In this document: positions 1 to 64,000 of the stretch, one piece after another | How positions within the stretch are numbered: the stretch's first letter is position 1 | How the letters are laid out: every line of letters starts with the position of its first letter | NCBI RefSeq assembly: GCF_004010195.1 | Contig: NC_057717.1 | Span: forward strand, 107,321,093-107,385,092 | DNA from: Chiloscyllium plagiosum | Lineage: Eukaryota | Reading direction: 5' to 3' | DNA length: 64,000 nt | Program-made: the position numbers and the translations under genes | Notes under the pieces: generated by a model | Told to the model about the DNA's origin: nothing | What the model saw: only the letters and a program-made list of their open reading frames with translations | Database searches by the model: none

Positions 1-745
1 AACAGGGTGACTGCACCTTTCCTATTTCTGACTTCAGCCCATACTACCTCTAAAGGCAGATCCCCCTCAAACTGCCTTTCTGCAGCTGTTATACCATTTC
101 TAATTAGCAACGCCACCCCCCCTCCTTTTTTACCACCCTCCCTAATCCTACTGAAACATCTGTAACCAGGAACCTCCAACAACCATTCCTGTCCCTCTTA
201 TATCCACGTTTCCATGATGGCCACAACATCGTAGTCCCAGGTACCTATCCACGCCTTAAGTTCACCGACCTTATTTCTGATACTCCTTGTACTGAAACAT
301 CTGTAACCAGGAACCTCCAACAACCATTCCTGTCCCTCTTATATCCACGTTTCCATGATGGCCACAACATCGTAGTCCCAGGTACCTATCCACGCCTTAA
401 GTTCACCGACCTTATTTCTGATACTCCTTGCGTTGAAGTATACGCACTTGAACCCATCTCTGTGTCCGCAAGTATTCCCTGTCAGTGCCAACTTCTTCAC
501 AGCCTCCCCACACACTTGGACATCCTGACAAACAGCTAGCCTACTTGCTGGACTACAAGTCCGGATCCCATCCCCCTGCCAAATTAGTTTAAACCCCCCC
601 GAAGATAGCTAGCAAACCTACCCCCCAGGATATTGGTGCCCTTCTGGTTCAGGTGCAACCCGTCCTGCTTGTACAGGTCCCACCTTCCCCAGAATGCAGT
701 CAAATTGTCCAAATACCTGAAGCCCTCCCTCCTACACCATCCTTG
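1..745 (-). mobile_element. CR1 LINE fragment: ORF1 C-terminus (SGNH/esterase-like) plus ORF2 N-terminal AP-endonuclease, decayed
   Basis: Minus strand reads ...WCRREGFRYLDNLTAFWGRWDLYKQDGLHLNQKGTNILGG (ORF1), then ARSIRNKVGELKAWIGTWDYDVVAIMETWI*EGQEW...GGGVALL (APE domain) with an in-frame stop. Confidence 0.85.
149..430. repeat. Perfect 141-bp tandem duplication inside the CR1 endonuclease region
   Basis: 149-289 and 290-430 are identical by eye (tactgaaacatctg...gatactccttg). Confidence 0.95.
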
Positions 746-1269
746 CAGCCACATCATAGACAATCCCCAGATTGTAAGTGCCAGCGGCTCAGAAAAAAGG
801 TAAATCTAAGGATCAGATGGTGGAGGCATTGTGGAGAAACTATGCAGAAGGATCCACAGAAGTAGCCAATACCTGGCCATGTCAGGGTCTACATTAAGGT
901 GAGGGCAGTCAAACCACCCTAGACCAAGCCCAATTTCTGACAGATCAGGGGCGGGCATGCGTTCGCCTACCTGCAAAACCATCAGCAGGAGCCTGCAAAC
1001 TCTGCTCACATGGACAACGGTTGTGCCATTTAAAAAAAGATAAGGAATCTATTATAGTGTGTCAGTTGGTGTTAATTATATTCAGAAGCTGGGTATTAAT
1101 TGAAGATCATCTTTTAATAGAGATTTTTATTAGAGATGTGCAAATGCATTTGTAATATGTGTATGTATATGTATGTATTTGTAATAAAAGCTTAGAAGTG
1201 AACAAAGACTAGCTTCACTGCACAACTATCTGGGTTTCAATACAAGTAATTGAATCACAAATATTTCAC

Positions 1270-2890
1270 CATCAATAGAAGAGCCCAGCACATTAGTGCA
1301 AAAGAAAAAGCTTAAGCATCTGCCACCATCTTCAGCAAGAAGAGCTGAGTGGATGACCCATCTTGGCCTCCTCCAGAGGTCCCCCGATTCACAAGTGCCA
1401 GTTTTCAGCATATTCAATTCACCCACTGTGATATCAAGAAATGGCTGCAGGCACTAAACACTTCAAAGACTATGGGCCCTGACAACATTCTGACAATAGT
1501 ACTGAATGCTTGTGCTCCAGAGCGAGCCATGCCCCTATTCAGGCTGCCTGAGTACAGCTGCAACATTGGCAAATATCTGATAATGTGGAAAATTGCATGT
1601 CCTCCAGACAAAATTCCAATCCAGTCAATTTCCACAAATCAGCCTCTTCTTAGTCATCAGCAAAGAGATGGAGAGGTTCTCTGATTGTGCCAGCTCCAGC
1701 CACTTACACTGCAATAATTACGTGCCCACTTTAGTTCCATAAGGGCTACTCTGCTCTTGACCTCATTACAACCTTGGTCCAGAGATGGTCAAGAGAGTCA
1801 ACCTCAAAAAACGTGAGAGAGATTGCCCTTGATATCAAGAATGCATTTGATTGAATGTGGCATCAAGGAGCCTTAGTAAAACTGGAGTCAATGGTGATCA
1901 AGGTGAAAGCTCTCCACTGGTTGGAATCATATGTGGTAAAAAGGAGAACAGTTGTGGTTGTTGGAGGTCAGTTATCTGTGCTCCAAAACATTGCTGCAGA
2001 GGTTATTCAGGGTAGCATTCCAGGCCCAACCATCTTGGTGCATCAATGATCTTCCCTTCATCATAAGTTAGACATGGGGATATTCTCTCCATATGCAGCA
2101 AGATCTGGATATTATTCAGGCTTGTGTTAAATTTGCGCCACACAAGTGCCAGCAATGACTATATTGTAAAAGACAGTAGTTAACCATCTTACATTGACAT
2201 TCAATGACATTACCAATGTAATGTCATTACCAATCAAAATTCTACCATTTGCCATTGACTAGAGACTGAACTGGACCAACTATAGAAGTCCTGTGGCGAC
2301 AAAACCAGGCCAGAGCCTTAGAATCCTGCAGCATATAACTCAGTACTTAACTCCCCAATGCCTGTCCACCAAGTACAAGGCACAAATCAGGAGTGTGATA
2401 GAATAATCCTGACTTGCCTCAATGAGTGCAGCTCTGAAGACTCAAGAAGTTCAACACCATTTCGAACAAAGCAGCTGACTCGATTGGTGCCCCATCCACA
2501 ACCTTAAATATTCACTCCATCCACTACTGACAGTGGAAGCATTATATACATTACTTAAATTATGCAAGATGTAATGCAGCATTTCACCAAGGCTCCTTCA
2601 AATATATCTTCCAAACCCACAACTTCTGCTACCAAGAAGGACAAGGCAACAAATGCTCCCTTAAACTTCCCTTCTCAAGCCACACTTGACTTGGAACTAT
2701 AAATGCTGTTCCTTCACTACTGCTTACTCAAAATACAGGAACTTCTTCCTGAACAGCACTGCCGAAGTCCCTGCAACACGTGGACTGCAGCACATCAATG
2801 GGCACCTCACCACCATCTTCTCTAGGTCAGTTAGGAATGAGCAACAGATAGTGGCCTAGCCAGCAACATTGACATGCCATTCAAGAATAT
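1270..2890 (+). mobile_element. Decayed non-LTR retrotransposon (CR1/L2/Jockey-group, distinct from HER1-type CR1), RT region to 3' end
   Basis: Fragmented RT peptides DIKKWLQALNTSKTMGPDNI, MWHQGALVKLESM...LHWLESY, QGSIPGPTI; 3' tail related to the copy at 59430-61710. Confidence 0.75.
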
Positions 2891-2935
2891 TTCAAAATAG
2901 TTTTAAAACCCTCAAGCAGCCTGTCTGAAGCATTA

Positions 2936-3127
2936 AATAAAAACCGACAGAACTGTGGATGCTTTGAAACAAAAACAGATGTTGCTGGAAAAGCTCAGCA
3001 GATCTGGCAGCATCTGTGAACAGAAAGCAAAGCTAATGTTTCAGGTCCGGTGACCCTTCCTCATTTCACTTCACAGATGCTGCCAGATCTGCTGTGCTTT
3101 TCCAGCAACTTCTGTTTTAGTTTCTAA
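2936..3127. mobile_element. Short fold-back (Penelope pLTR-derived) insertion with 11-bp TSD
   Basis: About 55-bp inverted arms (gaaacaaaaacagatgttgctggaaaag...catctgtgaa / ttcacagatg...ttctgttttagtttc); direct repeat ctgaagcatta at 2925-2935 and 3128-3138. Confidence 0.75.
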
Positions 3128-3819
3128 CTGAAGCATTACCCAGAGCGTTACACACATTACGACAACCAATTTATACTTTTTGAATTAATTGCTGCTGTTG
3201 GGTCCCAATAGAAACATTTCAATGAATCCCATTAAATATAAGGAAATAAATGCCACAATTGTGCTATTTTTCCCTAGTTCTATCATCTCCCATGGGAGAT
3301 TAGATCCACTGTACCACTCTAATTTCACCTTAAGCTGTTATTCTAGTGATGCTGCAGTTTTATCACCAAATTGGTGCAGCACAGGAGGCCATTTCACCTG
3401 TTTCACCTTTGCTGGCTCCCTAGAGGAGAAATTTACTTTGTGTCACCCCTCTGCCTCCTCCCAGCAATCCCTTCACTTCCTTCTTTTTCAGATAACAATC
3501 CAATTCTCTCTTGAATGGTTCAATTGCCTCTATGTCTTAGCCGTAATGTTTTAAATGTTAAACACTCTTCCATGAGAAAGATTGTCCTCAAGTTGTTATT
3601 GTGCTTTTGCCAAGTAACTTAGATCCCCACCTCCTTGTTCTCAACCCTTCCACTGATGTGAACAGTTTTTTCTATCTACAATGTACAGACCCCTCACCTC
3701 TCTATCAAATCTCCTCTCAACTCATTCTTCTCCAAGGAAGACTGTCCCAACTTTTCAAATCTATCCAAGTAACTTGAATTCCTTATCCTTGGGTCCATTC
3801 TATTCACTCACATAGCTGG

Positions 3820-4470
3820 CTGCATTCTTCTTTGTTTCTTTTTGTTTTGTTTCTTCATTTCTCTTTTTGATCAAAGTTCACCTTTACTTCTCTTCTGCGG
3901 TTGTGGTGGTGGAAGGCAGTTGCAAGGGCCCACTGTGGCAGTGGTAGTGTGGTGGATCCGATGTCTATTCCTCATGTCAATAGTAGCCGTGGCTTTATCA
4001 TTGGTGGGTTTGGTCCGTTCCTCCTGACGGTAGTTTCAGTGATGGTTATAGCGGTGATAGCATGGTGGTCCTGGTTTGTTCCCAGTGGCTATGGTAGCAA
4101 TGTGGCAGCTTCAGGTAACAAGTGAAGGGGTGATGGCTTCAGCATCAGTAACTTGGAGGCTCCACTCTGTCCTTCCTGGCTATGGCGATGTTATAGTGAC
4201 TTTGGTGTTGGCTTTGGCAGTGGCAGTGTAGTGGGTCCAGTCCGGAAATCTTTGCTTTGGTAGCCCCAGCGTGGCGTTGGCTGTGGCATAGCCACTGTAT
4301 AGACCCAGAATGCCGTGGAGAGAAAAACTGATGAATTTTGTCTTAACTTTGTCTCAGTTATTTCTCTCTATAATTACTGTAATTAAAATGGCACTGAATT
4401 GTGGCCACTTATGCACATCTCACTGTATTTTCATAAACACAAGTGACAGTACATTGCTATTCTATTTTGT
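3820..4470 (+). mobile_element. Unclassified non-autonomous retroelement-like sequence
   Basis: Pyrimidine tract, then a gtggca/gtggt-rich body, then the tail actgtattt...caagtgacagtacattgctattctatt; same architecture as 25795-26555. Confidence 0.35.
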
Positions 4471-4924
4471 ATTCCTTTTCTAAAGACTTTGCATCATTAA
4501 TAAAATGTGGCACCCACAAATGATCACATTAATCCAGTTGATGCTGAACCAGTGCTCTATACATGTTTAACATAACTCCCTTGGTTTTATACTCTATGCC
4601 CTGTTAATAAAGCCTTGGATACTGAACGCATTATTAACTCCACCTGCTTTGTCACCTTGAATGTTTGTGCGCACGTTCACCCAGTTCCTTCAACTCATGC
4701 ACCTCCTTTAGATTAGTAACCTTTGTTTTATATAGCTTTTCCATGTTACTCCTGTCAAAATGCAGCACTTCTTACTTTTCTGCCACTTTTCATCCACCAC
4801 TTTTCTACCCACTCCACCAAACCATTTGTGGAATGGGTAGAAAAGTGGATCCTTTAGTGCCTCTGCATAAAAGAGCAGGCAAAGTTGCAACAGTATCAGA
4901 GGGCCAAAGGATGACGGGGCTGCT

Positions 4925-5095
4925 CTCTCATTGGAAAGTGAGATATAACTGGCGGTAGTTTAACCCGAGGGTCACAACACCTCAGGTGAGGGGAGAGGTT
5001 CAGAAAGCAGGATCTTCATGGCATGGGAATTGACCCACATGCTGGCATCACTATGCGATGCAAATTAGCTGTTCAGCCAAGTGAGCTAACTGAAC
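4925..5095 (-). mobile_element. tRNA-derived SINE (second family)
   Basis: Minus strand begins gttcagttagctcacttggctg (A-box like) ... gggtcaattccc (B-box like); homologous to 21107-21300. Confidence 0.6.
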
Positions 5096-7952
5096 CTCCC
5101 CCCACCCCCCACTCTACCCTTAGGAGTACTATCATTGTGTCATGAGAGCCCTAATTATACTTGAGTGCCAACTGATGTTAGGGTTGTCACAATGAATAAT
5201 TAATTCCAAGCAACTATTCACAACAATTAAAGCCTTTGTACTTATCATGGTGAACCAAAGCTCAACCAGCAGAAAATACTTTAAAGCCAATCATTCTGGA
5301 AGCAAAGTTGATGCTGTTGGAGCCAATTTCTTTCGGTCATTATGCAGCAATCAGACGACCTCCTGATTTTTTTTTAGAAATGTTGATGTAACTCATTTTA
5401 CTTGAGAAAGCAGAGGAGAATTCCCAATGCAGGATGAAAAGGTGAAAACAGTAAAAGACATAAGATCGATCAAAAAAAAAGGTGAGTAAATTTAAATGTT
5501 GACTATTGGGGCAAGGAAAAACAAAAGGGATGAGGAGACGGTAGTTACACAGTTTTGACACCCGGAGAAAGCGGTTTTGAGGAAAATTTGAGGATGTAAA
5601 ACGTTAACTTTGATATGTGGCAGATGTAAAGGATATCGGGTGGAGAATTTTCAACAACTGGAAAGTTCAGAAATGCATTAGCAATCATTGTATTGGTGGA
5701 AAGAGGCAAGAAAAGCTGAGATAAAAGACTGATTTGGAAGGCTATAGGAAGAAGAAATATAACATATGACAGAGAGTTTTCTGCCACTCGAGTCCACATT
5801 TTGAATAAACTTGATTCTGAAACAGAGGCATATTAGCAGCTCACTGCTGCCACATGGTGGTATTAGGGAAGACTGACAAAAAGCAGCAGTGTCAAAAATC
5901 CCGCTGGGTAAATCATCCAGATTATTCCATGGTATGAAGACATTTTGTACCTTATCAGATTTTTCTTTTCATCATTAATTCTATCTGGAACTTGTTCTCC
6001 ACCCTAACCATTGTCACCCCACCACAGGCGCAAGCACAAGGTTTGGGGGTTAGTGGAGGCAAGCAGTACCAACATTCCTTCCAGTAGGAGTCACTGGATA
6101 ATGATCAGCACAACAGTCAGGGTTTAATTTTCCCATTCCCTGTTGTCGCCCCACATTTCACTACCCTCTTGACTAAAATCAAGTAACGGTTCGAACCACT
6201 ATTGGAATTTGGAGCCACTGAGCTATCACTACCAGTGTCTGGAGCTGCAAGCTTTCCATTTGCTGCCTGAAATGATGTATTGAATAGAAAGCCATTATTG
6301 TGTACCTGCACCACACTGGGTCAGGAAGTTGGAGCTGCAAATGAAAGTGGTGCCCCCATTCTTGCAACCTATCCCTCACTGTCTTGCTGGCCATCTCATC
6401 AATGCCATCCCTGCATCTCGACATCTCCCCACTCGCTATCCCTGCCCCCCACCATCCTGCAGCCCCCAACCTGCTGCACCCCTAATAATCAAGGTTGACA
6501 CTTCAGGCTGGTCCATAGGATAAGGAGATTGGTAAAGCATTGAGAGCTCTTTATCAGCATTCCTTGGATCAACAGCAATTCACATGCTTTCAGGGGCAAG
6601 AGGCTTTTACAGAAAATAAAATTTAAGTAAGAAGCCATTAAACAAGTCCTGCCAGCATTGCCTGGGCAGTGAGGGGATCCCACCCAGTAGGTGCAATGAC
6701 AAAAAACAGAAATCATCCCATTTCTGTTTCCATTAAAGATCCACTGCATAATCTCTCAAACTGTGGATCTGACATCAGATTCAACCTTACAAATTAAACA
6801 TAATTAATAGCAACCATTTTAACTAAATATTTTTGCAATTAATTTTTTAAAAATAGAAGGTTTGTTCCAAATTTAATGTTTGCTAATGCACTGTCATCAG
6901 AATGGTCCCCTCCCATCCTGATATCAGTCAACAATCATTATCACTGTTTCTAAAACACTCCCACCTTGCTGTTTTTAAGCATTCATTCTAAACCCCACAG
7001 AAAATGGATTCCGTTCCTGAATCAGACTTTATTTGATTGATCATAAGAAGGATTCAACAGGCACAGTCTGCTTCTACTGAATATAGAGAATTCTGTCCTT
7101 TCCCAGTTTGGCCAGAATCCATAACGCTGTTCCCTTTGCAAGAAGGAGTTGAGTCTGATCTCATACATTCTTAAGTAGAATACAGAATAATCTAGTGCAG
7201 TATCTTCACATGACAGCCAGATGTTCTAAGGATACTCCTCATCCTGTTCCAAATTTGTCAGAGTTCCAATCAAACATGACCAACTCCAAGGATCACACTC
7301 CAGTTAGATGGTTCCCTTGATTAACACCTTAAGTGTATTCTTCATCATACCCATGGGTCACCAGATTTCCAAAATTCAAAACCAGGATACATTAAAATGC
7401 CATGAGAATGTGGGGCTCCATGATTAACATTTTGGACAACTGAGGATGTGAAGCTGAGGGAAGGACTTAAGAAGGTGAGGTATCATGTGGTGACATTTTC
7501 TGGAATCTGTCCAGCCAGAAAGGCTAGTCCTATTCTGCAGATCATTTAAAAGATGTCATCAGCAATAGGGCTGATCGCTCAAAAAAGTTAGTTACAACTC
7601 CCTTGGGAACACTCGGGACGGTTACATTATGATGCATATTCATGGGAAGAAGAACCAAATGTTGCTCAGATTTTTCCCAACCAGGCTCAGTTTAGATTTG
7701 ACAAAAAGGAAAAAGGTGAAAACAAGGACATTTTTAGGAAACAGTCAGGACTCTGGAACAGCTATTGAAAAACTAAGACTATCTGTACAGATCACAGACA
7801 TCTGATTATCCTGTGCTACTTTGATGTATGTGTTTAGTTACTTCATGGGAGCAAGATCTGAATGATAGATGTTGCCATTTCCACTTGGCTCTTATGTGGT
7901 TGAGCCACTTGTTGTCTTGCAGTAATTTCAACTGTATGCATCTCACTCTTAC

Positions 7953-8185
7953 CTGGCCTCCTCCTGGTCTGCCTGTGTAATAGCTATGCGTGGAGGGATG
8001 AGTAGAGGCAGAGTGGTTGGCCTCTGGAATCTGTCTATCTCTGGTGATCTGGACCTTGTTCTCCACTGTGGTACCTGCAAGGTGCCAGAGAAGGTGCGGC
8101 GACCTCGACGTGGATCCACTCCCAGCGTGCTGCTGGAGGTGTACGATCGACTGCACCGCCCAACATCCAAAGTCTCCTTATTTTT
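7953..8185 (-). CDS. PDE4A: Internal coding exon of PDE4 long-isoform N-terminus (PDE4A8/PDE4B1/PDE4D7-type)
   Basis: Acceptor ttcttttctttctcttag|AAA and donor CCAG|gtaaga. 233 nt, phase 0 in and phase 2 out. Peptide KNKETLDVGRCSRSYTSSSTLGVDPRRGRRTFSGTLQVPQWRTRSRSPEIDRFQRPTTLPLLIPPRIAITQADQEEA; RPTTLPLLIPPRI.IT matches, from memory, human PDE4A8. Family assignment is strong; paralogue assignment is less so. Confidence 0.88.
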
Positions 8186-9502
8186 CTAAGAGAAAGAAAA
8201 GAATCAATCAAGCTTTGAATAGTTTCACCAACAACTGAGAATTTCTAAAAAAAATGAGAGTTTCTGTCCATTTGCTAGCTTCAGCAGCTACTGTTAACAA
8301 AGTCCTTTCTATCTGCCACATTGCCTCAAAATATGCCAAGCAATTTTCACAGTACCTAGAAATATTGACACTTCTCAGACAGGTCATTTCTTTCCCTCTC
8401 CCCTATATCTGTGTAAAATTGCAGTTGAAAATTGAAACAACTCAATGCCTCTTTTCTTCAGACTAAAATCACAATCAACGTCCTCAACAATTTATTGTAA
8501 TTTTTAAATCTTTCACTTCTCCCTCTGCTGAATACATGTGTAGAGTTCACTGCATATAGCAGGAATATTGGTGTAATGGGATTCACCTGCTATAGGTGAT
8601 GGACTGTTAGCAAAAGAACAGAATAACCAACTTACTTTTTAAAAACAAACAACTTTAAAACTTAGCAACTCTACATGAACACTGTTACAATTGTATGTTA
8701 AATTTTCTTACACGTCCAAAATAGTCAAGTTGAAATGTCCTTGTAATATTTGTCCTGGTAATACTAATTTTAAGTATATTTTTAAGTATAAAGTATATTT
8801 TTTGGGAAATATGTACCAACTGCCTCTCCTGACTGTTAATATCCTATCACTGAGATAATTGGACTTCAACAAAGTACAAATGGCAGACTGAAAACCCAAC
8901 CTTGCCTGAATCAGCAGCACCATTTAAAAGGGGTAAATACAAAGTAAGTACTTAATGAATTGCCTGAAATAGCATAATTAATCTGCTATGAGAGCAACTT
9001 TTGGAATTGACTCATATCTTAATTGTTTGACACTAGTTACATAGTGTAATGCTGTCCTTGAGAAGTGCAGATGATAAAAATTGTTGGTACTGTAATCAGA
9101 TAGAAAACTCTCCACTGAGGGGAACAGGTCACAAAATTGATACAGATGAGAAAGGCCACATAGCTTAACTTAATTCTATAGTTCCTTCATTGTTACACCC
9201 ATCTTTTTTAAATGTCTCTGATAGTTGACATAAATTTAATAATAGGGAAACATTGCACTGTCAAATCATTTGGGGTAATTCCAAGGCTCTACTATCTTTT
9301 AAAGTGGTAGCATAAGATCACATTGAGAGAAAACCAGGTATAATTTTCCCACTAACTTTGCTCAACCAACACAAATATAAACAGAATATTTGGTCATTCT
9401 GCTGTGGAAATGGACTGGTTTCCTTGACTTCATTTCTAAACTAATCCATTCATTGTGGTGAGATGGTGAGATTTTGGAGAAAATTTATAGCTCAGGTAGT
9501 GG

Positions 9503-10534
9503 ATCAGGTTGTAAGTTTTCTCACTGAGCTAGTAGATTTGTTTTCATACATTTCACCACCTTGCTAGGTAACATCATCAGTGAGCCTCTGGTGAAGCTTT
9601 GGTTTCTATCCCACTTACTATTTATGTGTCTTGGTTTGTCGCAGTGTGCAATGTCATTTTTGGTACTGTTTCTGAGAGGTTGGTAAATTGGGTCCAAATC
9701 AATATGTTTGTTAATGAAGTTTCAGTTTGAATGCGAGGCCTCTAGGAATTCCTGCACGTGTCTTTGCTTGGCCTGTCCCAGGTTGGATGCATTGTCCCAG
9801 ACGAACTGGTTTCCCTCTGGTCTGTGACAGTTGGTCATGTCTTTTGGTGGCTAGTTGGTGCTCATGTTGGTGATTTCTGCACAATGGACCTAAACAGGAA
9901 GACACAACATGCCTAGAGACTCTAGTCACCCTCCCTTACATCAAAAACATTTAGGAGGTGACCACCAGATTACTCCAGGCCGAGGCATTATGGTAGCCCA
10001 CAAACCTACTACTACAATAAAACAACTACTGATCAATTTAAAGGACCCTGTACCCACAGCCAGCAGAACGAACATAATATACAAAATACTCTGCAAGGAA
10101 CTGCAACAAACATTACATTGGCCAAACCAGCAGGAAACTAGCCACCAGAATACATGAGCACCAACTAGCCACCAAAAAGACATGACCAACCATCATTGGT
10201 ATTCACACATACAGATGAAGAGGGGCACCAGTTCGACTGGAACAATGCATCCAACCTGGGAAAGGCCAAACAAAGACACACGCAACCATCCCTAGAGGAC
10301 TGGCATTCAAACTGGAACTCAATTAACAAACACATAGATTTGAACCCCATTTACGAACCTCTCAGAAACAGAACCAGAAATGATATCATACACCACAACA
10401 AACCAAGACACGTAAATAGCAGGCAGAACAGTACACCAACACTTTGCCAGAGGCTCACTGTTGATGTTATTTAACATGGTGAAGAAATGCTTGAAAACAA
10501 ACCTGCCAGCTCTGTGAGCAAACCCACAACCTGA
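9503..10534 (+). mobile_element. Penelope-like element 3' fragment (GIY-YIG endonuclease) with an inverted copy of its 3' end
   Basis: Frameshifted peptides NIIYKILCK...HEHQLATKRHDQ...HTDEEGHQFDWNNASNLGKAKQRH...SINKHIDLNPIY; about 9503-9867 is an inverted copy of about 10153-10534. Confidence 0.8.
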
Positions 10535-10829
10535 TTGTTAATGGTCTCAGAACATCTTTAAGTTGTGATAAGATACTCTATAAATACAAGACCTTTCTCT
10601 GGTAAGACAGAAATTACATTTATGAAACTGGTATCCCATCCAGAGAGTTTGATTACTGTGTGTATAAAGAACAGAAAAGTAAGAGAAACGTGGATGACAG
10701 AAAGGTCAAAACAATACATTAACATCACATCATCACTTTCATGACTTGCATAATTTTTTGCTGAACTATAAACAGAAAATGCCGAAAGTACTCAGCACAT
10801 CTCAAAGCACCTGTGGAGAGAGGAAAAGA

Positions 10830-10864
10830 ATTAATATTTCAGGTTTCTGACCTTTCATCAGAAC
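10830..10864 (-). ncRNA. Minimal type-I hammerhead ribozyme motif in a Penelope-derived fragment (about 10770-10865)
   Basis: Minus strand: GUU CUGAUGA A AGGU-CAGAA-ACCU GAAA U AUU AAU. Both core boxes, a 4-bp stem II and a 3-bp stem I are present. Confidence 0.45.
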
Positions 10865-11964
10865 CTGCAGGCAACTTATTGCTGAGCTTATCATTATAAT
10901 ACAAAAATCCAAGAAACTAAGTCAATGTCTAAGTCTATCCTTCCATTGGTCATTTGCTATCCATTTGATTGAAAATTACTATTATTTTTGTAATTTTATT
11001 TTGTATTAATTTTGTCAAGATAAGGTGTGATATCCTTGGAGAATCTAAGACTCTCCACTTCAAGCTTTCTGTGTGAAAACTAAATTAGTTCCCATGTGGT
11101 TTGTTAACCTTCACATTGAACTATAACTGCGTCCTCTGTCAGGTGACTAAAAACCAAGTCGATACTGACATATACAACAATTACGTGCAGCATCCCTGAT
11201 GTCAGCAGTTTGGAAGTTAGCAAATGTTACAGCTGTTCACTAAAAGAGGGAGAAAGAAAACAAGAATCTTTAGACATCAGCCATTGGAAAAGTGTTGAAT
11301 ATATTATTAAGAAAGTCTTAACAATGTGAATAGAAAAGGATAGTAAGGTTAGAAAAATACACCACATTTTCAGGAAAGAGAATGCCTGTTTGACAAATTT
11401 ATTCGAGAGTTTGAGGGTGTACTGTAACTAATGTAGATAAAGAGGAATCAGTCGATGTAATTTATTTGGATTTCTAAAAGGGATTCAATAAGGCACTTAA
11501 AAAAGTTAATGCACAAGATAAGGGCTCATAGAGTTGGGTAATATATTAGCATGGATACAGGATTGGTGAGTAAATCCCCCTTTACACTATCCCCATCAAA
11601 CACTCTCAGGGTAGGCACAGCACAGGTTTAGATACATAATCGTCATCAAACTCCCAAGACAGATACAGCGGTTAGGTACAGAGTCATGTCCCTTCTAAAT
11701 TACCCTAACAAATACTTCACTTCTCTGTCTGTTAGAGTCACTATGTTTTATTGTGTGCTGTGCTGTGATCAGGAGAACAGGATTAGAGTTAGACAATATA
11801 CTTTGCAAGGGTCTTTGTACATGGAAAACCAAATAGGGAAGGGAGAAACTAATTCTTGTCAGTCTTCTCATGACTAACTAGGCTTTTAGTAAGAGAAGGT
11901 GAGCTGCTTTGTTTGACACCAAGGTGATTGGGATGGCAATGGGATGCTTGGAAGCAAACAACCC

Positions 11965-12290
11965 ACTACAACTTTTCACTGGGGTCGGGGAGTCCAGAAC
12001 TAGGGGGCATAGGTTTATGGTGAGAGGGGAAAGATATAAAAGAGACCTAAGGGGCAACTTTTTTACGCAGAGGTTGCTACATGTATGGAATGAGCTGCCA
12101 AAGGATGTGGTGGAGGCTGATACAATTGCATTTAAAAGGCATTTGGATGGGTATATGAATAGGAAGGGTTTGGAGGGATATGGGCCAGGTGCTGGCAGGT
12201 GGGACTAGATTGAGTTGGGATATCTGGTCGGCATGGACGGGTTGGACCGAAGGGTCTGTTTCCATGCTGTACATCTCTATGACTCTAACT
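11965..12290 (+). mobile_element. CR1 (HER1-like) LINE 3' end
   Basis: ESRTRGHRFMVRGERYKRDLRGNFFTQR...WNELP; tail ctctatgactcta. Confidence 0.85.
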
Positions 12291-12322
12291 GCTCTGACAA
12301 TCCAAGTGAAGCAGATCTACAG

Positions 12323-12558
12323 TGAAATAACACAATAAAGGCTGGTATACTGCCACCAAGTCATCCTTTATTTACACATGGAAAGTCCTTGACACTGGTC
12401 CAGCTCCCTCAGAGCCAGCTCTCAGAGTGAAGAGAACCTTCAACATTTTTCTTTATGTCTGTCAGGCAGGGCTCCCTGATTGGGCCAAATTAACATCCCC
12501 AATCGGGGAATTCATATTCTATGAGGTCTACTTGGCTGACCTCATTACAATAACTATA
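12323..12558 (-). repeat. 3' LTR of the Gypsy element
   Basis: Aligns with 16968-17188 (aaataac...caccaagtca..tttatttacacat...gctccctcag...ttctatgaggtc); purine tract AAGGGCGAGG (PPT-like) lies just inside. Confidence 0.75.
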
Positions 12559-13127
12559 TGCCTCGCCCTTGAGTCCAAAAACATAAGTCAGTCCTTTTTC
12601 TTGTTGCATCTCCGGAAGCGTTTTAGCACCAGGTCAGGTTCTTCTGAATCAGCATCATATACGGGTGGCATGTAATGCACAGGAGCACACCTATTGCACC
12701 TGGAGCACCTCAGGGGAAATTCACTCTTTGCTTCCTAAAGCACAAGATCTGACATGTGCATCACAGATTCCAAAGTTTCTTCAACGCTTGACAGAGTGGG
12801 AGAACTCACAGGGTCCGACTATTTTCAAGGAGCAGGGAATGTTTTACTCCCATGCCTTTTGCAAGCTCACGGCTTTCATATCGTCCACGTGCTTGTTAGG
12901 CATTCCTGATGCTATTTCACTCTTTCCCTCCCCCCCCCCCCCCCCCTCCCCCCTCTTCCTCAGGCCCAGAAAGATCCTATTTAACTTGATACGGAATCTT
13001 CTCCCCTTTTGCAACTCTGCTGGAGCTATCCTGTGGTTGCACGAGGAGTGGTCCTTTAATCAAATAGGAACTGGGACATTTTGGGATCTTGCGATGGTGT
13101 AGGCTGTTTCTTCAGGCCTATGTTGAC

Positions 13128-13630
13128 AGTGTGTTACTGGAAACGCACAGCAGGTCAGGCAGCATCTGAAGAGCAGAAAAATTGACTTTTTGTGTCAGAG
13201 CTCTTCATCAGGAATAAGGTTGAGAGATTCGGGGGGGGGGGGGGGGGAGAGGTGGAGAGATAAATGGGAGAGGGTGGGGCTGGGGAGAAGGTAGCTGAGA
13301 ATGCAATAAGTGGATGAAGGTGGGGATAAAGGTGATAGATCAGAGAGGAGGGTGGAGTGGGTAGGTGGGAAGGAAAAGGGAGATTGACAGGTGGGACAGG
13401 TTATCAGGGCAGTGCTGAGTTGGAAGGTTGGAACTGGGGTAAGGTGGGGGGGAGGGGAGGGAGAGGAGAAATGAGGAAACTAGTAAAGTCCACATTGATG
13501 CCCTGGGGTTGAAGAGTTCTGAGGCAGAAGATAAGGCATTCTTCCTCCAAGCGTCAGATAGTGAGGGAGTGGCGATGGAGGCGGCCCAGGACCTGCATGT
13601 CCTTGGCAGAGTGGGAGGAGGAGTTGGAGT
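13128..13630 (-). mobile_element. Penelope-like element 3' fragment inserted in the Gypsy integrase
   Basis: pLTR-type sequence cagcaggtcaggcagcatc..., purine-rich tract and ggcccaggacctgcatgtccttggcagagtgg, all shared with 48478-49963. Confidence 0.75.
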
Positions 13631-14735
13631 TTCTTCAAGCCTGCCTTCAAAATTTGGAATGCTCTTTCTGCCAGGCCATTGGATGATGAATAGTATGGAG
13701 CTGTACTGAGATGTCGAATCCCATTCGACTTTAGGAAATACTCAAGATCCCTGCTAGTATACAATGGCCTGTTATCTGTGACCAACGTTTCCAGGAGTCT
13801 GTGCATTGTAAAAGATGTGTATAGGTTTTGAAACATTGTTCCCATTTTTGACAAATGATCTCTATGCACGATAAATGTGGGTGTCTACAATAACTAAGAA
13901 CATTTAGCCCATGAAAGGACCTGCATAGTCAACATGTAACTGAGTCCAGCATTTACCTGGCAATTCCCATGAATGTAGAGGAGCTGCTGGCTGTAATTTT
14001 TGTCCTTGTTGGAACTCTGGGTACTGCCCACCAACACGGCTATGTCTGCAACCAAGGCTGGCCACCAAACATAACATCTCGCAAACATCTTCATATTGGA
14101 GACCCCTGAATGGCTCTGGTAAATTCAGCCACTATTTGCCAGCAACCTTTGCTCGGAACACTCTTGCTCCCCATAATAATATGCCGTCTTCTATGTAATC
14201 TGGTCTCTCTGGGTCCAAAAAATTTCAGTTTTGATTGTGATGGTCCTTTGGTTTCCCCAACTGCCACTAACTGTTTTAGTTTTGCCGGGACCAGATCTTT
14301 CTGTGTCCAAAGTCTACTATTGTCAGCTGTGACTGGAAGTGTGTCCAGAAAACTTAAAACCATTACGGATTGTTCTAGTGGCGGTATCACCGGTGGTGTA
14401 TGTGCCAGTGGGAGATGCCTCAATGCATCCACATTTGTTACCAGGCCTCCTGGACGGTGTTCCAACTCGTAATTATACGCAGTTAGTATAAAAGTCCATC
14501 GCTGAATTCGACCTGCAGTTATTGGCAGCTCAGCCTTGTCCTCTTTAAGTAGACCAAAGGAGGGTTTGTGGTCTGTTATTATTAGAAATTTACATCTGTA
14601 AAGGTATTGGTTGAACTTCCTGACTTCAAATAAGACCACCAAACCTTCCTTCTCTATCTGGGCATATTTACTCTCTGCATTAGCCAAAGTCCTTGATGTT
14701 GGGCATTCCTTTTCATTGGACCACCCATAAGCTAA

Positions 14736-14950
14736 GCAAAAGTGAGGACTGCAGATGCTTGAGATGAGAGTCGAGAGTGTGATGCTGGAAAAGCACATCA
14801 GGTCAGGCAGCATCCGAGGACCAGGAAAATTGACGCTTCTGGCAAAAACCCTTCATCAGGAGGGCTGATGAAAGGCTTTTGCCCGCAATGTCGATTTTCC
14901 TGCTCCTTGGGTGCTACCTGACCTGCTGTACATATCCAGCACCACACTCT
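14736..14950. mobile_element. Short fold-back (Penelope pLTR-derived) insertion with 15-bp TSD
   Basis: TSD ccacccat(a/g)agctaa at 14721-14735 and 14951-14965; about 85-bp inverted arms, each containing CTGATGA. Confidence 0.8.
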
Positions 14951-15029
14951 CCACCCATGAGCTAATACCAGTCCAATGCTATACAAGGAGGCATCGCATA
15001 TCAATACCAGATCTTGCTTGGGAGCACAA

Positions 15030-15337
15030 TTAGATTACATTTCAGTGTGGAAACAGGCCTTTCGGCCCAACAAGTCCACACTGACCCGCCGAAGCGCAAC
15101 CCACCCATACCCCTACATTTACCCATTACCTAACACTACGGGCAATTTAACATGGTCAATTCACCTGACCTGCACATCTTTGGACTGTGGGAGGAAACCG
15201 GAGCACCCAGACGAAACCCACGCAGACACGGGGAGAATGTGCAAACTCCACACAGTCAGTCGCCTGAGGCGGGAATTGAACCCGGGTCTCAGGCACTGTG
15301 AGGCAGCAGTGCTAACCACTGTACCACCGTGCCGCCC
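15030..15337 (-). mobile_element. HE1-type tRNA-derived SINE (V-SINE family)
   Basis: gggcggcacggtggtacagtggttagcactgctgcctcacag head, V-domain, taatcta tail; cacaat on both sides. Confidence 0.9.
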
Positions 15338-16967
15338 ACAATGTGCCAACACCTTCAAGAATGATATCTGTTTCTTCACTTCCTTGGCTACACAACCATT
15401 TCCAAGGCTGACCTTTTTTTTAAAGAGTTGGTGCAAAACCTAAAACCATTACGAATTGTTCTAGTGGCGGTATCAATGCCCAACATCAAGGACTTTGGCT
15501 AATGCAGAGAGTAAATATGCCCAGATAGAGAAGGAAGGTTTGGTGGTCTTATTTGAAGTCAGGAAATTCAACCAATACCTTTACAGATGTAAATTTCTAA
15601 TAATAACAGACCACAAACCCTCCCTTGGTCTACTTAAAGAGGACAAGGCTGAACTGCCAATAACTGCAGGTCGAATTCAGCGATGGACTTTTATACTAAA
15701 TTAGGATGGAGGTCAGGTTATGTATGAACTTTCTGTAATAGTTTACCAGCCAAGGAAACACCTAAGCTTTTTTACAGATGTGGGAACCAGGGAACCTTTG
15801 ATCGGCCTTACTTTATCTTCCAATAGATGTAACCTGGTCTCATCGACTCTGTAGCCCAAGTAGGACACTTGGGATGCCTGCAACACACATTCCTCCTTCC
15901 TAAGATGTACATATACCTTGAAGAAACATCTAATGAATATGTCCAAGTTCTCTGACTGCTCCTTATTGGTCTTCACTGTTATTAGCATATCATCTAGATT
16001 TATGGCGACCTGGGGTAGACCATATAAAATATTCTCCATTGCCTGCTGAAAAATTGCACAGGCTATTTGCCAGTCTCATATATTGGGATAAAATATTATG
16101 GGTATTAATTGTAGTACACATCTGGGAATCCTCATCTAACCACAATTGCAAGTATGCATAGCTCATGTCTAACTTTGTGAAGGACAGCCCCCATACTATC
16201 TTTGCATATAAATTCTCTATGTGTGGGATTGGGTATTTATCCAGCTGCAAAAAACAGTTTCTATTTGCAATCCCTAAAAAGGTGAACCAACCCATCAGGC
16301 TCCACAATTGTTATGACCAGTGCTGCCTACTCCGCTAAGTGGATTGGTTTGTTGATTTGTTTGCTTTCCAGCCTTCTGATTTCTGTCTCTACTTTTGCCC
16401 ATAAAGCAAATGGCACTGGCCAGGCCTCACAGAATCGTGGAATTGCTTCCTGGTCCACATGCAAGGTGGCCTTGACTCATTTGGTAGCCCCTACATCTTC
16501 CTAAAAGACTTTCAAGTATTTAATTATGACTTCACTTCGGCAGCCATTTTCTAATTGAAAAATGTTGAGCGAATCTAGGTGAATATTTCTCAAGTAATTT
16601 CGCTCCATCAAGCTTGGACTGGTAACTGAACCAGTTGCTTCTCATAAGTGACCGAAACTGAAGTTGTATCCTTAATCTGTAGAGGTTCCCTAGTATTGGT
16701 TCTCAGTCTAGCTGAGGTCTTGTCAAACTTAAGATTGGAATTCAGAGCGAATTTTGTTGAAGACTAGTTCTGCAATCACTGATATGGCTGCGTCAGTATT
16801 GACCATCATTCAAACTGGATGACTGTTTAACCAGATGTTTATTTTGATTGGTTTGGACAAGTAAAGATTCCCAAATAATGGCATGACGCCAGAAATGCTT
16901 ATCCCAAACTCAAAGACGACTGTTGCGAGAGAGTTTCTTTGGGAACATGCTTTACTCTCATCGCCAC

Positions 16968-17188
16968 TAAAATAACTTCACTGTGGCCAGTATCCCATCA
17001 CCAAGTCACCTTTTATTTACACATCGAGAATCCTTGACATTGGTCCCGCTCCCTCAGAAACAACTCTCAAGAGTATCAGAATGTCTGACATTTCTCTTTT
17101 TATCTCTCAGCTCGGGTTCCTTGATTGGAACAGATTAACAGCCCCAATCAGAGAACAGATGTTCTATGAGGTCCCTGCCACTGTTACA
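16968..17188 (-). repeat. 5' LTR of the Gypsy element
   Basis: Direct repeat of 12323-12558; immediately followed on the minus strand by PBS-like TGGCGATGAG. Confidence 0.75.
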
Positions 17189-17984
17189 CTCATGGTATAC
17201 AGCAACACATTATTGATGACTAAGGAGCATGGTTTATTGTTGGGATCTGATGGGAAATATGTCATTGGCAGAAAGGATTCTGTCTAAAAATTGCCAGATA
17301 ACCCTGTTCATTCTTTGTTAAAATCGACAAGTTGTGGAAAGGTGCTCTGTGGTGACCTGTGCAATTCCAATAATGTGAACTGTTGCAGCAGTTTTGGTCA
17401 TTGGCCTTAGCTCTGACATTTGGCTGAATCTTTTCAGATTAGGTAAGTAGACTGCATCCTAATGGGAAGATGTTTTGCTCCATAATTACTAAATAGAAAT
17501 TGCAGCTACACGGATCTTCCAGCAGATTAATTCAGAGATGGTTAAACATGGGAATGAGTTTCCACACATCAGACACCTAGCCAATTAAAACAAATGACTG
17601 AAGTGCCATAGGTTTGAAACTTACATTAAAAATCAAAATCAGACATTAAAAGAAAAGCACTTTAACTTATTATGATTGTAAGCTAACTTAATTACAGGAT
17701 CTTTCAGTAATTCCCTACAAAATGATTAGCTTCCATTAAGATCTAAATGGTTTCTTCATTCTAAATTGGTTCTCAAGATTTTAGCTTTAATTTTGGTTTT
17801 AAGTTCTCTCACTCAAAATTGCATATCTTTACTGGTCCCAGAGGTGAAACACTAGTGTTCACATCACTACACAAGCCATTCAATTTTGTCATTAGCTTGT
17901 GACTAAGGGATATATTAGGTTTTGTGCAGCTTTGACCAGTTTATATTATGCGTGCCCCTGTGTCACTGGCAACATGAATTAGAT

Positions 17985-19115
17985 CATTCATAGTCATAGA
18001 GATGTACAACATGAAAACAGACCTTTGGGTGCAACTTGTCCATGCCAACCAGATATCCTAAATTAATCTAGTCCCATTTGCCAGCACCCAATCCATATCT
18101 CTCTAAACCCTTCCTGTTCGTATACCCACCCATTGTCTTTTAAATGTTGTAATTGTACCAGCCTCCACCACTTCCAATGGCAGCTCATTCCATACACGCA
18201 TCGCTCTCTGCGTGAAGAAGTTGCCCCTAAGGTCTCTTTCAAATCTTTCCTCTCTCACCTTAAACCTACACCCTCTACTTCTGGACACCCTGAGGACTTG
18301 CCTGCTCCTGACCCATATCCCTCCAAACCTTTCCTTTTCATGTATCCATCCAAATGCCTTTTAAATGCTGTAATTGTACTTGCATCCACCACTTCCTCAG
18401 GAAATTCACTCCATATGCGAACAACCCTCTGTATAAAAAATTTGCCTCTTATGTATTTTTTAAATCTCTCTCCTTGTCTTGAAATTCCTCATCTTGGGGA
18501 AAAGACAATACCATCAACTCTACCTATACTTCTCCTTATTTTATAAACTTCTATCGGGTCACCTTGCAACCTCCTATACTTCACTGAAAAAAGTTCCAGC
18601 CTTTCTTTATAACCTACCACCATTCTAATAAATCTCTTCTGAACTTTCTCCAGCTTGATAATATCCTTTCTAGAACTGGGCAACCAGAACTGGACACAGT
18701 ATTCCAGAAAAGGCCTCACCAAAGTCTTGTACAACCTCAACATAACATCACAACTCCTATACTCAAAGGACTGAGCAATGAAGGCAGGCACGCCAAACAC
18801 CTTTTTAACCAGTCTGTCCATATGTGATGCAAACTTTAAAGGATTATGTATGTACAGCCCTAGGTACCTTTGTTCTACAACTCTACCCAAGGCCCTATAA
18901 TTAACTGTATAAGCCCTACCTTTGTTTGTTGTACCAAAATACAATACCTTGCATTTAGGCAGATTTGCCATTTTTCAGCCCATTGACCCATTTGATCGAG
19001 ATCCCTTTGTAATCTTAGAAAACTTTCTTCAGTCTATTATGCCACCACTTTTGGTGTCATCCACAAAGTTACTAACCATGCCTTCTATATTCTCATCAAA
19101 ATAATTTATATAAAT
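17985..19115 (-). mobile_element. Two adjacent CR1 3' fragments
   Basis: ORF track: LYKTLVRPFLEYCVQFW and RGCRFKVREERFERDLRGNFFTQR; CR1 tail at about 17990. Confidence 0.85.
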
Positions 19116-21106
19116 GTACTTTCACTTAGTGTGATGGAAGAGCAGGAAGCATTCACAGGAAATCCAGCAGCTTTACTTTATTTACGGCAGCAATTTGGCA
19201 GATAATGAGCTGCTGTAGGAGTCTCAGCACATTGTCATTTTAGTACCAGGTGTCTGAATGCAGAAAGACAATTTCCAGCTTGCACAGTGACAAGTGAATT
19301 CAATGGTAAGCCTCCTCATCAGTATAGCACAAAATAAATAGAGTGAATCACTGAGAAAAAAGATGAACAATCCAAGAATGCGTTGAGATATTGAGGGATG
19401 CTGCACAGTGTGCATTATGAGACAATGGGAAAGCCTAAGTCTGTGTGTGTGCGTAGGAGTACTGTACAGAACTAGAACAATATAAATGCCAGTATTCAAT
19501 TTCATGCTGCAATGCACAAGCATGTTTGATATTGTGATTTCTATTTCCATTTTGTGATTCAATATCTTTGGCAATTCATGTGTCACATGTTCATCAGCCA
19601 TCTCTTCTGCATATAAACACAAGACTGCACAATGTCACCATTAGCAGATCAAATGATTCTTTCTTCAATTAAATCTGACTAAATACTTCTCAATGGCTCA
19701 ATGTGCAAACATGCCATGTGTTGTGGTACTGAGCTCAATGCAAAATACAGGTTCTAGGCTCAAATTCCAGTCAGGTTATATCATAAGGTTGAACTGATAA
19801 GGTCTTACCTGTCTGAATGCAACATGAAAATCATGAAATGATTATGAGAACTTTGAGCAAATACTTAATCCATACAAGCCATTCAATTTCCCAGAAAATT
19901 ATTCCAATGTATTTCTGAATTTATCCTGAATGCTACTTACTGCCAGGATTTTGACCTTTGGAACCCTGGCATAATTTCTTGTTTGGTTACCCTTGCTGGC
20001 AGCTTGATTCACATAATCATTGAGTCATAACAATGGAGATTAAGAATGACATCAATGTGCCCTCGCAAAATTGAAGTCTATGACAGACATATAGTAAGCT
20101 CTCCACTGATCAGAGTCGTACGTAGCACTAAGCCAAGATGGCTAGAGTTGTTGGAGGTCAATCAACATGACATAGATGAAATGGGTTTTTGATTCTGGGG
20201 ACACTGGCATAAGTAGTGGTAAAATTGGAAGCTGTAGCAATGGGACAGGTTTCCTATCAACCATGTTGGGACCAGGGGTCTTGCAAATCAAGGAGATGTT
20301 GTAACTCAAAGGAAACTAAAATATATGAACATACAAATTCAGAGCAGAAGTAGACTATTCAGACCTTCAGGCCTGCTCCGCCATTCAATAAGATCATGGC
20401 TTATTTGTTTGTGTTTTGAATTCCACATACTACATAATTTCCCTTTCATATAACCATGCTGATCCTTCCCAATTACATCGGTTATTCTAAGTTATCAGTT
20501 ATAAACACATAAATGATCAATTCTAACAACATCCTCATGAAAAACCTTAAGCTAACCAGCCTATAGTTAACAATAAAAACAGTGCTAGAGAAACTCAGCA
20601 GCCTCTGTGGAGAAAGAAAGAGTTAACATTTGAGACCAATTTGATTCTTCTTCAGAAATGAAAACATTTAGTGCTTTTATGTATAGGCAGAGGGAGAGGA
20701 GCAGTAAGTGGTCTTTAGTTGCCTATTTTCTGCCTCCCTCTCTGCTTGAATAAGAGGGGGTTACAATTGCTATTTTCCAATCTGATAGAATCTTTCCAGA
20801 ATCTAGAGCATTGTGAAAAACTGGCATTATTGCATTGTCTCATGCACTACCTTATTAGACACTTCTTTTCAGACCCTAGGGTGAAGTTCATCAGGATCCA
20901 AAGAATTGTCAGTCCAAAGCTCCATCACTTTGCTCTGTACCACTTCCTTGGTGTTTTAATTTTGCCAAGTTCTCTTCTTCCTTCCGCCTCCTGATTTGCT
21001 GTTATTAATCAGATAGTTTTCCAAGCTTTACAATGAAGACAGAAGAAAAGTATTTTTTCATTACATCCACCATTTCCTTATTATTGGTTAGCTCAGTTGG
21101 CTTGGA

Positions 21107-21300
21107 GGTCAGTTAACTCATTTGGCTGGATGGTTCATTTGTGATGCAGAGTGATGCCAAAAGCTTAGGTTCAATTCTTGCACTGGCTGAGGTTAATATT
21201 CTTCTCAACCTCACTCATTACCTGAAGTGATCCTCGGGTTAAACTCACCACCAGTCATCTCTATCTAATAGAGAAGAGCACTAAGGCCCTCTGGGATTAT
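21107..21300 (+). mobile_element. tRNA-derived SINE (second family) within older CR1 debris (about 20420-22300)
   Basis: ggtcagttaactcatttggctgg...ggttcaattc...cctcgggttaaact; homologous to 4925-5095. Confidence 0.55.
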
Positions 21301-22520
21301 CACTTACATTTATTATTGATTATCAATACCCTATCCTCATTCTCTGGAGGATCAATAATTATTTTATTTACTCTTTTCCTTTTTGGATGCCTGCAGAAAT
21401 TCCTGCTGCCTATATTTACATTTCTACCAAGCTTCCTCATGTATTGCAATTTATTTCTGCTGATTAACCTTTTAGTGATTCTGACCTATTCTGCATGTTC
21501 TGACCAATTATCTGACCTACCACACAGCTTTATGTAATTACATGCTTTTTCTTTATAAGTTTGATGCTTTCAAAATCTTGTTTAGTTAATCACAGGTGGT
21601 GGCTTATCTTTTTGGATATTTTCTTTGCATGCTCATTCTGAGTATTCTGAAACTTTCCCTTAACTGCCTCCCTATTGATTTATCTCCTCGCCTTGTATCC
21701 AATTTCATTTCAGTGAGTGCAGCTTCATGCCCGCATGGTTATCCTTATTGAAGTTTAAATACTAACCTCAGACCCATTCTTCTCCCTTTCAGACTGGATG
21801 TAAAATCCAATCATATTGTGATGCTGCTAATTGGAGATGGCTTTACATAGCCATTACTAATTTTGCCTCATTAATAAATCCTTTATAACTTGCTCTTTAG
21901 TTGATTCGAGGACATGCTGTACATAGAAACTAACTTGAGAACATTAGATAAGCTTTTCATTCAGAAGTTACAGTGGTTATTTCCAGCTCTTTATCACCAG
22001 CATCCAACTTCATCCTACATTATAGTTCCTCCCAGGGATCTGTGGACCATATCTACTAATTTTTGTTTCCTGTCTATTCCTTATATGTACCCAAACAAAC
22101 TCTATAGTATGATATCCTAAACCAAGGTCATCTCTATCTACTGCAGGGCCACTTTTGATTAAGATCTGATGCCTCCACTTTTGCCTAGCTTGTAATTCTT
22201 ATTGAATGCCATATATTCCTCAAATCTGCAGGACCACTCTGGATGCAGCCATTCCATAATGGCTATCAGAGCACATTTCTTTATTTCAATGATCACTATC
22301 AATTTACAGTCACAGAGTCATACAGCATAAAAACAGACACTCCAGTTCAAATCGTCCATGCCAACCATGTTTCCAAAACTAAAGAAGTCCCACTTGTCTG
22401 TATTTGGCCCATATCCCTCTAAACCTTTCCTATTCATATACCTATCCAAATGTCTTTTAAACATTTTAACTGTACTTACATCCACAACTTCCTCTGGTAG
22501 TTCATTCCAGATATTCACCA

Positions 22521-24424
22521 CAGGAGTATACTTAAGGGGGAAATCAGGAGGGCAAAAAGGGGACATGAGATAGCTTTGGCAAATAGAATTAAGGAGAATC
22601 CAAAGGGTTTTTACAAATACGTTAAAGACAAAAGGGTAACTAGGGGGAAAATAGGGCCCCTCAAAGATCAGCAAGGCGGCCTTTGTGTGGAGCTGCAGAA
22701 AATGGGGGAGATACCAAACAAGTATTTTACATCAGTATTTATTGTGGAAAAGGATATGGAAGATATAGACTGTAGGGAAATAGGTGGTGACACCTTGCAA
22801 AATGTCCAAATTACAGAGGAGGAAGTGCTGGATGTTTTGAAATGCATAAAGGTAGATAAATCCCCAGGACCTGATCAAGTGTATCCTACAACTCTGCAGA
22901 AAGCTAGAGAAGTGATTGCTGGGCCTCTTGCTGAGATATTTGTATCATCGATAGTCACAGGTGAGGTGCCGGAAGACTGGAGGTTGGCTAACGTGGTGCC
23001 ACTGTTTAAGAAGGGTGGGAAGGACAAGTCAGGGAAGTATAGACCAGTGAGCCTGACGTCGGTGGTGGGCAAGTTATTGGAGGGAATCCTGAGGGACAGG
23101 ATGTACATGTATTTGGAAAGGCAAGGACTGATTAGGGATAGTCAACATGGCTTTGTGCATGGGAAATCATGTCTCACAAACTTGATTGAGTTTTTTGAGG
23201 AAGTAACAAAGAGGATTGGTGAGGGCAGAGCGGTAGATGTGACCTATATGGATTTCAGTAAGGCGTTCGACAAGGTTCCCATGGGAAATTGATTAGCAAG
23301 GTTAGATCTCATGGAATACAGGGAGAACTAGCCATTTGGATACAGAACTGGCTCAAAGGTAAAAGACAGAGGGTGGTGGTGGAGGGTTGTTTTTCAGACT
23401 GGAGGCCTGTGACCAGTGGAGTGCCACAAGGATCGGTGCTGGGTCCTCTACTTTTTGTCATTTACATAAATGATTTGGATGTGAGCATAAGAGGTACAGT
23501 GTGTAAGTTTGCAGATAATCCCAAAATTGGAGGTGTAGTGGACAGCGAAGAGGGTTACCTCAGATCACAACAGGATCTGGACCAGATGGGCCAATGGGCT
23601 GAGAAGTGACGGATAGAGTTTAATTCAGATAAATGCGAGGTGCTGCATTTTGGGAAAGCAAATCTTAGCAGGACTTATACACTTAATGGTAAGGTCCAAG
23701 GGAGTGTTGCTGAACAAAGAGACCTTGGAGTGCAGGTTCATAGCTCATTGAAAGTGGAGTCGCAGGTAGATAGGATAGTGAAGAAGGCGTTTCATATGCT
23801 TTTGTTTATTGGCCAGAGTATTGAGTACAGGAGTTGGGAGGTCAGGTTGCAGCTGTACAGAACATTGGTTAGGCCACTGTTGGAATATTGCACGCAATTC
23901 TGGTCTCCTTCCTATCGGAAAGATGTTGTGAAACTTGAAAGGGTTCAGAAAAGATTTACAAGGATATTGCCAGGGTTGGAGGATTTGAGCTATAGGGACA
24001 GGCTGACCAGGCTGGGGCTGTTTTCCCTGGAGAGTCATAGGCTGAGAGATGACCTTATAGAGGTTTACAAAATTATGAGGGGCATGGATAGGATAAATAG
24101 ACAAAGTATTTTCCCTGGGGTTGGGGAGTCCAGAACTGGAGGGCATAAGTTTAGGGTGAGAGGGGAAAAATATAGGAGAGACCTATGGGGCGTCTTTTTC
24201 ACACAGAGGGTGGTACGTGTAAGGAATGAGCTGCCAGAGGAAGTGGTGGAGGCTGATACAATTGCAACATTTAAAAGGAATGGGTATATAAATACGAAGG
24301 GTTTGGAGAGATATGGGCCGGGTGCTGGCAGGTGGGACTAGATTGGGTTGGGATATCTGGTCGGCATGGATGGGTTGAACCGAAGTGTCTGTTTCCATGC
24401 TGTACATCTCTATGACTCTCTATG
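22521..24424 (+). mobile_element. Relatively young 5'-truncated CR1 (HER1-like) LINE, ORF2 RT pseudogene
   Basis: Three consecutive ORFs (22576-23292, 23289-23609, 23640-24341) give a near-continuous RT: KSPGPD, YRPVSLTS, YMDFSKAFDKVP, GVPQGSVLGP, KFADN. One frameshift and one stop; tail ctctatgactctctat. Confidence 0.92.
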
Positions 24425-25794
24425 TGGAAACATTGTCCCTCAGGACCCTTTTAAATATTTCCCCTCTCGTCTTAAGCTTATGCCTTCTAGTTTTGAATTC
24501 CCCTACCAAGGGAAAAGACCTTTGATTTTCAACATATTGATGCCCCTCATGATTTTATAGGTCTCTATAAGGTCACTCCTCAGCCTCCTGCAGCAAAGGA
24601 GTGATGTCAGACTCACCATTCTGCAGTTCCCTGACTTTTCTGTTCAGCCTCTTCTCAGAACTCAAACTCTCTAGTCCTAGCAACATTCATGTAAAACTTT
24701 TTGCACCCTTTCCAATTTAACAATATCCTTCATAAAGCAGCATGACCAGAACTGTATGCTGCATTCCAAAAGTGTCCTCCCCAATGTCCTGTACAACCGC
24801 AACATGAAGTCCCAACTCCTATACTCAATGCTCTGACCAATGAAAGCAAACATATCAAAAGCCTTCCTCACTACCCTGTCTATCTGTGACACCACTTTCA
24901 AGGAACAATGTACTTGAACCCCTAGGTCTCTCTGCTCGATAACACTCCCACTGCCCTACCATTAACTGTGTAGGTCCTGCCCTGGTTTGTCTTACCAAAA
25001 TGCAACACCTCCCATGTGATCTAACTTTACATACCAGTCTACTATGCGGAACCTTATCAAAGGCCTTGCAAAAGTCTATGTAGACAATGACTAAAACTCT
25101 GCCTTCATCAATCTTCCTGGTCACATCCTCAACAAACTCAATCAAGTTTGTGAGACATGATTTCCCATGCAGAAAATCATGCTGATTATCCCTAATCCGT
25201 CCTTGCCTCTCCAATGCATATAAATTCAGGCTCTCAGAATCCCCTCCAATAACTTAACCACCACTGACGTCAGACTCACCATCTTGCATTTTCCTGGCTT
25301 TTCTTTGTAGCCTTTCTTAAATAAAGGCAAAACATTTGCCACCCTCCAATCTTTGGCACCTCACCTATGGCTGTAGATGACATAAATACTTCTGCTAGGG
25401 GCCCCACAATTTCTTCTCTAGCTTCCCACAATGTCCTAGGATACACATAATCAACTCCCAGGGATCTATCTACCTTTTTAAGACCTCTCTTCTGTAATGC
25501 AGACCCTTTTCAAGACATCACTCTTTATTTCCTCAAGTTCCCTACCTTGCATGTCCTTCTCCACAGTAAATACTAACACAAAGTATTCACTTACTACTTC
25601 ACCCATCTCCTGTGGTTCCACATGTAGATGGCCTTGCTGATCTTTAACAGGCCTTATCCTCTCCCTACTTGCTTTTGTGCCCTTGATGAACTTATGCAAC
25701 TGTTTTTGATTCTCCTTAATCTTATCTGCCAAAGCTATCTCAAGTCTCCTTTTTCTCCTTCTGATTTCCCTCTTAAGTGTCCTCCTACACCCCC

Positions 25795-26555
25795 ATTGTT
25801 GATTTTATTGTCACTTATATTTTACAGTAAGAGTACAATAAAATACAATGAGAAGCCTTCATGTGTCACCACGAAATAGTGTTGTTTTGAATAACTTAAG
25901 AATAAGGAAAGAAAGAAAGATACAGCTTGAAGAGAGTCCGCTAGTTCTGAGGTAGCTCATCACCATCAATGATGCATATGCCGCTATCGCTCTTCCACCG
26001 CCTCATTGCCACCTGCGCTGGACCAATCAACATTATAGTCACATCTCTCACTGCTGAGCCCTCCTCATCGATGTTGCTATGATGCCCTTCCATCACCACT
26101 TCGCCGCAGCCAGCACCTGATCCAATAAAATCGCCGAACCTCAGGCACCATCATTTGCCACTGGGCCGACCTCACCATATTGCCTCTGCTGATGTGGCAG
26201 CCACCATTTCCAGGTCCTGTGCTTGCTCCAGAAAACTAAGCAGAGGCCCACTCCCCTCCACTCTGGGCCCACTCGAAGACTGCACCCGGTGCCTGGCTTG
26301 AGGTCTATGCCCTTGGCCTGCTGAAGGTCGATTCCCTGGGTCCAGCTCGAGATTACACAAGGTCAGGCTTTGAGTCTGTTCAAGGTCAGCGCCTTGGGTC
26401 TGTTCGAGGTCTGCTCCCTGCTGTCAATGCCACCCGAATTCAAGACAAGGTAAGCAAGTGAAAAAAAAAGACAGAGGGAACAAAAGAAAAAGATAAAGAA
26501 AACCAGTCAGAGCAGACAAGGTCTGGCAGAGGAGCCCGACTCTGCCATCTTGAAC
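25795..26555 (-). mobile_element. Unclassified non-coding insertion in CR1, retroposon-like
   Basis: Interrupts collinear CR1; minus strand starts ttcaagatggc and ends cattgtattttattgta...aagtgacaataaaatcaac. Confidence 0.55.
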
Positions 26556-28424
26556 CACCAAGGGATTCACTTGATACCAGCTGTCTATATCTGACATATG
26601 TCTCCTTTTTTTGCTTGACCAGAGACTCAATGTCTCTAGTCATCCAATGTTCTCTACTCCTACCAGCATTGCCCTCCATTCTAAGAGGAACATATTATCT
26701 CTGAACTCTCATTATTTCACTTTTGAAAGCCTCCCCTTGCCATTTATCCCTTTACCTGCAAACAGCGTACCTCAATCAACTTATGAAAGTTTCTGGCTCA
26801 TACAATTGGCCTTATTCCAATTTAAAATTTTAACTTTTATACAAGGCCTATCCTCTTTCATAACCAGTTTAAAACTAATAGAATCATGATAATTGGTCTG
26901 AAAGTGCTCCCCCAATAACACCTCAGTCACTTGCGCTGCCTCATTTCCCAAAAGAAGACAGAGTTTTGCTCCTTCTCTAATTGATACACCTATATATTGA
27001 TAAAGAAAACTTTCCTGAACACACTTAAATTCCTTCCCAAGCCCTTTAACACTATGGCAGGCTCAGTTTATGTTTGGAATGTTAAAATCCCTACAATACA
27101 ACCCTAGTATTCTAATAGATGTCTGAGAACTCTGTACATGTTTGCTCCTTAGTTTCCCACTGACTACTGGGGGGGAGGCGAGCTATAGTACAATCCCATC
27201 AAGATGATCATCCACTTTTTATCAATGCTACGCACATTCAAATTTAGCTTGCAGAATTCTCTCCCCATATCCAAGGTACTAACATAAATTATAAATAGTT
27301 GAGTCTTTAGCTCTGATCCCTTTTACACCCATGAGTTATGGATTGCCCTCACATCATGAGGTCTTTTATTTTGTCATAACTTTGGGTATTGTATCTTATC
27401 AAATACTCTTTGGAAGTCTACACTGCATCAACATGTTCCTCTTTCTTCACGTTGTTTGTTAATTCCTCAAAATCCTCGAACAAATTTCTTGAACGCCTTT
27501 CACAAAACTATGTTGACTTTTCATGAATGTGTGTCTCTTTAAAATTGACATGATGTGATGAGTGGAAACACCTACATGTCTGTGCTGGGCCCTCAAATTT
27601 TTGCAATTTGTATCAATGACTTGGACGAGGGGATTGAGGGCTAAATTTGCAGACGACACAAAGACAGGTAGCAAAGTATGTTGTGAAGAGGACATAATAA
27701 GGTTGCCTAGCTACACAGATAAGTGGAGTGACTGGGGAAAATTCTGGCAGGTGAAATATAAGGTGAAAAAAATGTGAAGTAGAAAGAATAAAAAGTGCTG
27801 AGTGTTATTTAAATGAATAACTGCAGAATTCTGAGATAAAGAGATCTAGGTGCTCTAGTTTATGTGTGCAGCGGGCATTAAGAAGGTTAATGGAATTTTG
27901 TTGTTTATTACAAGAGGAATGGATTCGAAAAGTAAGAATCAGAAACAAAAACACATTGCTGGAAAAACTCAGCAGGTCTGGCAACATCTGTGGAGAGAAA
28001 TCAGAGTTAACGTTTTGGGTCCAGTGACCCTTCTTTAGAACTGGAGAACTTACTTATAAAAGTAAGGATATTCTGGTCATATTGGGCATTGGTGAGACCA
28101 CATCTCAAATACTTTGCGCAGTCTTTATCTCCTTACACAAAGAAGGATGAAAATGTATTGGAGGTGTTTTCGAGAAGGTTTATCAGATTGTTATCTAGAA
28201 TGAGTGTGTTGTCTTATGTGGAACAATTGGATGGACTGGACCAGTTTCCACTAGCATTTTGAATAGTGAGAGATGACTTGATTTAATAGTATACGGTCCA
28301 GAAAAGATTGTTGTAGATGATGTTGATGTGGTGAGTCCCACAAGGATACTTCCCCTCGTAGGAGAGGCTTGAACCATGCACACTGTTTAATGAACAAGAG
28401 GCACTGCTTTTAGTATAGATCATA

Positions 28425-28730
28425 GAATCTCTGCAGTAAGGAAAGAGGCCATTTGGCCCACTAATTTTGCACTGCCCTCTAAAGAACATACCATCCCGAC
28501 CCAGCCTCACCATGCTATCCCTATAACCCCGTATTTCCCATGGCTAATCCACCTAACCTGTATACTATGGGTAATTTAGCACAACCAATCCAACTAACCT
28601 GCATGTCCTTGGATTGCTGGAAGAAAACAGAGCACCCGGCAGAAATCCACACAGACAGTTACCCGAGGCTGGAATTGAACCCAGGTTGCTGGCGCTGTGA
28701 GGCAGCAGTGCTAATCACTGAGCCACCATA
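28425..28730 (-). mobile_element. Diverged HE1-type SINE
   Basis: Minus strand tggtggctcagtgattagcactgctgcctcacagcgcc head and V-domain remnants. Confidence 0.75.
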
Positions 28731-30137
28731 AGATGGGGATGAGCTTTTTTTTCTCTCAGAGTATCATGAGCCTGTGAAATTGCTTTCCCTAAAAAACAGT
28801 GAAGGCTGGGTTATTGAAATTATATAACACAGAGTAGATACATTTCAAAAGATGAGGGAAGTAAGTTTTATGGGCGGCAGATAGGAAAGTGAGTTGAAAC
28901 CACACCAGATCAGCCATGAGCTTATTGAATAAGTCAGATGACTTATTCCTGCACCTCAGTCCTATGGTTCAATCTCAGTCCCTGGACGTCATTGCAGGAG
29001 TTCCTCAGGAGAGTATGTCCTGGGACCAACCACCTTTAGTTGCTTCTATACATCATCAAGTCCAGAAATTGAGGTGTTTATTGTCCCTGAAACTTGGAAT
29101 TAACCAGAATTCTGGTAACTCTCCTCCATATCCTCTCAAGGGCCTTCCTAACCATAATATCTCAGAAAGCCTGACTGGAAATGAACTTCATTTATTGCTG
29201 AATACCAAAATAGAGCCACTACTTGCGGCACTAGGCCAATCCTAGTCTGGGACAGACAGTCGTCCATGTCCATTCCTGGATCTGCTTTGTATATTTTCTA
29301 ATCAACCTGTTCAGAGATGTTATTATGCATCTCTGGAACAGGTGAGACTTGTACCCGGGCTTCCAGACTCAAGAGGTATAGACACCAGCACTGCACCACA
29401 ACAGCCCTTCTAAATCCAGGGAGTTAAGCTGCAACAATACACCATTAGTTTGACATGATTTGAACATATAACCATTTGACCTGACATCAGATGTGCTACT
29501 GTTATGAAGATGATGGGTTCTGGCTGGGCAGGCCATTCCCTGTTACCAAGGGAACTCATACTCAATGACGAGATTAATTTGTGATTCTCCATGGGCCTTA
29601 TATGGAATATCAAACCATTCTTCCCAAAATATGGTGACCAGAACTGAACGTGACACATTAGTTGAGGTCTAACCACAACTTCATAAAGTTTAAGTCTGAC
29701 CTCCTTTGCTCAATACCTCTACTTATGAAGTAGCAGATCTTGATACTTTGCTAATTACACTCTCAATATGTCTTCACACCTTCAAAGTTTGATGTACATG
29801 AATCCCCAGGTCTCTCTATAAGACTTATAAGTCCATTATGAGTGAGTTTATCTATGGAACTGGTTTTTTAAATAGCTTTCTCATTCAGAGAAGCATGCAG
29901 CACCCCTGCTGAGAAATGTTCATTGAAGAGAAGGAATGAGTAGGCTGCTGACAGTCCACTCACAACTAAAGAAAAGCCACTTGAGAGAAAACTGTCTATG
30001 CCCACAAAAATATCCCCCCACACACTTCCCAGCAAGAATCAGCACCTTCAGACATGGAGGGCAGACCCTTTAATGGAAAACATCGACAAACAGCAGGCCA
30101 TTTTAAATCACAATACCCATCCAGATTGGTGAATTTT

Positions 30138-30172
<35 letters not shown>

Positions 30173-33064
30173 CAGAAAGATAGCTTGTTGCCTCTCTAAT
30201 TCAGTTAAACTCTTTCACATTATTGTCTTTTCTGGAAAATGATTACTTGGGTGAAAATGTTTTGCTTCACTGCCTCTTGATCCTGGCTTCTTTATTTGTG
30301 TTGTCTGAGATTTGAACACTTCATTGAGAGTCAATACTCTCATATTGACTTCAACAGTGCTATTAAGAGTATAAATATGAGCTGAACGCTATAATGCTAG
30401 GGGCAGAGGCTAAAAGATACACTGTGGGGTCATGTAATTTGCATGATTCACTGCGTTAAATAATTATTTTTATCTACAATCTCTTGGGTGGTGAATCACT
30501 CTCTCTTATTTAACTTCAATTTAGATTATGTTCTTTTTCCTTATTCTAAATCTAAATTTATATGAGCTGTAATTTTCCTACCAAGTTGAAATGTTTTTCC
30601 CTTATCACAAATGTCTAACATGCAAAGCAGTTATCACAGTAATTGGAAGCAACTAATTATTGCTAAATGTCTAATCTTTCTGTATCAAAATTATAGATAT
30701 CCATATTTTTAAATAGAGAAATTGGTGCAAATCTTTAAAAGATGCAAAGTGGGTGCTTTTTGTGTTTCCCACCCTCCTTGAAGTTGAAGGTTAGCTTAGA
30801 TACCACCACCCCTCCAGCCCCTGACAAGATAAGAGCATCATAAGTGAGGCCAATCTTGTCATCACTACAGAGGTCACCTCAATCAGACCCACCCCCACCT
30901 ACCCACTCAAATGTATTGTCAGGAGCAAGAACTTTCTAAACCATAGCACTGAGAATAATTCTGACGATCACTCTCACCTAGCTAAGGTTAGTATAGGCTA
31001 GGATCTCCCTAATCAAATTATGTTATCTATTACTCACAAGCCATTAAGTGAGATATCTTTCTGATCCATTGTTTAATTTGGACTGCAGTTGTTCAAGAAG
31101 GGAGTGCACCACCACCTTCTCAAGGGCAACTAAGAATAGGCAAAAAATACTGGACCAGCCAGCAAGGTCCACTTCCCATGAATGAATTCTTGAAAAACTC
31201 ATTTTGCTTCTAAGTCATATCTTATTCAATTTTGTTAATTTCTTTTCATTGCTCTGAGGCCAAAGGTATTCTGTTCCTTCAAATATTTCTCTCTCCAGTT
31301 AAAACTCTTCTATAAATTAGAGTTCTTTTAGGGCAGCAACAAATAAAGACTTTCCTTTTGTAAAGACTTTAATATCCTGTCCTTAAACTGGCAATGATCT
31401 GATGGGTCTAGCTAATAAGGAAATGTATCATTTATAATTTTAAGGTTTTGGATGTCCAGCATTTCAAAACATTACTTGTGTATTTTGACATTTACAAATG
31501 TTGTTGATATGCTATTTTCCGATCTTCCTGCTGACCTCTTTCCCACATGCTATTCAGTGCACTCTGGGGAAGCAAAAGGGATGGATTCTGGGGGCAAAGC
31601 TTGGATTTTGAGACAGATCCAAACTGAAATGAGAAGCTGAGAAAGAAGAGTGATTGTCCTAGGTGTTAAGGAAATAAAGACTAAAACAGAGATTTGAAAC
31701 CACAAGTTCTGGCTAAAACAATTCAAAAAGGGGCAAGAGGCATCAGAGCTCAGGGATAAATGCTAAGCGGTTCTATGAGTGGTGTGGAGCAGTATAGGTA
31801 GGCTGAAGAAGATAGAGGCTAGATTCAGGTGCTGAGAAAAAGTAAATATGTAGTTGTACAGATGCTATTTGAAGATAACTTTGGGGGATTTACATCATCC
31901 AGACTGTTATATACAGCAGTGAGTTTCTGCAGAAATGAGCCATTTTTGATGAAGACTGTGCCTTGGAACTCTGGCTGGTTTAAAATCATAGAAGTCTACA
32001 GGGTAGAAAATGCTCTTCAGCCCATTGGGTTGGTGCCAGTCAAAAACAACCACCTAACTGTACTAATCCCATTTCCCAACACGTGGCTCAGAGCTTTGTA
32101 TGCCTTGGCAAGACAAGTGTACAACTTAAATGCTATGAAGGTTTATGCCTCTACCACCCTTTCAGGCAAAGTTCCAGAATTCCCAACACACTCTGGATAA
32201 AAAAGTTTTCACTCACATCCCTCCAAGCCTCCTGCTCCTTACCTTAAATCTATGCCCTGGTCATTGATCTTTCCACCAAGGGGAAGTGTTTCTTCTGATC
32301 TACCCTGTCTACCTCGTTCATAATTTTATACATCTCAATAATGTCCCCCCTCAGTCCCCTCCGCTCCAAGCAAAACAACTCCAGTCTATCTAATCTTTTC
32401 TTCAAAACTAAAACTCTCCAGCTTAGGCTTTCCAGAGTAATCACATCCCTCCTATATTGTGGATTTCAGAATTACACACAGAATTCTCATTGTGGGCTAA
32501 ACAGCATTTTCTACAGCTCCAGTATCACCTTCCTCTCTTAAACATGCATTGCTTGAAGTCAAATGAAGTCTGAGTTAAATCCTGGAAAGATAGGAGCTGA
32601 CATTTTTCATGAGAAAGACAGAGTTTTAAAGAACTTTGTGACTTTGATTGATGATATATATAGACTTGAATGGATTATCAAGAGCATAACTGAAAATGTG
32701 TTGCTGGAAAAGTGCAGCAGGTCAGGCAGCATCCAAAGAACAGGAGAATCGACATTTCGGGCATAAGCCCTCCTATCAAGAGCATAAGACCATGAGACAT
32801 AGGAGCAGAAAGTAGACCATTCTGCCCATTAAGTCTGCTCTGGCATTCAATCATGGCTGATACTTTTCTCAACCTCATTCTCCTGCTTTCCACCTGTAAC
32901 CCTTGAACCCCTTGATACTACCTCAGTCTTACTGTCAATGACCTGGCATCCAAAGCCTTCTGTGGCAATGAATCAAAGCTTATTCATAAGATCTGTCTTT
33001 GTCATTTCTATCCTTTCATATGTAATTTATAGTTTATATTTGACCACAATTTGCCTATTATTTA

Positions 33065-34650
33065 AAGTCATAGATGTAGAGTCATACAGCACGGAAACAG
33101 ACCCTTCGGTCCAACTAGTCCACGCTAACCATATTCCCAAACTAAACTAGTCCCACATGCCTGCATGTGGGCTATATCCCTCTAAACCTTTCCTATTCAT
33201 GTACCTGTTCATCTTTTAAATGTTCTAGCTGTACCTTCACCAGCACTTTCTCTGGCAGTTCAATCCACATATGAACCACTCTCTGCGTAAAACGTTGTCC
33301 TTCATGTCCTTTTGAAATCTTTCCCGTCCCACCTTAAAAATATGCCCCCTAGTTTTGAACTTTCCCACCTTAGAGAAAAGACCCTTGCCATTCACCTTAT
33401 CTATGCCCCTCATGATTTTATAAACCACTATAAGATCACCCCTCAACCTCCTATGCTCCAGTGAAAAAAGTCCCAGGCTATCTTTATAACTTAAACCTTC
33501 CATTCCTGGCAACATCCTGATAAATCTTTTCTGAACCCTCTCCAATTTAATAATACCCTTTCTACAGCAGGGTGACCAGAGGTGTACACAATACTCCAGA
33601 ACAAGCTTTATCAACACCCTGTACAACCTCAACATGTCGTCCCAAATCCTATACTCAAAGGTCTGAGCAAATCTTTATTCATTCATGGGATGAGGGCGTT
33701 GCTAGCTAGGCAGCATTTATTGTTGAGCCTAATTGCCCAGAGGGCAGTTAAGAGTCAACCACATTGCTCTGGGTCTGGACTCACATGTAGGCCAGAACAG
33801 GTAATGATGGCAGTATCGTTCCCTAAAGGACATGAGTGAACCAGATGGGTTTTTCTGACAATCAACATGGTCATTAGACTTTTAATTCCAGAATTTTAAA
33901 AATTGAATTCAAAATCCACTGTATGCCGAACCTAGGTCCTTAGAACATTATCTGGGTCTCCTGATTAACAGTAAAACCATTAGACCATCATCTCCACTAG
34001 GCAAGTATGCTAAATGGCTTCCTAACCACCCTTTCTCCATGTGATACAAATTTTTAAAAAATTATATTTCTAAACTGCTAGATCTCTCTCTACTATAACA
34101 TTACCCAGGGTCCTACCATTAATTCTATAAGTCTACCCTTGTTTGTTTTACCAAAATGCAATACCATGCATCTATCCAAATTAAACTCCTCAGTCCACTG
34201 ACCCAATTGATCAAGATCTCTTTGTAATCTTAGATTACCTTCTTCGCTGTCCACGATGCCATCAATTTTGGTGTCATCTACTAACTTACTCTCCATGTCT
34301 CCTAAATTCTCATCCAAATCATTTATATAAATGACAAACAAAAGTGGATCGAGTACCGATCCCTGTGGAACAACACTGGTCACAGGCCTCCAGTCTGAAA
34401 AACAACCGTCCACCAACACCCTCTGTCTCCTAAGATCAAGCCAATTTTGTATCCAGTTCACAAGTTCTCTCTGAATCCCTTGTAATCTAAATTTACTAAT
34501 TAGTTTACCATGTGGAACTTTGTCAAAGACTTTACTAAAGTCCATGTAAACAATGTCTACCGCTCTGACTTCATCAATCTTTTTCATTATCTCCTCAAAA
34601 AAACTCAATCAAGTTTGTGAGACGCAATTTTCTTCACACAAAACCATGCT
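33065..34650 (-). mobile_element. CR1 LINE RT/3' end, interrupted by a SINE
   Basis: ORFs 34093-34608 (YMDFSKVFDKVPH, VPQGSVL) and 33237-33635 (LEYCVHLWSP). Confidence 0.88.
33675..33997 (-). mobile_element. SINE (third family) whose 3' tail matches the LINE family at 1270-2890 / 59430-61710
   Basis: Minus strand ends gggcaattagg...caataaatgctgcctagctagcaacgccctcatcccatgaatgaataa; partial copy at about 55440-55680. Confidence 0.65.
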
Positions 34651-35599
34651 TTGTTTATGTTTCGCTGATATTGATTCTGCATTTTAGACTATGTTTTTAA
34701 AAATGTAGTGTTCGCTTGGTTTGACTCATGTACAGCAAAAAAAATTTGTTTTAAACTGTGGAATCTTGTGGGTTTTATTTCAATAAATTAATAAGATTTT
34801 GGATTTGTTCTTTTTTCAAAGTTATTGGATTCATCTGGGTTCAAATTAAAATTGGGGGCTTGTCCAGGATCATAACAAGAGCAATGACAATCCTATTCTC
34901 AGGCCTCTCCAAATGACAATTTACATCTACTCAATAAGATATGGGTATAGAACCTGGAGTGGCCCTCCCACCAATTCCTCGTCTAATTGCACAGAGACAA
35001 GTGTTACTCACTAACTTGCAAAGGCAACAGTTTCAATCCATGCCTCAAGAATTGCATAGTATATACAGTACAGAAACAAACCATTTGGCCCAAGCAATCT
35101 TTATCAGTATTTAGACTCCACTCAAGTTCTAACACTATCAGCATAACTCTCCATAAAATTCTTCTCCTATGCTTATCTAACTTCCCCTTGAATATAATTA
35201 ATCTATTTACTTCAACCTTCACTCCTTATGAAAACAAGTTCTACAATTTTACCACTCACTAAGAAGCTTCTTCTAAAATTCCTCTTTGTTTTTGGTAACT
35301 ATCATATTTTGCTAATCTCTTCCATAAATGGAAAAATGCTCCCCCTCGCTCTCTCTCTGCGCAATCAAAACCATTCATAATCTTAAACATCTCTTAACAG
35401 ACTACCAGTCTGTTCATCCTTTCCTGATATGTTTAACATGTAGAACAGAATGATGGGACATAGGTCTGCACCAATGTCTTCTCCATGCATGTTAAATGCT
35501 AACCAAATGGAGAAGCCATTCCCACTATGTGGGAAATAAAACATTACTTGAGCTATCTTCAATTGAATGTATTTTTCTTATCTTGATTGGTCTCTCATA

Positions 35600-36100
35600 T
35601 TCAACCCTAATAAACCTGAGGTCATCCAAAACTCTGCTGCCTGTTCTTGGCTCACAGGAAGCCCCATTCCCTGTCATCTCTGGGCTTGCTGAACTATGTT
35701 GGCTTCTGGTTAAACAATGTCTTGATTTTAAAATTCTCACCCTGATTTTTGCATCCTTGCTCCCGACCTATCACTGTAAACTCCTCTAATCCTAGTGCTC
35801 CAACATATCTGCACTTCTCTCATTTTTGTTTCTTTCACAGTCCAATTACAATTGTTCCATTGGTGGCTGTGTTTTCAATTGCCAAGACTCCAAACTCTGG
35901 GATTCCTCCCTTTCATCTCTCCATCTCTCTACTTCACTTTCTTACTTTAAGACACACCTTAAACCTGACCTCTTTGACCAAAATATTGGTCATTGGACCT
36001 AATATCTCATTAATAGCTCAACATCACACTTTGCATTACAATGGCCCTGTGGAGTGAGGGTTCACTACCTAAAGATGCTATATAATTTGAAGCTGTTGTA
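35600..36100 (+). mobile_element. L2 LINE 3' end
   Basis: atccaaaactctgctgc...ttgattttaaaattctc...ccttaaacctgacctctttgacc...atgctatataa is typical of decayed L2 ends. Confidence 0.6.
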
Positions 36101-38811
36101 ATATGCTATGTTAACATGCTTCAAGCTAGGATAACCCTACTTCTTATATATTTCCTTCTATTACTGGAGCAAGAAAAAGAAAAGCTCAGACTTCCAGCTC
36201 TCAGCATGCTGGATGTATGATATGTGTAGCACCACAGCAAAGAGAAGATGAGCTCAACACGCAACATTGCACTCAGCAACTGAGCACCCTCACTTGGTTC
36301 ACCACAACGTAATAGACATCTGATTGATTCTTGCTGTGTGGAGTGTTACCTGGAACTGCTTCTGTGGCAAAAATGGTGAGGGATAATTTTACTGAGATCG
36401 CATTACATGAATATAGCAACAAACAGGTACACAGTTGGAACATAATCACTTCTTCTGCAATTAAAATGAATGGATAGCGACGTGAAAGATTAAAAAAAAT
36501 TATGTTGTATATTCTGAGCCGGGGAGACCAGAATGGTCTTGGTTTCTACTCCCAGATTGTGTTGGTATTTGATCCTAAAACTAGGATCCTAAATGTGAAC
36601 CTAAAACTAAGAACTAGGGTAATTATAATTGCCCCTAAGAATGCCATAACTGGAAAGAGATTAACAAATAAGCAGCTGTTTTCCACTTCAAAACACCATC
36701 CAGCACTTTGCTAAGTCCATTTGGGTGAAGTCAGGATCTGACTCAGGTTCCTAAAGCTGAAATTGTTGCCAACACTCAATGTCCAGGCCCACATGAAAGG
36801 AACAGACGACGGGTGGATTACCAGAGGGGCAACACATATCTGTGGAACTGAATGCCATTGAAAGTTAATACTTCTTCAGAATAGCATAGGACAAACATGC
36901 AGAAATAGTAAAATCATATTTTAAAATGACAATGCTATATGTAGGTAGAGCATGTGCATGCCTTTGTATTCTGCTCCACATTGCCATAGTAACGGCTAGG
37001 CATGCTCTAAATTGTTCTGATAGACATGAAAAACAGAGGTGGGAAGAGAGAGTGTTTAATTTATGATACTCTCACCTCTGTAGGCGTAGTCATCCTGGCA
37101 ATCTCCACTACATGTATTATTATTCTTGAAACTGAAATAAGTTAAAGACAACCTCAGTCACCCCCTCAGGTTGCTGACAGTGAACTTACTCATCCAAAAC
37201 CCAGCTTTGTTTTCTCCTGGGAGAAACTCCGCAAGGCACTGTAACTGATGAGTACAAGCCTGATATCAGTAAATTCTCTGTTGGGGTTTCAGTGAAATTT
37301 TGATGCCATCATACACTCCTTCAACTAATCTGTATCACAGCCCCATCCCAGCTAGGTCCATGACAATGTGATTGGTAGCAATCAGAAAACAGCAACCATA
37401 TAGTATGCTTCCAAAGGATATTAACACTGTACATAGTGCTTCCAACCACACATTTCATCATATCACAGCAACATTTGTGCTGTCAACCACAATCTATGCA
37501 TGACTCTTTAGTTTAAAAAGTGAAATGGCAGGGAGAGGTGGCAGGAGGTTGGATTTGTACGGGCTGATGTCTGTAGGTTTCAGTGCAGAGTTCCACTGGC
37601 AAATATACAAACAAGTCAGGAAGCCACTCCAATTTGCCTACTTCTGCATTAAATTTGAGTGTGTTTGGCAGGGTACACACGATCCCACTGGTGAAGCAAG
37701 TTATTAATAATCACATAGCAATCACAAAATTGGTGTAATACTTCAACACAGTTTTATATTGAACATCGTGTTTATACATTTCCTGGACGTTCTGAAACTC
37801 ACCACTAAAAGAAAGGTGGGAACAGATAGCAACTGTTTAAAACTCATTAAAATAGTACAATAAACAACAATATTCACAGATATTCTTTCTCACACTACAG
37901 GAAAAGTTTGTTCATAGTTCTTTTGCTGAGAGTCTATTCACTACAGGTTCTGAATCACTTCAGACACTTTGACTGACTTACACTGGACAACGAATGAGGA
38001 GCAATATGATGAGGCCCAAAATAGTCAACACCAGCTTTGACCTGGTAGCCAGAGTTCTGTAGCCGTACATAAGAGGCAGAATCAGCAGAATGGACAGAAA
38101 CAGTGGGCTGCAGCTGGAAGGTACTACCCATAGCCCAAAGTATACAGGCAATGGCTAAGTTTCCTCGACTAGTTGGAACAATTGTATATCATGAGTTACA
38201 GGTTATGATGGCAGCTTATGAGAAGACCTGTTGCTCCTGGAGGCCAGCCAGCAGTGGTTACAAGTGGTTCCCAAAATGATCAAATCCTTCCAAGGATTCT
38301 CCTGGTGACATATTCATGATCTCCTTGTCAGCTGCTCACAATGCATCAGACTGGTGTTTGATAGGATACCTGATCGAAAAGATATGATTTTGGAGTAGCA
38401 AGGGGAGTTGGTTGTTAATAGGATGATATTTGATTAAATCTGATTAATGCTAATTTGACTAAACCTCTCAGTTCCATAAACAAGAATGAGATGAATGACT
38501 TTGATGGTGCTTAGGACAAATATTGGGTATGACATGAGAAAACTCCCAGCTCTCCACTGAAAAGGGGTCATGGGACCTTTAGAAAGTCATTACTTCCAAT
38601 AATCCTTCAGTAGGACACAGACTCTTTGGCTCTTGCACATTCACAGCACAGAAGTGGCCATTCAGCCCATTACATCTGTGATGATCAACAAAGATCTAAC
38701 TGCAATAATCCATTTCTTGGCCCATAGCTTTGGGGGCTGTGGCAATGCAAGCTAATATCTAAATGCCACTCAAATATTCTGAGTTTCTGATTCAACCATT
38801 CTTTCATGCAG

Positions 38812-39014
38812 GAGAAAGTGGGTACTGCGGATGCTGGAGATCAGTGTCAAAGAGTATGATACTAGAAAAGCACAGTCGTCAGTCAGTATCTGAAGAGCAA
38901 GAGAATTGACGTTTTAGGCATAAACCCTTCATCCTGATGTCTGAAATGTCGATTCTCCTGCTCCTTGGCTGCTACCTGACCAGCTGTGCTTTTCCAGCAC
39001 CACACTCATTGACT
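38812..39014. mobile_element. Short fold-back (Penelope pLTR-derived) insertion with perfect 15-bp TSD
   Basis: cattctttcatgcag at 38797-38811 and 39015-39029; same head (aaagtg.g.actgc.gatgct.gagat) and inverted arms as 14736-14950. Confidence 0.8.
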
Positions 39015-39974
39015 CATTCTTTCATGCAGTTGAGTTCAAAATTTCCACCACTCTCTACTTCCATCGCAGCTTCTCTCTCTTCTGAACTACTTGTTAGGAT
39101 CCCATCATCCTGCCAATTTAGTTTGAATTGAGTGCTCAGCTGCCAGTTTTCTGACTCTGAAGCAACAATGCTATCAACTAAGTTAAGCTATTTTGCCTCT
39201 TCCCTCAATGCTAATCCAAGCAGAAAATAAATCATCAGCAGCAATGAGAGCCAATAACCTTGCAAAAATACAGCAGAGCCAGCAAAATCAAGTCCACCTT
39301 TTAAGCAATTCAATAAAATGAGCTGAACTCAGAAATGATGCATTGGCAGGACAATAAATGAATCACCAGTGGACCTGATTTTATCCAGTTGCTTAACTGC
39401 ATTACTGCAGCAAACAAAATACTAATTGTTGTATTTCATTCTGTTCCTTTTCAAACACAGCACCATTTTATTAATAGCAAAAAGATGCTTCCATGATCCG
39501 AGGCACAAGAAGAGAGTCTGGGTGCATGGAGCTGGAACAATTCTGTGACTGATTATTCCTATTTTTATAGGAAACAGAAGTATCACGCTAGTAAATGTCA
39601 GCAATTCTCAAGGAAAATGTCTTTTTGAAGTCTTATCAGAGGAAAGCAGAAAATGTTTTCCCAACATATGGATTTCAATCCCTGTGGCTCATTTTTCAAG
39701 TGTGTGTTCTTCAAATATGAACCTGGAGAGTGAGAGTAGCAGGCTCTTCATTGTGCAGGGCAGCACAACTGAACCCTATTCTAACCTCACCTAGTGGTAA
39801 AGATCCTCCCACATTTACACATGTGCACACACTTTTTCCCATTTTCATGGCCAGAAGAGAAAACTCTGGCTGATTTTCTCCCACTTTTTTGTACAGAGAT
39901 CAATTATAGCAACCCAAGAACCACAACACATGATATAAACAAACTCATTAACAACTTAAGTTTGTTTTTAATCC

Positions 39975-41165
39975 AATCACAGGGTGTGGGTTTCAGCCAA
40001 GCGATGCCTTGGTGCTTGTTGGAATGTTCTGGTGATGAGGCATTTTGCGAAATGATTTTGAGTCTGCTCAGAGAACAAGCCAACAGGAGGACAATAGTTA
40101 GGCCACCACTGGAATATTGTGCAGAATTGTGTGCAATTCTGGTCTCCCTGCTATGGAAGGATGTTGTGAACCTTGAAAGGGTTCAGAAAAGATTTACAAG
40201 GATATTGCCAGGGTTGGAAGGTTTGAGCTACAGGGAGATGCTGAATGGGCTGGGGTTGTTTTCCCTGGTACATTGGAGGCTGAGGGGTGACCTTATAGAG
40301 GTTTATAAAATCATGAGGGGCATGGATAGGATAAATAGACAAGGTCTTTTTCCTGGTTTGGGGGAGTCCAGAACTAGAATGCATAGATTTAAGGTGGGAG
40401 GGGAAAGATTTAAATGGGACCTAAAGGACAACTTTTTCATGCAGAGGGTGTTGTGTGTATAGAATTGGCTGCCAGATGAAGTGATGGAGGCTGGTACGAT
40501 TACAGCATTTAAAAGGCACCTGGATGGGTACATGAATAGGAAGGGTTTAGAGGGATATGGGCCAAATGTTGGCAAATGGGACTACATCAGTTTAGGACGT
40601 CAGGTCAGCATGGATGAATTGGACCGAAGTTTCCGTGCTGTATATCTCTATGACCCACCCTTTCTTTTTCCTGCAGGGTCTAAGATGCTATGTGCTGACC
40701 ACTTCCTGATGGACTTGTGGTCAAAAGTATTTTTCTTTGCAAATTTCTCCTTGAAGGACAGGTTGATACAGAATGGTCCAATTACCCGGAACATTCTTTA
40801 GCAACGATGCCAGTCGAATCCCTTGCATCACTGGGGACCGGTAGATCCTCAATACAAAGTGACACTTCATGCAGTGACACACAAAGGTGGCCATCAGAAT
40901 GCGGTAGTGTTGGTGAGATTCTTCTCACACTTATCCATGGTGTTTTGTACATGGTGTATCTGCGGACACAGTGTGTCTTAGACCCCCAGATGAAGTGGAA
41001 GATGGCTTAGGTCACAGCAATGCCTCAGGTCTGGGAATGCGCCAGACCTGCACCATGTACAAAAGCAGAGAGAGTACATTACGCCTGATGACCAGGTTTT
41101 CACCCTCAATGGAGAGGCAGCAGTGCTCTCAAAAGTCCAGTTCTTATAAAAGGGAGAGTGCTTGT
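39975..41165 (-). mobile_element. L1/Tx1-like LINE fragment interrupted by CR1
   Basis: Minus-strand peptides AIFHFIWGSKTHCVRRYTMYK, EKFAKKNTFDHKSIRKWSAH and QNASSPEHSNKHQ. Confidence 0.6.
40092..40655 (+). mobile_element. CR1 LINE 3' end
   Basis: VRPPLEYC...LERVQKRFTRILPGL...RLRGDLIEVYKIMRG. Confidence 0.88.
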
Positions 41166-41559
41166 TACCTTTGTTAAAATGCAAATTCCTAGGAGAGGTT
41201 TTAGCAAATCAAAAGTTGAGCCACAGACACTGAAAGGAACTTGTGAAAGGTGTTCATATCAACACCATTCCAAAACAAAAAACAAGGTAAAGGCAATTCT
41301 GTTGCAATTCTGGCAGGGAATAAAGTGTATTCAGGAACAGGTTTTTAACAACCAACAATGAGGTAGAAGAAACAAAATACACAGGTTGGGAAAGGATAAT
41401 AAAACAAAAGGACTACTAATTCAATCACCTTTCATTGGTGGCATTGACTGACTGCTTGGGGTGTAGGGTCAAGCCATCTAAAGGGCCTAGACTTCCTTCA
41501 GGAAAATCTAATTACTTGTTTCAAATTAGATTATTAAAAGATTCCATACCACACAAAAG

Positions 41560-42627
41560 CCACCTTGCTGATCTTTGAGGGGCCCTAGTCTCTCCCTAGT
41601 TACCCTTTTGTCCTTTATGCACTTGTAAAAACTCTTTGGATTCTCCTTAATTCTATTTGTCAATACTATCTCACGTCCCATTTTTGCCCTCCTGAGTTCC
41701 CTCTTAAGTATACACCTGCTTCCTTTATACTCTTCTAAGGATTCACTCGACCTATCCTGTCGCTTCCTTCTTTTTCTTAACCAAACCCTCAATTTCTTTA
41801 GTCATCCAGCATGCCCTATACCTACCCACCTTTCCTTTCACCCTGACAGGAATATACTTTCTCTGGATTCTTGTTATCTCATTTCTGAAGGCTTCCCATT
41901 TTCCAGCCGTCTCTTTACCTGCAAACATCTGCCTCCAGTCAGCTTTCAAAAGTTCTTGCCTAATACCATCAAAATCTATCTGCTGGAGTTATTTTCCCAG
42001 GAGCATCAGTGGCTGAGTGGTGACTTTATAGAGTTTTATAAAATTACAAGAGGCATGGATCAGGTGAATAGTCAAGGTTTCTCCCCAGGGTAGAGGAGTC
42101 CAAAAGTAGAAGGCATAGGTTAAGATGAGAGGGGAAGGATATAAAATGGACCCGAGGGGACTTTTTCACGCAGGATGGTGCAGGTATGGGATGAACTGTC
42201 AGAAGAGCTGGTGGAGGTTGGTGCAATTACAACATTTAAAAGACATCTGGATGGGTATATGAATAGGAAGGCTTTAGAAGGTTATGGGCCAGATGCTGGC
42301 AAATGGGACTAGATGGTTTTCCTCCGGGTGCTTCAGTTTCCTCCTACAGTCCAAAGGATGTGCTGGTTAGGTGAACTGGCCATGCTAAATTGCCCATAGT
42401 GTTCAGGGATGTGTAGGTTAGGTGCATTAGTCAGAGGAAATGTAGACTAATAGGGTAGGGGAATGGATACAGGTGGGAACCCCTTTGGAGTGCCGGTGTG
42501 GATTTGTTGGGCCAAATGGCCTGTTTCCACACTGTAGGCATTCCATGATTCTATGATATCTGGTCGGCATGGAAAAGATGGACCGAAGGGGTCTGTTTTC
42601 CGTGCTGTACAGGTCTATGTCTGTGTC
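41560..42627. mobile_element. CR1 fragments (minus 41560-41975; plus 41985-42627) with a truncated HE1 SINE at about 42316-42556
   Basis: NRIKENPKSFYKCIKDKRVTRE on minus; CR1 3' UTR on plus, split by SINE V-domain and tail, ends directly against the Tigger left end. Confidence 0.8.
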
Positions 42628-42639
42628 ACAACTTTGTTT

Positions 42640-43450
42640 TAACCGGCATCCTGGTCAGCCTGCCCTCTCGACAAACCGCCAAAAATGTTGAGCCAAGTCG
42701 TCAGCGGAGGGTGCGAGTGAGAAGGCTCGCTGCCGGTAGTTCCGTGTTCCGCCGCTGCCGGATCAGTGGCGCGCTTGGCACCTTCCTGCTTCCACTTCCG
42801 CCATATTGTTTGGGAGAGTCAGACAGTGGCGGCGGTTTGTCGCGAGAACAACTGCCCCCGGCGTCCGCCATGACGGAAACTCCGACCGCTCGCTCGAGCC
42901 GCAAACGTAAACGTGTGGTACTGACACTCAAGCAGAAAATAGAAATATGTCAACGGCTTGAGAAGGGAGAGAAGCGCAGTCAGATCATGACCGAGTTCAA
43001 CATTGGCTCGTCCACTATTTATGACATAAAGCGGCAGAAGCAGGAGCTGCTGAAGTTTTACACACTGTCAGAGAGCAGCGGGAGTGCGGATAAGAGGCGC
43101 ACGCTGAAGAAACCCAAACTGGAAGAACTCGACACGGTGTTGTACCAGTGGTTTGCCCTCAAGCGCCTGGAGGGGATTCCGATGACACGGGCGATGCTGA
43201 TCGAAAAGGCCAAGGAGCTGTACACCAAGTTGCAGCTGACTGGCCCTTGCGCCTTTTCTGAAGGCTGGCTCACTTGTTTTAAGTTACGGCATGGCATACG
43301 GCACCTGGACCTGTCAGGGGGGAGCACGGCAGCTGAGTGCCGAGCACAGGGATCGTTGTGTGATCACTTCGCAAAAATCGTTGCTGAACACGGTCTTTCA
43401 CCCGACCAGATCTATAACGCTGATGAGAGCGGGCTGCTCTGGAGATACCT
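42640..43450 (+). promoter_or_regulatory. CpG island / probable promoter of the JRK-like gene, with overlapping ETS and YY1 motifs
   Basis: About 30 CpG counted in 42661-42960, against CpG-depleted surroundings. ACTTCCG (ETS/GABP) at 42794-42800 overlaps CCGCCATATT (YY1) at 42798-42807. Kozak tccgccATG at 42870. Confidence 0.7.
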
Positions 43451-44531
43451 TCCGGAATCAGCTCTGCCAGGTTCTGGTGAGGCTCATGCTGAGGGATTGA
43501 AGAAGAACAAAGATCGGATAACAGTCCTCGTTTGCGCCAATGCCGCTGGAACACACCAGATAAAACTTTTTGTCGTCGGGAAATCCAAGAATCCATGTGT
43601 TTTCAAGAATTTGCGTCACCTACCTGTTGGGTACAGTGCTCAAAGTAATTCATGGATGGACGTTCAATTATTCACTCATTGGTTTCACCACTTTTTTGTC
43701 CCTTCGGTTAAGCAGCATTTCCGAAAGATTGGAAAACCCGAAGACAGCAAGTGTATCTTATTGCTGGATAACTGTAGAGCTCATCCTCCAGAGTCGAAAT
43801 TGGTGTCAGGAAATATATTTGTTATTTATTTACCACTGAAAGTGACTGCGTTAATCCAGCCCATGGACCAAGGGATCATCGAAAATTTAAAGTGTCACTA
43901 CAGAAAAAACTTATTACGTAAACTTTTGAGCAGTAATGAAAAGATTACCAAGTTTCAGAATGTATATACTCTGGAAGATGCAGTGTATAATGTAGCTTGT
44001 GCTTGGAAGTTAGTTAAGCCCCAGACTTTGAGGTGTGCTTGGCATAAATTATTGCCCAATGTAAGTTTATCTTCAGATGAAGAATTCGAAGATTTCAGAG
44101 TTTGTCAGAAGAAAAGTACAGTCATGGAAATGGCTTTGATGATGAAAAATGTGCAAAGTGATGAAAATCTTGTGTGTAAATTTAGTGAACAAGAATTGGA
44201 ACTGTGGGTTGATGTTGATAAAGATGTTAGGCATGTGTTGAATGATGATGAAATAATTAAGACCGCCTTGAATCCAACGAAAGAGAGCGAATCTGAAAGG
44301 AACACTGATGAAGAATTGCATGAAGTGAGGGTTTCTTGGGCTAAGGCGGCAGAGGCCTTTCAGGTGTTGCTTAAATTTGCTGAAACTCAAAATTGCTACA
44401 CCGCGCAAGAAGTCATTCGGTTACATTTACTGCATTCTACATTCTTACAGAAAAAGCAAGATTATTTTAAGCTAGCTGACATTCAGGATTTGTTTAAGAA
44501 AGAAAATGTTGAATCAGGTGGCGATCCTTGA
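42870..44531 (+). CDS. Intact JRK (jerky)-like / Tigger transposase-derived protein, 553 aa, single exon
   Basis: CENP-B-type N-terminal HTH (KRKRVVLTLKQKIEICQRLEKGE); second HTH (LDTVLYQWF...FSEGWLTCFKLRHGI); DDE_1 domain with YNADESGL, LLLDNCRAHP and QPMDQGII (DD32D); JRK-like C-terminal VSWAKAAEAFQVLLKFAETQ. No stops or frameshifts. Confidence 0.93.
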   Translation: MTETPTARSSRKRKRVVLTLKQKIEICQRLEKGEKRSQIMTEFNIGSSTIYDIKRQKQELLKFYTLSESSGSADKRRTLKKPKLEELDTVLYQWFALKRLEGIPMTRAMLIEKAKELYTKLQLTGPCAFSEGWLTCFKLRHGIRHLDLSGGSTAAECRAQGSLCDHFAKIVAEHGLSPDQIYNADESGLLWRYLPESALPGSGEAHAEGLKKNKDRITVLVCANAAGTHQIKLFVVGKSKNPCVFKNLRHLPVGYSAQSNSWMDVQLFTHWFHHFFVPSVKQHFRKIGKPEDSKCILLLDNCRAHPPESKLVSGNIFVIYLPLKVTALIQPMDQGIIENLKCHYRKNLLRKLLSSNEKITKFQNVYTLEDAVYNVACAWKLVKPQTLRCAWHKLLPNVSLSSDEEFEDFRVCQKKSTVMEMALMMKNVQSDENLVCKFSEQELELWVDVDKDVRHVLNDDEIIKTALNPTKESESERNTDEELHEVRVSWAKAAEAFQVLLKFAETQNCYTAQEVIRLHLLHSTFLQKKQDYFKLADIQDLFKKENVESGGDP

Positions 44532-44615
44532 ATGGTAGTGACTCAACCTGATGATCCTAGTAATGTGATTCTGGTGATAATGTTTAAGTTATGTTTTAAG
44601 TCTAATTTACATTTA

Positions 44616-45678
44616 CAGGGGAACCTCAATTATCCGAACGAGATGGGCGGGCACTATTTCGTTCGGATAATTGATTATTCGGTTAATTGATTAAATGCCT
44701 TTCCTCTGGGGCTCAAGAGTTTTTAAAAGTCTGATTCCCATTCAGGAGACTGCAGCAGCACACCAACCCCATCCAACCTCACGCCCCCAACCCCATCCAA
44801 CACCGCCTCCGCTCCAAACCTGTCCAGCTCCACCCTGCCCCTAACCCCATCCAGCCCCGCCCCAATCCCAAGCAAAACTCATCCCACCTCCCCAACTCTG
44901 TCCAACACCGTTTCTTCCCCCCCCGACCCCCCAGTCCGCCCTCACCCCCCTCTCCGGGGCAGCTGGACACCCAACAACAGGACTGCTGCTAGTGTAGCAG
45001 ATGCCTTTTTCTGGTAAGTCTCCAAATAGCGCACGCACGCACAGCCGCAGCCACACATACAACGTTTTGTGGGCGGCACGGTGGCACAGTGGTTAGTACT
45101 GCTGCCTCATAGCGCCAGAGACCTGGTTTCAATTCCAGCCTCAGGTGACTGACTGTGTGGAGTTTGCACGTTCTCCCTGTGTCGGCGTGGGTTTCCTCCG
45201 GGTGCTCCGGTTTCCTACCACAGTCCAAAGATGTACAGGTCAGGTAAATTGGCCATGCTAAATTGCCCTTAGTGTTAGGTAAGGAGTAAATGTAGGGGTA
45301 TGGGTGGGTTACGCTTCGGCGGGTCGGTGTGGACTTGTTGGGCCGAAGGGCATGTTTCCACACTGTAATGTAATCTAAAAAAAACCTTTTGACAGGTTCT
45401 GCCTTTGCCCTATACAGGACAATGTTGGAGAGATTATCTGGGGAAGGGGGGGAGGGTTTAGAGACACCCCTCTGTAGAACTCCAGGGAAAGTGTGGGGAG
45501 AGAGAGGGGATGGGAGGTCAGTTGTTTGGAGACTGTGCCTGTTTAATCACTGTAAACAAAAGACACGATGGCTGTTGGAAACACGTCTTTGATTAAATGT
45601 TTCTATCGGGACCTCGAGATCTCCTTCAGATAATCTGATTTTCGGATAATTGATATTCAGATAATCGAGATTCCTCTA
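44616..45678. mobile_element. Non-autonomous Tigger-type DNA transposon (MITE-like) with TA TSD
   Basis: TA|caggggaacctcaattatccgaa ... ttcagataatcgagattcctcta|TA (18/23 TIR match). ttcggataat subterminal repeats; internal ccaaccccatcc low-complexity tract; nested HE1 SINE. Confidence 0.85.
45071..45377 (+). mobile_element. HE1-type SINE, full length
   Basis: gggcggcacggtggcacagtggttag head to tgtaatgtaatcta tail; approximate TSD aacgttttg/aaccttttg. Confidence 0.9.
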
Positions 45679-48477
45679 TACATTACATTCTATAAGTTTT
45701 ATTTAAGGTATTATTATTTAAGTGATTTATGCTTTAAATAGACTACAACAAACATTTTATTAACCGGCACTTCTGGAACTGGGGTGTGCTGGCTGATCAA
45801 CCAGAATATTTGCTCAACCAGCAGACTCCTGGTTCCTTAGGTGCCACTTAATAAAAAGTTTGCTATATGTGATTGTAATCCACATGCACAGAGAGTGATG
45901 CAAAATATAGTGATGCTGCTCCTTTTGGCAGAAATGTACGAACATACAAACAGATAATTTAGGAGCAACAGTAGGACATGCAGCCCCTCTAGCATGCTCC
46001 ATCATTTGATAGAACTATTTGAGTTGACCATGGCCTCAAACATACATTTCTGCCTACCCCTGATACCATTTCAATCACTTGTTAGTTTTGCATCTGTTTT
46101 TCCTTGCCTTGAGAATGACCCAGCCTCAACTGCTCCCTGTGAAGACATTTCTCGTTCTTTCAAAGACCAGTGGATACAGGCTCAACTTGTTCAACCTTTC
46201 CTTATAAGGTAACTCCCTCATCCCAGGAATCAGTCAAGTTAACCTTGTTTGCACTACTACTTTACATTATTTTTTAAATAAGGAGATAAAAACAATACAA
46301 TACTCCAGATGTGGCCTCAGCGATATTCTCAATAACTGTAGCACAGCTGCCCTACTTTTATTTTCCATTCCTCTGACAATAAACAACAGTATTCAGTTTG
46401 TCTCCTGAAACACTTGTTGTACCTGGATACACACATTTTGTGACTCATGTATCAGGATGCCCAGAACCCTCTGTAGTTCAGAGTTCTACAGTCGTTCTCT
46501 CTATTTAAATAACATGCTGCTTTTCAGTTCTCAACAACAAATTACCCCTTTTAAAGGAACAATATAATCCTCTTTAAAGGGGTAACCCAGGCTTATTAAT
46601 ACAGTCATCAGCTGGAAACTGCAGAAGGAGTACTTGTAACGCTAAACACAACAAATACGATTTGACTGAAGGCACATCCTTTACAGAGACAGGAATGAAA
46701 AAACCAATGGTATTCCCATTGATCAATAAATAATGAACATTATAAAAATTCATCGTTGAGATCTGTCATCTTTTCAAACTTGGATACATTCAAAGAAAGC
46801 TTTTAATGTATTCCACATTTAGATTAATAATTAAATTTTCTTGTTGAATTTGGTCCCAGACCTCAGGGTCACAACCACTGTAGTTCAGCTTTCCTTTCAC
46901 CAGAGGGTGTCACAGCCATAAAGCATGCTGTATTTGGGGTCTGAAACTGCACTTTTCACTATACACAAGGTCCCTGGGTGACACAACAGGTTCCAGTACA
47001 TCCAGAACACATCAGAGCACAGTACAATACTGTAAAATATCTGTTCATAAGTATGTTCGCATGTCAGATCCTTAAAATTAATAGTAATGTGAAATCCCGG
47101 TCTTCAGTATCAGCAATCTTAAATCAGACATTCGTAAAACAGGCACCTCATGGATTTTAAAACAGTTTGAACAATTTACATTTAAATAGCCCATTTATCA
47201 CAAAGAACATCCCATGGATCTTCACCAATAGTGGAAAGCATATCAGATGTTGACCAGGCAAGATTGGAATTGAGAGCAAATGTTCAGAGAAAAAAATGAG
47301 ATTCCAAGACAGATGAAGAGCTTTGTGCAAGTTCAAAAGGGAAGCACAGTAAGCCCAATTTTAAATTGCTTCATTCAGCATCATTGCTCTTTAATACTGC
47401 ACGTATAATGGCGAAGCTATGCACAATTATCATCGGGACATCTGCTTCAGCATTGTTTTGTGCTGGCCAATGTAACATTTCGTGACTTAATGGTAACATT
47501 TTGGAGAAGCCTGTCTCATTCCTCACCTCTCCCTAACTCCTGTCTCCGACTGTCTCCTATATCCTGAATCTCTATCTCCATTTTCGTGACTCTCTCTCTC
47601 CCCATCTCTTCGACTGCTTGATATTCCCCAACTCTCTCTCTCTCTCTCTCTCCCACTCCCCAGCTCACTCCTAATTCCTGACTCCTTCCATCTCTCACTC
47701 TGTCTCCTACTCCCTGACTCAAGTAGTGCTCCATTGAGAGCCAAATTTCTCACTCCTGTCATTGTTACATCTGCAACAAAGGGAGACCCATTTTAATTTG
47801 GCAAAACTAGCAGCTTTAGTGTCAGTCACCATGTGAATCCTTTATGGATATCCTGTGCTAATATGAAATGCACCATCCACCCACCCCCAACAAAATTAAA
47901 ACTCCCTCACAGTCTCTCAAACCCAGCCCCCAACATCTGAGAACCCGCCAATACCCCAGATTGCCATCCATTTGTCCTCCTTCAGTAACTGGCTGTAGTC
48001 CAGCAGCGGCCATTGCTTGAACCTGGGCTGCTGGGACTACAGAACTGCCTGCAAACCAAACGGTCTGCAGAATTCTGAGGTGGCACTTCTTCTCTAGGTG
48101 GACCAGGTGGAGAGATGTATCACCCTTAGTCAGTTAACACTTTGAGTGATCTATAGCTATGGGGCAGCCAGTTTTAGCGAGGTGATATTCTGGTGGTCTA
48201 GCCTCGCACTTGTGTGGTGCAAATGTTATTTGCCATTTTTCAACTTAAGACTAGATATTGTCTCAGTCTCATTGCATTTGGTATGGGCTGCTTCAGTTTT
48301 TGAGGAATTGTGAACGGTGTTAAATATTGTGTAATCGTTGGCCAACAGCCCCACTTCTGACCTTATGGTAGAGGGAAGGTCATTGATAAAGCAGCTAAAG
48401 GTGGTTGGGCCAAGGACACTATACTGAGGAACTCTTGGAGAGACATCGTGGAACTGAGATGACTGACCAACAGCCAC

Positions 48478-49963
48478 GAAGAGTGTGGTGCTGGAAAAGC
48501 ACAGCCGGTCAGGCAGCATCTGAGGAACAGGACAGTATATTTTGGGCATAAGCCCTTCATCAGGAATGAGGCTTGTGGGCCAAGGGGGCTGAGAGATAAA
48601 TGGGAGGGGATTGGGTGGAAGGTAGCTGAGAATGCAAGAGGTAGATGAAGGAAGGAGTGAAAGTGATAGGTCAGAGAAGAGGGTAGAGCAGATAGGTAGG
48701 AAGAAAGATGGGCAGGTAGGACTGTTCAAGAGAGCAGTACTAAGTTGGGAGGTTGCGACTGGGATAAGGTGGGGAGAGGGGGAATGCGGAAACTGGTGAA
48801 ATCTATATTGTTTGGAGGGTCCCAAGATGGAAGATGAGGCATTCTTCTGGGCATCAGGTGGTTAGGGTTTGGTGATAGAGGAGGCCCAGAACCTGCATGT
48901 CCTTGGCAGAGTGGAAGGGAGAGTTGGAGTGTTCAGCTACAAGGCAGTGGAGTTGGTTGGTGCAGGTGTCCCAGAGATGTTCTCTGACATGATGTGCAAG
49001 TTGGCGTCCTGTCTCCCCAGTGTAGAGGAGACCACATCGGGTGCAATGGATGACGTGTAGAAGTACAGGTAAATTTCTGTTGGATGTGCAAGGGGTGGGA
49101 ATGGAAATATAACTCTGGTAGTGGGGTCTATTTGTAATTGGAGTGGGGTCTCTGTAGGTGGTGGGAATGGTGGAGGTTGGTGGTGTGGAAGGTGAAGACC
49201 AGCGGGGTTCTGTCCTTGTTGCGGTTAGAAGGGTTGGGTTCAAGGGTGGAGGTGGGGAAGTGGAGGAGATGCGCTGGAGGACATTGTCGACCATGTGAGA
49301 GGAGAAATTGCGGTCTTTGTAGAAGGAGGCCATCTGGGATGTTCTATGGTGGAATTAGTCCTCCTGGAAGCAGATGCGGTGGAGGCAGAGGAATTGGGAA
49401 TAACAGAGAGCATTTTTACAGGAGGCAGGGTGGGAGGAGGTGTAGTTCAAGTAGTTATGGGAGTCGGTGGGTTTGTACTGGATGTCTGTGTTGAATAGAT
49501 TGCCAGAAATGGAGATGGAGAGCCCCAGGATGGGAGGGAGGTGCGGGTCATGCAAGTCCTGGGCCTCCTCCACTGCCAAACCCTAACCGCTCAATGCCTG
49601 GAAGAAGTACGTCTCATCTTCCGTCCTGGGACCCTCCAACCACACAGGACCAATGTGAATTTCACCAGTTTCCCACTCGGACCTCCAGCACTGCCTCAGG
49701 AGACTGTCTGTGTGGAGTTCGTACATTTTCCCCATGTCTGCGTGGGATTCCTCCCACAATCCAATGATGTGCAGGTCGGGTGAATTGGCCATGCTAAATT
49801 GCCCATAATGTTAGGTGCATTAGTCAGGGGTAAATATAGGGTCGGGGAATGGGTTTGGGTAGGTTGCTCTTTGGAGGGTCAGTGTGGACTTGTTGGGTCA
49901 AATGGCCTGTTCCTATACTGTAGGGAATCAAATCTAATCTGCAGTCCTCGCTCTCTCTTGATA
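48478..49963 (-). mobile_element. Penelope-like element (GIY-YIG fragment) with inverted 3' segment and a nested partial HE1 SINE, inserted in a LINE remnant
   Basis: ORF track: VIHCTRCGLLYTGETGRQLAHHVREHL and YKPTDSHNYLNYTSSHP. Inverted piece at 49541-49680; aacagccac on both flanks. Confidence 0.82.
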
Positions 49964-50377
49964 AACAGCCACTACTTTCTTATGTGGCAGGTATGACTCC
50001 AAACACTGGAGAACTTTTCCCTCGAATCCCAATAAATCCAGTTTTGCTAGAGTTCCTTAATAACACACTTAATCAGATGTGGCCTTGATGTCAAAGGTTG
50101 TTACTCACTTCATCTCTGGAATTCAGATGTTTTATCCATGGTTGAACCAAGGCTGCAATGAGTTCAGGCAGAGTGGCCCTGGCAGAGCCCAAACTGGGCA
50201 TCAATAAATAATGCAATCTCAAAGGATATGGGGAAAACAGCAAAATGATATTGAAGTAGATCAGGCATTATCTCACTGAATGGTGCAGTGATCTCAAAGG
50301 CTGAATGGCCTCTCCTGCTCTTTTTATTATGTTCTTATTCTAAAATACAATGCATTCTTTAAATTTGTTGTACTTAC

Positions 50378-50419
50378 ATCTTCTGCATTCACAGCTAGGA
50401 CACTGCTGCTCTTTTTCAT
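50378..50419 (-). CDS. PDE4A: First coding exon segment of the PDE4 long isoform (MKKSSSVLAVNAED)
   Basis: cacaATGAAAAAGAGCAGCAGTGTCCTAGCTGTGAATGCAGAAGAT|gtaagt. 42 nt, phase 0, compatible with exon 8185-7953. Resembles PDE4B1 MKKSRSVMTVMADD and PDE4A8 MKRSRSALSV starts (from memory). Candidate acceptors put the exon start at 50441 or 50488. Confidence 0.82.
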
Positions 50420-52193
50420 TGTGAGAAAGTTTGGCCCAGTCCTGTGATAAGGAGAAGAATGGTCACAGTGTATAAACTTCAGCCAGTTCTGCGATGAAAA
50501 TAATGTGCTGGTTACTGCATCAGGAGTTGCCAGTCCTGGTTTCAGCTTTATGAAGACCCTGTTGCTTGGAGTCTGCGAATATTTTAATCAAATATTTTTA
50601 AATTATCAGCACCAGGAATAAAATGCTTGCATGTCCTGATATCTCCTGTAGATGAAGAACAAAGGGGAGTATTATATGTTCATGTGAACATAGGCATGAA
50701 TAAAATAAGTGAAAAAAAATCAAAACTTCTGCAGAACCTCAATGTGTAATGGTAATTGCCTCTGCATTCCAATGTACTGTGTGACTTTTTTGTGTTGAAT
50801 TCATCTTTTTGTACAACTACAGCAATCTCTACCTTTTTCTTCTTATTGAAGATCTTTGAACTTGACATCACCTCCCTGTCTCACTATTCAGAGATCTCTA
50901 CTCTGGTTTTCTTCCTATATACAGCATCAAAATAGTGTTTGACATGATCACCAATTACATCTCCTTAAACTATAATGATGTCTGTCTACAAAATGTGACA
51001 TGGTGAATCATATCATCCTCCTCTGCTATGTTTCATTTGTTTCTACTTTAGTGTCAAGTGAGGTCTATTTATGCTATTTCCACCACAGTTTGCACCTTTT
51101 CCAGCTTCTCCTCCAGCTCCCTCCATAGTAATCTCCAGAGTCTCCCAAGATCTGTTCTTGGTTGTCTTTAAATGCTGCCACCCAATGACAACTAAATTGT
51201 GCAACTGTATATTCCACACTGAGGAAGATTGTCAAGAACTTGGAGAAGTACAAAGGTTTACCAGGTGCAACTCCTCAGTACTTAAGCAATCCATAATCAT
51301 AAGCAGCAAAATGAGGATAACATTCAGACTTGGGCTGATAAATGGCAAGGAATATTCGTGCTTCACAAGTACTAGCCCATCACCAACACAAGGGAATATA
51401 ACCATCTCCCACAGACATTATTTAAATTGCTGATTCACCTATATCATAGGAACATATGGAATATGAGTGAGAGCGAGAACATATAGTTTGTCAAGTCTGT
51501 TCTGCACTTAATAGCTTATTGCAGGTTTCAGGTCCACCTTCCTGTTCATTTTCCATCCCATATCCATCGATTCCCTGAGGAAACCAGAAATCTGTCTATC
51601 CCATACTTCAACATATTCAATGATTGAGCATCCACAATGGTCTGGGGTAGAGAATTCTAAAGATTCAGAAATCTCTGAAGTAACTTGTCCTCATCTCAAT
51701 CCAAAACAATTGGCCCTTTATCCCAAGACTGTGCCTCCATGTACCCTACTGTGCCCTTTCACAGTCCTGTAAGTTTCAATGCCCCTCATTCTTCTAAACT
51801 CTAGAAAATATGAGCTCAAACCATCCAACTTCTTGTCACAATCCTCACCAAACACCAGTCCAGGGACCAATCCCAAGAGGCTTTGCTATCTGACCTCCTA
51901 TGCAAGTTTGCCCCTCCTTCAATACAGAGATCTAAACTCCACACAGTATTCAAAATTTAGTGTCATCGAAATACTGTACAATTGTAACAAGATCTCCTTT
52001 TCTGCACCTCAATCCACTTACAATAAAGGTCAATATGCTAGTTGCCATTCTAATTGCTTGCTGTATCTGTATGTTAACTTTCTTCTGTACCATGTAAGAG
52101 CCAATCTAAATCTCTTTGAACACCAACATCAAAATATTCTGCTTTTTTATTCTCATTACTAGAATGAATAAGTTAACATTTATCCATTTTATA

Positions 52194-53530
52194 CAGGTAG
52201 TTCTATAATGCCATAGTTGCATCCAGCAAAACCTCACTTAATAGAAAATCGCTTAATAAACATTAATGAGGCCAATGGGAAAACTAGAGTTAGGGGCATA
52301 CCAGCAAAAAATAACACTCGCAATCACTCAAAAAAACACCCAAAAGCCTAACACAGCTTGAATGAAAATTTAAGTCATATTTATTAATGAAACAAAAGTA
52401 AATTTAACACAGTAAATTGAAAAAATATTATTAATGCAGGGACAGAGGATCATCATCGTCTGCCTGGGTTTCCTCCAGGTGCTCTAGTTTCCTCCCACAG
52501 TCCAAAGATGTGCAGGTCAGGCGAATTGGCCATGCTAAATTGCCCATAGTGTTAGGTGCATTAGTCAGAGGGGAAATGGGTCTGGGTGGGTTACTCTTCG
52601 GAGGGTCGATGTGGACTTGTTGGGCTGAAGGGCCTGTTTCCACACTGTTGGGAATCTAATCTGTATTGTAGTCTGAATATTTAAAGGGGCGGCACGGTGG
52701 GTCTGTGGTTAGCACTGCTGCCTCACAGTGCCTGGGACCCGGGTTTGATTCCAACCTCAGGCGACTGTCTGTGTAGAGTTTGCACATTCTCCCCGTGTCT
52801 GCGTGGGTTCCCTCTGGGTGCTCCGGTTTCCTCCCACAATCCAAAAGATGTGCAGGTTAGGTGAATTGGCCATGCTAAATTGCCCGTAGTGTTAGGTGCA
52901 TTAGTCAAGGATAAATGTAGGGTCGGGGAATGGGTCTGAGTGGGTTACTCTTCGGAGAGTCGGTGTGGACTTGTTGGGCCGAAGGGCCTGTTTCCACACT
53001 GTAGGGAATCTAATCAGTAGCAAATCTAATCTAAAAATTACCATGTTAAGGTGCAGTTGTGGTTGTAGAAGTAGATTGCTGTGATTGATTGTCTTCCGAC
53101 TGTTTCTTGGGGATTGGTTTAGATTATATGATATGCAGGTACAAGAACAAAGTAGAAAGGCAAATTGAATGTATAAGTGTAATGCAGTCCTGCAGTAATT
53201 ATACAGGGCTTATACAAGAATTATACAAGAATATTCTTGTCTCTGAGGGAGAGCAATGAACATTCATTCATTTAATTTTTGAGATGAAGCTGCTCAATGT
53301 ATAATGCTGTACCTCTCACATGCTCTGACATCGGTACATACGCAGAATGGCATGGAAACTTCGGCGTTGACATTGGCACATGTGCAGAAAGAAGCATGTG
53401 AAACAATCGCCGCTGGAATCGTGCTATTGCAAACAGAGGCAAGCGTTCTCGAAAATACTGAGCTTTAATTCTTCAGTGGTGTTATAGCCAAATCGCACTG
53501 CCAAAGCACACTTTATATGAGAACTACCTG
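52194..53530. mobile_element. Second non-autonomous Tigger-type DNA transposon with TA TSD, containing SINE/LINE insertions
   Basis: TA|caggtagttct ... agaactacctg|TA: perfect 11-bp terminal inverted repeat. Confidence 0.8.
52458..53015 (+). mobile_element. Two tandem HE1-type SINEs (5'-truncated about 52458-52661; full about 52687-53015)
   Basis: Same head, V-domain and tail as 45071-45377. Confidence 0.88.
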
Positions 53531-53749
53531 TACTTCATTTGCCATCATGCTGCTTACTCACCTAACTGTCTGTATCTCTTTGCAGTTGCTCCATGTTTTC
53601 AACGCAGTTTACATTGCTACCTTGCTGTTCCTACATTACAACAGCAAACTACATCAACATCCTGAGGTTTAGCATTCATCAGAAACTTCAGTGGATGGCA
53701 GACATAAAGTCACTGTGGCTACAACACACCGAGACGACAAACTCTGCAA

Positions 53750-54355
53750 CATTGAGTATAGGAATTGGGAGGTCATGTTGCGGCTGTACAGGACAATGGT
53801 AAGGCCACTTTTGGAATATTGTGTGCAATTCTGATTTCCCTCCTCTAGAAAGGATGTTGTAAAATTTGAAAGGGTTTAGAAAAGATTTCCAAGGATGTTG
53901 CCAGGGTTGAAGGGTTTGAGCTGTGGGGAAAGACTGAAAAGGCTGGGGCTGTTTCCCTGGAGCATCGGAGGCTGAGGGGTGACATTATGGAAGTTTATAA
54001 AATCATAAGGGGCATGGATAGGGTAAATAAACAAGATCGTTCCCCCAGGATAGGGGAGTCCAGAGCTAGAAGGCATAGGTTTAAGGTGAGAGAGGAAAGA
54101 TTTAAAAGGGATCCAAGGGGCATTTTTTTCATGCAAAGGGTGGTGCGTATATGGAATGATCTGCCAAAGGAACTGGTGGAGGCTGGTACAATTACAACAT
54201 TTAAAAGGCATCTGGATGGGTATATGAGTAGGAAGGGTTTAGAGGGATATGGGCAAAATGCTGGCAAATGGGACTAGATTAATTCAGGATATCTGGTCGG
54301 CATGGATGAGTTGGACTGAAGGATCTGTTTCTTTGCTGTATATCTCTATGACTAA
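53750..54355 (+). mobile_element. CR1 LINE 3' end
   Basis: EVYKIIRGMDRV...RRHRFKVREERFKRD...WNDLP. Confidence 0.88.
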
Positions 54356-54622
54356 CTTACTAAAGCCCATCCACCGCCTCCAAGGCATGACTCACCGAGG
54401 CTTATTCATCAGCCCCTTCCAAACCCGCAACATCAACCAACCAGAAAGACAAAGGGAATAGACATATGGGAATACCATGGCATGCAAGTTCCCCATCAAG
54501 CCACACACCTTTCTGACTTGAAAATACATCTGTCCCTTCACTTGGTCAAAATCCTGGAACTCCCTTCCTAACAGCTCTATGGGTGTACCTTAACAAAATG
54601 GACTACAGCAGCTCACCTTCAT

Positions 54623-54930
54623 GGGCGGCACGGTGGCTCAGTGGTTACCACTGCTGCCTCACAGCACCAGAGTCCCAGGTTTGATTCCAGCCTTGGGTGA
54701 CTGTGTGGAGTTTGCACATTCTCCCCGTGTCTGTGTGGGTTTCCTCCGGGTCCTCTGGTTTCCTCCCACAGTCCAAAGATGTGTAGGTCAGGTGAACTGG
54801 CCATGCTAAATTGCCTATAGTATTAGGTGCATTAGTCGGAGGGAATTGGGTCTGGGTGGGTTACTCTCCGTAGGGTGTGGACTTGGTTGTGTGGAAGGGC
54901 CTGTTTCCACACTGCAGGGAATCTAATCTA
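54623..54930 (+). mobile_element. HE1-type SINE inserted in a LINE 3' end (about 54360-55010)
   Basis: Canonical head and tail; accttc on both flanks. Confidence 0.88.
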
Positions 54931-55964
54931 ACCTTCTCCAAGTTGATTATGGATGATCAATGAATGCTGGTATAATCAGTGCTGCCGACATCCCATTAGC
55001 AAGTTAAAAATAAAAGATTGTAATAGAATGGTCTATATTTATTGGATGAGTGCAGCTGAATTACATGAGATGCTCAGCACCATAAGAATATAAGCAGCTT
55101 AGAAATAGTAACGGAGTAGACCAAACAACTCACTGAATCTGTACTGCCAATTATCACAATCACTACTAAACTTCTGCCACAACTCAATTTTCCTGCTCAT
55201 TCCTCATATCTCTTGATTAACTGAGATCAAAATTCTTCCATTTCAGCCTCAGATATACTCAACAATTGAGTATCTACACCCCTCTGGGATGCAGAATTCT
55301 AAACATTCAAAATCCTTTGAGTGAAGTAATTTCTCTTCATCTTTCCCAGCTGAAAGCAATTGATGCTAAATCAGTTGAAAATTTTACATGAAATAGTTTT
55401 TTGTTAAATAAATGCTGAATACTGGTTATATATGTATTTTTTGCTTGGATATGGGTCAAGTAAACCAGCCTAGATAAGGATGGCAGATAACCTCCCCAAA
55501 GGGACATTAATAAACCAGATGTGTTTCTACATTAGTCAATGATCATCACCATTACTGAGACTAGGTTTATAATGCAATTGTTAGTAACTGAATTTAAATA
55601 TAATCAACTGTTCTGGTGGTATTTGATCTTGTGTCATCTGGATTATTAGGTTAGTGACATTATCACTATGCCACCATCTCCAAATATGGGCAAAGGTGAA
55701 GTGTGTGAGATTACAGATCAGTCATGATTTCACTGAATTTCACTCATTCAACTAAATGACAGACTCTGTTCCAATTTCTCAATATACACCCAATATAGTA
55801 AAACTCAAGTGCTAACGTATTATGAGGAAGTTATGAGATGGAATTTTCACAAGGGTCTTAAAGGAACAGAGGATTGGAAAAATTTAGGTAGGAAATTCCA
55901 GCCCAAGTAGTCCAAGAAAGCAAGTGTGCCCCTGGTGAGGTGAAGGGAATGGAATTCATACAAG

Positions 55965-56625
55965 TCGCAAGTTTCCACCCAGGTTAATAGGGTTGTTAAG
56001 AAGGCGTATAGTGTGTTAGCTTTTATTGGTAGAAGGACTGAGTTTCAGAGCCATGAGGTCATGTTACAGCTGTATAAAACTCTCTTGCGGCCGCACTTGG
56101 AGTATTGCGTACAGTTCTGGTTGCCGCATTATACTAAGGATGTGGAAGGATTGGAAAGGCTGCAGAGGAGATTTACCAGGATGTTGCGGAATATGTAGGG
56201 AAGATTTTATGAGGAAAGGCTGAGGGACTTGAGGCTGTTTTCGTTAGACAAAAGAAGATTAAGAGGTGACTTCGTGGAGGCGTACAAGATGATCAGAGGA
56301 TTAGATAGGATGGACTGTGACAGCCTTTTTCCTCAGATGGTGATGATGAGGGGACATAGCTTTAAATTGAGGGGCAGTAGATATAGGACAGATGTCAGAG
56401 GTAGGTTATTTACTCAGAGAGTAGTAATGGCATGGAATGCCCTGCCTGCAACAGTAATGGACTTGCCAACTTTAAGGGCATTTAAATGGTCATTGGATAG
56501 ATATATGAATGATAATGGAATAGCGTAGGTTAGATGGGCTTTAGATTGGTTTCACAGGTCAGTGTAACATCGAGGGCCAAAGGGACTGTACTACGCTGTA
56601 ATGTTCTATGTTCTATGTTGTATGT
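55965..56625 (+). mobile_element. CR1 LINE 3' end (different subfamily, (tgttcta)n tail)
   Basis: LYKTLLRPHLEYCVQFW, RGHSFKLRGSRYRTDVRGRLFTQR. Confidence 0.85.
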
Positions 56626-56739
56626 TCTAAGTCCAAAATTCTGGAAGATGTCAAAGATTAGTGAGATATGATAGTTTGAGGCTTCACATACAAGGATGAT
56701 AACATAAAATTTTAGGTATCTAAAAACTGTGTTGCCAAG

Positions 56740-57510
56740 TTCCAAAAGTTCATTGATGACAGCACTGTAGTAGGGCAGATATCTAACAACAACGAGTCAA
56801 TACACAGAAAGGAGACAGAGGGCTTGGTGACGCAGTACAATGAGAACAACCTCTCTCTCTCTCTCAACATCGGCAAAACTAAAGAACTGATCATTGACTT
56901 CAGAAAGGAGAACATGCCCATCTACATCAAGGAAACTGAGGTTGAGAGGGTGGAGAGCATCAAGTTCCTCAGAGTTTCAATACCGACAACCTATCCTGGA
57001 CTTCCCACATAGAGGCAATAGTCAAGACCTCTTCTTCCTCAGGTGGCTCAGGAAATTTCGCATCTACAGATACATCATTGAAAGTATACTGTTTGGGTGC
57101 ATAATGACCAAGTAATGGCAACACCTCTGCCCAAGACTCAAAGAAACTACAGAAATTTGTGTGTACAGCCCAGATCATTACAGAAGCCAACCTTCCATCC
57201 ATGGTCTCCATTTGCACTGCTCGTTGCCGTGGAAGGGCTACCAACATCATTAAAGTCCCATCGCACCCCAGGTGTGATCTCCTACAACTTCTTCCATCAG
57301 ATAGAAAAATCAGAACACATGCACCAATAGGTTCAGGAGCAGCTTCTTCACAGCTGTTATTAGACTGATGAATGGAATTTCTAGTCTCAAATAATGCTGA
57401 TCTTGTTAATGGTGATCTCGTTTAGCGCAAGCTCTTTGCAATCTGTTTTTTGCAACCTTTGATCTGTACATCGTTGCTTACTATGATCTGCCTGTATTGC
57501 TTGTAAACAA
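56740..57510 (+). mobile_element. Rex1/Babar-like LINE RT/3' fragment
   Basis: KFIDDSTVVGQISNN...NNLSL..NIGKTKELIIDFRKE; YRYIIESILFGCI; NIIKVPSHP...QLLPS. Confidence 0.7.
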
Positions 57511-59429
57511 ACTATGGAGGCCAAATCACTGAACATATTTAAGAAAGAAATAGGTAGATTTATAGACAACTGAAGGTTTCAAGGAGTATAGGAAGAGAGT
57601 AGGACAATCACATTGACATAGAGGATCAGCTATAATCATGTTGAACTGCAGAGCATGCTTGATAGGTCAAATTGCCTAATTCTACTTTTTCTATGTTTCC
57701 ACAGTGGTTTTGAAAGGGATGGGGGAAGTCGTAGACCAGAGGAAATATTGACACTGTCAGCTGCTTGGGAGCAAGGAAATAATTTTGGACAGTAGCAATT
57801 TAATGGGGACAGAGTCAAAGAGGCAAAATGTGAGTGTCATAGATAAGACAAGCACTGGTAGAGCATGAGAGGCAATAGGAGAGGATCTAGAGTGAGTTGC
57901 AATTTCAATTTTATGGCAGAAAAGAGCCTGGACTGAGTTAAGTTTGGTGGGCAAACAGAAAAAGGGAAGCAGCAGCAAAAGTTAAACAAATTGTCTCAAA
58001 ATCGTTGAATAAAAGAAGCCCTTAAATCTCATGCCCTTTTGTAGATGAGGATAGAGATGAGAAGGAAGATGTGCAAGAGCTGGTAATGGAGCAAAGAAGA
58101 TAGGGTACTACTCAACAAATGCTCTCTGATAATTCATCAAATGAATGTGTGTGAACTATTCCAACATGGGACACAACAGTCAACCCTGATCCCATGTGCA
58201 CATACATACACTGGACAATGAGGAGGAGAAGCAACTGAGCTGATTTTTACACCTTTCTGCCCTAGAGGCAGTGAAAACAGTTTTGATTCTGCAAAACAGA
58301 TCCGACCTGGGTCTTACTCATCCTGTGTGAATTAGTACATTTAAAATTAACTACTGAGCTACCAGAGAGTTTAGAAAATGTCATTTAAACAAGCTGGTAG
58401 AATGGTTAACACAACAGGACATTATCGATTTTAAACATTTTCAACCAGTTGAAATCTTTTTCTCACCTCCCCCCATCGTCTGTTGATATCCTTTGTGGCT
58501 TACACCTGCTTCCCTGGTTCTCAAACCTGTCCACGTCATATTAAGCAAACCCCAATTGGTTCGGATTACATTTGCAGTCAACAAACATTTTTTACAGCCT
58601 GGGTAAGAAGGTAAACAGCAGAATCACATTTGAGTTTTTATTTGATTTTATAACGATTCTAGTATCCCATAGAACAGGATTCACATAACCCAATGACATG
58701 TTGAGAGGGCTGGATCAGTCCGGAGGAGGTGACTGTAGCGCAAATTGGTGAATCACTATCTGAATTCATTATATATGTTTAATATAAGTATTAAATTAAT
58801 GCAAATTATTAAATGCAGGGGTGAGATGTAAAAGAAAAATGCATCCATTCAGAATAGCTCTTAGCAAACAGAGCTCTAGTTAACATTCACAGCCATGTCT
58901 GGCAGAGAAAGATGAATTGTCGGTGTCTTTTACTGGCTCTATCCCAGGAAGTGTGGCAGAGAATTTCATTGATTCAAGAGAGGAAGCAAACAACAGGACG
59001 ATTTTTAAACTGCCTTAAATAATGTAACCATAGCAACAGCAGTGGGAAAAAAAATCTACAGAAGGAGAAAATAATCTCCAGAGAATGGCACAGAGCAAAA
59101 TCAGTCTCCTCTCTGCATGTCTGACAGGACACTGACAGGAGGGTTACAAAAAGTACTTGGAAAAATAACATTCACTTCATTCCCCCTGGTTTGTGACTCT
59201 CTCCCAAGTGATAGTGTGGCTTCTTAAAGCAGTTCACAGATCCATCAGCTAATCAACATCACTGCATACAAATCTCTTGGCATCTCACGAAAATGGTCAT
59301 ATTTTAAGATTTACAAGTGAATTGAGTTATTTCTGTGCAATTTGATGACAACTTGTCATAAAACTTAAAAATGTTGCACAGATGTAAAGAAATGAAAAGA
59401 GTATAGAAAATATATTTCTGACATGACAA

Positions 59430-61710
59430 CATGACATCAGGTCAAACATGGGCAAGAAAATCTCCTGCTGATTACCACCTACCTCACCTCCCCCCACCCC
59501 CGACTGATGAATCAGAGGCCCTCAATGTTGAATATCACTTGGAGGCAACAATGATGGTGGCAAAGGAACAGAATGTACTCAGAATTGGGAATTTCACTGT
59601 CCACCACCAGCAGCACTACTATAGACTGATCTGATCGAGTTCTATTGGAAATAGTTGCCAAACTGAATTGTGAGGAAATCAATAAAAAAGGGAAAAAAAA
59701 ACATACTCCATCCTCCCCAATCTGCCTGCTGCAGATGTGTCTGTCCATTACAGTATTGATAGGAGTGTCAACTGCACAGTCCTCCATCATGGTGTGTGGC
59801 ATTATCATTGTGCTGAATGGGATAAACTTTAAACAGATCTAGCAATACGAGGCTGCATACCCATGAGGCACTATGGGCCATCAGCAGCATAATTGTTTTT
59901 GAACCTAATGGCCCAACATATATCCCCACTTTACCATGACGTCAGGGGATCAAAATAAAGAGAGAAAATATTGAAGAAACAACACAGATCTGGCAGATCT
60001 ATGGAAAGAGAAATGCTTTAAATGATTATTCTTCAGTGCCAGTGGATCAACCCTGGTTCAAAGGAGTGCAGGATATACCAGGAGCAGCATCGGCATATCT
60101 AAAAATGAGTTAACAACCCGGTGAAGATCAAAGCCAGGGCTATTTGCTTACCAAACAGCAAGTGATAAACGGAGCTAAGCAATTCCACATCCAACAGATA
60201 AGATTTAAGCTCCACAGTCCTCAGCCAATTTGATTCACTCCACACAATATCAAGAAAGCTCTGGATACTGCAATGGCTGTGGGCCCTGAAAACATTCCAG
60301 CAATAATTCTGAAGGTGTGTGCATCAGAACTTTTAGTTCCCATAGCTAAGCCATTCTAGGACAGATACAACACTGGCATCTACCCAATGGTGTAGAAAAT
60401 TGACCAAAAAGCGGGACAAATCCAACCCAGCCAATTACCAGCTCATTTTATTCTCAATCATCAGTAAAATGATAGAAGCTGTCACAAATAGCACTTGCTT
60501 AGCAATAACCTGCTCAAGGACCATTCAGTTCCTGATCTCATCACAGCTTTAGTTCAAACATTTACAAAACTGATGAATACTAGAGGTGAGGTGAGATTGA
60601 CTGTCCTTGACATGAAGGGCACATTTAACCAAGCGTGACATCAAGAAGCCCTGATAAACCAAGGGTCAAAGGCAAATCAAGGAGAAAATTCTCCAATTGT
60701 TGGAGTCGTACCTGGTACAAAAGAAAATGGTTGTGATTGTTGGAAGTCAGTCGTCTCACTTCCAGGATCCTCAGCAGTGTCCTAGGCCCAACCATCTTCA
60801 TTTGCTTCATCAATGACCTTCCTTCCATCATAAGGTCAAAAGTGGGGATGCTTGCTGATGATTACACAATATTCAGCATCATCCATGACTCCTCAGACAC
60901 TGAAGTAATCCATGTCCAAATGCAGCAAGACCTGGACAATATCCAGATTCGGGCTGAGAAGTGGCAAGTAATATTCACATTACATAAGTGCGAGGGAATG
61001 TCCATCCCCAACAAGAGAGAATCTAACCATCACTAATTCACATTCAAAGGCATCATTATCATTGAATCTCTCACTATCAAAATCCTGGGGGTTGCCATTC
61101 ACCAGAAAAAAGAATCAGACTGGCCACATAAATACTGGACAGAGGCTCAGAATCCTGCGGCAAGTAACTCATGTCCAGATTCCTCAAAACCTGTTCACCA
61201 TCTGCAAGTCATAAGAAATATGTGATGGAATACTTGCCTCTTACTTAGATGAATGCAACAACCCCCACCAAGCCTGTCACCATCCATCCAGGACAAAGCA
61301 GTCCACTCAATTGGCACCACATCCACAAACTTTCACACCATTCATCACCAACACTCAGTAGCTCCAGCAGTCCATCTATAAGATGCAATGCAGAAATTTA
61401 TTAAGGCTCCTTAGACAGTACCTTCCAAACCCATCAACACTACCACCTGAAAAGGCGAGGCAGCAGATACATGGGAACACCTACAAGTCTCCTTCCAAGC
61501 CAAATACCATCCTAACTTGGAAATATATTGCCCCTCCTTCAGTATCACTGGATCAAACTCCCTCCCTAACAGCACTATGGGTGTTCTATTAGCAATGACT
61601 GCAGTGGTTCAAGAAGGCGGCTCACTACCATTTTCTCATGGCCATCTAGGGATGGGCAATAAATGCTGGTTCAGCCAGTGATACCCACACCCCACGAATG
61701 AACAAAAGCA
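59430..61710 (+). mobile_element. Decayed non-LTR retrotransposon, same family as 1270-2890
   Basis: SVLGPTIFICFINDLPSIIRSKVGMLADDYTIF; 3' tail gggcaataaatgctgg...cacgaatgaacaaaa. Confidence 0.78.
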
Positions 61711-64000
61711 GTGAAGAAAACATCTGAAGATATTTCATGGATGGTGCAAAAAAGATGCACTTCATCTCAGTTTGGTTTTGCCGGGAGGTCAACATTACTC
61801 AATCCCCTCCCATCCTTCCCATTCCATCCCTCCCTTCACAACTATCAAATGCTTACAGGATGACCAAATATTTGGCAGCATCAGGTTCTGCTGTTACTGC
61901 TAGAAGCTACTCCTGCTAAGAGATCTGCTGTCATGTTATGTCACACTCAGCTATTTTGTACCATCCTCACATATGGTCTCCAGCTCATCTGCAATCAGAC
62001 CATGACATCCAGGATGTTATAACATAGATTTTCAAGCTCAGCAACAGAAGCAGCAGATTTACTAACTGTTAAAATATTTTACAAATGTGAAACACTCCTA
62101 TACTTACTCAAAAAATCTGCTATGTCTCTGAAGTTTTCAGCAGGCTGTCTCAACAGTTCTAAAAATGCATGTTTTATACCAAAATTCTCTTTCTTTCCTT
62201 GTTATTGCATTGTGTAAATATATTTAATAGTTAATTAGTGAGTAACAACTAACATATCAATAAATTTCCAACAACAACTCAAGTTGCGATCCTGCACTTA
62301 GCACACATATATCCTATTTCAAACCCATCTGCTACTGTCCCATGCCTACTCTATCCCTATATACATACCCATGAGCAATGCTTCTACCTTGACTCTGTTC
62401 TATTCCTGTTCAGCCCCTTGACCTACACATATCACACTCCAATTTCAGTTACAGACTCAGTAAAAGAAGAATCTTTGTTATTACAGTTGTCTTAATAGAG
62501 GTCTCTCACTTTGAGCTCTCAAAGCACCAGCCTTTAGGTTCTTGCTGAAGCTCAGAATCAAACTTGATATAATTAAACCTTGCGCTTTTTCTCGTCTCCA
62601 AGTTTTTATGTAACTTTAAGTTGTAATTGCAGTTTATTCTTGCATTAGATGGCTTTGATGCTACTTGAAATAGTATGATTACTACATCAATGACCCACAT
62701 GATGCTGCCTTTTAAGATATGAACAATCTGTCAGGATGAGCATGGGGTCTGTTGAACTGCAGCCAGACCAGGTGGGTGGTAGATTTCATCCAAGGTGGAT
62801 TTAATTCTCAACACCTGCTCAGCCTAGGAAGTGAAAATAAATAGTTTGTATGTGACAAGGGAATTAACCCATCAAGTTCTGAACAATGTTTATTTCTCTC
62901 TTTCTTGTTCCAACTTCCCTTGAATAGGTTATAGGGCAGGAATCCTCTGAAAATTCACTAATGAAGTTGAAGATATCTAATTTCTTCAGAAAGTATACCT
63001 GGAAGGTTAGGATTCTTCTTTATTTTGAGTCCAGAGGATTAGTGTTGCCAAACCATTTGACTGTGAGACTTAGCAAAAAGCCATGATCCTGTCCTGATGA
63101 AAAAACATTTCCAGAAGTCAATGTAGAATATTAACCCTAGCTGATTTTCCTTCCACTTCCTATTGAGGAGGCACTAGGAGAAACAGTGTAACACAACAGA
63201 AAATTCAATGACTGAACACAGACCAGGATGATGACCTACCATTTGCTCTGCACAGCTGTGTCCTATATTATTGTTCCCAAAGAGACTTATACTCGAAACA
63301 TTAACTCTGTTTCTCTCTTCACAGATGCTGAATTTTTCTAGCCTGTTTTTTTTAATTTCAGAGCTCCAGCGCTGTAGGATTTTGCAGTATATATCCTACA
63401 TTATACATTGTGTAGTCAAATAAGCCACTGAAGGAGCTTTCTCCATATTGGTTTAAAATGTTCTTTTTGACCCTCTCCTCAGAACACTGCTGATAGACGT
63501 AAAACTAACAATGCAGAAATGGCATCTGCTAACGGTTCCTTATGATTGCTTGTATTCACTGTTAGTTATTTCTTGATAATTATTAGTTCCACTTTAATTT
63601 AAGCTACTAATGCCAGCATTAAAATAGTGAGCAAAGATAGTGGACAAGTAAGTCAAATATTTGTCCACTAAACATACCGCAATGGTAATTTCTAATTTAA
63701 CACAGTTAACTTACATAATTTCCTAACCAATGGCTCCTTAATGTTTTTAACAGTGCACAGCATGTTAACTAAAATGCATATTTAGCTTATATTATCATAA
63801 TGACCATTTTGAATGGTATGGCAGGCTTGAAGGGCTAAATGGTCTATCCCATTCCCTATTTTCTATGCTTCTATATCAAAAATACCACATTTAATTTTGT
63901 GATGCATCATATAAGTAGGAACTTAAAGGGGATTGGGCTGCATGTGGACTTCCAGGTTGCTTCACAGCTGTGCAAGTTGCATTTAAACGTATCGGTTAAT

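Follow-up and report, generated by a model that had tools for sequence, protein, structure and literature searches.

A Complete Transposase Frame under a CpG Island

At positions 42870..44531 on the forward strand, the 64-kb stretch analyzed here (the window) carries an ORF in a single exon that encodes 553 aa ahead of its stop, uninterrupted under the standard code, whose product we call P0001. The stop-to-stop frame opens at 42549 and its first in-frame ATG is at 42870. The preliminary description of this DNA had singled it out as the one stop-free frame amid broken transposon ORFs, and that picture held: the runner-up stop-to-stop ORF in the 64 kb reaches 263 aa, and our Pfam scan, covering the 285 longest of the window's 615 stop-to-stop ORFs (at least 45 aa), returned elsewhere only fragments of RVT_1, RT_RNaseH, and rve, which are broken retroelements, plus one weak DUF7021 match below the cut-off. 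Pfam on the same 285 of 615 ORFs and a motif scan identified no host exons in the window. A location within a PDE4 intron, also proposed earlier, found no support, as there was no PDE Pfam domain in these 285 of 615 ORFs and no match to a PDE signature motif; the searches do not disprove it.

P0001 combines a DNA-binding region (42903..43304, forward strand), consisting of CENP-B_N (residues 12-63, 3.9e-18) and HTH_Tnp_Tc5 (residues 85-145, 1.3e-13), with a downstream DDE_1 domain (residues 214-391, 6.2e-49; 43509-44042, forward strand), all three well over the Pfam cut-offs. The CENP-B DNA-binding domain structure 1hlv aligns with residues 14-140 (E 3.3e-08). The three catalytic aspartates of the preliminary description are all in place, their codons spanning 43422..43868 on the forward strand: D185 (YNADES, 43422-43424), D300 (LLLDNC, 43767-43769), and D333 (QPMDQG, 43866-43868), with the 32 residues already noted between the last two (DD32D). 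Judged by these domains and motifs, P0001 is a pogo/Tigger transposase (Tigger family, pogo superfamily). Its AF2 model has a mean pLDDT of 76.7 and mostly 85-97 across residues 161-400, and the predicted structure matches the RNase-H-like transposase fold of Tc1/mariner transposases. The best PDB fold matches found with Foldseek were Mos1, Metnase/SETMAR, and Sleeping Beauty, as well as the CENP-B DNA-binding domain (probability 1.00); the whole-chain E values, from 1.7e-3 to 2.4e-2 and none at or below 1e-3, are weak and were taken as consistency only.

The sole strong CpG island of the 64 kb, at 42630..43600, covers the 5' leader along with the ORF's first ~730 nt (GC 0.54, 65 CpGs) and has a CpG o/e of 0.91 vs. 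0.24 over the whole window. Under the criteria used (GC of at least 0.5 and o/e of at least 0.6), one further, borderline 500-nt segment passes at 44601-45100 (o/e 0.63). The island at 42630-43600 is a putative promoter.

Eroded Ends and Nested Repeats

Upstream of the ORF lies a left TIR remnant, CACAACTTTGTTTTAACCGGCA (42627..42648, forward strand), whose outer bases are eroded (CAC for CAG) and which has no TA immediately outside. The motif CTTTGTTN{1,4}CCGGCA, taken from the Tigger TIR of alligators and a softshell turtle, matches once in the 64 kb, with 0.01 matches expected, and the match falls on this left TIR, 222 nt upstream of the ATG. Comparison of 42630-42648 with the reverse complement of 45842-45860 gave 15/19 matches, a score reached by 1 of 2,000 shuffles of 44532-46100, and thus confirmed the match reported for the two TIRs. 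The identity of the right one needed refining. A unit of ~120 bp at 45744..45867 has 36-nt arms, 78% complementary, and a TA at each flank. The counterpart of the left TIR on the right is its outer arm (45842-45865, with an AATAAA at 45850), whereas its inner arm (45746-45769) repeats the left TIR in direct orientation; this third TIR copy matches at 16/19 positions over 45751-45769. Since 45744-45867 forms a self-contained unit with its own arms and TA flanks, what was first described as the right TIR is the outer of two arms in a MITE-like unit. A 120-bp MITE that shares these termini adjoins the gene, which indicates that the family was once mobile in this lineage.

Downstream of the stop codon and ahead of the right end, we found a nested MITE-like insertion of ~1.06 kb (44621..45680, approximate boundaries). 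Its 18-nt arms at 44621-44638 and 45641-45658 are 89% complementary and enclose a SINE-like repeat at ~45070-45370, which bears out the earlier sighting of a MITE holding a SINE in the 3' flank. The segment 45181-45367 of this repeat is 79-88% identical to upstream positions 42307-42536, and the DNA to the left of the TIR consists of the repeat tail that also forms the 3' portion of the SINE-like repeat; ARAGORN found no tRNA head in the SINE-like repeats. As for the features expected of Tigger ends, namely short TIRs of ~20 bp that begin with CAG and a TA target-site duplication, a TIR core homologous to the published TIR is present and the right end is TA-flanked; the left end reads CAC without an adjacent TA. 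Given the eroded terminal CAG, the 15/19 ends, the nested insertion, and the placement of the right arm in a MITE-like unit, the copy looks immobilized, in agreement with the immobility first proposed.

Relatives among Vertebrate Tiggers

P0001 is 57-59% identical to coelacanth, turtle, and alligator proteins vs. 46-48% to other Tiggers, and these best identities, together with TIR homology to reptile elements, argue for placing the element in the JRK-type Tigger lineage. To that extent the earlier naming of a JRK-like Tigger stands, but a sister relationship to JRK is weak. We built NJ trees with Kimura or gamma distances and computed four-point quartets: the full-set tree placed the sharks as sister to the JRK clade with 37% bootstrap for shark + JRK, and in a reduced set the grouping appeared in 14 of 200 bootstraps (7%) and in 55-64% of distance quartets. 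The JRK clade itself had 90% bootstrap, but multicopy coelacanth sequences fall inside it.

The reptile relatives are the Tigger elements Alsi_1 and Almi_2 of alligators and Pesi_2 of Pelodiscus, which Table S1 of PMC9219625 lists with their TIR and at 4-29 copies. Their ORF lengths of 597 and 586 aa are those of P0005 and P0008, proteins that carry the NCBI name "jerky protein homolog" and fall in the JRK clade. They share with the shark copy the domain order, the DD32D spacing, 54-57% identity, homologous termini (reptile CAG[C/T]AAAAGCTTTGTTATCCGGCA vs. the shark left end given above), and a comparable size once the nested shark insert is removed. The shark copy differs in its eroded outer bases, a left end without TA, nested repeats, and a C-terminus shorter by 34-44 aa.

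Coelacanth JRK-type Tiggers (the P0004 and P0007 clusters) have the same architecture and, at 58-59%, the highest identity outside sharks. Unlike the shark copy they are multicopy, with 15 and 5 cluster members over many chromosomes, the 15-member cluster coming from contigs of at least 8 different sizes, and coelacanth Tigger copies less than 2% diverged are on record in published work. The coelacanth JRK-type family represents a transposon that is live, or was until recently, rather than one retained gene. In turtles each species has one conserved copy, located on a contig of 349-374 Mb, which suggests that the gene predates mammals.

The likeness to mammalian JRK noted at the outset holds for the architecture: each is a single coding exon that goes back to a complete transposase and encodes CENP-B_N, HTH_Tnp_Tc5, and DDE_1 with a DD32D/E spacing, the spacing of JRK also being given as 32 in Table 1 of Gao et al. 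(PMC7386202). In sequence, the nearest relatives of P0001 are instead the coelacanth, turtle, and alligator proteins, identity to mammalian JRK being just 44-51%. Further differences are that the shark copy retains recognizable TIRs and that mouse JRK has glutamate at the third catalytic site (QPTEQG), whereas the shark protein has D333. The whale-shark counterpart is already named "jerky protein homolog" by NCBI, and PMC7386202 (Table S2 included) describes JRK as mammal-restricted.

Shark Counterparts and Constraint

Full-length, intact counterparts of P0001 are found in Chiloscyllium punctatum (531 of 553 residues identical, 96%) and in Rhincodon typus, whose X1 protein is identical at 476 of 565 positions (84%), differs by just two in-frame indels, and retains the triad. 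Each of the two sits in a 90% cluster from one locus, a count of annotated proteins in which repeat-masked copies would go unannotated. None of the 56 "shorter" matches listed exceeds 63% identity and none is named from an orectolobiform shark. Since no counterpart above 50% identity is among the matches listed for other cartilaginous fishes, the distribution appears narrow. The families of Orectolobiformes diverged before the K-Pg boundary, according to PMC8529718. Of 24 sequencing runs listed, none is recorded as RNA; runs from two further organisms share 0.74-0.86 and 0.35-0.39 of the sequence words, an overlap that we give no weight as evidence.

Purifying selection on the shark transposase is indicated by two protein-level proxies. 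Where conservation across the family is at least 0.9, the sequence differs from Rhincodon at 8 sites out of 113 (7.1%), against 18-20% of sites with conservation of 0.3-0.7 (permutation p=0.004). In a neutral simulation of substitutions only, with frameshifts not counted, 0.67% of 600 runs were still stop-free when carried to 76 aa differences; at the 22 differences from C. punctatum, 24% of runs were still open. The signal is moderate, as 8 differences still fall at highly conserved sites. The window lineage is moreover accelerated, with 27 lineage-specific changes vs. 10 in Rhincodon (p=0.008), and its changes at family near-invariant sites include G107R, P108A, E151G, A160Q, T187S, C193Y, F348L, and W395L. 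Once separated from C. punctatum, the window lineage gained just 4 clearly derived protein changes. The idea that selection kept the ORF intact is supported by the frame, the triad, the two intact shark counterparts, and the constrained substitutions, and tempered by the moderate size of the constraint and by the acceleration.

Probable Domestication in Carpet Sharks and Its Alternatives

An immobilized copy with a whole frame and a CpG island over it, for which bamboo and whale sharks have intact counterparts, is probably a transposase kept by the host as a gene. We favor a carpet-shark domestication of a JRK-type Tigger, parallel to mammalian JRK rather than orthologous, and place it at even chances. 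The single-exon gene would derive from a Tigger-family DNA transposon of the pogo superfamily, its ancestor belonging to a Tigger lineage common to mammalian JRK and the low-copy elements of alligators and softshell turtle. Through erosion of its outermost TIR bases, decay of the ends to a 15/19 match, and insertion of repeats between stop codon and right end, the copy would have become immobile, and the full-length transposase would since have been retained in carpet sharks (Orectolobiformes), most likely via host-level selection. Transcription presumably starts in the CpG island, which would have grown from the element's own 5' end, and P0001 probably recognizes specific DNA sequences by means of its CENP-B-type double helix-turn-helix. 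Since D185, D300, D333 and the RNase-H-like core are intact, the protein may retain the ability to nick or cut DNA; this possible nuclease activity is read from the intact triad only.

The retention of a transposase as a host gene is a known and expected kind of event. In tetrapods, pogo/Tigger transposases became host genes repeatedly, as CENPB, JRK, JRKL, the TIGDs, POGZ, and POGK. The literature we searched describes no clear pogo/Tigger domestication in cartilaginous fishes, and a 2020 survey scored cartilaginous-fish JRK-like sequences as pseudogenes. Like P0001 in the reading favored here, the products of CENPB, JRKL, TIGD2-7, and POGK, as well as of POGZ, are whole pogo-superfamily transposases retained by the host; most of these genes have lost part of the triad, whereas the shark protein keeps all three aspartates, a distinction drawn from their description in PMC7386202 (Table 1). 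That the carpet-shark domestication was independent and, unlike most pogo-derived host genes, preserved a working DD32D nuclease center is a bolder proposal, which we regard as doubtful. If true, it would give cartilaginous fishes a parallel to JRK and a host that retains a potentially active cut-and-paste enzyme, the enzyme's own ends being dead and matching MITE ends still being in the genome. A shark case that has recognizable ends, a matching MITE alongside, and the triad intact would capture domestication at an early stage that can still be read. The single conserved copy of each turtle species and the live coelacanth family suggest that the JRK history reaches further back, and is messier, than "mammals only" implies.

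The strongest competitor is that no domestication took place and that the locus holds one dead member of an autonomous, low-copy Tigger family active in carpet sharks till fairly recently. The frame and the CpGs would then be those of a young copy, and transposon-level selection would account for the intact ORFs in three species; open ORFs are also what a low-copy Tigger family would show while active. The behavior of the same lineage elsewhere, multicopy and possibly active in coelacanth and TIR-flanked at 4-29 copies in reptiles, suits this explanation, as do the intact triad and the MITE-like unit with the same termini 1.2 kb downstream. The eroded termini and the nested 3' repeats argue against a young copy. 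Further points against this explanation are that annotated proteins show a single locus in each species, the lack of close fragments among the matches listed, and the scarcity of clearly derived window changes (just 4) since the C. punctatum split. Moreover, the C. punctatum family in the published Tigger survey is a different one, with the TIR CAGTAGCGCC... and a 306-aa ORF. On balance, we consider a recent transposon a possible but rather improbable source of the locus.

A true JRK orthologue would imply one domestication in the jawed-vertebrate ancestor and later loss in most fishes, amphibians, squamates, and birds. The best identities (57-59%, to the JRK clade), the equal DD32D spacing, the sister position of the sharks in the full NJ tree, and the turtle copies, which would make the gene older than mammals, are all compatible with such a history. 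We nevertheless judge it unlikely, as the sister grouping is shaky (37% bootstrap, 14 of 200 in the reduced set, 55-64% of quartets), multicopy coelacanth transposons lie inside the JRK clade, and other cartilaginous fishes have no counterpart among the matches listed; the recognizable TIRs in shark and reptiles fit transposons persisting in parallel. A neutral relic, that is, an old dead copy whose frame was kept by chance in a slowly evolving genome, could explain the accelerated window lineage with its replacements at family-invariant sites and the 24% of simulations open at 22 differences but is highly improbable in view of the 0.67% open at the Rhincodon distance, frameshifts not yet counted, the shortage of differences where conservation is high (p=0.004), and the CpG o/e of 0.91 inside a window at 0.24.

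Uneven Differences from C. punctatum

The differences between P0001 and the C. punctatum protein pile up N-terminally, with 17 in 180 residues vs. 5 in the other 373 (p=1.5e-5). We considered CpG decay as the source of this excess and rejected it, as just 5 of the 22 differences are possible CpG transitions. Polarized with Rhincodon, the derived state lies with the C. punctatum sequence for 12 of the 17 N-terminal differences and with the window for 1. The N-terminal oddity therefore belongs to the C. punctatum record, as a true acceleration or a draft-assembly error, and not to the window.

Probable host retention and relatives of the transposase gene

The most likely reading of the Tigger gene, which we hold with moderate confidence, is a transposase retained by its host in carpet sharks. 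Its open reading frame at 42870-44531 (+) is stop-free over 553 aa and has the complete Tigger/pogo transposase architecture in Pfam, with CENP-B_N at residues 12-63 (3.9e-18), HTH_Tnp_Tc5 at residues 85-145 (1.3e-13) and DDE_1 at residues 214-391 (6.2e-49). In a 12-protein alignment, the catalytic residues were D185 (YNADES), D300 (LLLDNC) and D333 (QPMDQG), making a DD32D triad; the third position is E in mouse JRK and G in Alligator sinensis, and an echidna sequence lacks the second and third residues. Translation and alignment bear out the preliminary description, which had reported an unbroken 553-aa frame with all three aspartates. By sequence, the sole solved relative was 1hlv, the DNA-binding domain of CENP-B, aligned over residues 14-140 (E 3.3e-08). 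The AlphaFold2 model, computed from 62 homologues, had a mean pLDDT of 76.7, with most of the catalytic core at 85-97, and its top PDB matches in Foldseek were the Mos1, Metnase/SETMAR and Sleeping Beauty transposases and CENP-B, with a probability of 1.00 yet E-values of just 1.7e-3 to 2.4e-2.

We obtained 450 protein matches and compared the best 120. The closest among the matches listed was Chiloscyllium punctatum GCC36032.1 (553 aa, 531/553 identical); the Rhincodon typus "jerky protein homolog" isoform X1 (588 aa) was identical at 476/565 positions, with two in-frame indels and an intact triad. By identity, the next relatives among the matches listed came from coelacanth (58-59%), alligator (57%), turtles (54-57%) and possum (51%), with mouse JRK at 44%. 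Identity was 46-48% for other Tiggers, among them the ones named from Narcine, Leucoraja and Pristiophorus. The C. punctatum and Rhincodon clusters represent one locus apiece, and among the 56 matches of a search for shorter relatives none exceeded 63% identity or was named as orectolobiform.

In coelacanth, one cluster comprised 15 members, whose contigs had at least eight different lengths, and a second comprised 5; together they are dispersed over many chromosomes (P0004 and P0007). Coelacanth Tigger copies of <2% divergence are reported in the available text of PMC9219625, and the JRK-type lineage in coelacanth is a transposon that is live or was so recently. The turtle "jerky homolog" (P0006 cluster, at least 90% identity) occurs once per species, always on a 349-374-Mb contig, and looks like a conserved single-copy gene. 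JRK-lineage sequences thus seem to represent a single-copy gene in turtles and, in coelacanth, a live transposon, a pattern at odds with the "mammals only" origin published for JRK. In the available text of Gao et al. 2020 (PMC7386202), JRK is a mammalian domestication, JRK-like sequences of cartilaginous and lobe-finned fishes are scored as pseudogenes, and the shark entries differ from the window protein. A KRAB domain (PF01352) is fused to a JRK-type transposase in Pelodiscus (P0011, 639 aa) and the caecilian Geotrypetes (P0043, 902 aa); P0011 clusters with crocodilian P0090 and P0116 in the neighbor-joining (NJ) tree.

Element ends and phylogenetic placement

In the rows available from Table S1 of a Tigger survey (PMC9219625), Alsi_1 of Alligator sinensis (2516 bp, 597-aa ORF, 10 copies), Almi_2 of A. 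mississippiensis (2503 bp, 597-aa ORF, 29 copies) and Pesi_2 of Pelodiscus (2442 bp, 586-aa ORF, 4 copies) share the terminal inverted repeat (TIR) CAG[C/T]AAAAGCTTTGTTATCCGGCA. In ORF length they agree exactly with two NCBI "jerky protein homolog" entries, from alligator (P0005, 597 aa; 57% identical to the shark protein) and Pelodiscus (P0008, 586 aa; 54%). Across the 64 kb, the motif CTTTGTTN{1,4}CCGGCA has a single match, at 42632-42648 (+) and 222 nt upstream of the ATG, against 0.01 expected by chance. Of the Table S1 rows listed with "CCGGCA", Alsi_1 and Pesi_2 alone have both motif halves; the Almi_2 TIR as listed ends at CCGGC and has the same core. At its outer edge the shark left end reads CACAAC, a shortened form relative to CAGCAAAAG, with no TA beyond it. 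Judged by their sequence, the ends of the shark element appear to be genuine Tigger ends.

The 19-mer at 42630-42648 has a direct-orientation copy at 45751-45769 (16/19; 0.03 such matches expected across the window) and an inverted copy at 45842-45860 (15/19, reached by 1/2000 shuffles of 44532-46100). These copies are the arms of one self-contained MITE-like unit of ~120 bp (45744-45867), whose 36-nt arms are 78% complementary, with TA on either flank; the left end shares just its terminal ~24 nt with them. The 15/19 match between TIRs described earlier stands; its right TIR is therefore the outer arm of this same-family unit, and may also have been the gene copy's own right end. The adjoining unit, together with the behavior of the coelacanth and reptile relatives, keeps alive the main rival explanation, a low-copy autonomous Tigger family active until recently, which we consider possible but rather unlikely.

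Between the stop codon and this unit lies a nested insertion of ~1.06 kb, bounded by inverted arms (44621-44638 / 45641-45658; 18 nt, 89% complementary) and carrying a SINE-like repeat whose 3' part has a 79-88% identical counterpart directly to the left of the element (42307-42536), in agreement with the MITE with an internal SINE noted previously in the 3' flank. By eye, its termini (44621-44674 / 45619-45658; …CCTCAATTATCCGAAC…) resemble the insect Tigger TIR …CTCACTAATCCGGCACT among the available rows of Table S1 (PMC9219625), a resemblance that may mark the insert as a MITE from a different Tigger subfamily. It also contains a 19-nt hairpin (44626-44674, 95% complementary) and, at 44759-44912, five C-rich units of ~25 nt placed 24-51 nt apart (CCCCAACCCCATCCAAC…).

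In an NJ tree of 121 proteins (526 columns, 100 bootstraps), the three shark proteins grouped at 100% and mammalian JRK with the reptile and coelacanth sequences at 90%; the node uniting the two groups, plus an unnamed protein and a spider sequence, had 37%. The split joining sharks and JRK appeared in 14/200 bootstraps of a reduced 60-taxon set, and four-point quartets (n=7540) favored shark with JRK in 55-64% and shark with arthropod Tiggers in 34-39%. As support for shark plus JRK is weak, the case for a JRK-type Tigger is made by best identity and TIR homology; on these grounds the window gene appears to belong to that lineage, a placement short of established orthology to JRK. We regard a true ancient JRK orthologue as improbable.

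Signs of selection on the frame, and the CpG island

Against Rhincodon, the window protein differed at 76 of 552 aligned sites, and the differences were depleted at family-conserved sites (permutation p=0.004): 8/113 sites (7.1%) at conservation >=90%, 9.0% at 0.7-0.9, 18-20% at 0.3-0.7 and 7/63 (11%) at the least conserved sites (<0.3). Of 600 neutral simulations run to 76 aa differences (~110 nucleotide changes), 0.67% retained an open frame, a figure from substitutions only that frameshifts would push lower; at the 22 C. punctatum differences 24% retained it, which is uninformative. According to the available text of PMC8529718, orectolobiform families split before the K-Pg boundary. That the frame is open as a chance relic is very improbable. 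Some observations count against selection: the window lineage is faster than that of Rhincodon (27 vs 10 lineage-specific changes, p=0.008), and nine sites >=85% family-conserved are replaced in both hemiscylliid sequences and unchanged in Rhincodon.

Differences from C. punctatum were concentrated in residues 1-180 (17/180 vs 5/373, p=1.5e-5). Polarization assigned 12 of the 17 to the C. punctatum record as derived changes and 1 to the window, so the N-terminal excess is not a window property. CpG transitions, considered as a source, are possible for just 5/22 differences. Many derived changes in residues 1-180 of the C. punctatum protein are transversions or shifts towards G/C, reflecting either fast lineage-specific evolution of the DNA-binding region or draft-assembly errors in a GC-rich part.

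A CpG island spans 42630-43600 (GC 0.54, CpG o/e 0.91, 65 CpGs), the 5' leader by itself reaching an o/e of 1.0, against 0.24 for the whole window and mostly <0.3 in the flanks. The only other segment passing island thresholds, 44601-45100 (o/e 0.63), does so barely and lies in the nested insert, including its C-rich units. An old copy remaining CpG-rich in a CpG-depleted vertebrate genome is probably unmethylated in the germline, like active promoters; a young copy would show the same CpG retention. Under retention by the host, a JRK-type Tigger would have been domesticated in the carpet-shark lineage and transcribed from the CpG island at the element's own 5' end, and the protein would act via its double helix-turn-helix, with the catalytic center possibly still in use. 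The leader also holds an inverted repeat (42665-42680 / 42831-42846; 16 nt, 94% complementary; CTCTCGACAAACCGCC / GGCGGTTTGTCGCGAG).

Minor observations

A perfect donor-like GTAAGT lies in frame at 44061-44066 (codons V398-S399), and whale-shark isoform X2 (P0003, 417 aa) diverges from the full-length protein exactly at this point (…PN|…), which points to splicing from an internal donor to an exon further downstream in the whale shark. Neither the 285/615 ORFs scanned nor a motif scan supported the suggested PDE4 intron context. The other transposon frames in the window are broken, as first described: within the ORFs scanned, the remainder consists of retroelement pieces, and the second-longest frame has 263 aa. 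Frame-shifted reverse transcriptase, RNase H and integrase pieces on both strands (12300-16300, 22300-25300, 33200-34700 and 60700-61000) are decayed LINE and LTR-type retroelements.

Follow-up and report, generated by a model that had tools for sequence, protein, structure and literature searches.

A probable lineage-specific domesticated transposase within a recognisable JRK-like Tigger element of orectolobiform sharks

The window described here is a stretch of 64,000 nucleotides of the Chiloscyllium plagiosum genome (RefSeq assembly GCF_004010195.1, contig NC_057717.1, positions 107,321,093 to 107,385,092 of the forward strand). It contains a Tigger element extending from about 42627 to 45867 with a single-exon open reading frame (ORF) inside (Table 1). 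In the list of open reading frames no other long ATG frame occurs at the locus, and this one runs for 553 aa without an internal stop, as stated in an earlier note on this DNA. The encoded protein has the pogo/Tigger architecture of CENP-B_N, HTH_Tnp_Tc5 and RNase-H-like DDE_1 domains, all three with Pfam scores above the curated cut-offs, and an acidic C-terminal part; residues 14–140 are similar to the DNA-binding domain of CENP-B (1HLV, E 3e-8). The three catalytic aspartates named in the earlier note are indeed present, in the motifs YNAD (D185), LLLD (D300) and QPMD (D333), the last two being separated by 32 residues (DD32D). They fall in the triad columns of the family, where aspartate is found in 110/122, 118/122 and 93/122 aligned rows. 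The third column has glutamate in 20 of the 122 rows, including the primate and rodent JRK rows, in agreement with the QPME that the earlier note gives for human JRK. The claim that every other transposon ORF in the window is broken also holds: of the 101 further open frames with a length of 85 aa or more, eight carry retroelement domains, all of them fragments with a maximum length of 263 aa.

Table 1. Features of the Tigger element and its surroundings (positions in the window)
Feature	Position	Strand	Remark
Repeat tail adjoining the left end of the element	42314..42626	+	Shares homology with SINE-like repeat 45069-45378 (its 3' half)
CpG island	42511..43600		Presumed promoter; spans the element 5' end and 730 bp at the start of the ORF
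Element 5' end	42627..42869	+	Degraded left TIR (from ~42627) and 5' untranslated region
Transposase-derived single-exon ORF	42870..44531	+	553 aa, stop-free; stop codon within coordinates
CENP-B_N helix-turn-helix DNA-binding domain	42903..43058	+	Residues 12-63; PF04218, E 3.9e-18
HTH_Tnp_Tc5 DNA-binding domain	43122..43304	+	Residues 85-145; PF03221, E 1.3e-13
Catalytic codon D185	43422-43424	+	
DDE_1 catalytic domain	43509..44042	+	Residues 214-391; PF03184, E 6.2e-49
Catalytic codon D300	43767-43769	+	
Catalytic codon D333	43866-43868	+	
Splice-donor-like GTAAGT	44061..44066	+	After codon N397; exit point of Rhincodon isoform X2 from the ORF
Nested Tigger-type MITE	44616..45678		TA duplications at 44614-15 and 45679-80; in the 3' part of the element
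SINE-like interspersed repeat	45069..45378	+	~310 bp, inserted in the nested MITE
Element 3' end	45693..45867	+	Three segments, similar to at least 39 other genomic places at 83-92%
Subterminal family sequence	45693-45747	+	Part of the element 3' end
Odd left-TIR-like segment	45748-45793	+	Inner arm of a 124-bp palindrome
Right TIR region	45794-45867	+	Contains AATAAA at 45850
Counterpart of the Rhincodon X2 alternative last exon, in the single-copy flank	46860..46916	+	AG acceptor at 46858-59

The terminal inverted repeats (TIRs) are still recognisable. Positions 42630–42648 agree with the reverse complement of 45842–45860 at 15 of 19 nucleotides when read in the sequence (also found as repeats D9 and I1), which is the figure reported before, and the same ends recur in a family of miniature inverted-repeat elements (MITEs) of this genome. 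The left terminus adjoins a repeat tail, which the earlier note took for a CR1 tail; the tail is related to the SINE-like repeat farther downstream by direct repeats (D2, D3 and D5) of 79–88% identity, and its stretch 42552–42622 matches at three other genomic loci at 76–83%. The nested MITE has inverted arms of 89% identity (I5) and a right end that recurs at another locus, L028, while the SINE-like repeat inside it is 89% identical over 319 bp to locus L025 and 84% over 310 bp to L028; neither a tRNA head (ARAGORN) nor an Rfam RNA family was found in it. A MITE with a SINE inside was described earlier for the 3' flank; the nesting is real, but it lies within the element, downstream of the stop codon and ahead of the right TIR. 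Without the nested insert the element measures about 2.2 kb. The possibility that the right TIR is merely part of an unrelated 124-bp palindrome was ruled out by the outer arm of the palindrome, which is the right end of the family. No similarity to the family right end is found past 45868: five of six copies score at the level of shuffled sequences there, and the sixth exceeds the 95th percentile of the shuffles and stays below their maximum. The CpG island (1090 bp, GC 0.54, 68 CpGs) has an observed/expected CpG ratio of 0.87, compared with 0.24 for the whole window, and no other island of 300 bp or more in the window exceeds 0.6; it is presumed to be the promoter of the shark gene. Of 24 sequencing runs listed, 20 contain this stretch of DNA at least in part (17 of them half of it or more); they bear three organism labels and derive from 7 studies, and no RNA run is listed as containing it.

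The right end of the element, of which 40 matches were scored among 254 candidates with the window included, and the left-end stretches 42630–42686 and 42693–42738, which match at 13 other genomic places, belong to the MITE family. At four loci (L024, L025, L026 and L028) the left-end stretches pass straight into the 3' end, as in internal deletions. This kinship of both ends with a MITE family, together with the copies in which they are fused, shows that the ORF is of transposon origin. Family termini read TA followed by CAGCAAAC. The window copy has CACAAC at this place on the left, without the preceding TA and without CAG; its right terminus reads TAGCAAAC (reverse complement) followed by TA, and shows A at a site that is G in 9 of 15 aligned copies. 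The right end differs from the majority of the copies at 6/74 and 4/50 positions, a divergence of about 8% that could partly predate the insertion, and it carries deletions of 8 and 29 bp. Among the 15 aligned MITE copies, which are those most similar to the window out of at least 254, pairwise identity has a median of 77% and a maximum of 86.6%.

No copy of the ORF comparable to that in the window is dispersed in the genome. A protein search of the 3.56-Gb assembly returns the window locus at 100% and nothing else above 37%, and a DNA search with the ORF returns itself and one 93-bp match at 78%. The copy-number check thus leaves one ORF-bearing copy, and what is dispersed consists only of deleted MITE derivatives. 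The single copy, the altered termini and the MITE and SINE-like repeat lodged in the 3' part fit the earlier view of an immobile element with eroded ends.

Close homologues of the protein (84–96% identity) are found by protein search only in orectolobiform sharks. That of Chiloscyllium punctatum (GCC36032.1) is full length, intact and 96% identical. Isoform X1 of the Rhincodon typus homologue (gene of XP_048474049.1) is also full length, with 476 of 565 positions identical (84%), gaps only in frame and the triad kept. Isoform X2 is the same as X1 for 396 residues and diverges afterwards, and its alternative last exon maps to the flank listed in Table 1, about 1 kb beyond the element (tblastn, 17/19 residues, E 1.9e-8; next best E 0.26), within a stretch (46700–47060) that matches itself alone in the genome. 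The conserved internal splice donor could give a C-terminally truncated isoform. With regard to synteny, which the earlier note had proposed to compare, the locus appears to be common to C. plagiosum and Rhincodon, judging from this one exon of 19 residues in a predicted gene model. A search for shorter orthologue fragments in other sharks found none, the best of 88 matches at E ≤ 1e-20 having 63% identity. The earlier placement in a PDE4 intron is not confirmed. Two of eight PDE4_UCR matches are on the contig of the window, on opposite strands and 191 kb and 335 kb upstream, and no further host exons were found in the vicinity; but none of the 64 PDEase_I matches is on this contig, no PDE exon is in the window, and the PDE catalytic exons are on an unplaced contig (C99572).

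There are several signs that the ORF has been kept by selection, as the earlier note supposed. Compared with C. punctatum, replacements occur in none of 171 family-conserved columns and in 22 of 377 others; compared with Rhincodon X2, they occur in 15/165 and 53/252 columns, respectively (permutation p 1e-4). The Pfam domains differ from Rhincodon at 29/291 positions and the remainder at 44/261 (p 0.023), while they are not spared in the comparison with C. punctatum (11/291 versus 11/261, p 0.83). In simulations, neutral divergence of 8% leaves the frame open in 0.6% of 20,000 runs, which count substitutions only and leave indels aside. Deletions are found in the non-coding ends, whereas the ORF and its Rhincodon homologue have only in-frame indels. 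On the other hand, 17 of the 22 differences from C. punctatum lie in the first 213 residues, the part covered by the CpG island, so that uneven mutation could mimic part of this pattern. Overall constraint on the protein may also be weak, because two short non-coding proxies differ from Rhincodon in 8 of 42 codons (19%), as against 13% in the ORF.

The protein resembles mammalian JRK over nearly all of its length, much as had been claimed. Full-length rows of placental JRK are 44–47% identical to it over 92–99% of the query, the three Pfam domains are in the same order, the DD32D/E spacing is shared, and both genes are single copy. They differ in that the shark gene is still within a recognisable transposon with TIRs and MITE relatives, and in the third triad residue, which is aspartate in the shark and glutamate in the primate and rodent rows. 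In line with the earlier note, JRK is treated as a mammalian domestication in PMC7386202, where its triad spacing is given as DD32D (Table 1 of that paper). The nearest non-shark relative is a 597-aa protein of Alligator sinensis (P0004) with 58% identity. It appears, from an N-terminus that reads as matching the start of the printed ORF, to be the transposase of Tig1-like, an alligator Tigger transposon (Alsi/Almi-Tig1-like) that supplementary file 3 of PMC7386202 records as having intact TIRs and a copy number of 9. Of eight shark ends compared with the Tig1-like TIR printed there, seven align with scores that no more than 16 of 1000 shuffles attain. The shark and alligator TIRs are homologous and begin with CAGCAAA and end with CCGGCA, the target duplication is TA in the alligator element and in the shark family, and the listed size of 2.5 kb is similar to that of the shark element without its nested insert. 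The shark element differs from these 9 listed copies in being a single copy with altered termini that is conserved across species.

The position of the shark proteins in trees is less firm. They stand beside a JRK-like clade of coelacanth, reptiles and mammals with a FastTree support of 93 and an SH-aLRT of 97 in a quick tree. In a careful tree of 43 rows, A. sinensis, Latimeria_b, turtles and mammals form a clade (99/95) from which the sharks are excluded, and the link of sharks to this clade has a bootstrap below 80%. The sharks are not inside the supported JRK clade, and their exclusion from the JRK lineage is not firm either. Independence from mammalian JRK is favoured, because the shark copy is still embedded in a transposon that can be recognised and has MITE relatives, and because its nearest kin outside sharks is an alligator transposon with TIRs; this is also what the earlier note had suggested in speaking of an independent elasmobranch domestication.

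Collectively, these observations are probably best explained by a lineage-specific domesticated transposase, kept by the host, independent of mammalian JRK and immobile since before the bamboo-shark and whale-shark lineages split. The ORF would be the sole surviving ORF-bearing copy, in this assembly, of a Tigger DNA transposon (pogo superfamily) of the JRK-like lineage, which would have been fixed and immobilised at one locus before that split and retained as a host gene since then. Sharks probably use the gene themselves, because it is intact at one fixed spot while its relatives have decayed. Transcription would start from the CpG island made of the element's own 5' end, and the most likely role of the product would be that of a sequence-specific DNA-binding protein. 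Its natural targets would presumably be TIR-like sites in the old MITE copies of the family, hundreds in number, and the ability to cleave DNA may be retained.

The same ORF could instead belong to the last autonomous copy of the transposon, which was preserved until recently by selection for transposition, or still moves MITEs in trans, and never became a host gene. The intact DDD triad, the recognisable TIRs with a cognate MITE family, the close relationship to bona fide alligator transposons (9 copies in the supplement of PMC7386202) and the possibly weak overall constraint all agree with such a copy. It is nevertheless unlikely, as the ORF is single copy and has left no ORF-derived fragments elsewhere, the MITEs sampled are old, none exceeding 86.6% pairwise identity, the termini are altered, and the Rhincodon locus appears to be occupied; a mobile element would not be expected to hold one locus since the split. 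A neutral relic, with a frame kept open by chance, is scarcely credible. Shark genomes evolve slowly, which would help such a frame to survive, and 19 of 78 other pogo-like matches in the genome are stop-free within the matched stretch; but the frame stays open so rarely in simulations even with indels uncounted, several deletions in the non-coding ends stand against only in-frame indels in the ORF and its Rhincodon homologue, and replacements avoid the conserved columns.

Very improbable, too, is true orthology with JRK by a single domestication in the ancestor of jawed vertebrates and subsequent loss in many lineages. Mammalian JRK is not known to lie near a PDE4 gene, and the TIRs and the MITE relatives at 83–92% identity would be better preserved than some 450 My of neutral decay should allow. 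The maximum-likelihood topology does put the sharks beside the coelacanth/reptile/mammal clade, with the FastTree and SH-aLRT supports given above, and the DD32D spacing is common to both proteins (PMC7386202, Table 1). However, the careful tree gives this grouping a bootstrap of less than 80%, and its well-supported JRK clade is without sharks. Moreover, coelacanth and crocodilians hold several copies, the A. sinensis protein appears to be the transposase of a transposon, and in protein searches of other cartilaginous fishes nothing exceeded 63% identity that could be an orthologue.

Vertebrates are already documented to have domesticated pogo/Tigger transposases repeatedly, and the gene favoured here as a lineage-specific domesticated transposase would, if confirmed, add an independent capture from the JRK transposon lineage in cartilaginous fishes. 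As the ends of the element and its MITE offspring are still visible, it offers a chance to see the sequences that the protein was designed to bind and whether they are still cut. A stronger version, possible but rather doubtful, is that a catalytically competent Tigger transposase has been kept as an orectolobiform host gene in a genome where its TIRs and over 250 cognate MITE sites can still be read. If so, domestication would have been caught midway, and the protein could serve as a programmed nuclease or chromatin organiser tied to the MITE network, cutting DNA at the MITE ends or bridging it there.

CENP-B, the TIGD proteins and JRKL likewise have N-terminal DNA-binding domains of the CENP-B type and are single-copy host genes derived from transposases. 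The shark protein differs from CENP-B and TIGD3–5 in keeping all three aspartates, and separate domestication events are involved; CENP-B, TIGD3, TIGD4 and TIGD5 have no recognisable triad according to PMC7386202. Judged by titles and the starts of abstracts, no report of the window gene was found in the literature on shark Tigger domestication. Among the first matches listed for each supplementary file of PMC7386202, the only whale-shark 'JRK' row is XP_020373306.1, which is another protein. The name 'jerky protein homolog' outside mammals mixes transposons with host genes and should be read with caution. XP_020373306.1 (listed as 'JRK-rhityp') is the Rhincodon counterpart of a second Tigger-derived ORF of C. 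plagiosum (C4, locus L002), an intact frame of 597 aa with the same domain order, which is 37% identical to the window gene and roots outside the whole JRK-like group.

The gene studied is probably a domesticated Tigger transposase that is specific to its lineage and independent of JRK; the domesticated-transposase idea of the earlier note is largely borne out, and the observation behind it is confirmed. Domestication of this kind is already well known, and what makes this locus appealing is that the ends of the transposon and its MITE targets can still be read. The 553-aa frame carries three Pfam domains; among solved structures, sequence similarity links the protein to the CENP-B DNA-binding domain (1HLV) only. 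Its catalytic triad is D185, D300 and D333, from motifs YNAD, LLLD and QPMD, with DD32D spacing. Among 122 aligned family members, D stands at these columns in 110, 118 and 93 rows, and E at the third column in 20/122, primate and rodent JRK rows among them. The frame had been described as intact among broken transposon frames, and this holds: elsewhere in the window only broken retroelement pieces are found. Of 101 further frames with a length of 85 aa or more, 8 match reverse transcriptase, RNase H or integrase (longest 263 aa, all broken). Another stretch is G+C-rich (0.50), its GC skew is strong (+0.32), and it has several frames of 90-211 aa on both strands without a Pfam match.

Features of the locus and its surroundings (window positions unless a contig or residues are named; C8 is the contig of the window)
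Feature	Position	Strand	Remark
Transposase ORF	42870-44531	+	ATG to stop
CENP-B_N	residues 12-63		Pfam
HTH_Tnp_Tc5	residues 85-145		Pfam
DDE_1	residues 214-391		Pfam, E 6e-49
CpG island	42511-43600
Left TIR	42630-42648
Right TIR	45842-45860
Nested MITE	44616-45678
Hairpin in nested MITE	44626-44644 / 44656-44674
Left-TIR-like segment	45748-45793
TA-bounded stretch	45748-45867
Donor of Rhincodon X2	44061-44066
Acceptor region of Rhincodon X2	46858-46916
Match to Rhincodon X2 tail	46860-46916	+
Broken retroelement pol fragments (integrase, RNase H, reverse transcriptase), short frames	13483-16075	-
	22501-23606	+
	34096-34608	-
	60737-61033	+
G+C-rich stretch	48000-50000
PDE4_UCR exon	C8:107130160-267	+	191 kb upstream of window
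PDE4_UCR exon	C8:106986444-566	-	335 kb upstream of window

The sequence indicates that the ORF sits inside a real transposon. The reported 15/19 match between its TIRs, left repeat against the reverse complement of the right, is correct and not due to chance. The genome has 39 further sites that match the right end (45794-45869) at 83-92% identity, a lower bound with 40 of 254 candidates scored, and 13 further sites that match the left untranslated stretch. At four loci (L024, L025, L026 and L028) left-end sequence adjoins right-end sequence and the ORF region is absent, which marks them as internally deleted MITE derivatives. The termini of the element's family have the usual Tigger form (TA followed by CAGCAAAC...). 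Family similarity ends at 45868; the element therefore spans ~42627-45867, ~2.2 kb without the nested insert. This insert, flanked by TA duplications, is another Tigger-type MITE and contains a 310-bp SINE-like repeat. It has Tigger-like ends (TA followed by CAGGGGAACCTC...), with a near-perfect 19-nt hairpin (95%) just within the left one. An odd left-TIR-like segment in direct orientation stands in for ~85 bp of family subterminal sequence and forms a 124-bp palindrome with the right TIR; the TA-bounded stretch that begins with it may have arrived at the element's end as a mini-MITE of its own.

The element stands alone in the genome and looks immobile. When the 3.56-Gb assembly was searched with the protein in six frames, under a stricter first look from which weak matches may be missing, its own locus came out at 100% and the next match at 37%; the ORF DNA matched only itself and one 93-bp stretch at 78%. 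The left terminus is without TA and without CAG, and the right one reads A against G in 9/15 aligned copies. At the non-coding right end, 6/74 and 4/50 positions (8%) depart from the majority of the 15 copies, and there are deletions of 8 bp and 29 bp; this departure falls within the copies' own range (3-26%). Pairwise identity of the MITE copies is 86.6% at best (median 77%) among these 15, which are those closest to the window, younger subfamilies having possibly been missed; the copies are evidently old.

A search of protein sequences from other species yielded 449 proteins at E <= 1e-10. Among the best 120 of these, the first, at 96%, comes from Chiloscyllium punctatum and is a hypothetical protein of 553 aa; the second is the 'jerky protein homolog' of Rhincodon typus, followed by coelacanth and alligator (58%), turtles (50-56%), a marsupial (50%), placental JRK (44-47%) and arthropod Tiggers (43-48%). 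Other cartilaginous fishes (Narcine, Leucoraja, Pristiophorus) reach at most 47% and are placed in other clades, and a search for homologues among shorter proteins found none above 63%. The full-length Rhincodon isoform X1 (588 aa) is identical at 476/565 positions, with two gaps, both in-frame, and the triad kept; it has Cys at the window's stop codon, and its frame continues for 22 residues. Isoform X2 equals X1 over 396 residues and then departs from the ORF where the window reads AAT/GTAAGT. Its 21-residue tail matches the window 1 kb past the element (17/19 residues, E 1.9e-8; next best E 0.26), at a stretch that is single-copy in the genome, with an AG acceptor directly ahead; the window counterpart of this last exon has a stop at the eighth codon. 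Read most simply, this one short exon, itself part of a predicted gene model, puts the whale-shark gene next to the orthologous flank; the insertion would then be older than the split of the two shark families. The window has both the donor and the acceptor region of X2; joining them by splicing would yield a ~404-aa protein lacking the C-terminal 155 residues, a truncated isoform that might be conserved.

The main rival, that the gene is a last autonomous copy not yet domesticated, is judged unlikely. Protein-level proxies and simulation give apparent signs of constraint on the ORF, and there are results against it. Compared with C. punctatum there are 22 differences over 553 residues and zero indels, with 0/171 changes at columns at least 80% conserved in the family and 22/377 at others; compared with X2 the figures are 15/165 and 53/252 (permutation p 1e-4). 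X1 differs at 73 of 552 aligned residues, less within Pfam domains than elsewhere (p 0.023): 9% in DDE_1, 6% in CENP-B_N, 22% in the linker 146-213 and 70% at the N-terminus. When the ORF was randomly substituted at 8%, the frame stayed open in 0.6% of 20,000 runs (indels not counted). Against C. punctatum, the Pfam domains are not spared relative to the rest (p 0.83), and 17/22 differences fall in the CpG-island part of the gene. Two tiny non-coding proxies against Rhincodon give 8 differences in 42 codons, little above the ORF's 13%. The CpG island is the sole strong one in the 64-kb window (observed/expected 0.87 versus 0.24 window-wide). Vertebrate genomes are globally methylated, and a CpG island points to germ-line hypomethylation, as at active promoters; this one suggests that such hypomethylation has been long-term, and is a candidate promoter.

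The proposed location in a PDE4 intron is unconfirmed: PDE4_UCR exons are present upstream of the window on its own contig, and that contig has no PDE catalytic exon. The two UCR exons belong to one paralogue, yet 144 kb separates them and their strands are opposite; a matching set of catalytic exons is on unplaced contig C99572. The PDE4 gene upstream looks broken by an assembly gap or misjoin. Human JRK is presumably located away from any PDE4 gene.

The shark clade adjoins a coelacanth-reptile-mammal group with support of 93 in FastTree (122 rows) and 97 in a quick IQ-TREE (43 rows); in a careful tree of 43 rows picked from 123, X1 replacing X2, the same link has <80% bootstrap. The clade with mammalian JRK (A. 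sinensis, one coelacanth copy, turtles, mammals; 99/95) leaves the sharks out. A paper on pogo/Tigger-derived genes places the origin of JRK in the mammalian ancestor, gives DD32D/E and a Ka/Ks of 0.207, and mentions JRK 'pseudogenes' in cartilaginous fish; the whale-shark row among the supplement matches listed is XP_020373306.1, named 'JRK-rhityp' (PMC7386202). In the genome studied, this protein corresponds to another gene, on contig C4, which is 37% identical to the gene studied. The supplement also has an alligator 'Tig1-like' transposon of 2.5 kb, present in 9 copies, with TA duplications and a transposase of 597 aa (PMC7386202). Translated, the printed start of its ORF gives the N-terminal sequence of P0004, the A. 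sinensis protein matching at 58%. Its printed TIR aligns to 7/8 shark ends, with at most 16/1000 shuffles reaching the score, the eighth being a mis-cut slice. The shark gene therefore stems from a lineage of transposons that remained mobile in several groups of vertebrates and also produced mammalian JRK; the two retentions are most simply independent.

The C4 gene (C4:39073453-39075066; 1492-3285 of locus L002) is likewise an intact Tigger-derived ORF, 597 aa long; at two triad motifs it has D in place of the N printed for Rhincodon (LLLNNC, QPMNQ). Among other pogo-like matches in the genome, the matched stretch is free of stops in 19/78, and for several the open frame reaches 500-640 aa (e.g. 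C28:40288662, C1:9045590, C30:29407255); C. plagiosum may have many more retained pogo-derived genes. In a turtle (Pelodiscus, P0010) and a caecilian (Geotrypetes, P0042), a Jerky-like transposase is joined to KRAB (PF01352) as a host-transposase fusion.
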